A DNA stretch of 56,599 nt, filler included, from Jimgerdemannia flammicorona (lineage: Eukaryota): the NCBI GenBank assembly GCA_003990765.1. It is 2 parts of 2 records of this genome, joined end to end, with 100 filler letters (N's around TTAATTAATTAA, not from the genome) between each part and the next. Parts side by side here need not be neighbours in the genome. Positions count along the whole stretch, not along the records: positions 28,353 to 56,599 come from RBNJ01000577.1; 1 more part is not named here. The stretch is one strand, 5' to 3'. Positions within the stretch are counted from its first letter, which is position 1. Each line of letters starts with the position of its first letter. Shown here one piece after another: positions 1-56,599 of this stretch. A program made the position numbers and the translations under genes. The notes under the pieces are model-generated. The model worked only from the letters and a program-made list of their open reading frames with translations, was not told where the DNA came from and did not search any database.

Positions 1-56
<56 letters not shown>
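1..56. repeat. poly-A tract at contig start
   Basis: 56 consecutive A; probably a retroelement tail or homopolymer at which the assembly broke. Confidence 0.9.
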
Positions 57-57
<1 letters not shown>

Positions 58-99
58 AAGTTATATAAAAAACATACTTGCAAAAAAAATAACTCTATC

Positions 100-420
100 T
101 CTCCTCCTCCTTGATGACTCTTATGATACTTGTTAAAATGTGCCCACAAATTTGTTGAACTACCAATAGCTTTATATGATACTCTACAGTGATTACATTT
201 GATTCAAACATCTCCATTTTCCATATGCTCCTTTGTGAACTTCTTCCAAATGTCAGAGCATTCTTTTCCTTTCTCAGACCATGATGAGACCTGTGATGAG
301 ACTACACTTGTTGTAGCTATACTTGCATCTGACACTAAAGCTGTTACCATAGTATCCTCTATAGATAGTGGTGTCAAAAGTGCATCAGATATACTTGATT
401 ACTTTGAGAGAGTATTGTTG
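100..420 (-). pseudogene. hAT-type transposase N-terminus (BED zinc finger), degenerate
   Basis: Manual minus-strand translation of ~118-260 gives SDIWKKF...DV*IKCNHCRVSYKAIGSSTNLWAHFNKYH, matching the BED finger pattern (W..F, CxxC, TNL..H...H); the stop is a likely CGA>TGA. Confidence 0.75.
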
Positions 421-454
421 TATGTTAAATCGCATGTGTGAATTACTACTATAT

Positions 455-573
455 TTAGATTCGAATCAAATTGATTTGATTTGATTTGTTCAAATCGAAT
501 TGATTTGATTCAAATTGGACTTCGAATTAAATTGATTCGATTCGAATCGAATTTCAATTCATTAGGAGCACTA
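455..573 (-). mobile_element. hAT-like terminus with subterminal ATTCG/ATCGA pentamer repeats
   Basis: Pentamer array ending in CAATTCATTAGGAGCACTA (reverse complement TAGTGCTCC...), upstream of the BED ORF; the same terminus recurs at 889 and 9349. Confidence 0.7.
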
Positions 574-889
574 CCTAAACTTCAAAATGCAATGACTTGA
601 CGAAAACATGTCCAAATTTGATATTCTTTATTGTGTTGGATTCGCCTGAATAAGGCAAATCCAACAAGCTAAAATTCATTAATTTTGGACATGTTTTCAT
701 TGAGTTGTTGAATTTTGAAAGATTAAGGTTTGAATCAAACTTCAAATTGAATTGAACCTTTGATTCGATTCGATTGAATTGAATTGAGACCTTGATTCAA
801 ATCGAATCGAATCAAATTGGCCCTTGAATATTTCGAATCGAATCAAATTGAGGTCAAATTTGACTCGATTCAATTCATTGGGATCACTA
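574..889. mobile_element. second hAT-like/MITE end with ~145-bp internal hairpin, inserted into Gypsy pol
   Basis: Ends CAATTCATTGGGATCACTA at 889, abutting RNase H coding sequence; 578-722 is an imperfect palindrome centred on GTTGGATTCGCC...GGCAAATCCAAC. Confidence 0.65.
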
Positions 890-2760
890 ATCAGACTATT
901 CACTCTGACCATGAATGCCTCTGATATTGTCATTGGGGCAGTGCTCAGCCAAGAAGACTGCCCAGTGACCTACCTTTCTCAGAAGCTTAAGCCAGCTGAG
1001 ACCCAGTATACTACCTATGAGAAGGAACTCCTGGCTATTGTCACTGCACTTCAGAAATGGCATTATTTCCTCCTAGAACAGCCATTTGTGGCCTACACTG
1101 ATTACTATACATTGTGATATATTCATACACAGCCCATGCTGACCCACAGACAAGCCCACTGGATAGAAATCATTGCTATCTTTGATATGGAAATCAAGTA
1201 TATTCCAGGCAAAACCAACTATATGGCTGATGGTTTCTCCAGGTACATGGAAGATGAACTTGTCTTTATGGTCGAAGTAATTGGAGACCTTACCCAAATG
1301 ATCAAGGAAGGCTACCAGTAAGATAGCTCCCTGGAAAATTTTCTTCAAATCTGCCAAGACCCAGAGGCCGAGGTTCCAGAACCCATGAGGCAAATGGCCA
1401 AGAGATTCACCTATCATGATGGACTTATCTACAGGGACTATGACAGAGTGGTTGTATCCAACAATGATACTCTACAGCTCAAGATCATGCAGGAACTCCA
1501 GATACTCCTGCAGCACGATATTTTGGTTTTGAAAAAACCTACAACCTCCTCTCAAGAGAGTTCTACTGGCCAAAGATGACCAAGGACTTTAAAGACTTTG
1601 TAACCTCATGCGAGATGTGCTAAAGGTTTAAAAGTGGTAACAAGCTACCAGCTGGACTCCTGCAACCCTTGCCTATCCCGAGTCACAACTGGGACCAGAT
1701 TGCAATGGACTTTATTGTCCAACTTCCCAAGACTAAGGCAGGATGAGATGCCATTGTGGTATTCATGAACCACCTAAGTAAACAAGCCCATTTTGCACCT
1801 ATTAAGACCACTGCTACAGCACCAGAGATTGCTGAGATTTTCCTCAATCAAGTATTCAGACTATATGGCATACCTAGTACTATTGTATGTAACTGAGATG
1901 CCAAGTTTACAAGCAACTTCTGGAAGGTATTTTTCTCTCTCCATGGAACCAAGCTGAAGTTCTCTACTGCCTATTACCCTCAGACTGACAGTCAAACTGA
2001 GCATACCAACAGGACTCTCAAACAGATGCTTAGCATCTTCTACTATTACAAACAAAATGATTGGGATAAATACCTAGCCCATGTCAAGTTTGCCTATAAC
2101 AACAGTCAGCAAACCTCTATAAAGAAGACTCCATTTTTCCTAAACCATGGTCAACACCCGAGGACACTGCAAAATCAGCAGTCTCAGCAGCCCAAGATCT
2201 GGCCAAGACCATTTCTGATCTTACCTGAATGACAAGAGATGCTCTCATAGAAGTACAAGACTACCAGACTAAGTATGTGAACTTGAAGTGAAGAGAAGCC
2301 TTCTATAATATTGGTGACATGGTTATGCTTAAAACAGACCACCTCCACCCAGACACCCTGGCACAACAACCAGCCAAAAAACTCTATGCTAGAAGAATTA
2401 GACCATATAAGATCATGGAAAAGATCAGCAAAGTCAACTACAAGTTGCAACTTCCCCACAATATCTGAGTACACCCAGTATTCCATATCAGCCAATTGGT
2501 AGACTACTATGAGAATTTATTTCCCAAGCATACAATTCCACCACCACCCCCAATTAGGATCAATGATCATGAGGAATTCGAAATTGAGGAAGTACTTGAC
2601 CACAAGGTCCACAAATATCCCAAAACAGTCAAGCAGTTTTTCCTGATCAAGTGGAAGGGTTACCCCACCCATAATGCCACCTAGGAAAAAGAAGAAGCCC
2701 TGAAGAATGCATGCAAAGCCCTCTAGGACTACATGGAAACACTCACTCTCCAGCAAAGAA
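890..2760 (+). pseudogene. pol remnant: RNase H, integrase, C-terminal chromodomain
   Basis: [59 protein letters not shown]...FLIKWKGYP; many stops and frameshifts. Confidence 0.92.
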
Positions 2761-3347
2761 AGGAACTACAGCTCTAGGATTTGGAGCACACAGTGAGTAG
2801 AAGGATACCACATATTTATCTGGAAACATATAATACTAAACATTGTGAAAAAAGGAATACTATAGATAACCAACAAGAAAAAGGCCAAGTAACAGACAGT
2901 CTAGTATAGTACAGTAAAATACATTAGAACAACTCCATTTCATGCCATCTGTGTCATCTCCGCTGGATGATGACGAACACTTCATATGGAACTTAGGAAA
3001 GCTGATGATGTCAAAACCAGTCTAAGTCTATCTATGTGACAGATATTGTTACTAGGAATTACCTCAGATTACAAGAAAAGTCTATTTCCAAGAGGTTTGG
3101 ACCCCCAGCCATAGCAATGGGAGCCCTCGCTCTAGACAAGGATGGCCAGGCCTTGCAAATGTGCCAACCAGACAAAAAAAAAGAGGACTAAGATCTGTTA
3201 ACCCTGTGTAACCACAACTACAAGTGATGATATCTTCGAAATCAGAATTTTCTTATGTGATCAGCATATGCTCTGCTTATAGCAACAGGTCATGTATTTT
3301 GTCAGAAAGTGTGACCAAAGGAAGGTTACATCAGATGGGTGAATAAG

Positions 3348-3358
3348 TATAAATACCC
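3348..3358 (+). promoter_or_regulatory. internal TATA-like box upstream of accessory ORF
   Basis: TATAAATACCC, the same motif as the LTR TATA at ~4566, ~70 bp upstream of the ORF start. Confidence 0.55.
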
Positions 3359-3420
3359 AAGGCAAGAATACTCCACAACTCTTATCCCCCTCTCCTCACA
3401 AAGAAAAAGACAAGACAAGA

Positions 3421-4251
3421 ATATCTGTCACTTGCCACCAAACTGCCTGCTATAGCCAGCCCCTCCTAAGCCAGATTGACCATCTCTTTGAATATATCCA
3501 GGTTGCTATCCAAGGAAGGAACCACCACTCAGAGGCTCTTAATCTCTCCAGCCAGGACCTAGGACATTATGTCCTCAACAACTGTGAAGTCATTGAAAGG
3601 GCCTACCTTGCCACTAGCTGCCTAGAGATCTGGCATAAATATAAGATTGGCCATCAACTCCTCCAATAGGCAAAGGACCTGTCCATAGATCAAGTCTCTG
3701 ATTGGACCCACCTGGATGGGAGCAAGCAAAGACTTGTCAAGAAGGTCCATCGAATTATATACTATGCACTCTTTGCAATCCCCAACCTCAACTATGTCTA
3801 ACTGAAGGACTTCCAGAACCTCTCCTTCTTTGAGGTTGATGAACTAGAAATCAAGATAGCCCAAGAAGCCAACTCTTGGATCACCCTCAAGTCTACTGAC
3901 TGCGAATTCTACTGGAGCCCCCTCCTAAATGACAACTCTGACCAATGGCTCTAAGGCCTCTCTGATCTCTTTGAAGGACTGCCCATCCAAATGGATATTC
4001 CCAGACATGAGGATCAAGAACCCTACTTGGATGGCCCCCACTGCATCAGATGGAGAACCCCTACACCAGTACCTATCCCAATGCAAGAACCATTTGCAGA
4101 CCTCATTGACTTCTCCATCTTAGACAGCAAGCCATCAGCAACCACCACCCTCCCTGCTACTGAAGAAGATGCCAACAACCCTGAGCAGGATTCCCCACCT
4201 TTCTCTCCTCTGGTTCTCAATTTCTCTATCAACGAGGATGTTGATTTCTAA
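3421..4251 (+). pseudogene. accessory ORF of unknown function (276 codons) between pol and PPT
   Basis: Single frame with ATA (likely ex-ATG) start and 3 internal stops; collinear with 39354-40190 (ATSCLEIWHKYKIG vs ATKCLQMWQEYEIG; IPNLNYV*LKDFQNLS vs IPNLEYIRVSDFRDLS; YWSPLLNDNSDQWL*GL vs FWHPILQDNPDQFLQGL). Confidence 0.85.
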
Positions 4252-4262
4252 GGAGGAAAGAA

Positions 4263-5046
4263 TGTAATAGAATGAGGTGCGACGAGCGATCACGTGACCC
4301 GATGGCAATGACATCATCATATGAATGAAGCATGATATATGATACGAATAATGCAAAATGATGCGGAAAACAATATCTAGCTTATCCCCAACAATTGGCA
4401 CTATAGCAACTGTTGCCACAGCTACTAATCATTGCCTAGTAATTGAGATCCTGATCATAAAGATATTCTTTACCAAAAACCACCTGACAAAGGTTATAAT
4501 TACAAACCTCATTATAGTTACTAAATTAGTCACTCATACTTAGTCAGAAATCACAGACCAACTTGTATAAATACCCCCCAGTTTTCATCTGAAATAAAGC
4601 AGTTTTAGTTCAGTTCTTGATATAAGAATCAAGTTCTCCCTCTATATATACATCCTCCTGAGTCTTAGTAATGATATCTAAGTGACCCTAATGTTTCTGA
4701 CTAAACTCCAGAAGCCTAGCTAACTTCTGCCAGAACTGAGACTGGTATATAAATCCCCAAAGACTTAAGTAAACCCATTGAATCTAAATTCCAAGGTGAA
4801 TTCAGTCTATATATAGAAAAGAATAAGACTCTCGAAATAGAGCACAAGAGAAAGACCTTTGAAACAGAAGGCAAACCTGAAAAAGATCTTTAAAAGATAC
4901 GGCACTGCTGCTACACTTACTTATAAGTGAGTGCTTCCTCAAACTGAAGGCTTCTTAGTATATATTGTGTACTAAGTCCCTAAGTAATAGTCCACTTCCC
5001 TAATTATCTAAAGGATAAGAGAGAGATAGAAGTGAGAGTTATTACA
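4263..5046 (+). repeat. 3' LTR of element A1 (~784 bp)
   Basis: TGTAAT...ATTACA termini; TATAAATACCCC and AATAAA at ~4566-4598; homologous to 22321-23076. Confidence 0.9.
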
Positions 5047-5854
5047 TTGAGCTACTAAACAATAGCTAGCTTAGGTTAATAAGGGAGCAGTGCTTGATGG
5101 GTGGTGGGGGAGGATTTTAGCCTATATAGACTAGGTTCAATTTCAATAAAAATCTATGAGACTTTGAGTCTATAAAATAAAAATAAAAAGTAGATGAGTA
5201 GATAAGACAGTGAAGATGACAATAAAAAAGAAGTTAATATGGAAAAACAAAAATATGTAAAGTGGTATTTAATATCTGAGTTCTGATAGTAATATACTGA
5301 AAATAAGTATTTGAAGAGAAATAATAGATAAAGATTAAGAAGTTAGTAGCTAGATAGAGATAATTAGTAAGAGAAGTAGTTCAAAGATAGTAATATCAAG
5401 AGAGATATAGGAGAGCTAGTATCCTGAGAAATATACTAGAAGTAGTACTAAAAAATTATAGCCAGTTATTATTAAAGAAAAAGTCAGATAGAGAAAAGAG
5501 ATAAAAATAATAATAGAGAGAAATAAGAGAAATTAGAAATTCTATAACTCTCTGTTCCATCTATCTCTAGTGCAGCTAGCTATTAGTGTAGCAGTAGGAC
5601 ACTTTGCTATAAATAGACACAGATAGATAGACTAATAAAGTACTCTAGTACTTAAAAAGAATATATTGTGAGATATTGGAAATTGAAGAATCGAAATCAC
5701 GTGGTTTTAAAAGTCTACCAAGAAAAAAAAAAAAAAAATCAGGTGGTGAAAAGATCAGGTGATGCTTTAAAAAAAGGTGGCGTCAAGGATGATATAACCC
5801 TACCTCAAAGACAACAAAAGTCAACAAAGTGGCGAAAGACAGCATCTGGCAAAG

Positions 5855-7471
5855 ATGGCAACCAATAATCCCAAAGACAATGTGGCAGAAGACAAAGATA
5901 GTCTCCAACAATTCCACGAAGGCCAGGTGATATACGTATGTAGCCAGATCACCCTTTGCAAAAAGATTCAAGACCAACAATTTTCCGTGGTTTTCAAAGG
6001 CCAGAGACTAGATGACACCCTCTGTGCAGTCAAGATAATGAAGAAAAAGAATGTTCCATCGCCTGTCGTCAATCTGATGTGGAATGAGATGTCTATGACG
6101 GACCTCGAGCATCCCAATATCGTAGAATTTTATGAGGTGGCTGCGACGAAATGTTTTATGTTCATTGTGATGGAACTTGCTGATGGAGATGTAGGTGAAC
6201 TTTTGGAGGAGACTGACCATACTGGCGCCAGCAACCAACCCATTATCTTTGACATCTTCTACCAGGTCTTTGATGCTATAACCTTCTTACATGACCGCAA
6301 AATTGCTCACCGTGATATCAAATTCGAAAACATTCTATACAAGCGAAATACAGATAAAATACGCATCTTCTTGTGTGATTTTGGTATGTCAGCAAAAGTT
6401 AATCAATCCGAGAAGATTTTCCATTGTGGGACTCTTAGTTCCATGTCACCCGAGCTGTTCGGCCCTGCGCAATCCAAATACAACCCGTTCGCCGCTGATC
6501 TTTGGGCTTTGACAATCACTCTTTTCAAGTTACTGACATTTGAAGAACCATGGACAGAGGCATCGAAGAGCAACGTGGAGTATTCGAATTATCTCACCCA
6601 CCGCGATTCCATTTTTGCTTCAACCAACATCCTCTGCAAGGATCTCAGCGAGCAGGTGAAATGTCTCCTGCTAGATGGATTGAATCCTAACCCCCATTTC
6701 CGGCCTAAAATATGCAAGTTTCGCGAAGATTTCATGGCGATCACGGAGCTGTGGACCACAAAGCCTCCCCGAAAGCGTCGTCGGTCTACTGAAATAGAAG
6801 AGCTTCCTCCCCAGAAGCGGTCGGGACGCATCTGTGCATGCTGTAAAATAGCGAGCACAACAGGGTTGGAATATCCATTCAAAGGCCAGTGGAAGAATAA
6901 TTGGATCTGCGGGATCTGCCTTAAGTCAAAGGAAGAGTTGTTGTTGATTGGCATTGGTGGTGCGGAGAAGCTTGGGTTACGCCGAACAGGTATTTACATT
7001 TTTAAGTGATTTGTGATTTGGTATGTTTCGTTTCCAAACCCATGTGATTAACAACCAGCCAATTTTTCAATCGTAGATGTCCGCCTCCTCCCACGGCTTT
7101 TAGTAGGAGTGTGTGACGATTCTGTGCCTACCTACATTTATGTTGGGCGGACTCTCATTGTCTCAGAATTAGATGTCAAGTCCATCATCCCAACCTTGTA
7201 TGAACTGAAAGACGGCAAAAGAACGGCGCAAAAATATGACAAATTGCGTTCCAAACTTATCGATAGAGTCCACAATTCCGCATTTGATATGCTCCACAAA
7301 GAGTTCACAAACGTACCGAGCCAGGTCATCCACAGCAAGATAACAGAACTATTAAATGATGCAGAGTTTCTGACTCATGTACAATCATTACCGAATGGAC
7401 TCACGTTTTATTTACCCATAGAGGTCGAACAAGAAATGATTGACAAAATCATCAAAACCATCAAATATTGA
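5855..7471 (+). CDS. Ser/Thr protein kinase (Ran1/Sks1-like features) with basic NLS-like stretch and C-terminal CxxC...CxxC; probable second exon 7077-7471
   Basis: AVK, HRDIKFEN, DFG, CGT..SMSPE, DLWAL in an uninterrupted 384-aa ORF (5855-7009); a GT..AG intron 6990-7076 would join it in frame to ORF 7109-7471 (splicing inferred). Confidence 0.85.
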
Positions 7472-7811
7472 AAATAATAAAATTGTGCCCTTGCTGAAGA
7501 CCGCCAAAGTAGATGACAGTACCAACCTGGAGGAGGAGAGAGGGGTAGGGGTGTGGTGAATAGGCTTGAGGATATGCAGACTGGGCTGAATGAAGGCTCA
7601 AGATGTTCATATGTCCGTTGCAAAAAGACAGTCTTAAAGGACAACTTACGATGTGAAGAAACCCATGGATGTCATCCCATTTCAACTTCTTAATCTTCTT
7701 CCCTTTGACAAGACCTACCACCCATTGGCAAAAAATAACAATCTTGTCAGGTCAGAGCTCCCTCACAAAAACAGCCCACCAATCACATCTCACCCAGCCC
7801 TTTTCTTCACC

Positions 7812-8640
7812 TTAATAACCCTTATAAATGCCACACACATCGCATCCTCTCGTGATCCCGATCCTAATGATAACCTTAACGCTGGCATTCATGCCTCGTG
7901 AGTCCTCTCCCTGATGTGAGGAAGCCGATCTTCCTGGGGTCGCGGTGGGCTTGATTGTGCGGTTGGCAACCTCGTGCGATAGTGGGTGTCCCACGTTCAT
8001 GAAAATTAGCAGGTTGTTGAGCAGGTCCAGCATGTACAGCTCTGTCGGGGGTTGGCGAGGCCATCTGTGGGACAGCGAGACGAGGAGGGCGCGGGTGTAT
8101 GCATTTGGAAATCGATTCCACGGTCTAAGAATGACCAGCAGAGGTTGTAGCAACGGTGTAAGATCAGTCTTATTAGAGATATGAATCAATGATCTGTTGG
8201 TCGGAACCAAGAAAAGGCAATTAAGGTTATTAAACTCCACAGGGTGCCCACGAACACATTTTTTTTTTTTTTTTCGAACACTTTCCTTTCCAAAGAAAAC
8301 GCATTTCCTGGTTCCAATCATTCTACATACCGCAAGATCCCCGGACACAGCGGCTACACTCGATTGCACCAGTCTCCAGATCCTTAATCGTCACGACTGG
8401 GTTAATCCACAGCTTGGCAGTCAAATCCTGGATAGGCAGCTTTCCGAACAGGGTGATTCAGATCTTCTTAGTGTCACCGGAGGGGGCAGCGACGGTTTGG
8501 AAGCTCCGGGTACTGTAAAAGACCAGGGCGTTGGTGTAAGCATCCGGGGTGGGGGCGGTGAGAGTGAAATGCAAGAGACCTTCAAGGATAATATAATTGG
8601 AACTATCTCATCAACCCGACAACGCCACGCGTAGCCAGCC
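7812..8640 (-). pseudogene. possible spliced gene or pseudogene of unknown function
   Basis: CpG-retaining, coding-like minus-strand frames (DAYTNALVFYSTR...K I* ITLFGKLP...CSRC; SLIHISNKTDLTPLL...) separated by a GTATGT...CAG intron-like segment (~8330-8193); no recognisable domain. Confidence 0.3.
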
Positions 8641-8806
8641 AAAATGGGTGGAGTGCTCAGTAAAATTCTGTTCGTGTATTTCCAATAGCTAGAGCTAATG
8701 GCGAAATTGTGGTTATTAATATAATGCTTTCTTACATGAAAGTCTTTGAAATCAATATACAAATTGAAACATATCTTTTCCAATGGATGCTAGAGTCATG
8801 AAATTC

Positions 8807-9129
8807 TTTGAAGTCCTGTTTATTTTTCATCGCTAGGGTGCCGAAGCACCAACCTTGTCTCATCTACCTGAATGAACTTCTTTGAAGCCCTGTTTATTTC
8901 TCATCGCTAGGGTGCCGATGGCCACTAACCTTGTCTCATCAACCTGACTACGTCATATAACCGCAGCCAGCCAAGAGGGGAACAAGGCAGTGCTCTTCGT
9001 CGTCCTTGAAGCCCTGTTTATTTCTCATCGCTAGGGTGCCGATGGCCACTAACCTTGTCTCATCAACCTGACTACGTCATTTAGCCGCAGCCAGCCAAGA
9101 GGGGAACAAGGCAGTGCTCTTCGTCGTTC
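8807..9129. repeat. tandem repeat: one ~74-bp partial plus two ~124-bp units
   Basis: TTGAAGCCCTGTTTATTTCTCATCGCTAGGGTGCCGA... starts at ~8808, 8882 and 9006; the last two units are nearly identical. Confidence 0.9.
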
Positions 9130-9348
9130 ATGGAGTGCTCAGTGCTCAGGCTCACCGATCCTGTCTCATCCCCGTAGAAACCCAAATATGATGACGTAAT
9201 CTGTGATGTAAATCATCATAAGCCACCCACCCTTTGTCATCACGAATATCATCAACTTTAAAAGTATAGAACGTCATGATGATAAATGCTATTGATTTAT
9301 CATAATTTTATATAAACTTCTTTTTTTAAATTATATAATCCTTATAGT

Positions 9349-9919
9349 TAGTGCTCCAAACAAGCTGATCTGGATTAGATTCAAATCCCATCAGGATCAA
9401 TTCAAATCAACTATTGTTTTGATTTCCAAATTAGACAATTAAATGTTTACATCAATAACTCAATGAATAATTATCCAATTTTAATGATCTTGGTATCATT
9501 TGAAAGCCCTTAATAAGGCCTTTCTAATGATATCAAGAATATTGAAATTAGATTATATATTGCTGAGGTATCAAGGAAAACATCTGACTTACCAATTTTG
9601 GAAACTATTTGACTTGCTGATTTTGGAGATTTCTTCAAAAGAACATTTTTCTTAATAACTAAACAATACATAATCTGATTTTAATATTCTTAATATCATT
9701 AGAAAGGCTTTATTAAGAGCTTTCAAATGATACTAAGATTAATAAAATTAAATAATTATTTATTAAGTTATTAATATAAAAATTTAATTATCTAATTTAG
9801 AAATCAAAACAATAGTTGAGTTGAATTGATCTGGATGGGATTTGAATCACATCTGAGTTGATCTAGATGGAAATCTAATATGAATCCATTTAGATTAAAT
9901 TAACTTATTCAGAATACTA
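9349..9919. mobile_element. foldback MITE with hAT-like termini
   Basis: Starts TAGTGCTCCAAACAAGCT and ends AACTTATTCAGAATACTA; ~210-bp inverted arms; flanks CTTATAGT / CTTATATG are a 6/8 match to an 8-bp TSD. Confidence 0.8.
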
Positions 9920-9999
9920 CTTATATGATAATACTCCTAAATAAATTAAATTATAATAGAAGATTAGATTATTATATATTAAATTAGTATAGATTGGTT

Positions 10000-10033
10000 T
10001 GATAATAAATACAGAAGTCCAAGTAACTATAAA
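10000..10033 (+). mobile_element. short LINE 3'-end remnant
   Basis: AATAAA...AGTCCAAGTAACTATAAA matches the LINE tail motif seen at ~21573, ~26753 and ~41449. Confidence 0.6.
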
Positions 10034-10124
10034 TAGGACTTCTTTTGCTTAAACCATTCAGAGTGAGCTAAGTCATATGGATACCTTTTTATGAAAAGCA
10101 ATATATTTCCAAGTTTTTACTTTA

Positions 10125-13100
10125 TCTACACTGTTGTACAAGGTGTGGTAGGAGTCTGGCAACAATTCACGATAAGTTTTATTGAAATCTATCAAGTTTT
10201 TAAGATATGATAACTCAAGATTTATCAAGCTTAGAGTGCCTGGAGAGGAGGAGACCTGGTCTAGGTCTCCTCAAGAGTTTTGCAGTAGCTGCTGGTCAGG
10301 GTGGAGCTAGAAGACAGATTAGAGATTAAGGACTGGTGGCAGGATTGGATGGTTGGTACATAGTGGTGGGGGGTAAGCAGGTAGCCTCTAGACCTATAGT
10401 TGGAGGGCAGCAGAGGCATAGTATTGATAGGAGTGGATGTTAGGTAACTAGTCAGCTGACTGGCCAGAGACCCAGCAGGGGTCAGGGGTCTGGGGGTGTG
10501 ATGGCTGGGACAGGTTTTTCTGGGGCTGGGCTGGTGGCTGGGGGTGGGACTGCTGGTAGTGCAGTAGCTCTTAGTGAGGTAGTGGCTGGTATGTCTGATA
10601 ATAAGAACAAGGTAACCTTAGTAGCAGAGACTGGTGAGCTAGTGGTATGACTATTCTTTCATAAGTCTATTTCGATGTGGGCAGTCTCTGCCAATTATCT
10701 GGACCTCGGTCTATCAGCCAAGGAAGTTCTATAACTGGTGGGTGAGAAGGTAGCAGGGACAGAGTCACTGAGGTTTATTCTCTTGGCAGAGGCAGTGGAG
10801 GTCAGATTTGTTAAGGAGGAGACTATGGTGAAGGCCTTAGAAAAGGAGGTGATAGTCAAGAATGTTAAGGTGGGAATGGCGAGATGCCTGAGATGGGACC
10901 CATATATGGTGAGGTTAGTGGTGGAAGGATTGCCAATGCTGAGCAGACAGGAGACTAAGACAGTGATCACCAAAACTCTAGAAGGCTTTGGTGAGATGAT
11001 GGATTTCAGATTTATATTTTGGGAGGGTACAAAGCTGAGGAATGGCAACTGTAAGGCAGTGGTATAGTTGGAGGAGAAGGAGGTGACAGGTTTGGGGTAA
11101 GACTGGCCAGAGGTTATTTATGTTGGGGAGTAGAAATGTTGGGTTTGGAGGAGGAAAGGCTCTGAGCAGGAGGAGGAGGAGCTGTTGATAGCTCTTGAGG
11201 AGCAGGATGAGGTGAAGGCTCTGCAGAAGAGAAAATGAGAGGAATTTGCCAAAGATTGGATCTGAATTGAAATAGATGAAAAGAGGAAGTACTGGCATAA
11301 GGCAAACTGGGAGTGGCTGCAGGCAGTGCTGTAAGCATCTGTGGAGCAGAAGGTTGAAAGAGTGGTATTCAACAGGAATCAAATGGAAGAGATGGAGGCA
11401 GCTGAGGTGTCTTTCTCACAGCTGAGGGGAGTGGAAGAATCTGTATATATATCTGTAACAGAGAAGTGGGTAGATGGTAAGAATCAGTAAGGAGCAGGCT
11501 TCAAAGAGGATGTTGAGGTAGTTCTGGAATCTCAGATGGAAGACACAGTGATGGCTAGATCAGTGAATACATACTGGAAATATCCTAAGACAGGGGAGGT
11601 GGTGAGGTTGGATAAGGTCTCTGAAGATAATAAGCTGGTGGATGTTACTTCTGATGTATTTACAGACAGAGAATTGCTTCAGGAGCTATACAGGACTCCT
11701 AGGCCTGTAACTCCAGAGCCACTGATAATGGTAGCAGATGGCTGGTTTCAGGTAGTCCTAGAGGAACTGGCAGAGGCAGCATCCCTTTCACCAATAATAT
11801 TCAGGTGACACAAGACTCAGATAACACTTTTTACAATGTTTTTGGTATCTGACGACTATCAATATGGATGGCAATGATTGAACTGGTGAGCATACTGGCC
11901 AGGGGGGTGGTGGTGCCTTTGGCTGACAGCAGGTGGGGAGGAGGGGAGATGGTTTGGGGATGCCAGGGGCCTCAATGGCTAGCCAAAGCTCTGGTGGTGG
12001 AGGGAGGGGCAGCCTGAAGCAGCAAGGAGGGGAGAGGTTGACCTTTGCAGATAAGGTCAGAATGGAGAAGATGGCCTCTGGTCTGGATGATTGGCTGGGT
12101 CTGGGGAAGGCATCAATAGCTACTGCTGGGGGACAGAGAGGTGTGCCCAGAGGAGTGTCTGGTGGTAAGAGAGGAGCAAGAGTAGGGGCTGGAGATGTGA
12201 CTGTTGATGGGGCTGTGACTGGGGATCTGGCAAAAAATCCAGATATGATGGTGGTTGATCATTCAGGACAGAGGGTGGGCACAAGACCCAGAGACCTGGC
12301 AGATGGGGTGACAGGCATGGTGTCGGCCCTGTTACTCAAGAAGTCAAGGTCAGAATTCACAGTCACAATATGTTTCAGGGGCTTGACAGTAACTATAAGG
12401 GTGATCTTGGGGCTAGTGGTGCAGAAGGCAAAGAGAGCAACTTCAGTGAAGTTTTTAAAGGGGAAAGAAGGGGTCAAGGTAGGGTTTAAGGAAGAAGACA
12501 CCTTGCTGGCAGCCATGGGGAAGAGGGTGACAGTTGGTATGGTTGTGGTCCCTATGGCCAGGTGCATGCGCTGGAACCTCCGAGTGGTACAGTTGATAGT
12601 GTTGGATCTCTCTACAGTGTCGAAGGAGAGGACTAGAGAGTTGATTGTGAAGATGGTCAAGAAGTATAGAGAGATTGTGGATGTTGCATTCAAGGTCTGG
12701 GAGGGTATGGAGCTCCAGACTAGTGATGTCAATGTCAGGGTGAGGCTGGCTGAAAAGGAGAATACAGAGAAGGCAAGGGACTGACCAGTGACTCTGAGGT
12801 GGGGACCTATGGAGTGCAAGGTCACAAGGGTGAAGGGAATCCAGGAGGAGGAGGAAGAACTGTTGGAGGCTCTGGAAGATCTGGAAGGGATGGTTGAGAG
12901 GAGAAAATTGGCTTGGAAGGAGTATGAGACCAAGATGGTGGTGGAAGAAGTGGATGAGAAGAGGGTCTGGATAGAGCGAGTGGCCTGAGAGAAGATGCAG
13001 GGGAGGAAAATCCAGAAGAAGCTGCTGGTGAAGTTGGGTGGGGGTAAAGCTGGCAGTGGCACAGGGGATGGGAAAGTGAGATTGCAAGTGAGCACCTGGG

Positions 13101-16100
13101 CTGTGGGAAGCAGAAGAGCTCATGGTGGGGCTTGGATTGGATTGGAGGAGGAGAGAGAAGGTGGTATGGAGGCAGATGCAGAAATGAGCAAAGGTGTACA
13201 CCCTCAGTATAGTGTCCCAGGTGGAGCTGAGGGGGAGGAGGAACTGCTGGATGTGCCAGATGAGGAGTGGGATGAGTCAGTGAGGAGGAGTGCTCTGATG
13301 GACCCCAAGATAAAAGGGGGGCAAATTGCCCAGGGTGCAGCAGAGGTGGTGGATGAGGAGAATTGGATGTGGAAGACCCTGGAAGAGGTAGTAGCAGAGG
13401 AGCTGAGAGGAGAGAATTTCTGGGTTATGGAGGAGAGACATTGAGAGGAAATCCTATAGGGGGAGGAGGTGCCGAGGAAGGTGAGGAATGAGATCCTGGC
13501 TGTCCTCTTGGAGTAGGTTGAATATTAAGTTGATGATCAGATGGAAGAGGAACTTAGGGAGATTGTGAATAACCAGGCATTATTCTTATAGAACTCGAGA
13601 AAGAGACTAGAGAAGTGGTGTACAGTCTGCATAGACTACTAGTCAGAGATGGAGGTAGTAGATGGGGTGGAATATCAGGAAATCTTAGAGGCACTAGATG
13701 CTCAGGCTAATGCCGAGAGTGACTTGGAAGTGGAATGGTGCTTGGATCTGGCTGAAGATGAGATGAGCATGGAATACTAGGTTGGGGTCCCAATTACAAA
13801 CATTCTTTCAATATGAATAGTATAACTAGAATATTCTCTTTGAATATCAATGGGTTATGGGGGGCGGCTAGGAGGAAGTATATATTTGGATAGCTAAAGG
13901 AGCTGGATGTGGACCTCTTTTTATTGTAGGATATTCGTTATGAGGCAGATGTAGACTTACAGGATTAGACTAAGGAATGGGGGGGGACTGCAGTATGGAG
14001 GGAGAGAGTGGGTATCCTCATTTGGAAAGAGATAGGGGATATTGGGGACATTGGACATTGGGGGTCTTGAGTAGTGTGGGGAGTGTGGAAGAGGCTGGGA
14101 TGGAGCCCATTGACAGTTGGGTCTTGTTACTGTCCAGCTGAGAGAGGGGAGAGGGTGGATTGGATTTGTAGGTTAAAAGAGTCTGATGTCTTGGGTGAGG
14201 TTGGGTTGGACTACCTGGGGAGTGACTTCAATATAGTATGGGATAAGGAGATAGATAGGACAGATGGAGAGAGAGGCATGTGGAGCAAGAGTGGTGGGTT
14301 GGATGACTGGTTAGAGACAGAGAGGTTTAGTTCTTTAGTGGACTCAGGAAGACAGTTTTGGGACAACCAGTGGGTGTACACTCACTGAGTGGTAGGGCCG
14401 GGCTCCTGAATTGACTGGATTTTGATAGTGGAGTGCTGGGGAGCAGATGTCTGAATGGTGCTGGAGGTAGTTTGGTGTCCATGGTCTGATCACTGGGGGC
14501 TGTTAGGAGGGGAGAGGTTTGGGGGAAGTGAGGATGGGCCTGGACATTGACAACTAAATTCTTCCCTATTGGAGGATGGGGTTTTGTAGAAGGTGAGAAA
14601 AGGAGATTATTGGGAATATTGGAAGGTGGCAGGACCAGGGCCTGGGGATTGGGGACTGCTGGAGGAGGCTAAAGGCAAATGCTCAGGAGTATTGGAGGGA
14701 AGCAGGGAAAGAAAGGTGTGCTCAACAATGACAGCAGGTGCTATGGGCCTCGCAGCATCTGGCAGTACTCATGGAGAGATGGGCAGGTGTGCTAGAAGAT
14801 GGGGAGATGACCGACTGGCATATCGTGAGAATCTGAAAGGAGGTGGAGGAGCTTAAAGGAGTGCTATGAAGAGAGGAGGAGGTGAGGCTGCAGGGGCTTG
14901 AGGAGGGGGAGAGGCCTACTAGGTTTTTATCATAGTTGTTACAGGTGTGACAAATGAAGCAGTAGTAGGAGAGAGTCCTGGATGAAAATGGAGAACTGGT
15001 GGGGGGGACTCTGGCAATTCTGGATTTACTGAGAACCCATTGGGAGAATCTATGGAGTGAGGAGAAGGGAGGAGTGGATGCCTTGGATATTGAAAGGTAG
15101 CTGGGGGATTGATACCCAGACCCTGCAATGGGCCTAGGGACTTTGGGAGACCTGGTGAGCAAAGAGAAAATCTGCAAGATTGTGGCCTCGATGAGTAAGG
15201 AGACAGCTCCGGGGGAGGATGGACTTCTCTGGGATTTTTGGAAGAAGATGGCTGGGGTGAGCAAGGTGCTAGAGGAAATGACAACTATGTGTAGTGAGGT
15301 TCTTTGGTCTGGAACTTGGATTTGGGGCCAGTGCCTAGGGCTGGTCTCCTAGCTCTACAATAATAAGGGGAGGTGGGAAGACTGGAAGAACTGGCAGTTG
15401 ATCATGCTACTTGATATGGACTGCAAACTGGTGATGAAGATTTTGGTGATGAGGTTGCAAGGAATTGCTCAGCAAGTTCTCAGTGTGGAGCAGCATGGAT
15501 TTGTCAATGGCCAGTTAATTCATAATGAGACAGCTTTGGTACATGGTGTGATTGAAGGGGCCTGGGCTATAGAGATAGATGGCTGGTTGGTATTTCTGGA
15601 TCAGGAGAAGGTGTATGATAGAGTGCAGAGGATCTGGCTAGAGGAAGTGCTGAAATGGATTGGTATTCCCCTAGGGTTCCATGGATCATTGATCAGCCTT
15701 TTGGAGGACAGTCAGGCTGTATTGGTCATCAATGGCCACAGGAGTGTGGCCTTTCCTCTTGGTCATGAGATACCACAAGGTGACCCCTTGTCACCCATAT
15801 TGTATGCCCTCTCCCTGGAGCCCCTACTGGACAGGATTCGGCATCAAATTGGGGGTTTGGACATTCTAGGGATTAATTGGAAGATGGGGGCCTTTGCTAA
15901 TGATATGGTGGTGGAACTGAGCTCATTGGAGAATATGGGGGAGTTACAGTAGTCTGTGGAATGGTATGAGAGGGGATCTGGTACTAAACTCAACTGGCAC
16001 AAATGTGAGACTCTGGTGCTAGATGCTGGAATTGTTGGTAGTGATGTAATTGAGATGGTGGTAGCAGCCAGCAAACTGGTGCATTATTTGGAGATCTACT

Positions 16101-19100
16101 TCTCAGTGTTTGGATCTTTTCTTTCCTGTGCATGGTGGGACTGACAACTTCTGGAGTGGGGAAATATTCTTCTGTGATAGGGAGGTAGGTATATGTCCTT
16201 AGCTGGAAGAGTGATGATGCTGAATGTGTATTGGCTGCCAAAGCTGTAGTATGTGGGGTATCATCTGGATTTCCTGGCTTGGGTGGTCAGGGTGCTGTTG
16301 AAGATGGTAAGATCTTGGATCTGGGGAGGGTGGTGAAGTCAGATGGGTTGGGAGATACTTACACTGCCTATGGAAAGATGTGGGCTGGGTTTAGTTGACT
16401 TTACCAAATGGCTTCATTGTTTGAGAGCCTGGTGGTTGAGGAGGGCAAGTGAGCTGAGGGGCTGAGAGTGGGTGCTACTCATGCAGAGGGTGTGGGAGAT
16501 CTGGTACTCCTCTTATGGTGACTCCAGCAACCTGCTTGCAATGGTGGCCATGGAAGAGAGCCAGAGGATGCAGTATAAGGGCTTCTGGTAGAGAGTGGTA
16601 GATGGAGCCAAGAAAATTGGACTTTGGTAGCAGGGTGATGAAGCAGAGGAGGATTGGGAACCGTGGATGTGGTGGTGGGACAGGCTACTGCTAGGTGGTG
16701 TTCTGGTGGAGGACTTTCAGCTTGGAGAGGGTATGGAGTATCTGCAGGGCCTGGGTGGTGATCTGTGGCCTGAAGTCTGGCAGAGGGTTAGGATTGGTGA
16801 GGAGTGAAATTGGAATGGACTCTGGCTTTGGAACAAGCGGGTGAGGCAGTGGCTGCCCCCCAAGTTCTGGGTAGTGTAATGGCAAGTTCTATGGCAGAAT
16901 GTGATATTGAAATATCAGTCTGGACACTTGGTAGATGGTGGCACATTTGAGTACGAGAATGTTTCAATATTGGTCAGGAGGGAGAAGTGGTACAGATGCC
17001 TGAACATTGGCTTGGCGAGTACAAGATTTTGGAGAAGTTTTGGAGATATATTATGGACTGGTTAGGGCTGTGTGCCTTGGTGAGAGGGGAAGGGGGGAGA
17101 TGGGGAGAGCTCTACTGAAGACTGGTTGACAGAATTGGGGATAAATGGTTGACTCTTGGCTGGGCTCTGGTCATGTAGATTGGGATGGCTGGGCATTGGG
17201 TATATGTATTTGAGGAGGGTCAGTGGGTTGGGGTTGGAGACAAGGTGGCACATTGGAAATGATTATTACTGGACATTTTGAATGGCTGGTAGCATGGGTG
17301 GGGGCTGAGTGGGGGGAATCACAGGGGTTTGGTACAGTGTATCTCCCAGAAGAGTAGTAGGAGGATTCAGGTGGGGGGTGACTGGGTTGTGCTCCAGCAG
17401 GGGGAGATTGAGGGGGGAGGGATGGGTCTACAGGGCATTGGTTGAGGGGATGGGGTGACATTGTATCATTAGTATTATAGATGGCAGTAATATATAAAAA
17501 AAAAAAGAGGAACTGACAGAGGATGAAATTAAGAAAGTGGATGTATTTCAGGGTTCTCTGGAGGCATAGGAAGGGTTTCTTAAGGTGGTATTGCAAGGAC
17601 CAAAGCTGGTGACAGCCATGGTGGCAGCCCTCCTGAAGGATGAAGGATGAAGGGTATGAGGTGGATGATACCAGAATGGCAGATATCCATAAGGTGGCAT
17701 CAGAGCAAGTAGACTCCTTCTGTGGTAGTATCAATAGTGAGAGAATTTGGTGAGCAGTCTGTGCAGAATGTCGAGACATCATTAAGGACAGAGCTGAGAA
17801 AGTGGCGGTAGTGACAGCTGATATCTAAACTCCAATATTTCATGATAAAGTACAATCTATGAATTCTGTCAATCAATGTCAATAGTTTATGAGATGGAGT
17901 GAAGTGGTGGTATCTTGTTCGATGGTTGAAAGTCAGGAAATATGATGTAGTGTTTCTTCAGAGTATTTGGGCCTATGGTGAGGAGGACTATGAGTTGTGG
18001 AGTAAGGAATAGTTTGGAGATACAGGCTGGAGTAAGCAAGTTGGTATTCTAGTTGGGGTTGGAAAGGGGGAGTTAGTTGATGTGGAAAGCTTTGGTAATC
18101 ACCTGGTGTGGGGAAGGTTGAAGGGAGGGAAAGGAGATGGACTCTTGGTGGACTCAGTATATCTGCCAGCAGTTGGCAGAGAGCAAAAGCAATGGGTGAG
18201 GAGTGGCTGGCTTGGGAGAATTGGGCAGCTCTAGGGTTGGACATTCTGGGGGGTGATTTCAATATGGTAAGGAACTGTGTACTGGATCAGTCTGATGGTG
18301 GGGCTGATGTAGCAGTTTCTCTGGGGCTGTCTCAGTGGCTTCAGGTGGAAAAGGGCATGAGATTGGTAGATGGTGTCTGATTGAGGATAGGAGATGAGTC
18401 AGGGTCCTTTACCAGATAGCATTTGATAGACAATGAGATGGTTGGAATGTAGATTGATTGGATACTGGTAGCTGAACATTGGAGTAATGTTTTCGACACA
18501 GTGGGGGTATAGTGGTGCCCATGGTCAGACCATTAGAGAGTTGAGGTGTGTGGAAGATTCCAGGCTGTTAATGGAGGAGGTGGGCACTGGTATCTTAATG
18601 TAGCCTTGCTCTGGTACCTAGTAGAATGGAAATAATTCACATACTTGACTAGACAGAAAGTAGAGCAATGAGTGGCTGGTGGTCTGTCTATTGCTAATTA
18701 GTGGAGTAGGTTTAAACACCTTGTAGGTGCATATTGGTGAGATACTGGGGAGGTGGCAGGAAAGGAGCAAAAGAACAAGAAAAGGAGAGTTGAAAGAGGA
18801 TTGTGGTGGTGATTGAAGCTGTTGGAGGAAGGTTCACTGGCAGAAGGGAAGAAGCATTAGCTTGCTAGAGAGGTAGTCAACTTACAGTCAGCTTTGAGGG
18901 AGGCTGAGGATAGAGTCATAGATGGGCTCCTGGCATGCCTGAGGACTAGGCAACTGGAAGAGGGTGAGTGACTGATGAAATACTTATCTGGTGTCTTAAA
19001 GGCAAGAAAAGTTTGACACAGCTGATCTTCAGTATTATGAGAAGATGGTGTTGAGGTTACTGGTGTGGCAGATATGTTGGAGGAGGTTTTTGGACAATGG

Positions 19101-21607
19101 CAGACCCTCTGGAGTAATAACAATAGGGGAGGGAGTACTGGGGTAGGGGATGTTGCTGAGGTGCCTCTTGTACATAACTGGCCAGTGGTACCTCTGCCAG
19201 AGATAGGGGCTTCAGTATTAGGCAGAGTATCTTTGGAGGAAGTATTAGAGGTTCTGCAGAAGGCACCAGGTGGTTCATCGCCAGGTGAGGATGGGCTCTC
19301 TTGGGAGTTTTGGAAGGAGTTTCAGGTGGAATTTGGAGCTTGGCTTGTTGAGATGGCTAATTATGTACTAGAAGAAGAGTAGTGGATTGGAAATGGAAGC
19401 TTAGAACTGGTGTCTTTACTGTATAAAAAGAAAGATGATAGGAGGGAGTGTTATAACTGGTGGCCAATCATGCTGTTAAATGTGGATAGGAAGCTAGTCT
19501 CCAAAATCCTGGTAGGAAGATTGCAGCAGTGGATTGGAAGACTGGTAGGGGAGGAGCAGAGGGGCTTTGTGAAGGGTTAGCAGATCAGAGACAGTACTGC
19601 CTAGGTGCAAAATGTCTTAGAAGGCTGTAGGAGTTGGCAGGTCAATGGGAGGATAGTCTTCTTGGATCAAGAGAAGGCATATAATAGAGTGCAGTAGCAT
19701 TATCTAGAGGCAATACTCCAGAAAGTAGGGTTTGATCTTAGAGAAGTTGGAAGACTGATGGGACTGGTGTAAGGCTATCAAGGGGCAGTGCTGATGAATG
19801 GCTGGAGCAGTCTGGAGTTTGCTTTAGGAAGAGGGGTTCTATAGAGAGACCCTCTTTCTCTACTCCTTTATATTATCTTACTGGAACTGGTATTGGTCTG
19901 GCTAAGAGGACAGCTGAATGGATTGTAAATGGGGGAGGTAGTTTGGAAGCTGGGGGCCTTTGCAGATAACTTGGTGGTTGGGCTCAGCAGCATAGCAGAT
20001 GTGGATATTTTAAGAGAAAGAATAGAACAGTATGAGGGGTTGGCAGGTGCAAAGTTGAATTGGGGAAAGTGTGAAACCTTAGAGCTTGGTACAGGCTTAG
20101 AGACAGCAGGGTTTGGACAAGTGGTGCCTACAGGGAAGGCAGTACAGTACTTAGGGATATGGTTTTTGGTGTTCAGAACAGTTTTATCAAGAGAGTGGTG
20201 GGGTTTGATGGTACAGAAATGGAAATGTGTGCTGATGGGCTGGGCTGGTCAAAACTTCTCCCTGGCAGGGAGAGTGGTGGTCCTTAATATGTACTGACTG
20301 CCAAAGTTGTAGTATCTGGGTTACCACTTAGATTTCTCTGGGTGGGTGGTGTGGTGGCTCAAAAAAGCTATCGAAGAGTGGCTCTGGAGGGGTAGATGGC
20401 TATAGATTAGATGGGAAGCATTGGTGCTGCTGATTACTGATAGAGGTCTGGGATTGGTGGACTTTTGGCAGAGGTTGAAGGTGCTTAGAGGCTGGTGGGG
20501 TTGCCGATTAGTAGAGTTAGGGGAAGAAAGTTGGGGCAGATTGGCAATGGATAATTGGAAGATCAGATTCTACCCCCAGAGTGCAGAGAGGAAGGATTTG
20601 TGAGGGCTACTTCAAGTTGGATTAGTAGAGAGGATGAGGTTCAAAGGATTCTAGTGGGGCATTGTTGAGGCCTGGCTCATGATGGAACTAACAGGGTCAG
20701 AGGTGGAGGCGATAGGGGAGGGGGCTGATCCTGAGTAGTGGTAGTGACAACTTGGACTACTCAGGGTAGGAGGGAAGAAGCTGAAGGACTATCCTCTGGT
20801 AGAGGCTATGGAATGGGCCAGATCAGGCCCTCTTGAGCAGTGGCCAGTAGAATGGCAGACAGCTGGCATTGGCAAGATGTGGGAATAGAGTCATATTTGG
20901 AGATGGGTGGCTACTTTAAATAAGGTGGTACCTCCTAGATATTGGGTAGTTTGGTGGTGATTCCTGAGAAAGAATGTAGTATTGAACTATCAGACAGGAT
21001 GGATGGTGGTCAATGGGTGCAGAGATTGTGAATGGGGTTCTGAGATCTCTGGAGAAGTGGTTCAGACCCCGGAGCATATCATTGAGGCCTGCCCAAGGGT
21101 AGAGGGTTATTGGCAGATACTGGAGGAGCATTGAGATTCTGAGAGAAGGAGGCCAGGAGATTCTATCAGTGTAGTCACCCAGAGGAGGCTGGTGGGGGAG
21201 ATTGGGGACATTTGGGGAGATGTTGGGTGGATCTTGGGCATGTGGATCTTAATGGCAGTATACTGGCAATGGGTTTTTGAAGATGAATATTGGATGAAAA
21301 TTAGAGATCTAATAGAGCAATGGTACTAGCTTGTGAGAGAGGTAGTACAGGGTTGGTGGCACCAGGGGAGGTGGCAGGAGTTGGGGGTAGTAAAGAAGGT
21401 TCAAGACATTGTATTGGGGAGTCAGAGTTAGTTAATACTAGGTAAGGGTGGAGTGCAGTGGAAAATTGGAGTAGGTTGATAGGACCTGTTAGGATTATTT
21501 TGTCCTTATAGTGTGGAATAGGTAGTTGGTGTGATAAAGTGTAGTTTAATTCATATAGACTAGTGGAATAAAGGAGTCCAAGTGACTATAAAAAAAAAAA
21601 AAAAAAA
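10125..21607 (+). mobile_element. L1/Tx1-type LINE A (degenerate), interrupted in ORF1 by LINE B
   Basis: ORF1 remnant ~10300-11776 resuming at 17507; ORF2 ~17842-21480 with ILSINVN, GGDFN, WSDH, PGEDG, LDQEKAY, FADN, YLGI; ends AGTCCAAGTGACTATA(A)n; 5' boundary approximate. Confidence 0.85.
11777..17506 (+). mobile_element. L1/Tx1-type LINE B, full length, nested in LINE A
   Basis: TSD GAGGAACTG(G/A)CAGAGG at 11761-11776 and 17507-17522; ORF1 ~11870-13780; ORF2 ~13815-17430 (ILSLNING, SDFN, LDQEKVYDRV, PQGDPLSP, FAND); poly-A. Confidence 0.92.
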
Positions 21608-21612
21608 GTATC

Positions 21613-21617
<5 letters not shown>

Positions 21618-21644
<27 letters not shown>
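21618..21644. repeat. (TA)n microsatellite
   Basis: Directly visible after the LINE A tail. Confidence 0.9.
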
Positions 21645-21648
<4 letters not shown>

Positions 21649-22144
21649 AATCTATCTTATTAATTAGCTACTAGTAGTTTACTCTCTCTTTATCTTATCA
21701 CTTTCTGATAGATTATATCAATAAACTAGCTTCTATCAATCTGTCTTTAGAGCAGTACTATATTTAGGAGCTAGTACTTCTCACTACTACTCACTATCTG
21801 AAATCTGTCTTATATCTATATTCTAGTAATTAGATCAAAGATACTATTTTATCTCTATGAAATCTAATATATTACTCTAGTACTTTACTACTAGCACTCA
21901 ATTAATTCTTATCTTACTAGTTTATTACCAATAGTATAACATCTAGTAAAGAATTCTGATTTATCTCCTCTTTAATATTAAATCCTATTTATCAAATCTA
22001 TATTCTTTTTTATTTAAAGCTATCTTAATAGTTCTAGAGGGATAGTTACTTTGGCTTTACTATTAAAATAGTCTAAAGATCTGTCTCATATTATAATAAG
22101 TCACTCTCTAAAATATCTAATCCAACTTTCTCTCAACTGTCTCT

Positions 22145-22320
22145 TTTTTATTTTTTATTTTATTTTATTTTATTTTATTTTTTATCATTACTTAGACTTC
22201 TACTTTATTATCTCCAATCTATATTATACTAATATAGATATATAACATATCTCTCACTAAATCCTATAAGGAGCCTCTCTTCTCTCTATCTTTCTAAAAA
22301 TTTACTATTTTCTCTATAAC
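22145..22320 (-). mobile_element. old LINE 3'-end remnant
   Basis: (TTTTA)n decayed tail plus reverse-complement AATAAAG..AGTCTAAGTAATGATA, a decayed copy of the LINE tail motif. Confidence 0.5.
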
Positions 22321-23076
22321 CATAATAGAATGAGTAGTGAGTAAATAGATGAGATATAATATATAATGAGTTATCATAATAATATAACTATTGATCAAGT
22401 GTGATATATAATATATGAATGATGAATGTAACAAATAATATAAATAATATAAAAAATAATATTTAGCTTATCTTTGCAATTGATACTGCAAAAATTAGTA
22501 CTAATTATTACCTAGTAATAGAGGTCCTGATTATAAAGTATTCTTGATTACAAACCACCTAACAAAGATCATAATCACAAACCTCACCATAGTTACCAAA
22601 TTAGTTACTTATATTTAATCAGAAATTATAGATCAATTTATATAAATACTCTCTAGTTTTTATCTGAAATAAAGACAGTTTTAGTTTAGTCCTTAATATA
22701 AGAATCAAGTCTCTCTCTACATATATACATTTTTCTAAGTCTTAGTAATGACATCTAAGTGACTTTAGTGTTTCTAACTAAACTCCAGAAGCCTAGCTAA
22801 CTTCTGCTAGAACTGAGACTGATATATAAATCTCAAAGACTTAAGTAAACTCATTAAATCTAAATTTTAAGATAAATTTAATCTATATATAGTAAAGAAC
22901 AAGTCCCTTATAACTATAGTTAATAAGAAGAGTACTACTGCTATAACTACTTTCAAGTGAGTACTTTCTTATACTGAAGACTTCTTAGTATATATTGAGT
23001 ACTAAGTCTCTAAGTAATATCTTGTTTTCCTAATTATTTAAAGGATAAGAGAGGGGTAGAAATAAGAGTTATTATA
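22321..23076 (+). repeat. 5' LTR of A2
   Basis: Long collinear match to the A1 LTR, differing mainly by C>T/G>A. Confidence 0.88.
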
Positions 23077-26000
23077 ACTTAGTAGTAGTAGATTATCAAG
23101 CTAAGAAGACATCAAGTATATACTCCTGAGAAGTTAAAACAAGACCAATCTTAAATAGAAGTAATCCCTAGAACTAACTGTGGATTCTCTGAGAATAAAT
23201 CTCTAAACCAGAGTCAGACAAGTTATTGCTATTAAGACCAGATGGTATTAGGATATATATTACTAACCTAGGAATCTGCTAGCTAGTAATTGATCAGATA
23301 TATAGAGATCTATATCAGATCTTTAGAACTTTCCACTCAAGTCTTAGGAATGCAGTCAGCCACTATAGGTTCTGTATACTTCTCCATAACTATATTGGAA
23401 CTATTAGAAATCAAGAATCTACTACTGTAGTTGTCCAGAAATTTCTATATTATATCTCACCCCCTACAGTAAGAGAAGTAGCTGCTGAGTAGATTGCATC
23501 TAACAGATACTATTATATATCTACCAGAACCTCTCTCTACTACAGACTAGTTATTGTCTATGTCTCTGTCATAATAAGATATGAGAATAAGCAAGCAGAC
23601 TACTCATCTCTTACTGTTGATCAAGAAGTAAGCTCATCTACTCAGTCAGAACTTAATATTTTTTTTAAAGAATCTAGTCAGTATAAGGATATGCTATCTC
23701 ATCAGAGAAGAGAGCCAGATGAAGACTCTATAGAATACCAGTCTGATAATAGCCAATAGAGAATAGCAGGCTGAGAAATTTACCAAGGATCCACAGATCA
23801 AGAAGACCAGACTTCAGAACCAATCCAGCCACCTATACAGAGGTTTGGTCTATCATCTCTTATAGGACTTTTTTATCTAATCTTTGGGAATCAAGTAACC
23901 CTAAGTTATATAGTACTATAATCTTATCAGGCAGAACAATCTTTAGGAGAATCTACTCCCATAGGCCCATTACCAATAGTTAACACAATGATAGATATCA
24001 ATATTATAGTACTCTGTCTAGCTAGCCACACTAGTAGAGATAGTAGGACAAATTACTGAATAGTACAAATTAATCAAGACCTTATGAATTTCTATATTCA
24101 GTGAAAAAAACAGTGATATTGAAACCTTCATCAATGCAGTTGATACAGGATATCAAGTAAACTAATAGAATAATAACTAAGTATCTATAGAGATGCTCAC
24201 CATCAACTGAGATAATACCCTTCAACAGATATTTACTATATCAGTAGCATAAGTGGAAACAGTAGTAATATCCTTCACTAAAATAGTAGCCAAGTTCTAG
24301 TATATCCTAGAAGAATACTCAGTAATCTAAAAAGACTGTCCTCAAGTTACAGGTCAAGTATCTGACTATACCAGACCAGATTGAGATGACTATGCAGTAA
24401 GTAGGCCTAGAACTCAAGACTCTACAATTGACTAAATTCCAAAATACAGCTTATATATAAGAAATTTAAAATAAACTAGCCCAGATAAAGTTTCATAAGA
24501 ATGACAAGAAGGACCTAGAAACTTTTGCCACTAGGATAGATGCCTATCTTAAAACCATTGGACTTACCTACCAAGAAAACAATTTGGTCATCAATTTTAC
24601 TAGAGTCAACCATCTCTTTGCAACCCTACCAGACTAGCTCACCTAGAAGATAAAGAAACAAGACCTCTCCTAAGGATATTCCTACTACTTATAGTGCTTT
24701 GCCCAAGTACAAAAAAGAGCCTATGAAATCCTTACTACACAGATCCAACAAAATACAGAATACAAAAAGGTTAACCAAGATAGGAGAAATTCCACTAGAA
24801 GAAATGATCAAAGGAATAATTAGAGGAATGACCAAAGGAACTAGCAAAACCCCAGAGAACCAAGACTCCCTTCTGAGAATGAAAAGAAGCAGCTTTGTAA
24901 AAAATAATTATACTTTATTTATAAGAAAACAGGATATATCTCAGTCAGATGCCCTGAGAAGAGAAATAGATTAGGTAAATCTAGTAATCAGAATATCACT
25001 GTTATTGGAGAAGGTCTAGGAAAGAAGAACTTGGAGAATATTATCAAAGTACAGAAGATATAGTATAAGACTACCATCTCTACTAAGACCCATCTCACTG
25101 ATGCAGGATATGACTTCTATAGTACATAGCCAAGATCTCACCACTCCACCAAATACCAATGCTATAGTGTGAACTGGGATTGTAATATAAGCACCCAAAG
25201 GAATATATATCCATCTTGCTGAGTGAAGTATCCTGGTCAAAGAATTTAATATTAGGCTAAATTGACTAAAGATTTACTAATGAAATCTATATAATCTCAC
25301 AAAATTTTGAAAACACCTCATTTGAAATCAAAGCAGGCCAAAGAATTGCCCAAATAATCATTGAAGAAATTCATCAAGATCTCACTATCAAAGAAGTCTC
25401 TGAGCTCTTTCAGATAGACTATAGTAAGAAAGAGTTTGGATCAATCAATAAACCCCTCAGTCAAAAGATTATCATAATAAAGAAAGATGATGAAAACTGG
25501 TACAAGTAAATTACAGATAGTTATATACTATGTATATGGATAATACCCTCATTCTATCTAAATGTATTATATGAAATATATTGATAAATACTATGCATAT
25601 TTCTCCAAAGTTTTCAAAATCAATTCTGAAAGATACTAAGCCTAACAGACTGAGGAATCCAAACAAGACCACTCCTCTTGTAAAGAATGGGGAGAGACTG
25701 ACTTTGAAGAGACTGACAGCCATTGGAACAACAATGAGGATAAAGAGCTCAATACTATCAAGAAGGAGGACAGTTGCATCAAATTCATAGGCCAAGTTTA
25801 AGTATAGAATATCAATGTCTTACTGGACAGTAGTACTACTGAAAACTATATTAGCACCAAGACTGCCAAGAGGATTGGAGCCTAAAGCAGATCAGTTACT
25901 TAAAAAAGAAGTATTATCTTTAGTAATAGCAAGACTGCACCTTTGATCAAGATCTGTAAAGATCTATTGCTCAGAATTGATAAATATCAAAAGAAGTTAG

Positions 26001-26679
26001 ACTTTAGCATCATAGACCTTCTAGGACAGGACATTATTCTAGGAAAGGCCTGGTTGACCCAGCACAATTCAGATATCAACTAAAGGACTAATGAGGTTAA
26101 TCTGACCCATAAAGGCAAAAAGATCACTCTGATACCCCAAGAAGATACCAATTATCAAGGAATCAAAATCATCTCTGTCATTTAAATAAAGAGACTCTCT
26201 TGCAAGAAAGAAAATATCTACTTTATTTGTACTATACAAGAAGTTACCAAAGCCCCAGATATATAGCCCAATCTCATCAGAAGCCTAAGAACTGTTTGAA
26301 AAATTCTAAGATATATTCCAGAAATCCAAAGAACTTCTACCTAAGTACCAAATATAATATGGAATTAACCTCATTCTAGGTTCTGAACTCTCATACAAGA
26401 GTATCTACTAGCTAGTCCAATCTGAACTCAAGATATTCAAGGATGAGTTGATCAAACTATTGGCCCAAAAATATATTAAACCAGCTGCTCTCTATTTGGA
26501 GCCCCCATTCTGTTTGTCAAGAAGAAGAATGGCTCTCTGTGAATATACATTGACTATAGAGCCCCCAACAAGATCACTATTAAGAACTGGTATATCTTAC
26601 TTAGGATTGATGAGTTATTGTATCAGATCTTCAAGACCAAAACTAGATTTGTAAAATAGTTACCATCAGATTCTTATTG
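22321..26679 (+). mobile_element. Ty3/Gypsy element A2 (same LTR family as A1): 5' LTR, gag, dUTPase, protease, start of RT; heavily mutated, cut by LINE C
   Basis: LTR 22321-23076 aligns to 4263-5046; decayed PBS (TAGTAGTAGTAG) follows; gag homologous to element C; dUTPase motifs (AGYD ~25104, FGS ~25435); LLDS protease; FVKKKNGSL*..IDYR RT start. Confidence 0.85.
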
Positions 26680-28252
26680 ATTTTTTTTTTTTTTTATTTT
26701 TTTTTTTTTTTTTTTTTTTTGTTTTTTTTTTTTTTTTTTATTTTTTTTTTTTTATAGTCACTTGGACTTCCTTCCTTTATTATGCCCATCTATCCCATAT
26801 AAATACAGTGATCCCACTCCCTATCCGATCCCCCTAGGGGGGCCCCTCCCCCCTATACCTTCCTGACAAAAGACCACTTTGTCTAACACAATCTCCACCC
26901 TCCCACCACTCTGCTCACAGATCCTTACTACCAAACTGCACTGTTGCCCCCCTGAGGACCCCAAACCACTCACCATCCCATCAGCAGATCTCCCAACAGC
27001 TCCTCCCACCTTGATACCTTCTCTTACAGCCCCAAACACCATTCCTCCTCAAATACAAAAAGCCAATGCTCTGCCAGTCTCACCCACACTACTAACACCC
27101 ACCCTACAGTAAGCCAGCTATCACCCACCCCATCTACAAGCTGAGATCTCAAGTCCTCCCAGCAGTCCCCCTTCCTCGCTGGCCTATGCCCTACACCCAG
27201 TCTATTCCCTATTTCTACCCAAAATTTCCCCAAAACCTCACACTCTCTCAACCAATATTCTGGTATCTATACATAACCCCAACATCATAGCACTCCTCAC
27301 AATCGAAATGGCCACTGTCCACCAGATGCCTAGTGCAGAAATTCAACATGACATTCCTCTACAGCATTCTCCACCATATTATCCAGAACTTGGGAGGAAG
27401 CCACCTCCACACCTCTGCACTCCAAGTCCAGATACCTGCCCAGTCCCACTTCTCGCTGATCCCTGCTGCCTGCCAGCCACTTGGCCAAAGATTCTGGCCA
27501 AGACCCTGCTGACACTCCACTCCATCCCCAATATCAAACATAACAAGTGGAGTACTCCCCAGGAGCAGACTCTTCCATCACCACATACTAGGTCCCCACA
27601 TCACCTCCCTCTCATCGCCTCACCAGCACAGGTCAATCTGGTATGCTCCATCTACCACTCCCCACTAAAAGCCCTTAAACCACAGCTGCTGAGTTCCATT
27701 TAACCCTACCAGAGAGAGCAGATCATCTGAGGACCCTTGGGGGGAGGTTCTCATCTCCCACACCTTCTGTAGTAGAGGCACCCAACCTCCTCCCTGCAGT
27801 TCAGCAGCTCACTTCAACCACCAGGCTCACAAGCAGTGCAACCTCTTAGAGAAATCCACAAGGCCAAGACCTCCCCTAACCATCGGTATTGTAAGAGTAT
27901 CCCAACTGATCTGGGACCTCCTCCCTGCCCAAATTCAATCTCTAGCCACTTTCATCAGCCTCTTTACCACCCAAGCTGGGAAGTCTAGGTGATAGGCCAT
28001 ATACCATAGCTTGGAGAACTAGTATACATTCAGAATGGTTACCTGCCCTGCCAGAGAAATATGGCGGCCTCCCTAACCTCAAAGGGCCTCCCCCCAAATG
28101 GTTACCCTGCTCTCCCACCACACTTGTGGCAAGACAGAACTATATACAGAAAGGAACATACTCAGATACCACACCACCTCACCAGTAAAGACAATTGTTC
28201 CAATGATGTCTCCATCCACTAGCCCATTCCTAAGCACCATTGTCTCACTTTT
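26680..28252 (-). mobile_element. L1/Tx1-type LINE C, 3' part
   Basis: Poly-T 26680-26753 then TATAGTCACTTGGACT; the minus strand encodes the ORF2 C-terminus (GGLGLVDF, WLPPKFW) and runs into the gap. Confidence 0.9.
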
Positions 28253-28352
28253 NNNNNNNNNNNNNNNNNNNNNNNNNNNNNNNNNNNNNNNNNNNNTTAA
28301 TTAATTAANNNNNNNNNNNNNNNNNNNNNNNNNNNNNNNNNNNNNNNNNNNN
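28253..28352. other. artificial contig linker
   Basis: 44 N + TTAATTAATTAA (stops in six frames) + 44 N; flanking pieces are 28252 and 28247 bp. Confidence 0.95.
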
Positions 28353-28991
28353 TGGCCTTCTTTCTTCAGACCTGTCTTGTCCTTGAAGGAGTCCCTGTAG
28401 AGCTTTGACCAGGATATCTTCTTTATCTTCCTTCTTGTCATGGTCACTCCAGGTAGTTCCTTGCCTGACATCAAAGAATCCTTGGGCTGCATCCACTTGC
28501 TCTTCAGACCTTCTGATGCCTAGGGTGTGGACATGCTGGGCGATATTCAGAGGAATCCCATTCATGAAGGTCATTGGACCTATGATGTCTTGGTTGGTGG
28601 CACTGAACCCGGCAGAGTGCATCCTCTTCTGGATTCTTGTGAAGAAGGCTCTGGGTGATTCTTCAAGATTCATCTTCATTCCCATGATGGATTCCTGGGC
28701 CTTGTGGTGGGTTTCATTTCCTGCATACTTTTCTATGAGCCAGTAGACCATGGCCTGATATTCTAGCTCATAGGAGACTGCTGCTTGTATCTGTCTTGCT
28801 AGCTCGGAGTCTGGGTCGTTTGCTGTTCGATAGAAAATCCCTCTGGCTGGTTCTCTGAGCTGAGCTTTGTAGATGGCGATTTTCCTTTCATCTGAGAGAT
28901 TCCTCAGGGCTGCAATTCCCTCAATTCCATCAAGGAATTCTCTGGGGTCTTCCTCTGGGTATCCTGCAAAGATTGGCAATGAGGTGGCCAT
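28353..28991 (-). CDS. retrotransposon gag (capsid-like), truncated by gap
   Basis: LPIFAGYPEEDPREFL...LREPARGIF...MKMNLEESPRAFFTRI...FMNGIP; open frame. Confidence 0.85.
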
Positions 28992-29543
28992 TTCTTCATC
29001 ACTTTCTTCTAATTCTGATTCAAATTCGGATTCTGATTCTGATTCACTTTCTGAACTGTCACTAGAGACCAGGGTGCTTGGGTATCTTGAAGATGGTGTT
29101 CTGGTCCTTGGATGAGGTGGAGTAGGCCTAGGTATCCTTGTAGGAGCTACTTCCGGTTCTGCAAGAGGTTGTGGTAGGGGTTCTATTGGTGAAATTGGTG
29201 GGACTAGTGTGGGGTACCTGGCTGTGAGGTGTTGGGTCCAGGTAATAAAGTCTTCTAGATCTTGTGCAAGTTCTCCAAAATCTCCAGCAGGGCTGCCTGT
29301 GTTGTCTGGTTGATCTGGTTGATCTGGTTGAGGATTTTGGGCTGTACTGCCTCCTGCTTCTGGTTGAGATCCTTCTGATGCTGGGTAGTTGGCAAGTCTT
29401 GAGGTGATTACTTCTCTTCCTGTCCAGATGCTAGTGATGACTGGTTCTCTTGTAGTGGCAGAGATTGGTGTTGTATCAAATGTATCCAGTTTGACTGTGG
29501 GTTCTTGTGAGCTGAAAAGTCACATCGATTTTAAAAATCCCGT

Positions 29544-29561
29544 TTCCCAGTTGAGCCCCCA
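29544..29561 (-). promoter_or_regulatory. primer binding site, tRNA-Pro-like
   Basis: TGGGGGCTC matches the start of the classic Pro PBS and lies 2 nt from the LTR end. Confidence 0.75.
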
Positions 29562-29563
29562 AA

Positions 29564-30888
29564 TGTAACGTGCCAGCTCAATGGAGGCAAATTACAAGGT
29601 TGGGGGTTGATGTAGTTTGGCTTGAGCCCCCAGTTACTTTGTCAAAAGCAACAAAATGTTCTTGGTATTTAGCGGTATAATAGTCAAGATCTGGATACTG
29701 TGCGAGCAATTTCCTTTTTGGGACAGTTCTCTGGGTGTAGCGGCAATTTGTGTGTGAATGGACTTCCTTCTTGGGTCAACTGGGAATGGTACAATTTGTG
29801 TAGCGTGACGATCTCCAAAAGTATGTGATCTCTGGGTGTGACGGTCTGGTAATTTAGCGGTTCTCCTTCTTGGGTAGCGGGCGATTTCTTTGTGTAGTGC
29901 GACGGGTTCCTTATGCGGATGTTCTGATAATTCGGCGGGTAATCCGATTTGGCTTACTGGGAATATATGGCGTGGGTTCTTGTTACTGGAAATAGTACAG
30001 GCGGCGGATTCTTCTCGGGCTCACTGGGAATAATGAATAACTCGGATGGTTCTTCTGGGAATGTAGATAACTTGAAAACAGCGGACGACGCAGATTCTTC
30101 CTGAATCAGCGGACTTCTTGAAAATGGCAGCTTAACTGGGAATACGGCGGATAATTCAAAAGGCGGTGGATAACTCGGATAACTCGGGTGGCGCAGATTT
30201 GGCTTCAACTGGGAATACTACTCGGGTGGCGTGAGTTCTTCCGGATCGGCAGGCTTCTAACTGGGAAACGACGGCGAAGTTCTTCCTTGAACTTGGGTGG
30301 CAAACTTCAGGCTTATCTGGCAAGCGAACCAATAGTTCCAAAGGCGGCGAAGTTCTTCCTTGAACTTGGCGGCAAATCTTCAAGCTTTGTATCGGAAAGT
30401 GGACCGGAGTGGAAGAGAAGAGAACCAAGCTCACAACTTCTTGTCAGTGGCTCGTTGGCAGGTGTATCTCCTAAGTGTTGCAATCCTTCCTGGATCAAGT
30501 GGCTTTTGGCAGGCGTTTCTCCTAAGTGTACCAGACAATTGACTTTTGCTTTGGTTTGTATTCAACTTTCGGACTGAGGTTTTATTCACTCTCGCCACTG
30601 GGGTAATTTATACAAGTTGGTTGCTATCTGGTTACTATGTGGCTAACTATAGGTCTGCTACTTATGGCAGGTGTACAGAGTCTGTACGGTGTACAGGACC
30701 TGTACAGTGTATAGAGTCTATATGGTATACAGAGTCTGTACAGGTAAACAGGACCCTTTCTGATATATCTGGCTATTTATACAATTTCCGCAGCAAGGGT
30801 TGCTAGTTACTAGGCTGAGTGTTCACGTCATCTTGTTCGCATCATCTGGTTAAGATATGATTCAGATGGTACGTCTTGGCTTGTCACA
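29564..30888 (-). repeat. 5' LTR of element B (~1325 bp, CpG-rich, internally repetitive)
   Basis: TATAAATAG ~30773-30781, AATAAA ~30580-30585, 18-bp tandem units 30670-30755, repeated ACTGGGAA motif. Confidence 0.8.
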
Positions 30889-33800
30889 GTAGCCTGGGTC
30901 TTGATGTTGACTAATAACTTGTAGTCAGTCAATACAGTGAAGTGTGCTCCTTCTAGGTATAGTTGCCACTTGATCAGAGTGTCTATAATGACTAACATTT
31001 CCTTCTCATGAGTTATATAGTTGATTTTGACATCATTGAACTTGCGGGAATGATAGGCCACAGAGTGTCCTTCTTGCATGAGCACTGCTCTAAGGGCTAG
31101 GTCAGAGGCATTAGTAGTAACCTCATATAGTAGGGCAGGGTTTTCTGCTTGAAGTACTAGAATGGTTATCAAGGCATCCTTTAGTGCTTGAAAGGCTGTA
31201 TCTTGTTTGAGTCCCCAATTTGCAAGATTGTTGAAGTCTTTTTCTTGTTTCATGGTCCAGGGCTATTCTTCTTTCTTACTGTGCTTGGTCATTTGAGTAA
31301 GGGCAGTAGCAATCTTGGCAAAGTTGGCAACAAATCACCTATAATAGTTTGCCAATCCTAGGAATGACTATAGGTCCTTCAGCTTCTTGGGTCTGGGCCA
31401 ATCCTTGATTGTGGAGATTTTGCTGGGATCTACTTTGATTTCATTTGGCATGACAATGTATCTAAGGAATTGGATTTCTTTCAGGAGAAATTCACATTTG
31501 GTAAGTTTTGCAAAGAGTCAGTTTTCCCAGAGTTTCAGTAGTACTAGTTCAAGGTGTTCAAGATGTTCCTCTAGGGTTTTGCTAAAGACTAGGATGTCAT
31601 CGATGTAGACAACAACAAATTTGTCTAGATATGGGTGCAGGATGGTATTCATCAGTGTCTGGAAGGTTGCAGGAGCATTAGTTAAGCCAAAGAGCATAAC
31701 CAGAAACTCGAAGTGTCCATAGCAAGTTTGGAAGACTGTCTTGTAGATATCTTCTTCTTTCATGACAATTTGCCAGTAACCATTTCACAGGTCAAAAGAG
31801 CTCATGAATTGTGAGTTGGTGAGCCTATCAAATATTTCATCAATTCTTGGTAGTGGGCAACAGTTCTTGATGGTCTGTTCATTGAGGTCATGGTAATCAA
31901 TATATATTTGTAGGTCTATTTCTTTTTTGACAATAAAGAGGACTGGTGTACCATAGGGTGATACACTGGGTCTGATGAATCCTTGTTCCAGAAGTTCATC
32001 TATTTCTTTCTTGAGTACATAGATTTCTCTTGGAGACATGTAGTAGATTGACTTGAAGACTGGTTTGGCATCTGGAATAGTCTTGATGGCATGGTCTACT
32101 ACTCATTTAGGAGATAGGCCTCTCAGAAGTTTTTTTGAAAATATGTCTTGAAACTTCTGGAGTAGGGGTCTAATGTGGCTGTCAACTTTGGAAAAGTCTT
32201 CTTCAGAGTTCTTGGGTTCTCCTTTGGATGGGTGGATGAAGATGGCAAAGAGAGGGCATTTCTTGGCCAATTTCTTGAGTTGTAACTTGTTGATGTGGGT
32301 GATCTTTGATCCAGGGTCACTAGAGCTGAGTGGGTCCTTTTTGCCTTATAGTTTGAAGTTGTGACATCCTTTCTTGATGGTCAGAGAATGGTTTACCCAA
32401 TTTATCATAGGGTTCTCTTGTTTCAACCATGGGGTTCCAAGAATGATTTCATTATCAGGAAGTAGTATAATCTGGAGAGTAACATATACTTGGTAGTCAC
32501 CAATTTGGAAGGGTAGATTGTAGACTTCCTTGCTAATGATATGAGAGGTTCCATTGGCTATAGCAACTGCTTGAGTTTGTTATACTGGAGAGGTAAGGAC
32601 CTTGAGTCTGTTGGCTGTTTCTTCATTGATAAAGTTGTCTGAGGCATCACTGTCTATCATAATCTTGACAGGTACTCAGTTGACAAAAGCTTGCAGTATA
32701 AGCAGTTTGTCTGATCTAATGGTGGTAATTTCAGTTATAGGAGTTTTCCTTCTATTGGTTCTTCTTTGAGCCAATTCATTGATACAAGAGAAGCAATCAT
32801 CAATCATTCAGGAAGAGTACAATCCAATGCTATGGGGACATTGGCCACTTGGTATATATCTGTCTTCAATTTTCTTGTAGAATTGTTCTTCTTTGCTCAT
32901 AATAGGTTGGACTGGAGCCTTGTTTGATGAGCCAAATCCTTTGGATCCTTGGATGGTGGGCAGTAGTTCAGAGACTTCCTTAACTGTCAGAGTTGACTTG
33001 ATTTTTTCAAATAGGATCTGGGCAATGCAGAAACCAATAGGGATCTTGAAGGGTATCTAACTATAGTTTTGGATGAGGACAATAATTTCACCTGTGTAAT
33101 CTTCATCAATGACTCCTCCTTCTACTGAGAGTCCTTTCAATGCTAGGCTGCTGCGACAGCATATTCTTCCAATATGTCCTTCAGGGATTTGGATGCTGAT
33201 TCCTATATAGACTTGCTTAACTTCTCAGTTGGAAACTGTAGCTTCTTTGGCTGCATATAGGTCATATCCAGCTGCCTTTTGACTTCCTTTGGTTAGAGCC
33301 TTGGCAGTTTACCTTAATTTGACAAAGTCCAGTATTCTGATAGTTAGGTTATTGAGGTGGTGCAGAGTAGTAACAGTTGCTCATGTTGCTGTTTGGGGTT
33401 TTCAGTTAGGGCAGGCACTGGCCATATGTTCTGTCTTTCAGCAATAAAAGCATACTCCACTTTTTTTGAAGTTCATTCCTTTCTCCTTCAGTGAGTTTCT
33501 TAAAGGTACTTGGCTGGGTGGGTTTATGATTTCTGGGTATTCAAGAGGTGGATATGGAGGGAGCTTGAGGTGCTTCATGCTTGGATTCTTCTTTCTTGGT
33601 CCAAGTCTTTTCCTTGTTGTTGAATTGTCTTCAGGGTAAAATTGGTCCAGCTGTTAGGATTTACTTGACCATAGTCTTGATTCTTGCCAGACACCATTGT
33701 TGGTAATTACAACCAACTGGGTGGCTTTGTTTTCAGATTTTTCTGGTAAGCCATTCAGGCAGTACATCAAATAAATGATCTGCTCTTGTACCATTTCGTG

Positions 33801-34398
33801 CTTCATCATTGGCAATGTATTCTAGGCCAATGGTGTTCAGAAGTAACTTGAGTTTTGTACAGAAGGTTTCGAATTCTTCTTTGCCATATACATTGAATTT
33901 GAGGTTATAGAGTTTAACTTGAGATTCAGCAATCATAGTTTCACTGTGGTATTGAGCAATCATGAGTTATTTCAGTCCAGGGGCTGCAGGGTAGGCTCTA
34001 TATCCTGGGGTATTGTTTGCTGCATTCTGAGTAACTACTGTAGGTTGAGTGTCCCATGTGAGGGGTTTTTTCAGAAGGGTTCTCCACCATTCTTCAGCAG
34101 GTCCTCAGAAGAATGTAACAACTCAGTGGACATAGGCTGTAGTAGTAGCAAAGAGTTGTTCCAGAGTGTGGTCTTGATTGTTTGTCAGAAGGCAGTCAGC
34201 AACTTGCTCATTAGTCCATTGATTGGCTTCAAAGTTAGTATCAACTATACTAATGAAGCTTTGGACTTCTTGTGCAGTACTATTGAAGGTAGGTAGGCTC
34301 AGATTTTTGGTAGGTCGGATCTGTTCAGCTAAGGCAGTAATGGTTGCTGCCATTATTGCTATCTGGGCTGTGAGGTCTAGAATCTGTTGATTCACCAT
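30889..34398 (-). pseudogene. gag-pol of element C
   Basis: ORF-track fragments 34123-34398, 33733-33963, 31785-32039, 31518-31763 and 30828-31253, plus manual translation between them. Confidence 0.9.
32925..33340 (-). pseudogene. dUTPase domain between zinc knuckle and protease
   Basis: AAGYDLYAA, GRIC.RSSLA, GGVIDEDYTGEI, IAQI, GSKGFGSS correspond to dUTPase motifs 1-5. Confidence 0.9.
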
Positions 34399-35360
34399 AT
34401 TGTTTGCTGGAGGCAGTTAGACTGCTGGTAGTGGTGTTACTAGTACTACTTGAGGTACTGGTGCAGAGTGTGATGGGGTTCTTTGAGTCTGTGTGAGTTG
34501 CTGGAGTAATAGTTGTAGGTCTGGAGTAAGGGCTTGATAGATAGCTATCTGTTGCTGTGTAGGTGTATTCTGTCCTGATGGAGGTGTGTCTCCTTTGGTG
34601 GTATATCCAGGATCAAATTCACTGAGATACTCCTCCTTCTCTTCGGTTTGGTCTTCATGTAATTGGGTTTGCTTGGTGTCAAAGTAGATAGAATCAGTTG
34701 TATATCTGATTTTGAATAGACTTAATTCAAAGTCAAGTTCTGGTTTGGTATTGGTTTCAGGTTCAGGTAGAGCTGTAGCAGGGCCTGCTTCAGGTTCAGG
34801 GTCAGATTGTTGACAAAGAGTTTCTCTTACCTCTTCTTTAAGAATATGGCAGGCCTTACTGTTCTGGAATTGGTAGTATAATGCAGTCTTAGTTCTGGTA
34901 CAGTGAAAGTTGGTAGAGTTGAGCCACTTAGCTATAAAGGCTTGGGCTTCATGAGGAACTAAGGCTAGAAAGACTGCTGCTGGTTGTCCTAGGTCACTTG
35001 GATTTGTAGAGCTGACAAAACTCTTGTTGAGAAGAGTAAAGAAGACTTCTATAAGACCTTCTTCATCTTGACTTACTGGGTGTAGTGCAAGGAGTTCAGT
35101 GAATAGAGTTTTGCCTATCTACTGATTTAATCGGAGTACTTCTTTCTTTGAATGAAGTTTGTCCCACTTGTTGCAGGTGTGGAGGTCAAATTGTCCTTGT
35201 ACATCAGATTCAATTCTCTCCAGATTGTCAGATGGTTCAGGGTAAATTCCAGTTCAGAGGTTGGGCTTTATACCAACTTGTAGAAATTCTCAGAGGGGTT
35301 TGTAGTGGGGTGAGGAAGCATCTTGAAGTGGAATTGGATTATAAACTGCTACTACCAAAT

Positions 35361-37430
35361 TGTAAGAGGGTTGCTTTTTAGGGTAACTGTTACATAGTTC
35401 TGGAAGGGTTTTCTAGAAGTTCTGGATATTCTGGAAGACTATTTTCTTAAGGTCAAAATCAATTTCATATGGAGTACATCCTCTATACTTATTGATTTCA
35501 AGATTGGGTTGATGTCTCAATCAAAGTTCCTTTTTTGGACTAGTTCTGGATGTTCAGAATTTTCCATATTTCAGGAAGTTCAAGAAACTAAGACCAGCTT
35601 AGTTGAATTGATGTATTGCTGCAGACAATATCTAATTAGGAAATTTCATGATAGAGTTAGGAGTGGGACCTAACAGAGAGTGGATTTACTTAAGAGTGGT
35701 TTGTGGGTTATTAAATAGGTTTATTTGCTATTCATGATATTGCTATACTAGGAGTAGTTGTGTGAAGAAATATTGTGGAAAAGTGCTCAGGAGTTGTATT
35801 CAGATTGTTCAAGTCTGAGATTCTGAGGTCTGGGGGAGGGGGTATTTATACTAGTGAGGGACTATCTGGACTATGCTAAATATAGATGTAGCACTTAGTG
35901 ACTTGCTGAGTCAGAATGCAGTCACATAGTACAAGTGTGATCTGATATATCAAGAGATCATCTGACTGTTGAGTCAGTTCACAGTCACATTGTACAAGGC
36001 TAATCTAACTATACTATGACTGCTAAGCTATCTATAGATTTAGATGCTGTCTGGGTAGTCTTCAATGACATCACCATCAATGATATTATCTCTGATGAAG
36101 TAGTCATTTAGGAAGAGTTGTTCATGGATTAATTCTCCTTATTCGCTGAGATAATAATACATTGAGACTTCATCACTGTCCCATAGGATAGCATCATCTG
36201 TCTCATATACTGGGTATGGAGTTAGTGGGTGAAGGAGTGGTGCATCATCTTCACTTTCATTGGATTCGCTGTCTGCATACCTTCTATAGGTTATAGCACT
36301 ATGAGTCACAGGGTTGTAGTAAGCTGGTAGCTATGGTTCATATCACTCATACTTGGGTAGTGAGGTGGTTGGTTCATTCTCGAGGGTTGTCTGAAGATAC
36401 AGGTTGTATTCTCCTGTCTCTTTATTATAGTTGAAGTAATTGGAGGTAAATGTGAGTTGATATTTATACCAGTGGTCATTGTCCCAATAGGTCTTGTAGG
36501 TGATTATGAACTGTTGCAAGTTCATCAGTAAGGTTGGAGGGGTGATCAGGGTTGGTAGGGATCCTTAGCTTGAGATTATGTCAGTATCAGAGGGATTATT
36601 ATCTTCTACTTCATCTTTGTTAAATCAGATTATATTGTAGACATCCTTCATGATATATCTGACTTGAGGCATTTGCAGGATATGGTCATCAGGGTGCAGA
36701 AAGGTTCTGTCTGTGATCTGAATGTATTTGAGGTACTTGTGGTTAAGTTCTTATATCATATCATCAATTTGGCCATAGAACAGGGTAGCGACCATTTCAG
36801 CAGTAGTAACTCAGAGGTAGGGAATAATAGTGCTGAACTCATAGAAGAGTTCTCGATGTTTATGAGTGATGAGTTTCTGGTGTTGAGATATCTGGGTAAT
36901 GTCCATATTATGGTAGTGTTCAACCATGTCTTCTAGGAGGCAACCAATCTGGTAGTAGCTTGAGATTTATCTGATTCGGTGGGCCTCACTAAGTATGTTC
37001 AAGACATTTCATTGGGCTTTCACAAAGTAGAGAGGTGCTAGACTATGGATATTCATGAGGGGCAGAGGGGGTGTGACTCGGTTGATAATGGTATTCCAAA
37101 TGTCAGCATAGATGTGGTTGTAGATCTCAGTGGTCATATTTGTATATTTAGGAGTTGGTGTTGTATATTTGGTTTGTTTTGGTTCTTCGTTTAATGCATC
37201 TTGGTGCTTAGTATATATGTTTTTGGTTCTAATTGGTAAGATTCTGTTTGTATAAATCTTGTATTCTGTGACTTCATGTTGACTCAGCTTTATGTACTGT
37301 GACTTTGGTTTGACTTAGCTTCATGATCATGCAGGTGATTTCCAGATTTATTCAGAGATCGTGTGTGATTTTGGTGGCTTGTTCAGAGGGTGATATATGA
37401 TTTCAGTGGCTTGGAGGTTGTGCACTTACA
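35361..37430 (-). repeat. 5' LTR of element C (~2070 bp)
   Basis: Perfect 6-bp inverted termini; PBS adjacent at ~35346-35357; TATAAATACCCC at ~35839-35850; partner LTR not in window. Confidence 0.75.
36040..37137 (-). pseudogene. LTR(U3)-encoded accessory ORF, divergent family member (~365 codons)
   Basis: One frame from ATG 37137 with scattered stops: HIYADI...MNIHSLAPLYFV...YYQIGCLL...LITHKHRELFYEFSTIIPYL; motif order matches 39354-40190 and 3421-4251. Confidence 0.65.
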
Positions 37431-38875
37431 GATATGCTATTATCTCAATTCAATGAACTAAAAGAACAGTTTGCAGAGATCTCATCAAGTTTGCTGAACT
37501 TTGAAAAACTCTACTTTCTGTAGCATATTTCTGAGTCAACTCAAACATTTGGTATACTAAATAATACTAATACAGAGATAACTAATCATTAATATTATAT
37601 AGAAGTTAAGATACCATATCAATGAATAAATAAATATAATTCTCTTCTCTAAGTTATTAAGTTTGTAGAGTGCTAAATAGTACTTGAGGACAAGCTTGAT
37701 TATGTTACAACCAGTAAGTTCATAGATACCTTAAGCTCACTAATAACTGAGAAATACTAATATCTGAGTGCTCATATCTCTGAAGATACACTCTATATTG
37801 ATAAAGTTTCAAAATTTTTTGGGCTATATAATCTTAAACTTACTACTCAGATATTTTTTCATAACCTCTAGTTTGCATCTAGAAATAGATATCATTATCA
37901 AGTAAATAAGAAGAATCTTCTCAAACTTTCAAATCCAACAGTAAGTTATTTATGCTAAATCAGTCTGTGAATCTTTTTTGTAATATTTCTAATATCTCTT
38001 CTTGATCTCTGTAGATTAATATCTTTACCACTTTATCAATTGGAGTTCATAACCCATTTGTGAATATAAAATTAAATTTAGCTATATTTTGTCAACTTGT
38101 TCACTGCAAGCAACAGTTCTATAGGAGTCTATAATATGACTAGGTAGTGTTGAATAATCTCACAGATAAGTAGTTTGAGATAAGACAAGGTATAGATAAA
38201 TATCTTTTTGTCCAAGTTTGCCTTCTCTTCAAAATCAAGCAAGATCACTACGTCTATCAACTTATATACTTGGAGTGGTATAACATAGTAGATATTGAGA
38301 ATCCTAGTACTAAAAGCATAGTCTTTCATAATTGTGAGATAGGAATAACTATTGCTATATAGACTGAGTAGTTCAATATTATATTCATGAATATAATTAT
38401 TCATATAGTATATATATAACTCTTGTTTAAAAAATATGATTCAGTAAGAAAGAACTTAATAGATAGATTGAATATATATTCTTTTCATTTTTATTTAGTA
38501 AATAAGTATGCAGATCATATATTATGAGAGAAACCTTTTTTTTATTTGTAAATATATAGTTAGACTAAATAGTTAAGTATATGAATCAAAATACAATTAT
38601 ATAAACTTAGCATTACTTACAATTGTGATTGGTTTTTATTTGAGGAGTATATAGTAGTATTAGGAGTATGTATTCAATAAAAATTATATATAATATAAGA
38701 GTTTATAGATTATTAAAACCAAATCTTTATTAATATAAATTGAGATTTTTATATAGAGTATTTATAGTATTTATTATTCATAGTATTCATAGTATAGTAG
38801 TATTTATAATATAGTTTGCAGATTCATTATAGATATATTTTACATAGTAAATGTATCTCATCTTTTTATATATAT

Positions 38876-40432
38876 TGTCATGTAGTGGTCGCTGAGTCCT
38901 TCAAATATGCCAGATTCTCTTCAAGGTGTATCTCTTAGACTAACTCAAGTTTGTTATAAGCAAGTTCTTATTGGAGTACCTTCCCAAGGTCTTATAGTCC
39001 TCAAACTTCTTATCTTTAACTGTCTTGTTATCTCTTAGATTGCTTGCAAGGAAGTGTGTGTATTGCACTGAGTTGACTGACTTTATTTCAGAGGAAATAA
39101 GAGGGGTATTTATACAAAATATAATTCAATGGTTGCTAAGATATAAAGCTAAATATAAATTCCAATAACTAAAACTACTAAGTTCTAGGGCTGGCATTGA
39201 TGGTTGTACAGGTTTAGGATGCTGGCATTATTTGGTATCACATCAAAATGCCAGTGCTGGAACAATTTTGCATCACCTTAGAATATCAGTGCTGGCATTA
39301 TCCAGTGTTACATGAGAATACCAGTGCTGGCATTATCCAGTGTAACAAAGAACTTAGAGCAGAAAGTTCAGGATTATGAGGGCTTCATCATCATCATCAC
39401 TGAAATCATCATCATCACTGAAGGAGATGAGATACACGAATTTGTCATGCAGGTCACACATTTTGCATACCTCGATGTCGCATGGGATGACATCATTGCC
39501 AATGATGTCATCACATTCGGCTGTGGCAGGGAAATCAGGAACAAGGTCTGGAGCTCTCCAGTCTATGAGGTTCTCTTCCACAAAATAAGGAACAAATGTG
39601 GGGTCTTGGGGAGATCTAACCCGGATGCTTGGGCCTTGGAATACTGAGATCAATCCTTGCAGGAATTGGTCTGGGTTGTCCTGAAGAATGGGGTGCCAGA
39701 AGTCTTCTACTTCTTCACTGTTGAGGGTGATAGTGGACTGGGCTTCTGTAGCCACTCTGGCTTCTAGTGCATTGATATGGCAGGATGATAGGTCTCTGAA
39801 GTCTGAGACTCTAATATACTCCAAGTTGGGGATCGACCATGGTGTATACCTGAAGATCTGATGGATCTTCTTAGCTATCCTCATTTCATATATATCCATG
39901 GGAGTGGCATCTTGTAGCTCTTGGGTGCTGGTCTGTGGGAACTTCCAGCAGAGGAGGTTTCCTATTTCATACTCCTGCCACATTTGGAGGCATTTGGTGG
40001 CAATAGTGATTCTTGTTTCCATTTTACAGTGATAGAGGATAAAGTGATAGGGGTCTGCAGTACCCAGGTTGACACTAGGAGTCCTTCTTGAGTGGGTCCT
40101 CATGGCTCTTCTGATGTCTTGGAACATCCTTTCTTTGACTGAGATACCTTGGTGGTTCCTTGACCTTGAGGTTTGGCAGACAGCAGGCATTTCATTTGTG
40201 GTAAGTCTTTGAGCTATTTTGGGATTGGTGGTTCTTGTTGGTTACTGCTACTGCAGTTCCTTGATCCTTCTTTTATATTCTTCAGGATGCTTATACTGTG
40301 GTCACAATGACTTACAGTTGGTCATCATTGCTCATCTTGTATGCCGTATGATCTTCTTGTACTTCAATCTAGTGGCTTGCAAGGAAAGGCTGTCTCCTGT
40401 GCTGATGTCATCATTATGGGGTCACCATTACA
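38876..40432 (-). repeat. 3' LTR of D (1557 bp)
   Basis: TG...CA ends; direct repeat of 51151-52688 with an extra 18-bp duplication at ~39395-39422. Confidence 0.96.
39354..40190 (-). CDS. LTR(U3)-encoded accessory protein, 278 aa, unknown function
   Basis: Intact ORF wholly inside the LTR, upstream of the LTR TATA (~39104-39114), with TATAAAA at ~40271-40278 before it; homologs in A1 and C. Confidence 0.85.
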   Translation of the reverse strand: MPAVCQTSRSRNHQGISVKERMFQDIRRAMRTHSRRTPSVNLGTADPYHFILYHCKMETRITIATKCLQMWQEYEIGNLLCWKFPQTSTQELQDATPMDIYEMRIAKKIHQIFRYTPWSIPNLEYIRVSDFRDLSSCHINALEARVATEAQSTITLNSEEVEDFWHPILQDNPDQFLQGLISVFQGPSIRVRSPQDPTFVPYFVEENLIDWRAPDLVPDFPATAECDDIIGNDVIPCDIEVCKMCDLHDKFVYLISFSDDDDFSDDDDEALIILNFLL

Positions 40433-40789
40433 TCTTCCTCCTGAATAAAGATCTTTCTGAGTATCCTTATTCATTGGTCCAGTCCTGAAAAATTTGCTGA
40501 TCCCATAACCTCTGACAAGGGGTCGAAAAGTGGTGTTTATGGGCTGGCATCTTCTCTTTGTATTTTGGCATAATAGTGAAGGGTCGCTCCCTTCATATAG
40601 AGCAAGGGCCTGATTCTGATCTTGACCAATCAGTTGATGGTTTGAACTCCTCTGACTTCGAAAGTCTCACGGATGAGTAGTTGCCAGTGCCGTATCCCTT
40701 AGAGAATAGTCCAGACAGATAGCCTGCTGGTCACAGGACATGCTGTTACGATTTGCAGACTAGAACCTCATGGGCGGTCATCACGTTTT

Positions 40790-41434
40790 GCTTCTCTTAT
40801 ATAGGTTCATGGTATTTCTTGAGTCTGTTCCTATGTACCATGGTAGGCAGTATAGTCCCTGAGATTTTTCTAAGCCAGAAGGTAGTTCCCTTGATATCTT
40901 GCACATAGAAGAGTCCTTCCCATTTGGGCTCCAGTTTTTGCGACCATGAGGCTTCTACCATATTTCGATACAGTAGAACCTTTTCTCCAATTCAGATGGG
41001 TTCTAGGGCCTTGTGATTCTTTTCCGCATTCTTCCTTGTCAGTGCTTGTGACTTGGTGATGTAATCTTCAGCCTTCTTCCTGATTTAGTGTAGTCTCCAG
41101 ATTTCTGCATCAACCTGTCTCCAAGTTAGGTCTAGATTTGTGGCTAAGGTTCCATCAGAATCTTCTTCTCTGAAGAGCAGCTCTCTTGGGGTAAAATGTG
41201 TGCTCTGTGACCATATGTCTTGTAGGACAGAGAGGGCAGTTGGGAGATAGTTATCCCAATTCTCATATATCTCTGAGATCTTCGCTAGGATGTTCTTGAG
41301 GGTCTTGTTGATTCTTTCTGTCTGTCCATTTTCTTGAGGGTGGTACATGGTGGTCTTGATGTGCTGGATCTTGTATTTCTGATATATTATCTCATAGAAT
41401 CCATTGACAAATTCCGTTCCATGGTCTGTTGTGA
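40790..41434 (-). pseudogene. integrase C-terminal half of D
   Basis: GTEFVN, YHPQENGQTERINKTL, WDNYLP, KLEPKWEGLF (GPY/F-like). Confidence 0.9.
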
Positions 41435-44400
41435 TTTTTTTTTTTTTTTATAGTCACTTGGACTCTGTCATTTATTATCAGTCTATAGTTAAATATACAG
41501 TCTTCTACCTACTATCCGATCTCCATAGGAGGGTCGCGCCCCACCCCAATCCCAGTAAAGGCCACCTTCTCCCCAATAACTCTCACCCTTCCCCCACTCT
41601 GCCTACAAATTTTCCCCACCAGATTGCGCCTCTGGCCCTTCTGTATCCTCCAACCAAGCCACCAGCCCATCAAGGTATCCTCCATAAGATTCTGCCACTG
41701 CCCCAGCCAGACCTCCAGGCCCAGTCTCCTCCCCTCCTCGAAAACAAATAACCAGTGTCCGGCCAGCCCTACCCAAATGGCCAGTGCCCAGCCAAGCATG
41801 AGCCACTCTATTCGCACCCCCCCTACCAGTCTGTTGCTCAAGTCCTCCCACCGCCCCCGCATATCGGAACCCCTGCCCCTCACCCCCAAAAGGATCCCTA
41901 CAGATTGCCAAAAGTCACTAAGTACCTTGCACTCTCCTAACCAATGTTCTGGCATCTGTACGTAACCCCCTTCCTGACCCACATTATAGCACTCCTCGCA
42001 GTCAAAAATACCCCCCTCGACAAGGTGACCTGAGCGATAATTGAGCATAACATTCCTCCTCAATATGCGCCACCAAGTCACCCAATACTTTGGCGGCATC
42101 CAATTTTTCACCTCAGCACACCATGCCCAGACACTCCGCCAGTCCCACTCCTCGCCAATTCCAACACCTTGCCAACCACTGGGCCACAGATCCTGGCCTG
42201 GTCTCCTCTAGCAGTCTATTCCATCACTAATGTCAAACTCAAGCAATGGGACCCCACCCAGTAGCACCTGGTCCCATCTCCACATCTCCGGGTCCCAATC
42301 CACCTCTCCTTCATTTCCCTGCCAATGGATCCCGATGCGGTGTGCTCCCTCTGCTATCCCCCACCAGAAGCCTTTAAATTGCAATTGAGCAGTGTTCTGA
42401 AGTCCAACCAAAGACAGGAGATCACCAGTTGAACCCCGAGGCGATGACTGCCTCTCCCAAACCTTCTGCAATAGGGGAACCCAGCCACCCCCTCTCAATT
42501 CTATGGCTCTCTTCAACCACCAAGCCCTTAAGCAGTATAGCCTCTTTGGGAAGTCAACCAGTCCTAGTCCGCCGCTTGCCACTAGTAGGGACAAGACCTT
42601 CCAGCCTATCTGACTCCGCCTTCCAGCCCAGATCCATCCCTTGGCAAGCTTCAACAGCCTCCTTACCACTCAGGGTGGAAAATCCAGATGGTACACCAGA
42701 TACCACAACTTCGGCAGCCAGTAAATGTTCAAAATTGTAACACACCCTGCCAGGGACAGGTGATGGCCCCCCCAGCTCCGCAGGGCCTCTCCCCAGATGC
42801 CAACCCACTGCTCCCACCAGAGCCTGGGTAGTACTGACCCATACACCGAAAGGTAGATCCCCAAGTACCGCACTGCCTCACCAACAGGGACAACTGTTCT
42901 GATAATCTCCCCACCCACCAAACCATTGCCAAGCACCATGGTTTCGCACTTATGCCAATTAAGTCACACCCCAGAATTCCTCTCATACCACTCTATTGTC
43001 TCCTTGAGCTCCTCAACATCTGCAATTGATTCCAATCTGACCACCATATCATCTGCAAAGGCCCCCACCTTCCACTCAATGCCAAAAATGGAGAGCCCCA
43101 CTATCCTCCGCCTGATTCTATCCAATAGCAGTTCCAGAGAGAGAGCATACAGAATGGGGGACAATGGGTCCCCCTGGGGTACCCCCCTGCCCAGGGGAAA
43201 GGCCACCCCACGATGTCCATTACATATGAGTGCCGCCCGACTCCCTTCCAGTAGACTGACTATTACTGACCAGAACTGGTGCGGGACCCCAGCCCTATCC
43301 AAAACTTTTGCCAGCCAACCTCGCCTCACCCGGTCGTAAGCTTTCTCCTGATCCAAGAAGACCAGTTGCCCATCCAATCCACAAGCTCATGCCCCTTCAA
43401 TAACGCCATGTATCCAGGCTGTGCCATCTCTAATGAGCCATCTCCCTACAAAGCCCCTCTGCTCAATGCCTAAGATTTGCTGTGCCACCTTTGTAGTCTT
43501 GCAACCACCACCTTAGTAACCAACTTCCTGTCCATATCCAGGAGCATTATCGGCCTCCAATTCTTCCAGTCCTCTTGCCTTCCTTTGTTCTTGTAGAGCA
43601 ATGTCACCAGCCCCAGATCCTGCTCCCCCACCCATCTCCCTATCCATAGAATAAGATCATACAGTGCCGTCATCTCCCCCAGTACCCCTGGAATCCTGAC
43701 TATCTTCTTCCAAAAATCCCAGGGCAGACCATCTTCGCCAGGCGCCATACCCAAGATTGTCGCAGCAAGAACCTGGTGGATCTCCTCCTCTTGGACTGGC
43801 AACACCAAGTCATCCATCCCATCTACCTGTGGGGGTTGCCAATCTTCTAATGCATGGCCGATCGCATCAGCATCTACCCCACCCTCCTCCTCACTCCACA
43901 ATCCACTCCAGTGCTCCTTCAAAGATCCCAGAACATCTTGAATTCCATGGACCAGGACCCCATCCGAATTGAGGACCTCCTCCCACCTTTGTTGTACTCT
44001 CCTTGCCTGCAGAGCCCTTGTGAGGAACTTAGAGGGCCTCTCTCCTTCCTCCAAACCCTGCCACCATAACCTAGCTGCCAAGCCCTTTACCCTCGCCTCT
44101 TCCTCCTCTCGCAGCACCTGTTGTAGTTCAACAATCTCCTTTTTCACTCATATGGACCTCTAATTCTCCTCTCCCTCCAACATCACTAGTCCCGCCCAGT
44201 CATCTAAGAGCCTAGACAGTCTACTAGAAGCCCATTTCACTTTTCGCCTCCTCTGTTGCCCAGCCACCTTGCCAGCCTCACTCCAGTATGTTTTGGCCAA
44301 TGCCTTCATTCGCATCCACCGAATATCAACAGGGGTACCTTCCCGCCTCCAACTCGCTATCTGTAGCTGAATGTCTGCAGCCCATCCATCCCACCAAAAT

Positions 44401-47307
44401 ATATCATCTAACAAGGAGAAATTGAGGCACTAATGTCCAGGCCCATCCCTGCTACTCCCAAACTGACCCTGTCCAATAATCCCCCAGTGATCCAACCAAG
44501 GACACCACTCCACCTCCAGTGATCTCCAAACATCCAAGCCCCAGCAGCTGGCCATCAGAATCCAATCAATTCTTGTCCCCAAACCTTCTGCCCAATGCAT
44601 ATATACCCTCCTATCCCCCCAGTACTTCCTACCCACATCCACCAGAGCACTCAGCCTTTCCACTTCCTCCTATGCCACAAGTCCTCCACTCCGACCCTCA
44701 ACTCCTCATCCACCATCTGTTCTGTCTAACAGTGCCTCCCGAACCATATTGAAATCTCCACCCAAAACATCCATTCCAGCCTCTGTGAGCATCCCACTCT
44801 CTTGAAGACTCTCCACCCAGTCTACACATTCACCTCTCACAGCGGGGCAGTAACAAGATCCCACTGTAATCAGCTCCCATCCAGTACGTATCCATTCACC
44901 CCAGACCAGTCTATTTCCCCAGCTCTGCACATTCCTAATCTCCCCTCTGCCTTTCCGTATCAGAATCCCAACCTTTCCCATCCAAACTGCCTCACCGCCC
45001 CATTCCTTCATTCATTCCAGTTTATCCAAGACCTCGTCACATCTGACATCCTGCAAGAGGAAGAGATCGGCCTCCAATCCCTTCAGCCAAGTAAAAATAT
45101 TCCTATGCTGATAAGTGCCCCGCAGCCTGTTCACGTTCAAAGAAAAAATGTTGGTTGTACTATTCATAAGGGATATTATATTGTTTCAGATGAGTCCTCT
45201 ACTGCTCCATGGCCCCTTCCTCCTGTGCCCTGTCCAGGTCGTGCTCAGCAATAACTTCAGCTTCCTCGGCTCTCTTGGCCTCCAATTCAGCCAGAATCTC
45301 AGCCATCTCCACATCCTCCTTCTCCTCAAACTCCTCACAGTACTCCACACAAGCCTCCTGCCAGAGCTGCAGCCCATGCCTCTTATTCCAACAGTGGGCA
45401 GCCCACTCACCCGCCACCACAGCCAGAGCAGCTTCCCTCTCCTTATCAACCTCATACCCCTCCTCCTCTAAGTACACTGCCAGAATCTCTGCCTTCAATG
45501 CTGCCTCTACTCCATTGCCCTGCAGGATCCCTGCCCAATGCTCATCGCTCATCGCCTGGAGGTCGGCTTCCCCCAGCTCCTCTGCCACCAAGTTATCCAT
45601 CATCCGGCATATCCAGAGCAGGTTCCCCACCTCCTTCCCTCCCGGGGTTGCTGGTCTCCCTCCATCCAACATCATAGTATCAGCCCCTACACTCGCCGAC
45701 TCATTCCATCTCTCCTCTGGGACATCTACCAATTCCTCTTCTTCAGTCACCTCTACTAATCCCCCCTTCTCCCCATTTGGTACTCCAAAGCACACTTGTT
45801 GAGCACCGCACATCAGCACATCCTCCCCTGCCCTAACTCTTGCCGCTGGGTCTCTTCTGATAAGGGGAGATGGTGAAGGTAAATCCGCCCAGGTTTCTTC
45901 CCAAACCTCAAATGTGCCATCTGCATAAGGATCCTTGCTCGGCACCTTCTCGGCCTCCACCTGCCCTCCCTCCTCGCTCCTCCCACTATCTGCAGCCCAG
46001 ACACTCTCCGTAGCCCCTCCAGTGGTCGCATCATCACTCGCCTTCCTTGTCACCTCTGCTCCCATTTTTGCCAACAATTCCTTCTGCCTCCTGTGCCCTT
46101 GAGACCTCTCCCATACCTCTTTGTTGATGCGGACTCACTTTCCTCCAACTACCTCAAGATGTGTCGCCACCTCGAATGCCTCCCATGCCTTTGCCCTCCT
46201 CTCCACCGCTCCACTCAACTCCTCCAGTACTTCCAGCAAATCCTCCTCCTCCTCCTCACTCCCCTTCACTCTCGTCACCTTGCATAAGAAAGCTCCCCAC
46301 AATATCATTGAGGGCCAGTCCCGAGCCTTCCCAGTAGCCTCCCGCCCAGCCAACCTAATCCTGACGTCCACATCCCCTGTCCGGAGAGAGGTTCCTTCCC
46401 ACACTCTGAACCCAATATCAACCACCTCGCCATACTCCGCCATGATCTCCTCGACTCTCTTCCTCATCTCTACTGTAGTAACTGTGGGTACTCCTTTTAC
46501 CAGAAGTTGCACCACTCTCGGGTCCCACCACAGACATCTCACCATTGGTACACACACCTCGCCCACTGTCATCCCTGCCTTCAAAGCCTCCTCCAGTGGT
46601 CCAGCCTCCTCAAATCCCACCTCTACCCCTTCCAGGCCCTTCAGGAACTTCACAGACACCGCACCGCTCATCTGCTTCGCGATCAGCCCCAGAACCATTT
46701 TCGCTGTCACCACCAAGCCCTAGAAACACATCATGACTGCAAATTCCGAGATCGACTTTTTGAGTAATGGAGCCATGGCCAGCCCCATCACACCATCCGC
46801 CAGGTCCCTGGTCCTCACGCCCTTCCCACTGCTCGGCTCACTCCCATCTAGATTTTTTTCCAGATCACCTGTCACACCCCCATCAGTAGTCCCCGCCCCA
46901 GCCTCTACCCCCCCTGCTCTACTCCTAAGGCCCTCCAGAGAGGCACCCCCACGAGGTTGCTGTCCTGTAGCCTTCACCAGCACCTTCCCTCCCCTCAGCC
47001 AGCTCTCCAGACCAGCCCCCTGCTGACCCTTCTTCACCTTCTCTGCGAAGCTTGCCCTGCCAGATCCTTGCCCTCCTGTTCCACCCCCTCTGCCACCATG
47101 TCCTCCCGCCAGCAGACCCCTCATACTGCCCCCCAGACCAGGGCCTCTCCCTACTTGCTGCCATTTGAACGCTCCAGGGCCACCCTGCCCAGTATGCACC
47201 TCAGAGTGCATGTTGGTTGCCATGATACTAGTAGCTTGTCTCCAGAAACTGTGTCGAAAGTGTTGCCAGAAGGTTGTGTAACCTGAATGTTACCGGAGAA
47301 AGGTGTC
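41435..47307 (-). mobile_element. L1/Tx1-type LINE D, full length (~5.9 kb)
   Basis: TSD GGTCTGTTGTGA(TTT) at 41423 and 47309; ORF1 ~47223-45199; ORF2 ~45165-41512 (FSLNVNR, GGDFN, RIDWIL, PGEDG, LDQEKAYDRV, GVPQGDPLSP, FADD, YLGI); tail AGTCCAAGTGACTATA(A)n. Confidence 0.95.
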
Positions 47308-47879
47308 CGGTCTGTTGTGATTTGCTTTGGTGTCTTGTAGCGGCAGATGATTTCTCGGTGCAGGAAGTCAGCTATAGAGAGGGCATTGGCTTCTTGTAAT
47401 ACTCCTGCCTCTATCCATTTGGTGAAGAGGTCTACAATAACTATAATATAGCGGTTTCCTGATAGTGTTAATGGTAGTGGTCCAATGATATCCATTGCGA
47501 TGTGGTGGAAGGGGATAGGCTCAATTCTTGATGACCTGAGTGCCTGGTCTTGCTGATCTTGTTTCTGTTTTTGGCACTTGTCACACCCTTTGACAAATTG
47601 GCGCAGGTCTTCTTCCATCTTGGGCCACCACATGGTTCTTCTTGCCTTGTCGTATGTGTTGGTTCTTCCTAAGTATCCTTGCTCGTGTACTTCCTTCATT
47701 ACTTGATACTTCTTGTGTTCAAGTATTACTAGCTTTCCTCCTTTTCTGAGTATAGTGTTGTCTAATTCAAACTGTTTCTAAGTCCGGTTGATGATGGTGA
47801 TTGTCCAGGGTTCGAGGTGGTTGGGCATCTTCCACTGCCTAAGATAGCTGATTAATCCATAGTATAGCTCCTTATTCAT
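47308..47879 (-). pseudogene. integrase N-terminal half of D
   Basis: HEQGYLG...WWPKM...CDKCQ (HHCC-like), MDIIGPL, VDLFTKW, PKQITTD. Confidence 0.9.
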
Positions 47880-50800
47880 GTTGAATAGTCTTGATGGGGG
47901 TGTTTCGGGGGGTCCTCGAGAGTGCATCAGCATTGGTGTTGGTCTTTCCTGAGCAGTGCTTGATAGTACAGTCATACTCTTGTAGCCTGTAGATCTATCT
48001 GGCATATATTCCTTTGGGGTTCAGAGTGTGGAATAGTCAGGCAAGAGCAGAATGGTCTGTTTGAATAGTGAAGTGTTTCCCAGCTAAGTAGTAGTGGAAC
48101 TTGTCTACTGCCCAGACTACTGCTAAGCATTCAAGCTTGCATGACTCGTAGTTCTGTTCTACTCTGTGGGTACCTCAGCTTGCATAGGAGATGACATATT
48201 CATGTCCATCTTTCTTCTGAGCTAGGACTGCTCCAAGTCCTATAGCACTCGCATCTGTCTGCAGGATGAATTCTAGGTTCCAGTCTGGTCTTCTGAGGAT
48301 GGGTGCTTGGGTCAACCTGATCTTGAGTTCATTGAAGGTTTCTTGGCACTCCTTGGTCCATTCGAATTTGGTCTCCTTCTTCAGTAGCTCATAGATAGGT
48401 GCTGTAATATTGGAGTATCCTTTGATGAATCTTCTGTAGTAACTGGCCAGTCCAAGGAAGGCGTGGACTTCTGTGGTTGTTCTGGGTCTCGGGTAGGCTG
48501 CAACAGCCTTGATCTTCATGGGGTCTGTGTGGATTCTGGTCTGGTTGATGAGGTGTCCTAGGTAGGTGATTTCTTGAGCTGCAAACTTGTATTTCTTGGG
48601 CTTGATGTAGAGGCCATGCTCCTTGAGCCTCTTGAGGGCTAGCTGTATGTGATTGACATATTTCCATGCAGTATTGCTGAAGATAATCATATCATCAACA
48701 TAGACAAAGAGCCATTTTCCAATCTCATTGCTGAAGACTCTGTTCATCATTCACTGGAAACTTGCTGGGGCATTGCACATTCCAAATGGTATTCGCAGAT
48801 AGATATAGGTGGCGTCAGGTGTGATGAAGGCTGATTTCTCACTGGCATCTTGAATACTGGCAAGGTCCATTCCTATGACTTCTTCAGTCTTGTATTCTGG
48901 GATCTTGGCTTCAGAGTGAAACTTCTTGACCTTGAGGGTAATGTCTGATTCTTGTTCCTCCTCATCATCGCTATCAGCTTGAAGCTCTGGGGGCTGGTCA
49001 TCTTCTTCGGCTTTCCTTTTTGCTTCAGCGGCTTCTTGCTCATGTTTCTGTTGGCAGATTTTCCTGACTTCACTGATACAGGACCAGCAGTCATTCAGGT
49101 GTTCAGAGCAGTACATTCTAGTACCATGGGGGCATCTTCCTTGAAGGGCATAGCCATCAATGATCTTATTGTACCACTGCTCATCTGTGAGCTTGGGTGT
49201 CTTGCTCTTGTTCTTGTTCACTGAGTACATGAAGACCTCTGTGTCTTCTTCATCTCCTTCCTCCATGTCTGGTAGGACTCCTTTGTGGACATTGATAGAG
49301 ACTTGTACCTTTCTTCCTCTGTAGTTGATCTGCATCTTCTGGGCATTGAGGTCAATGATGGCCTTGGCCTTGTGAAGCCATTGGTTGCCAATGAGGATAT
49401 CATAGTTGGTGGTGCTTGTGACAATCACATCTACTGGGATGGTAGCTTCTTCTATCTTGATGGGGACTTCTCAGATTTTGCCAAGGGGGGTAGCTCATGT
49501 ACCATCTGCTGTGACATAGACCATCTTGGTAGACTCTTCAATATCCCAACCTAGGCAGTCAATTGCCTTCTTACTCATGAGGCATCCTTCAGCACCAGTA
49601 TCAATGATGGCATCAAAGATATAGTCTTCGATCTGGCAGGGGGTATAGGCTGATGTCTTGCACTGGTCTTCGGATTCTTCACCTGAGTTCTCGGATTCTT
49701 CCTGTGCATTGTGGGCTTCTACAATCTTGTACTCTTGATTCTTGGCTGTAGTTGCAAGTCCTACTCTCAACTGCTGTCTGAAGGCAGGAACTTCAGCTAG
49801 TTGTCCAAAAGTGGCATTGACCTTCTGTTCCTTGAGGTCCTTGTAGATGTCATACTGGTGGATCTTGGTCTTGCACAGCTTCTGTTCCTTCTTGCTTTCG
49901 CTTTCTCCTGAGACTGGAGTAGTGTCTTCTATGATTTGGTGGGCAGCTTCGTCTAACTCCATGTCTTGATCAATCTCCTCGGGTTGAGTCATGCTTTGAA
50001 TAGTGATAGCTGGGGTCTTCTTTAGTCTTTCAACTGGCTTGCTATTGCTCTTCTTGTCATAGGGCTTGGACTGGGTTCTGGTACCTTTAGTAGCAGGGTA
50101 GAATTCGAGCTCCTTATAGTATTCTTCATCATCAGTATTACCAATCTCCTCGATGACTACTGCATTGGTTTGTTCTCTGGTTCTGCTAGCATTGCTTAGT
50201 TGGGCTTTGCATCTTGTTTCGGTCATGCAACTCTTTGCATAGTGGCCTTCTTCTCTACATCTGAAGCATATAATATTGCATTCTTCTGTAGTAACTGCAA
50301 ATCTCTGCACTGGTCTCCTGTTAGCACTTCGGACTTCTCTAACAACATCACTAAGGAGTGCAGTCATCTCAGCGAACTACTTGGCGAGTTCTTCCACTGG
50401 ATCAGCTTTGGCTGTCTTGGGGGTAGGTGGGGTTGGTTATCTGTTTACGACTGTGGCAGATAAGATACTAGTTGGCTTTGATGGCTCCATCTTGATGCCA
50501 GTTATATTCTCCATTGAGTGTTTGGCAGGGTGTCTGGCAGTTCAATATCTCTGAGCAAAGACCACTTTCTGATCAAGGGTCAGTGTAGCTGGGGTAGACT
50601 GGATTGCTAGGGCAATTTCAGGGTGAACTCCTTTGAGGAAGGTTGAATCCACTATTTGTTCCTTGAGGTAGTCATCATAGCCAGCCAAGACAATCTGATG
50701 GCAAATTCAGGTATAGAATGAGTTGGGATCTTCACTAAGTCTCTGGCAGATAGTATTGAGTTGATCCTTGAGAGCTTGCTTGATCTCTTCGGTATAATAT

Positions 50801-51030
50801 GTTGTTCTGAGGAAGATCTTCATGTTGGCAAGTTTGGCTGCACCAGCATCAGCAATGGTGGCTGCATTGAACTTATCTCTGACAGGTCCTCTAAGGCTAA
50901 CTGGTAGAAGGGCCAATTGAGCATCCACACCAAGGGCTCATTTGATGGCAAATTATTCAAAGTCTTCAATGAAGGTCAGGATTGACTCTTCAGTAGTATA
51001 TCCATAGAATGTGGGGGGACGCATTTCCAT
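47872..51030 (-). pseudogene. gag-PR-(partial dUTPase)-RT-RH of D
   Basis: RPPTFYG gag start, CFRCREEGHYAKSC, IIDTGA, LIGNQWL, PFGMCNAPASFQ, YVDD, FLGLASYYRRFI, TDAS, NADALSR. Confidence 0.92.
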
Positions 51031-51150
51031 CTTGTCTTGAATTCTTACAGGGGTAACTCTTGTAGTCAGGGTAGTTGTTGTGGGGGTTGTTCATTTTTCA
51101 GCTTGAAAGTGAGAGATTCATCTTGAATCACCAGCCAATGGGCACCAAGT

Positions 51151-52688
51151 TGTCACATAGTGGTCGCTGAGTCCTTCAAATATACCAGATTCTCTTCAAG
51201 GTGTATCTCTTAGACTAACTCAAGTTTGTTATAAGCAAGTTCTTATTGGAGTGCCTTCCCAAGGTCTTATAGTCCTCAAACTTCTTATCTTTAACTGTCT
51301 TGTTATCTTTTAGATTGCTTACAAGGAAGTGTGTATATTGTACTAAGTTGACTGACTTTATTTCAGAGGAAATAAGAGGGGTATTTATACAAAATATAAT
51401 TCAATGGTTGCTAAGATATAAAGCTAAATATAATTCCAATAACTAAAACTACCAAGTTCCAGGGCTGGCATTGATGGTTGTACAGGTTCAGGATGCTGGC
51501 ATTATTTGGTATTACATCAAAATGCTGGTGCTGGAACAATTTCGCGTCACCTCAGAATACCAGTGCTGGCATTATCCAGTGTTACATGAGAATACCGGTG
51601 CTGGTATTATCCAGTGTAACAAAGAACTTAGAGCAGAAAGTTCAGGATCATGGGGGCTTCATCATCATCATCACTGAAGGAGATAAGATCTATGAATTCA
51701 TCATACAGGTCACACGTTTCGCGTACCTCGATGTCACATGGGATGACATCATCACCGATGACGTCATCACGTTCAGCTGTGGTGGGGAAATCGGGAACAA
51801 GATCTGGAGCTCTCCAGTCTATGAGGTTCTCTTCCACAAAATAAGGAACAAATGTGGGGTCTTGGGGAGATCTAACCTAGATACTTGGACCTTGGAATAC
51901 TGAGATCAATTCTTGCAGGAATTGGTCTAGATTGTTCTGAAGGATGGGGTGCCAGAAGTCTTCTACTTCTTCGCTGTTGAGGGTGATAGCAGACTGGGCT
52001 TCTGTAGCCACCCTGGCTTCTAGTGCATTGATACGGCAGGATGACAGGTCTCTGAAGTCTGAGACTCTAACATACTCCAAGTTGGAGATCGACCATGGTG
52101 CATGCCTGAAGATCTGATGGATCTTCTTAGCTGTCCTCATTTCGCATATATCCATGGGAGTGGCATCTTGTAGCTCTTGGGTGCTGGCCTATGGGAACTC
52201 CTGGTAGAGAAGGTTTCCTATTTCGTACTCCTGCTACATTTGGAGGTATTCGGTGGCAATGGTGATCCTTGTTTCCATTTCACAGTGGTAGAGGATAAAG
52301 TGATAGGGGTCTGCAGTACCCAGGTTGACACTAGGAGTCCTTCTTGAGCAGGTCCTCATGGCTCTTCTGATGTCTTGGAACATCCTTTTTTCGACTGAGA
52401 TACCTTGGTGGTTCCTTGACCTTGAGGTTTGGTGGGCAGCAGGCATTTCGTTTGTGGTAAGTCTTTGAGCTATTTTGGGATTAGTGGTTCTTATTGGTTG
52501 CTGCTACTGCAGTTCCTTGATCCTTCTTTTATATTCTTCAGGATGCTTATACTGTGGTCACAATGACTCACAGTTGGTCATCATTGCTCATCTTGTATGC
52601 TGTATGATCTTCTTATGCTTCAATCTGGTGGCTTACAAGGAAAGGCTGTCTCCTGTGCTGATGTCATCATTCTGGAGTCACCGTTACA
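51151..52688 (-). repeat. 5' LTR of D (1538 bp)
   Basis: TG...CA ends; adjacent to PBS; direct repeat of 38876-40432. Confidence 0.96.
51628..52446 (-). pseudogene. second LTR copy of the accessory ORF
   Basis: Same frame as the 278-aa ORF but broken by transition-derived stops (TGG>TAG at ~52234; another at ~51877). Confidence 0.85.
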
Positions 52689-53939
52689 ATATTTAAGTTA
52701 AATCTCATTTATTTACTTCTTATAAATAGCAGATCTGGTTTGGCATTAGGTGAGAAGTTATGTCATAAATCCAATATGCTTCTTTAACTATATTGTTTTG
52801 CTTTTAGGCTTCTTCTCTTCTAGTAAGATAAGATAGTACTTTTTTGACCAAATGGGCAATTACTATGTATTTTTCATTCTTTTTTGGTCTTATTGTACTG
52901 AATTTATTTATCATATTACAATTTTTTACTAAATAGATGATTTTCCACAATAGTATCCTTAGAGGTAGCATTGGTGGCATATTTATACAATTTAAAGTAT
53001 ATTCTGGTTGAGTTCATTGACTCTGAGTTTTGTCCAGAAACTGCATCTTGAGCTCATTTAAGAGTGGCACCAATTTGTTGAAGTATTTTATTAACTTTAT
53101 TAGTCTATTTGGCTTTCTTTAGAAGTTGCTGTCACTTTTGGTACTTGGTATTTTGTTTGGCACTAACAGTGGCTTTTCATTTCATCAAGATTCATTCTTT
53201 ATCATCAGAGGACTCTTTATCACTAACCAGAAGTGATGATAGTGTTGTTTCTGTTTTACTTATATAAAAAAATTCTTCATTGGTTATAATTTATATTTCT
53301 TTCCATCTTATCTATACAGTAATAAATACCTGGATTTTATCAATGGTGTTAAGAATATTATTCAGGAAATTAGAATGATTGAGTCACAGATCTATCCTGA
53401 TAATAAATACTATTTGTTTATCATTTTTCTTATCTAGGTAGTTATGCTTACCAGTTCTGAACTAAGCCTCAAATTTCCACATATTTTGTAAACTAAATTG
53501 CTAAGAATATGGATAGAAAGTATAATATATAAACTATAATTTTATGATATAACTGCAGACATGAACTAGTAGATGCTAATAGATTTGTTTTCTTGAAAAC
53601 ACAGCTATATGAACTAAATAGCAAGTATATGGACAGAAATGTATAGTAATATAAACTAAAGAGCTGTGAACTCAAACTATATTAAATAATATTAATCTGA
53701 ACAGCTGCAAATATGAACTAGTAAATATGAACTGAAGTTTTTTTTTTCTGATGATATTATATTATATTGATTTAATTAATATATAGAATAAAAAATATAA
53801 AATTTTAAAATATATTTTACTTACTTACTAGCTTGTTCTTTAGGAATAATTTATATACCTTTAACTATGTATAATATTCTGATCTACATATATATTTTCT
53901 ATAATTTATTTTACATAATATTTAATATTATCTGAGAGC

Positions 53940-54640
53940 AGGTTGCAGTCACTCTTTAGCAGCTAATATTATCAGAGATACTTGCTCAGAAGAAAACATG
54001 AGGAATTATATAGCTTGCCAATCTGCTATGAAAGTAACATATTGACAAACTATTTAGAGGCTGATGTTACAGACAACTTGGGGTTGACAAAATTGTAGTA
54101 TCAAATAACTCTCAAATAAAACATTTCTTTGGCAGACGATATGACAAAAGAAGGCCACACCACAATGTTGAATTGCACATCCAGCAGAGATTGTCACCAG
54201 CTTTTATATGATTCATCCTCATTTCGACCAATTCAGTACACTCATCCAGAAATAACTCCATGCTCAAAATCTCCTAGGCTCTCATATATTTGAATGAGTA
54301 TGTTTTCACTACAATTGTGCCCAAAAGTGAGGTGTACATACCTAACCCTCACGCATGCCTCTGTCACAACTTTTTGCTTTTCCAAGTTTGCTCCAACCCA
54401 GTCAGATGCTCTGGTAGGAAATTGTGATATATCTTTGCGGTGATCAATACTTTTATCATTCTATTTTCTCTCTGCTCCTCGGTACCAAACCTCTGTCAAG
54501 GGAAAGTTGTTTTTGATAAAGTCAATTGTTCCGATAAAGCAGAGGATGACCATCTCTGCTGCTTCAAGTTATATCCTGTCATTTGACATAATAGTGCGTA
54601 GAGAAGAATCAAATATCTTAACCAGGAACTGTTGTCAGTT
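53940..54640 (-). pseudogene. degenerate coding-like sequence, unknown
   Basis: Protein-like minus-strand frames interrupted by TGA/TAA/TAG, with a GTATGT intron-like donor near 54341; no recognisable domain. Confidence 0.25.
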
Positions 54641-54865
54641 AAACTTGTAGGATGCTGCAAGAAGCATACAGCTGAATGACACAGTGACTCATAAGTTCAC
54701 CTTTGTTTAATACAGAATAAGTATTACCTGCTCACTTTCGCTTTTATTCCTTATGTTAGAGGTGGCTGAAAAGCCTTTAGTGATCTTGAGCATTATCATA
54801 ATCATCCTGGCGTTTGCTGCGATGAAATTCCCCACATTCTCATCCACATTTCGAATGTTAGCACA

Positions 54866-56497
54866 TCAGTAACTCCTGCCACCACCGTCAACAACCACTG
54901 CTACCATCACTTCGACAACCACTGCCACTATCATGTCGAAAATCACTGCCACCATCACGTCAAAACCACTGCCACCATCACATCGAAAATCATTGCCACC
55001 ATCATATCGAAAACCACTGCTATAATTACGTTGAAAACTACTGTTGCCATCATGCCGACAAGCATTGTTGCCATCAAGTTGACAACCACCCCAGTTAGGG
55101 AGGACCAACCACTGTCTATTGTCATATGATACAGGTACAGTATCAACCTCAGTTATTCTTCGCTTGGAGCTTGGAGGCACCTGACCTCGAAGGACGAAAG
55201 GTATATGCACAGCAAGGGGAGCGGACAGCACATGGTTAGCTATTGATATCCAGTAGGAGGCAGGTCTCGGAGAAGATGAGCGAGAGATGACCTCACAATA
55301 GTAACTGCAGATTTCCAGGTCTTTACCAACAGTAAATTACCCACAATTGCATTCTATGGACCGACTGCCTGCTCACTCCGAACCTTTCAACAAAAGCATG
55401 CCCGCCCACTATAGGGAAGTCATCCTGCTCCAGAACATCATGACCGGCTGATAGCTTCATTTCCAGGGTCCCAGCGGGATAGGGCACGAGGTGAAAATGA
55501 TTGAGAGGTCCTACACTGTCGAAGAGCAGGCGATGTTCTTTTTTACTTTCTGCCAATAGAATCAAAGTTTTGAATGACTGTTTGGATTCTTGGAGACGAA
55601 ATGCGAAACTACTCTCTTTTGTATAGAAATGGAAAATTAACCAGGCCTTCACACTCCGCTATGTTATAACGGATTGCATTCTCAAAGTTAGTAGCATGCC
55701 CATCAGTAAAGATGGTTACGAGGTCAGAGCAGAGGAGGCAGATGGGACAGTATGAAAGCCTTTGAATTCCTTAACAGCTCTGTGCTTCTACATTCAACTA
55801 AAATTTCTGTGCTTGCTGTGAATACTCTCATTCCACTGATACGTTTGTCGTCATCTGTGTAGGAAGTGAGCTTTAAGTGGTTTGGGGAATTGGTTTTAGG
55901 AGGCTCTTTACTGTGTTGGAATGATTTTGTACAATGCATTACTTGATAATAAGAAATTCCAAGGTTCGATGATGACCTCTAACAATGATGGAGCAAAAAA
56001 TACTTTCATCCGGAGTTAGGATAGTTCTGATCAACTTTCGAAGGTTGTTCAAAAGGTTGTGCAATATATAGGGCCAATGAGGATCAATTGTCTCCGCTTG
56101 GCGTTACCACAGTGATGATCTCATTTGGCTGACCATTTTTTTTTTTTTTTTTTTTTTTTCACATCGACAGAGATAAACATGTGTTATGAGCTCAAATTTC
56201 TATACGTGGATATAAAGGAGCTGAAGAGCGTCGTTCATTTTGTTCCAATTCCCCATCAATCAAGAATGTGATCTGGAGAGGAATTTCAGAGTGTATATAC
56301 TCGGGCCTCTCTTTGCCCACCCACAGAGCTCTACTTTCAACCTGGTTATCACTGACCTTGTCCCATATCTGACCTTCTCTCACGCTCGCATTCGTCAAGG
56401 ACTTGAATATCTGTCTTAACATCTTTGAATACTTTAATGATTGGTATATATCTGCCAGTGTGGTGATAGCATTGTCTCTTATTGAATTGCTTGTCAA
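54866..56497 (-). CDS. possible multi-exon gene of unknown function
   Basis: Co-oriented ORFs 56192-56497, 55724-55939, 55323-55652 and 54866-55231 in CpG-retaining DNA; no domain recognised and exon structure unresolved. Confidence 0.3.
54880..55085 (-). repeat. degenerate ~21-bp minisatellite encoding DGGSGFR-like units
   Basis: Repeated CCACTGCCACCATCAC..CGAAAA units; ORF 54866-55231 reads DGNSSFQRNYSSGFRYDGGNDFRCDGGSGF. Confidence 0.7.
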
Positions 56498-56565
56498 GCA
56501 GCTCTACGATTCGTGCATTGCGCATCTTAAGAAGTATGGAAATTTAAGGTAGGGAGCATTCGCTA

Positions 56566-56567
<2 letters not shown>

Positions 56568-56599
<32 letters not shown>
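56568..56599. repeat. poly-T at contig end (another at ~56135-56159)
   Basis: Directly visible. Confidence 0.9.

What the first reader, a model, noticed from the sequence alone, without database searches (positions are those of the whole stretch)
3421..4251. Same accessory gene in the env-like position of an unrelated chromovirus-type element
Seen: a 276-codon decayed frame, mostly missed by the ORF track, aligns almost without gaps to the D LTR protein over ~180 aa (HLFEYIQVAI/RMFQDIRRAM; KKVHRI/KKIHQI; EIKIAQEANSWITL/EARVATEAQSTITL). Here it is outside the LTR: its stop codon overlaps the PPT, it has a private TATAAATACCC, and the LTR is only 784 bp. Inference: moving the PPT upstream of this gene would turn the A1 layout into the D/C layout, a simple route for a gene to enter U3.
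Basis: partly seen in the sequence, partly recalled or inferred. Interest (0 to 1): 0.8.

Follow-up and report, generated by a model that had tools for sequence, protein, structure and literature searches.

The report
Retrotransposon accessory gene moved between lineages
An unnamed extra gene sits just outside the terminal repeat of one fungal jumping-gene family and inside the terminal repeats of distantly related families; the DNA in front of it suggests it was copied out of such a repeat rather than moved into one.

Summary
Observation confirmed. The decayed frame 3421-4251 matches the ORF inside the D LTR at 34% over 214 aa without gaps (E 3e-47). It lies once, before the PPT, in 7 of 7 full-length A chromoviruses. 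Stop-on-PPT and TATA are conserved across 50 A loci and in a metagenome relative. The gene is under purifying selection between families (dN/dS about 0.2), has no membrane span, and matches no known family or fold. It sits inside both LTRs in non-chromovirus families D and E; chromovirus C has a doubtful distant homologue there. New here: A's spacer (2913-3164) is 77% identical to E's non-coding 3' UTR, which in E runs from the integrase stop to the PPT. A test of gene-tree against pol-tree conflict was not significant (p 0.18). Function is not shown; best guess is a nuclear trans-acting regulator. The scan had already noted this gene family in other pieces of this genome.

The parts
899..1177 (+). 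RNase H of element A1 (5'-truncated, decayed)
   Evidence: Pfam RT_RNaseH E 1.5e-25
1513..2732 (+). Integrase zinc finger and core, SH3 (2313-2507) and chromodomain (2577-2732) of A1, frameshifted
   Evidence: Pfam Integrase_H2C2, SH3_Tf2-1, Chromo; core by tblastn to other elements
2913..3215 (+). Non-coding block homologous to the 3' UTR of non-chromovirus family E; begins at the last codons of E's integrase
   Evidence: blastn 77% over 255 bp (2913-3164), E 9e-47; z 25-39 in 8 of 8 A x E pairs; colinear to about 3211; 3' part also in H, nhmmer E 7e-6
3256..3261 (+). Possible relic of an E-type LTR start (TGTGAC in most copies), with pyrimidines where E has its PPT
   Evidence: Lines up with E's LTR start in one alignment but 13 nt off in another; 0 of 47 copies have CG here; 4 GTGAY motifs in 640 nt, so chance is about 4% (hand estimate). 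Weak.
3348..3358 (+). Private TATA box TATAAATACCC, 73 nt before the start
   Evidence: TATAAA in 48 of 50 A loci, 2 not covered; promoter activity inferred
3421..4251 (+). Accessory ORF, 276 codons, dead in this copy; helical core of about 210 aa and an acidic tail
4250..4262 (+). Polypurine tract overlapping the stop codon
   Evidence: TAA directly before the tract in 49 of 49 loci aligned, of 50 examined; same junction in metagenome locus L182
4263..5046 (+). A1 3' LTR, 784 bp, non-coding (longest stop-free stretch 63 aa); TATA at 4566, AATAAA at 4593
22321..23076 (+). A2 5' LTR, heavily mutated, followed by a PBS-like site; no ORF upstream
36040..37137 (-). 365-codon decayed ORF inside the 5' LTR of chromovirus-like family C (LTR 37430-35361); doubtful distant homologue
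39354..40190 (-). Intact 278-aa accessory ORF inside the D 3' LTR (38875-40432)
51628..52446 (-). Second, stop-broken copy of the ORF in the D 5' LTR (51150-52688)

Best explanation
The frame is a dead copy of a real accessory gene that forms its own small transcription unit: TATA, short leader, ORF, and the poly(A) signal of the downstream LTR. The cassette's older home is U3 of non-chromovirus Ty3/Gypsy elements. An ancestor of chromovirus A (and of its relative H) took up a non-chromovirus 3' end (integrase stop, 3' UTR, head of U3 and the gene) by template switching or nested insertion followed by trimming. The imported PPT was lost and the working PPT now sits at the stop codon, so the gene ended up outside a short LTR. 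Shown: homology, layouts, purifying selection, and the shared UTR. Inferred: direction and mechanism. For function I favour (about 40%) a soluble nuclear trans-acting factor, made from its own promoter, that raises or protects transcription of the element in the manner of foamy-virus Tas or an anti-silencing protein; this step is inference only.
For: Accessory identity A-D is 38%, gap-free, equal to or above RT 35%, RNase H 35% and integrase 27% of the same pair, whereas pairs with closer pol are further apart in this gene: D-E 27% against pol 40-54%, A-C 16% against pol 42-51%. The pol tree splits (A,C) from (D,E) with 100% support. A's spacer matches E's pre-PPT UTR at 77% while their integrases are 32% identical, which is direct DNA evidence of exchange between the two lineages. 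The free gene tree joins E with A/H/G at 86/90, in line with the UTR being found in E, A and H loci and not in D or C loci. A's LTR core matches D's over 42 bp at 86% (z 11.5) and its first 70 nt resemble D's. No PPT trace follows the stop in D, E or F. dN/dS is 0.16-0.23 for A-H and D-F. For a regulator: maximum 19-residue hydropathy 0.64-0.97 in six families, acidic tails (13-31 D/E against 1-6 K/R), basic N-termini in D, E, F and H, a TATA-like box 65-90 nt before the start in A, D, F, H and C, and a host that mutates LTR pairs by 653 transitions to 20 transversions, mostly at CpG and CpA. The host is probably a fungus: 31 Zn2Cys6 matches.
Against: The AU test does not reject a D+F+E clade, so topological conflict with the pol tree is not shown (p 0.177); E has a long branch. 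The ORF of A is closer in identity to D/F (38-44%) than to E (30%), while the UTR is close to E only, so at least two exchange events or a rate change are needed. The A-E UTR match is much closer than A-H (64% against 53% in the overlapping columns), so it may record a later exchange of either direction rather than the original capture. No relic of an E-type integrase tail is detectable upstream of 2913 (z 0.0-0.2). The relic LTR start depends on the alignment. The A-D LTR likenesses are short and sit on promoter-type motifs that could converge. The pol genes of H, F and G are unknown. A's N-terminus is not basic in the copy measured (2 K/R in 45 aa). No functional data exist.
Confidence: 0.58

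Rival explanations
1. Entry into U3. The gene began before the PPT, as in A and H; a new PPT arose upstream at an existing TGTGAC and the old PPT was lost, giving long LTRs.
For: A and E are colinear as UTR, boundary, TATA, ORF. The pre-PPT layout is conserved between A and H, whose synonymous sites are near saturation (dS 1.2-1.5), so it is old. The free tree places E beside A/H/G. The gene tree has no secure root.
Against: Needs separate entries for D/F and E (and C if homologous); no PPT trace after the stop in D, E or F; A's LTR start resembles D's LTR start; the UTR sits directly on E's integrase stop but 135 nt behind A's chromodomain stop.
Confidence: 0.2
2. Vertical inheritance from the common ancestor of these chromo and non-chromo lineages, with uneven rates and repeated PPT shifts; only the UTR was exchanged.
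For: All four families in this genome that I examined in full carry an ORF in this region; the AU test does not reject the pol topology.
Against: An orphan protein as conserved as RT in one distant pair yet barely alignable in the closer pair A-C; homologues found only in a handful of metagenome proteins, unlike an ancient gene.
Confidence: 0.12
3. Function rival: the protein acts on RNA (export, packaging or translation control, like Rev or CERV), with the shared 3' UTR block as its cis target.
For: A 300-nt non-coding block is kept between A, E and H; Arg-rich N-termini in D, E, F and H; language-model neighbours of the A core include RNA-binding proteins, a lead only.
Against: D carries the gene without this UTR; the predicted UTR structure has no convincing covariation, as double changes are mostly CpG-type transitions; the Atlas hits share under 170 features and Pfam gives no match to those families at E 0.1.
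Confidence: 0.25
4. The protein is an envelope or movement protein, as its position in A suggests.
For: Sense ORF between pol and the 3' LTR.
Against: No hydrophobic span or signal-like segment; acidic disordered tail; no match to viral structures.
Confidence: 0.03

Closest known systems
Sense additional ORFs (aORF-3S) of LTR retrotransposons (review PMC7264820; part 1 of 3 of the text read)
   Same: Sense ORF between pol and the 3' LTR, present in most copies of a family, conserved, origin unknown.
   Different: No transmembrane segment; has its own TATA box; the same family lies wholly inside both LTRs of other lineages, which the part read does not describe.
Bdelloid rotifer ORF3s shared between unrelated retroelements (PMC5408684; 12 passages read)
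   Same: One ORF3 type acquired by unrelated LTR lineages; dUTPase-bearing elements; template switching proposed.
   Different: Those ORF3s are recognisable enzymes or TM proteins; 'within the LTR' has 0 occurrences in that text; here a donor UTR travelled with the gene.
MMTV sag/Naf ORF in U3 (PMC9412291; passages read)
   Same: Protein-coding ORF in U3 with a U3 promoter, present in both LTRs (as in families D, E, C).
   Different: Retrovirus, immune function; no sequence or fold match here; Sag is a membrane protein (recalled), this is not; A carries the gene outside the LTR.
Foamy virus Bel1/Tas (PMC517496; passages read)
   Same: Second transcription unit with an internal promoter upstream of the 3' LTR; C-terminal acidic region.
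   Different: No homology found; DNA binding and transactivation are untested here.
VANC anti-silencing proteins of VANDAL (PMC6719617; passages read) and CERV of Cer1 (PMC10309623; abstract read)
   Same: Transposon-encoded accessory proteins that act in trans on their own family.
   Different: DNA transposon of plants, or spliced nematode protein; no homology; functional analogues only.

Membership tests
Chromovirus (element A) | Chromodomain at the integrase C-terminus | tested here: met
   Pfam Chromo E 6.3e-8 and SH3_Tf2-1 E 2.3e-18 after integrase
Chromovirus (element A) | Ty3/Gypsy order RT-RH-INT | tested here: met
   Order in full-length A elements
Chromovirus (element A) | RT groups with reference chromovirus clades | not tested
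   No reference RTs were at hand; the tree holds only elements of this genome
Sense aORF of LTR retrotransposons | Sense ORF between pol and the 3' LTR in most copies | tested here: met
   7 of 7 full-length A elements; junction kept in 49 of 49 aligned loci
Sense aORF of LTR retrotransposons | Conserved as protein | tested here: met
   dN/dS 0.16-0.23 between families; codon position 2 most conserved
env / env-like | Transmembrane segment | tested here: not met
   Maximum 19-residue Kyte-Doolittle mean 0.64-0.97 in A, D, E, F, G, H
env / env-like | Homology to a fusion glycoprotein | tested here: inconclusive
   No hit in Pfam, PDB sequences or fold searches; model pLDDT 60
MMTV sag-type U3 ORF | ORF wholly inside U3 of both LTRs | tested here: not met
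   Not met for A; met for D, E and C
MMTV sag-type U3 ORF | Expressed from a U3 promoter | not testable with these tools
   TATA-like boxes seen; only assembled contigs of guessed-RNA runs were available
Foamy virus Tas-type transactivator | Internal promoter and acidic C-terminal region | tested here: inconclusive
   Conserved TATA and acidic tail at sequence level only
Foamy virus Tas-type transactivator | Binds own promoters and activates them | not testable with these tools
   Needs reporter and binding assays
VANC-type anti-silencing protein | Family-specific demethylation through a repeated motif | not testable with these tools
   E and D LTRs hold tandem repeats after the ORF; no assay possible

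The most novel reading that the evidence does not exclude
Chromovirus and non-chromovirus Ty3/Gypsy lineages in this fungal genome trade a modular 3' end (UTR, promoter, regulator gene, PPT, LTR core), and the traded gene is a new class of self-promoted transactivator or anti-silencing factor that even solo LTRs can keep supplying in trans against a CpG/CpA mutating defence: a complex-retrovirus style early gene in fungal retrotransposons that has crossed the PPT boundary.
Probability: 0.25. Interest if true: 0.85.

Novelty: new variant of a known kind. Interest (0 to 1): 0.62.

Why it matters
LTRs are treated as non-coding by annotation and dating pipelines, and extra ORFs before the PPT are often labelled env-like. 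Here one unnamed, selected gene family occurs on both sides of the PPT in deeply split lineages, with a donor UTR still readable, which makes a rare case where the route of an accessory gene can be traced. In U3 the gene is doubled per element and survives in solo LTRs (two apparent solo D LTRs keep an intact ORF: L003, L023), so defective copies could act in trans. If it counters host silencing, it would help explain how these families grew so large in a genome that mutates repeats heavily.

Tried and rejected
Families and folds: no Pfam family for A or D; best member-wise hits E 0.018-0.081 to unrelated families; no PDB sequence at E 1; no Foldseek match at E 0.001 in PDB or BFVD and best VIA Z 4.9 among 48,161 chains. 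These absences show neither a new fold nor exclusion of a family. Atlas hits (0.89 unnamed; 0.93 closterovirus coat, 0.92 translation repressor) are leads below the tool's own bar. A bHLH reading of the N-terminus, from recall, failed on spacing and on Pfam. The C-family model was unusable (pLDDT 36). No longer fused form among 5560 candidates, weak evidence. The purine run at 3174-3187 first looked like a relic PPT at D's spacing, but it aligns inside E's UTR, not with E's PPT, and each A element has 3-5 runs of 13 or more; rejected. A copies with a long LTR: none among 50 loci; the two odd ones are a nested insertion (L035) and a LINE tail (L049). P0011, P0022 and P0014 were not found in G000 at the strict thresholds used; not proof of absence. 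A joint profile over all fetched loci found no further family beyond one decayed A-like copy among 504 hits. No Rfam match in 2780-5100; UTR structure not supported by covariation. Expression: no RNA holder on record was listed; contigs of two runs guessed to be RNA cover the D LTR and ORF, but they were found with that stretch, contigs give no strand or level, and some run into flanks, so no expression claim is made. The query was in the wrong frame; it retrieved C-family loci only by their DNA closeness, and the correct frame was used. A look-up of earlier findings by sequence gave nothing.

Full report
Setting. The window joins two contigs of a 231-Mb assembly (G000, N gap 28253-28352). The host is probably a fungus: 31 Zn2Cys6 matches above the Pfam cut-off, 0 of 14 control genomes. 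The window is mostly nested retroelements.

Observation. The frame 3421-4251 has 276 codons and 3 internal stops. It aligns to the intact 278-aa ORF in the D LTR at 73 of 214 identities without gaps, E 3e-47, score 372 against at most 70 in 2000 shuffles. Upstream lie RNase H, integrase, SH3 and a chromodomain. The stop overlaps the PPT and the LTR runs 4263-5046. 5' LTRs of the family start at the same TG with unrelated flanks, and 7 of 7 full-length A elements fetched hold the ORF once, before the 3' LTR. I examined 50 of the 150 A-type matches listed (the 30 returned loci, this one included, and 20 more with room on their contigs). TAA abuts the purine tract in 49 of 49 that aligned, TATAAA is kept in 48 of 50, and ATG in 38 of 50.

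The family. Searches found few relatives outside the genome: 6 and 12 proteins in the 90% database, 5 among 1.84 billion representatives, 2 loci among 366 candidate stretches in metagenomes; all unnamed or 'hypothetical'. Layouts: D, LTR 1558 bp, both LTRs present in 5 of 8 contigs fetched, ORF seen in both LTRs in the 3 checked by tblastn. E, LTR 2350 bp, ORF in both LTRs in the 1 complete element among 7 contigs fetched. Neither D nor E matched the SH3/chromo probe. C, LTR about 2070 bp, SH3/chromo probe matched at 36-39%, a 365-codon ORF in both LTRs in 3 of 3 elements; its homology to the family is only suggestive (120 columns, 19% identity, P 0.002-0.008, probability 5-13%). Metagenome locus L182 (H) repeats A's layout, with the stop on a purine tract before TGTAAT. 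L181 (F) has no purine tract after the stop and looks like D. Between families dN/dS is 0.16-0.23 for A-H and D-F by a simple Nei-Gojobori count, with synonymous sites near saturation.

Did it move between lineages? The RT-RNase H-integrase tree separates (A,C) from (D,E) with 100% bootstrap. Pol identities are A-D 27-35%, A-C 42-51%, D-E 40-54%. Accessory identities are A-D 38%, A-E 30%, D-E 27%, A-C 16%. Branch lengths summed by hand give accessory/pol ratios of about 0.85 (A-D), 1.25 (A-E), 1.75 (D-E) and 4 (A-C). That fits transfer. Against it, an AU test did not reject a D+F+E clade (p 0.177), and E sits on a long branch. The strongest evidence is DNA. A's spacer, window 2913-3164, is 77% identical over 255 bp (E 9e-47) to the non-coding stretch between E's integrase stop and E's PPT; z is 25-39 in 8 of 8 A x E pairs and at most 5.2 against D or C. 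Single-base indels mark it as non-coding. A profile of it hit A and E loci and the start of H (E 7e-6), and no D or C locus at a meaningful score. With integrases 32% identical, this block must have been exchanged.

Which way? In E the order is integrase stop, UTR, PPT, LTR start TGTGAC, ORF. In A it is chromodomain stop, 135 nt, the same UTR, TGTGAC without a PPT, TATA, ORF, PPT, short LTR. For exit from U3: the UTR begins in A at E's last integrase codons; no purine run of 10 or more follows the stop in D, E or F; A's LTR head resembles D's head (0 of 500 shuffles) and its TATA-to-AATAAA core matches D's (42 bp, 86%, z 11.5), as if an extra 3' end had been placed in front of an intact PPT and LTR; and the in-LTR layout is on more branches. 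For caution: the TGTGAC relic aligns with E's LTR start in one alignment and 13 nt off in another; no E-type integrase remnant lies further upstream; the A-E UTR is closer than A-H, so it may record a later exchange; the gene tree has no safe root. I put exit at about 0.6, entry at 0.2, vertical descent at 0.12.

What it does. The AlphaFold model (pLDDT 60.5, 26 sequences) is a helical core of about 210 aa with a disordered tail; no fold or family match was found. There is no hydrophobic span, so it is not env; tails are strongly acidic and several end in a PxxLNF motif. A, D, F, H and C have a TATA-like box 65-90 nt before the start and an LTR AATAAA downstream, so the gene can be transcribed apart from gag-pol (inferred). 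Six LTR pairs differ by 653 transitions and 20 transversions, with 45% of CpG and 22% of CpA sites changed, which points to strong methylation- or RIP-like defence (inferred). I therefore favour a nuclear factor that boosts or shields the element's transcription (about 40%), with an RNA-binding export or packaging role second (25%). Nothing here tests either. Expression is not shown.

What is known. Sense extra ORFs before the 3' LTR are common (PMC7264820, part 1 of 3 read). Sharing of ORF3 types across unrelated retroelements is reported in rotifers (PMC5408684, passages). A U3 ORF with its own promoter is known from MMTV (PMC9412291, passages), an internal promoter with an acidic activator from foamy virus (PMC517496, passages), anti-silencing accessory proteins from VANDAL (PMC6719617, passages), and a Rev-like protein from Cer1 (PMC10309623, abstract). 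dUTPase and unnamed extra ORFs occur in fungal chromoviruses (PMC2864245, passages; its supplementary tables were not opened and may list similar ORFs). Recombination among LTR retrotransposons is reviewed in PMC6894440 and PMC5668417 (search listing and start of abstract only). Nine searches listed no paper on this protein family or on a retrotransposon gene found on both sides of the PPT; the library lacks most subscription journals. The scan itself has noted this family repeatedly in other pieces of this genome (8 notes shown of 393 that fit); those unchecked notes are not support, and none of the 8 as shown mentions the shared UTR.

Verdict. A real, selected, unnamed accessory gene of fungal Ty3/Gypsy elements, dead in this copy, exchanged between chromovirus and non-chromovirus lineages, and more likely moved out of U3 than into it. 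New variant of a known kind; interest 0.62.

Noticed in passing
full-length A, C, D, E elements (L091, L100, L110, L161-L168); window about 29200-29500 (-) and 24700-25000 (+): All four families carry a dUTPase-like domain (label from recalled motifs; mapped by tblastn): between gag zinc knuckle and RT in A and C, between protease and RT in D and E.
   Followed up: partly
window 41437-47308: A LINE (endonuclease and RT by Pfam) is inserted in the integrase of the window's D element, which also lacks about 860 bp of the dUTPase/RT region present in other copies.
   Followed up: partly
L003, L023, L110, L167-L168; window 38860-38875: D and E insertions sit in (TA)n-like targets, while A makes 5-bp duplications in mixed sequence.
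   Followed up: no
window 5798-7009 (+) and about 7050-7900: A 403-aa open frame that reads as a Ser/Thr kinase (recalled motifs), followed by Cys-rich decayed frames; possibly a host gene or a DNA transposon cargo.
   Followed up: no
window 4563-4604; D, E, F LTRs: TATA box and AATAAA lie only 20-27 nt apart in a shared LTR core; C has a different core.
   Followed up: partly
window 495-810 and 9378-9848: Two long inverted-repeat structures, possibly MITE-like.
   Followed up: no
L143, L145, L160 (E LTRs): Variable tandem repeats of about 120-175 bp downstream of the ORF inside E LTRs.
   Followed up: no
L093:9200 (G000 C4963): An A element inserted in reverse orientation into the private TATA region of another A element; nested A-in-A insertions are frequent.
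   Followed up: no
window 3095-3106: A B-box-like GGTTCGAACCC motif (label recalled) in other copies of the shared UTR block; no Rfam match.
   Followed up: partly

Follow-up and report, generated by a model that had tools for sequence, protein, structure and literature searches.

The mouse mammary tumor virus (MMTV) carries its superantigen gene, sag, in the U3 of its LTR. Foamy virus Tas/Bel-1, which has an internal promoter, and HTLV Tax are retroviral transactivators encoded at the 3' end, and Cassandra TRIM elements carry a 5S RNA gene in their LTRs. Additional ORFs are also described for plant and fungal LTR retrotransposons, including the env-like ORFs of Athila/Bagy-2, Grande gene23, RIRE2, Retand, Boty, and Retrosat2 ORF0 (PMC7264820, PMC3485330). 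In the sections of these sources that deal with such ORFs, those of plants are all internal (PMC7264820), and ORF0 of Retrosat2 is placed upstream of gag, after the 5' LTR (PMC3485330). In the openly accessible literature, phrases for LTR-internal ORFs led to retrovirus papers only (on MMTV and on foamy-virus miRNAs), apart from irrelevant uses of the phrase, and the titles and abstracts of the transposon literature on Rhizophagus and Endogonales hold nothing on an LTR-borne ORF. Apart from the present case, accessory genes that retroelements carry within their LTRs are known chiefly from a small number of retroviruses. Here we describe an ORF placed in this way in a Ty3/gypsy element of the fungus Jimgerdemannia flammicorona.

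We analyzed a stretch of 56,599 nucleotides, filler included (two joined parts of assembly GCA_003990765.1, hereafter the window). The window is transposon-rich and holds two host genes, one of which, at 5798-7006, encodes a protein kinase. Its closest relative in the databases, at 71% identity, comes from Jimgerdemannia flammicorona. The element that carries the ORF, element D, lies on the minus strand, as do all of its features given below. Its LTRs form a pair of direct repeats that are 92.3% identical over 1558 columns. The 3' LTR (38875-40432; 1.56 kb) was delimited by its similarity to the 5' LTR (51150-52688), and the LTR ends are of the TG...CA type (TGTAA...GACA(A); TGTAA...GACAA in the 3' LTR). 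A polypurine tract, AGGAGGAAGA (40442-40433), adjoins the 3' LTR, and a PBS-like sequence, TGGTGCCCATTGG (51147-51135), directly follows the 5' LTR; together they define the LTR ends. The initial annotation had described 1.55-kb LTRs with an identifiable PPT, PBS, and target site duplication. The LTR pair was located and the first two signals were recovered, while the duplication is not diagnostic since its only candidate is a 4-bp ATAT between AT-rich flanks. We found that this LTR family is present in high copy number in soil DNA: 2364 contigs of one soil-metagenome run (X1) match the LTR, 386 of them at least 99% alike, which says nothing on expression. Contig cover in this run falls at 38875, the LTR end, and loose contig ends run into the PBS.

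The interior of element D was read from a Pfam scan of 116 stop-to-stop frames, each of at least 90 aa. On the minus strand the domains run zf-CCHC, aspartyl protease, RVT_1, RT_RNaseH_2, Integrase_H2C2, rve, and rve_3, so that the domain order is gag-PR-RT-RNase H-IN, as in the Ty3/gypsy type. The gag (CCHC), protease, RT, and RNase H regions and the N-terminal part of the integrase occupy 47154-50376 in broken frames, and the C-terminal part of the integrase (rve_3), where pol ends without a chromodomain, lies at 41088-41447. Between them sits a nested non-LTR retroelement of 5.7 kb (41448-47153, bounds approximate) with an RVT_1 domain and a strong strand skew of C over G. Element D is dead, its integrase split by the nested insertion and its pol frames broken.

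The ORF comprises 278 codons from ATG to TAA (39354-40190). It starts 242 nt from the start of the 3' LTR and stops 479 nt short of its end, and the 5' LTR carries a copy at 51631-52446 that keeps this frame but is interrupted by three stops and lacks 18 nt. Given the span of the LTR pair, the ORF lies wholly within the LTR. A TATAAAA at 40277-40271, 81-87 nt 5' of the ATG, is a candidate ORF promoter. Downstream, 240 nt past the stop, is a conserved LTR core (39082-39114) made up of TATAAATACCCC (39114-39103) followed by AATAAA (39087-39082). Both the placement of the ORF upstream of a TATA/AATAAA core and the TATAAAA approximately 85 bp before the ATG had been proposed initially and are borne out here, the latter in three of four families. 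This arrangement would resemble MMTV, in which an ORF of approximately 300 codons lies in a U3 of more than 1 kb, upstream of the core promoter, in both LTRs, and next to a very short R. Cassandra would be similar in that an independently transcribed gene sits in both LTRs, but its product is a pol III RNA and not a protein. The additional ORFs of plant and fungal elements are likewise lineage-specific, have no host homologues, and are kept in most family copies, but they are internal (upstream of gag, past the 5' LTR, or downstream of pol, ahead of the 3' LTR), whereas the element D ORF is in the LTR, downstream of the PPT.

We found related ORFs at the corresponding place in other elements. 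A tBLASTn search of the window with nine family proteins as queries returned three loci, namely both LTRs of element D and positions 3421-4251 on the plus strand, in the 3' LTR region of element A. The element A ORF has three in-frame stops and no frameshift, is 33% identical to the element D ORF over 218 gap-free aa (E 2e-40), extends to the C-terminal motifs that the two have in common, and is matched by the family proteins P0008 and P0021 at 60 and 52% identity, respectively. The LTR DNA of elements A and D is not alignable, and element A is a chromovirus with a chromodomain while element D has none. Since the partner LTR of element A is absent from the window, we infer the bounds of its 3' LTR (3197-5047, plus strand), which begins after a PPT-like AGACAAAAAAAAAGAGGA. 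Within it are TATAAATA at 3348-3355, with the TATAAAA approximately 72 nt before the ORF, and the core at 4566-4577 (both plus strand).

A more distant, decayed copy is probably present in element C, where a six-frame profile search of the window matched profile positions 7-143 (E 0.015) within the putative 5' LTR, at approximately 36150-37170 on the minus strand. The matching frame has far fewer stops than the two other frames and ends in an acidic EDDAPLLHPL. An exact match to TATAAATACCCC (35850-35839, minus strand) lies approximately 300 nt downstream of this weak copy and 5' of the element C coding region; a clear upstream TATA is not evident in element C, and AATAAA follows the core TATA at approximately 115 nt. 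Copies in two other families had been claimed at the outset. The element A copy stands firmly, while that of element C is weakly supported, by the profile match and the position of the core. Linkage to LTRs in several families likewise holds, by the LTR pair in element D and by one putative LTR each in elements A and C. Two further candidates in the window were set aside. The product of a 404-codon frame at 28308-29519 is Gag-like and has no relation to the family (hhalign probability 0.05), and the sole LTR remnant (21644-22334 / 22335-23076), compared with shuffles in a purine/pyrimidine alphabet, yielded no homology to the ORF (122 versus a shuffle mean of 137).

Outside the window, all relatives are metagenomic, on JGI or ENA contigs of 540-4848 nt. 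Six family proteins were recovered among 284 candidates from an index of 5.8 billion proteins, and a profile search of 1.84 billion representatives also gave six matches, of 138-342 aa, none of them fused or annotated; a broader profile gave ten. Overall, the family outside the window amounts to approximately 13 metagenomic clusters in 5.8 billion proteins. A scan of metagenome loci reduced 380 pattern matches to one true relative, L001, and there were no relatives among 215 pattern matches in viral contigs or 199 in prokaryote genome contigs. The best ESM Atlas score was 0.89, to clusters without names, and is a lead only. L001 has an intact ORF of 323 codons with TATAAAA 65 nt 5' of the ATG and TATAAATACCCC...AATAAA approximately 190 nt past the stop. 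D, A, C, and L001 have a common layout in which the ORF is followed by the TATAAATACCCC core, and in three of the four (D, A, and L001) a TATA precedes the start by 65-87 nt. Matches to the 12-mer core number 8 in the window, where 0.72 would be expected, and include every ORF-bearing LTR.

Taken as a whole, the best explanation is a genuine accessory gene carried in the LTRs by a Ty3/gypsy clade of this Mucoromycota soil fungus, for which we estimate a probability of roughly 0.55. We are confident that the gene itself is real and LTR-borne; its location in U3, with a separate promoter, is probable, though much less secure. Under this explanation, the upstream TATA would drive a short ORF mRNA that ends at the LTR poly(A) signal, and each LTR would be a cassette of promoter, ORF, and poly(A) signal that yields a monocistronic mRNA of approximately 1.1-1.2 kb. 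The genomic RNA of the element would begin at the downstream core, which would place the ORF in U3, as sag is in MMTV. Since the gene lies between the upstream TATA and the core, it is copied into both LTRs by reverse transcription. Two runs presumed to be RNA (X9 and X18) contain pieces of the LTR and ORF as contigs, which are uninformative on transcription, strand, and ends.

The same signals can be read differently, and we give a modest chance to an arrangement in which the upstream TATA (40277-40271) is the sole LTR promoter, TATAAATA...AATAAA is a composite poly(A) signal, and the ORF lies in an R region of approximately 1.15 kb. The genomic RNA would then have the ORF as its first cistron, and short transcripts ending in the 5' LTR would express it too. 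The distance of 65-87 nt between TATA and ATG in D, L001, and A is consistent with this, as is the distance of 25-27 nt between the second TATA and AATAAA in these three, which would leave a very short R if the ORF were in U3. As an alternative to a promoter, the second "TATA" may represent an efficiency element for fungal polyadenylation, and the passages on R regions in PMC3485330 give long ones for plant elements, with 2023 bp in Retrosat2. However, the genomic RNA would be truncated if the 5' LTR held a strong poly(A) site 1.1 kb past the cap, and gag would become a downstream cistron. Element C also argues against a long R, with AATAAA approximately 115 nt past its core TATA (versus 25-27 nt in A, D, and L001) and without an evident upstream TATA. 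Because of this spacing in element C, we favor a promoter over a poly(A) element as the reading of the core.

We next consider what a protein expressed from U3 might do. The encoded protein was initially described as having an Arg-rich N-terminus, an acidic tail, and no transmembrane segment, and its composition agrees: 8 of the first 45 residues are Arg (net charge +7), 18 of the 63 tail residues are Asp or Glu, and the maximum 19-residue hydropathy is 0.85, so that a TM-like segment is absent. Across five members this maximum is 0.64-0.97, again with no hydrophobic segment, and the tail is acidic in all members compared. The net charge of the first 45 residues is +7 or +8 in D-type and L001-type proteins and +1 and -1 in A-type proteins, and the N-terminus is basic in three of four subfamilies. 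Full-length members of the four subfamilies all begin MP(A/P)...QT and finish P--LNF. The conserved features are the MP(A/P) start, W-P-L-DN-DQ-L-GL--F-GP, PYFVEEN-IDWR, and an acidic tail that ends in LNF-L, together with a helical core of approximately 110 residues.

Neither sequence nor structure comparisons linked this protein to a described one. The element D ORF has no Pfam family at E up to 1, no family reached E below 0.003 across 19 family members, and the best E in a PDB sequence profile search was 0.77. AlphaFold2 gave two weak models, from an 18-row and a 19-row alignment, with mean pLDDT of 53 and 55 and pTM of 0.41 and 0.49; both have a helical core at approximately 47-150 and a disordered tail. 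The comparison of such models with known folds, which had been suggested earlier, gave no convincing match: the best Foldseek hits against PDB (E 1.3) and BFVD (E 0.26) are unconvincing, and the best VIA-align scores over 48,161 chains (Z 4.9 for model 1 and 5.9 for model 2) are both below the noise level of the tool. At least 20 of the 50 chains listed for model 2 are helix-turn-helix (HTH) DNA-binding domains (TetR, AraC, GT-1, and sigma), aligned over residues of approximately 60-110; since this resemblance is below the noise level and absent from model 1, it is a lead only. By these comparisons the proteins belong to no Pfam family and have no sequence relative in PDB or among described proteins.

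We propose a nuclear regulator, which may act in trans for the element in the manner of a transactivator, on the grounds of three features: an N-terminus that is basic, a helical core that may be HTH-like, and an acidic tail containing hydrophobic motifs. We hold this function tentatively. Tas/Bel-1 and Tax are similar in that they are 3'-terminal accessory genes, and a possible promoter of its own, an acidic tail, and a basic N-terminus would fit a nuclear activator; there is no homology, however, and the foamy virus internal promoter is in env and not in the LTR. The nearest analogue would be MMTV sag in U3, with a matching layout and a different type of protein. In MMTV, a vertebrate retrovirus, Sag is a membrane glycoprotein of type II, whereas the element D protein has no hydrophobic segment and no relative in sequence or fold; hydropathy and Pfam place it outside the type II TM glycoproteins homologous to Sag. 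The fungal Ty3/gypsy elements that carry the ORF also lack env.

Two other functions are improbable, to a similar degree. The protein might be a self-limiting factor that controls copy number in the manner of Ty1 p22; expressed from every LTR, also from solo LTRs, it would rise in dose with the number of LTR copies and damp transposition. The layout by itself, a gene duplicated in each LTR and independent of gag-pol integrity, is what this function would have in its favor, but no similarity to Gag was found in the six-frame profile search of the window, in which the gag regions gave no match that would link the ORF to Gag. Alternatively, the protein might be a Rev/Rex-like or CERV-like adaptor for the nuclear export or packaging of the unspliced element RNA, with an Arg-rich N-terminus that would bind RNA and with LNFLL as a Leu-rich C-terminal motif that may serve in export. 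The Arg-rich N-terminus of D-type and L001-type proteins and the conserved C-terminal P--LNF-L are compatible with an adaptor, and in the portion of PMC10309623 on Caenorhabditis elegans Cer1 an accessory protein upstream of Gag is needed for genomic RNA export. Arguing against it, the Arg-rich stretch is not kept in the A-type subfamily, and splice sites and an RNA element were not identified. An anti-silencing role, which the initial annotation had also raised, is conceivable as well. A transactivator-like regulator stays our proposal for the function, at the tentative strength given above.

The initial annotation had suggested dN/dS among copies as a check, and the NG86 omega between the D and L001 ORFs is 0.24 (bootstrap 0.14-0.37), with 0.22 between D and A, where dS is saturated; between families in general dS is near or beyond saturation. 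Omega is already 0.42 (0.25-0.80) between the two LTR copies of element D, for which neutral drift is expected, so that transition-heavy mutation biases NG86 downwards. In the same alignments, pN/pS is 0.43 in frame versus 0.91 and 1.43 in the two off-frames, which served as controls. For D versus L001, mismatches at codon positions 1, 2, and 3 number 100/59/128, and the A versus L001 counts are 132/109/190, a rank of 3>1>2 between families. The changes between families therefore appear coding-like, with a purifying pattern. The integrases of D and A are 30% identical over 128 aa, with another segment of 65 aa at 31%, D and C are 31% identical in RT/RNase H, and the D and A ORFs, at 33% over 218 aa, have diverged about as far as pol. 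Since the divergence of the ORF between D and A about equals that of the integrase, the ORF would be an old, retained part of the element. Equal divergence of ORF and pol fits long vertical retention and argues against the recent capture of a host gene, and purifying selection appears to have maintained the ORF even as the elements drew apart to 30% integrase identity.

Accordingly, it is very improbable that the ORF is a piece of a host gene which entered an LTR in a single capture and has since been a passenger of no use to the element. LTR retrotransposons do transduce pieces of host genes, as the text of PMC7264820 on this subject describes, yet this ORF occupies one position in all of three or four families with integrases that are only 30% identical, extends over its full length in four subfamilies in which start and end are conserved, and has the purifying pattern. 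A clear match to a host gene captured in this copy alone had been named at the outset as a contrary outcome; the six profile matches in 1.84 billion representatives are all unannotated, and no host (non-element) homologue was found among these representatives. That non-coding LTR sequence is open here by chance, for which the low stop-codon content of the strand is the sole support, is hardly credible given the tBLASTn match at E 2e-40 to a copy whose DNA is unalignable, the codon-position pattern, and the off-frame controls, all of which uphold the original claim of a real gene.

The copies in the window are themselves no longer maintained. The ORF had been called intact in the 3' LTR and stopped in the 5' LTR. 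This is correct for the frames, but the 3' copy is not preserved: the two copies differ at 39 amino acids and, with five close relatives as reference, 19 of these changes are derived in the 3' copy, 14 are derived in the 5' copy, and 6 are unpolarized. Since the derived missense load of the open 3' copy matches that of the stopped copy, its open frame is luck and not maintenance. Of the 101 mismatches between the two LTRs of element D, 99 are transitions, and 42 of these 99 are in a CpG context that is still visible. The observed/expected ratio of CpG is 0.12 and 0.30 in the LTRs of element D versus 0.77 in the kinase gene. The ORF copies of the window are dead, eroded by transition mutation, largely at CpG.

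It is possible, if doubtful at present, that every LTR of the clade, solo LTRs included, is an autonomous gene with promoter and poly(A) signal, and that its product is a new kind of retroelement regulator that acts in trans through an HTH-like helical core and an acidic tail as effector. In that case no LTR-encoded (U3) protein would have been described before outside retroviruses, and the dose of the regulator would scale with the number of LTR copies and would outlive the death of gag-pol. LTRs are treated as non-coding control regions and are masked in annotation, which may explain the absence of annotated family members. With a selected gene in the LTR, a solo LTR could be a surviving gene and not a mere promoter, and fungal Ty3/gypsy elements would gain a retrovirus-like accessory layer. 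The family would also offer a tractable case of how retroelements acquire regulators and cope with decay linked to CpG methylation in early-diverging fungi.

We found that an AT-rich, A-like LTR remnant at 22335-23076 (+), which comprises the 3' part only, shares 96% purine/pyrimidine identity but a base identity of only 76% with 4252-5047, within the inferred 3' LTR of the chromovirus element A. Since C>T and G>A changes in the remnant (113 together) far outnumber the reverse changes (40), this remnant is a hypermutated copy.

Three non-LTR retroelement copies were found in the window, at 10000-21608 (+; RVT_1 at 15353-15949), 41448-47153 (-; RVT_1 at 42967-43386) and 26741-28246, with 63-65% likeness among them and extreme strand skew (GC skew approximately +0.45 or -0.45). 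At 21590-21608, the first copy terminates in a poly(A) stretch. A Gag-like open frame of approximately 390 codons with a Ser/Glu-rich stretch (28353-29519, -) is part of yet another element, whose apparent insertion site lies within the pol of element C, the third element. The N's at 28253-28352 (two runs) directly adjoin this frame.

Two host genes are flanked by transposons, namely a single-exon protein kinase (5798-7006, +), with 71% identity to a Jimgerdemannia flammicorona protein and a CpG o/e of 0.77, and a short phosphofructokinase-like fragment (7815-8390, -). A tandem duplication of approximately 75-125 nt lies at 8798-9135, where 8798-9011 matches 8872-9135 at 76% identity. Overlapping the acidic tail of the LTR-internal ORF of element D is an antisense frame of 111 codons (39312-39647, +) in which GAT repeats are read as Ile runs, and which looks like a repeat by-product rather than a gene.
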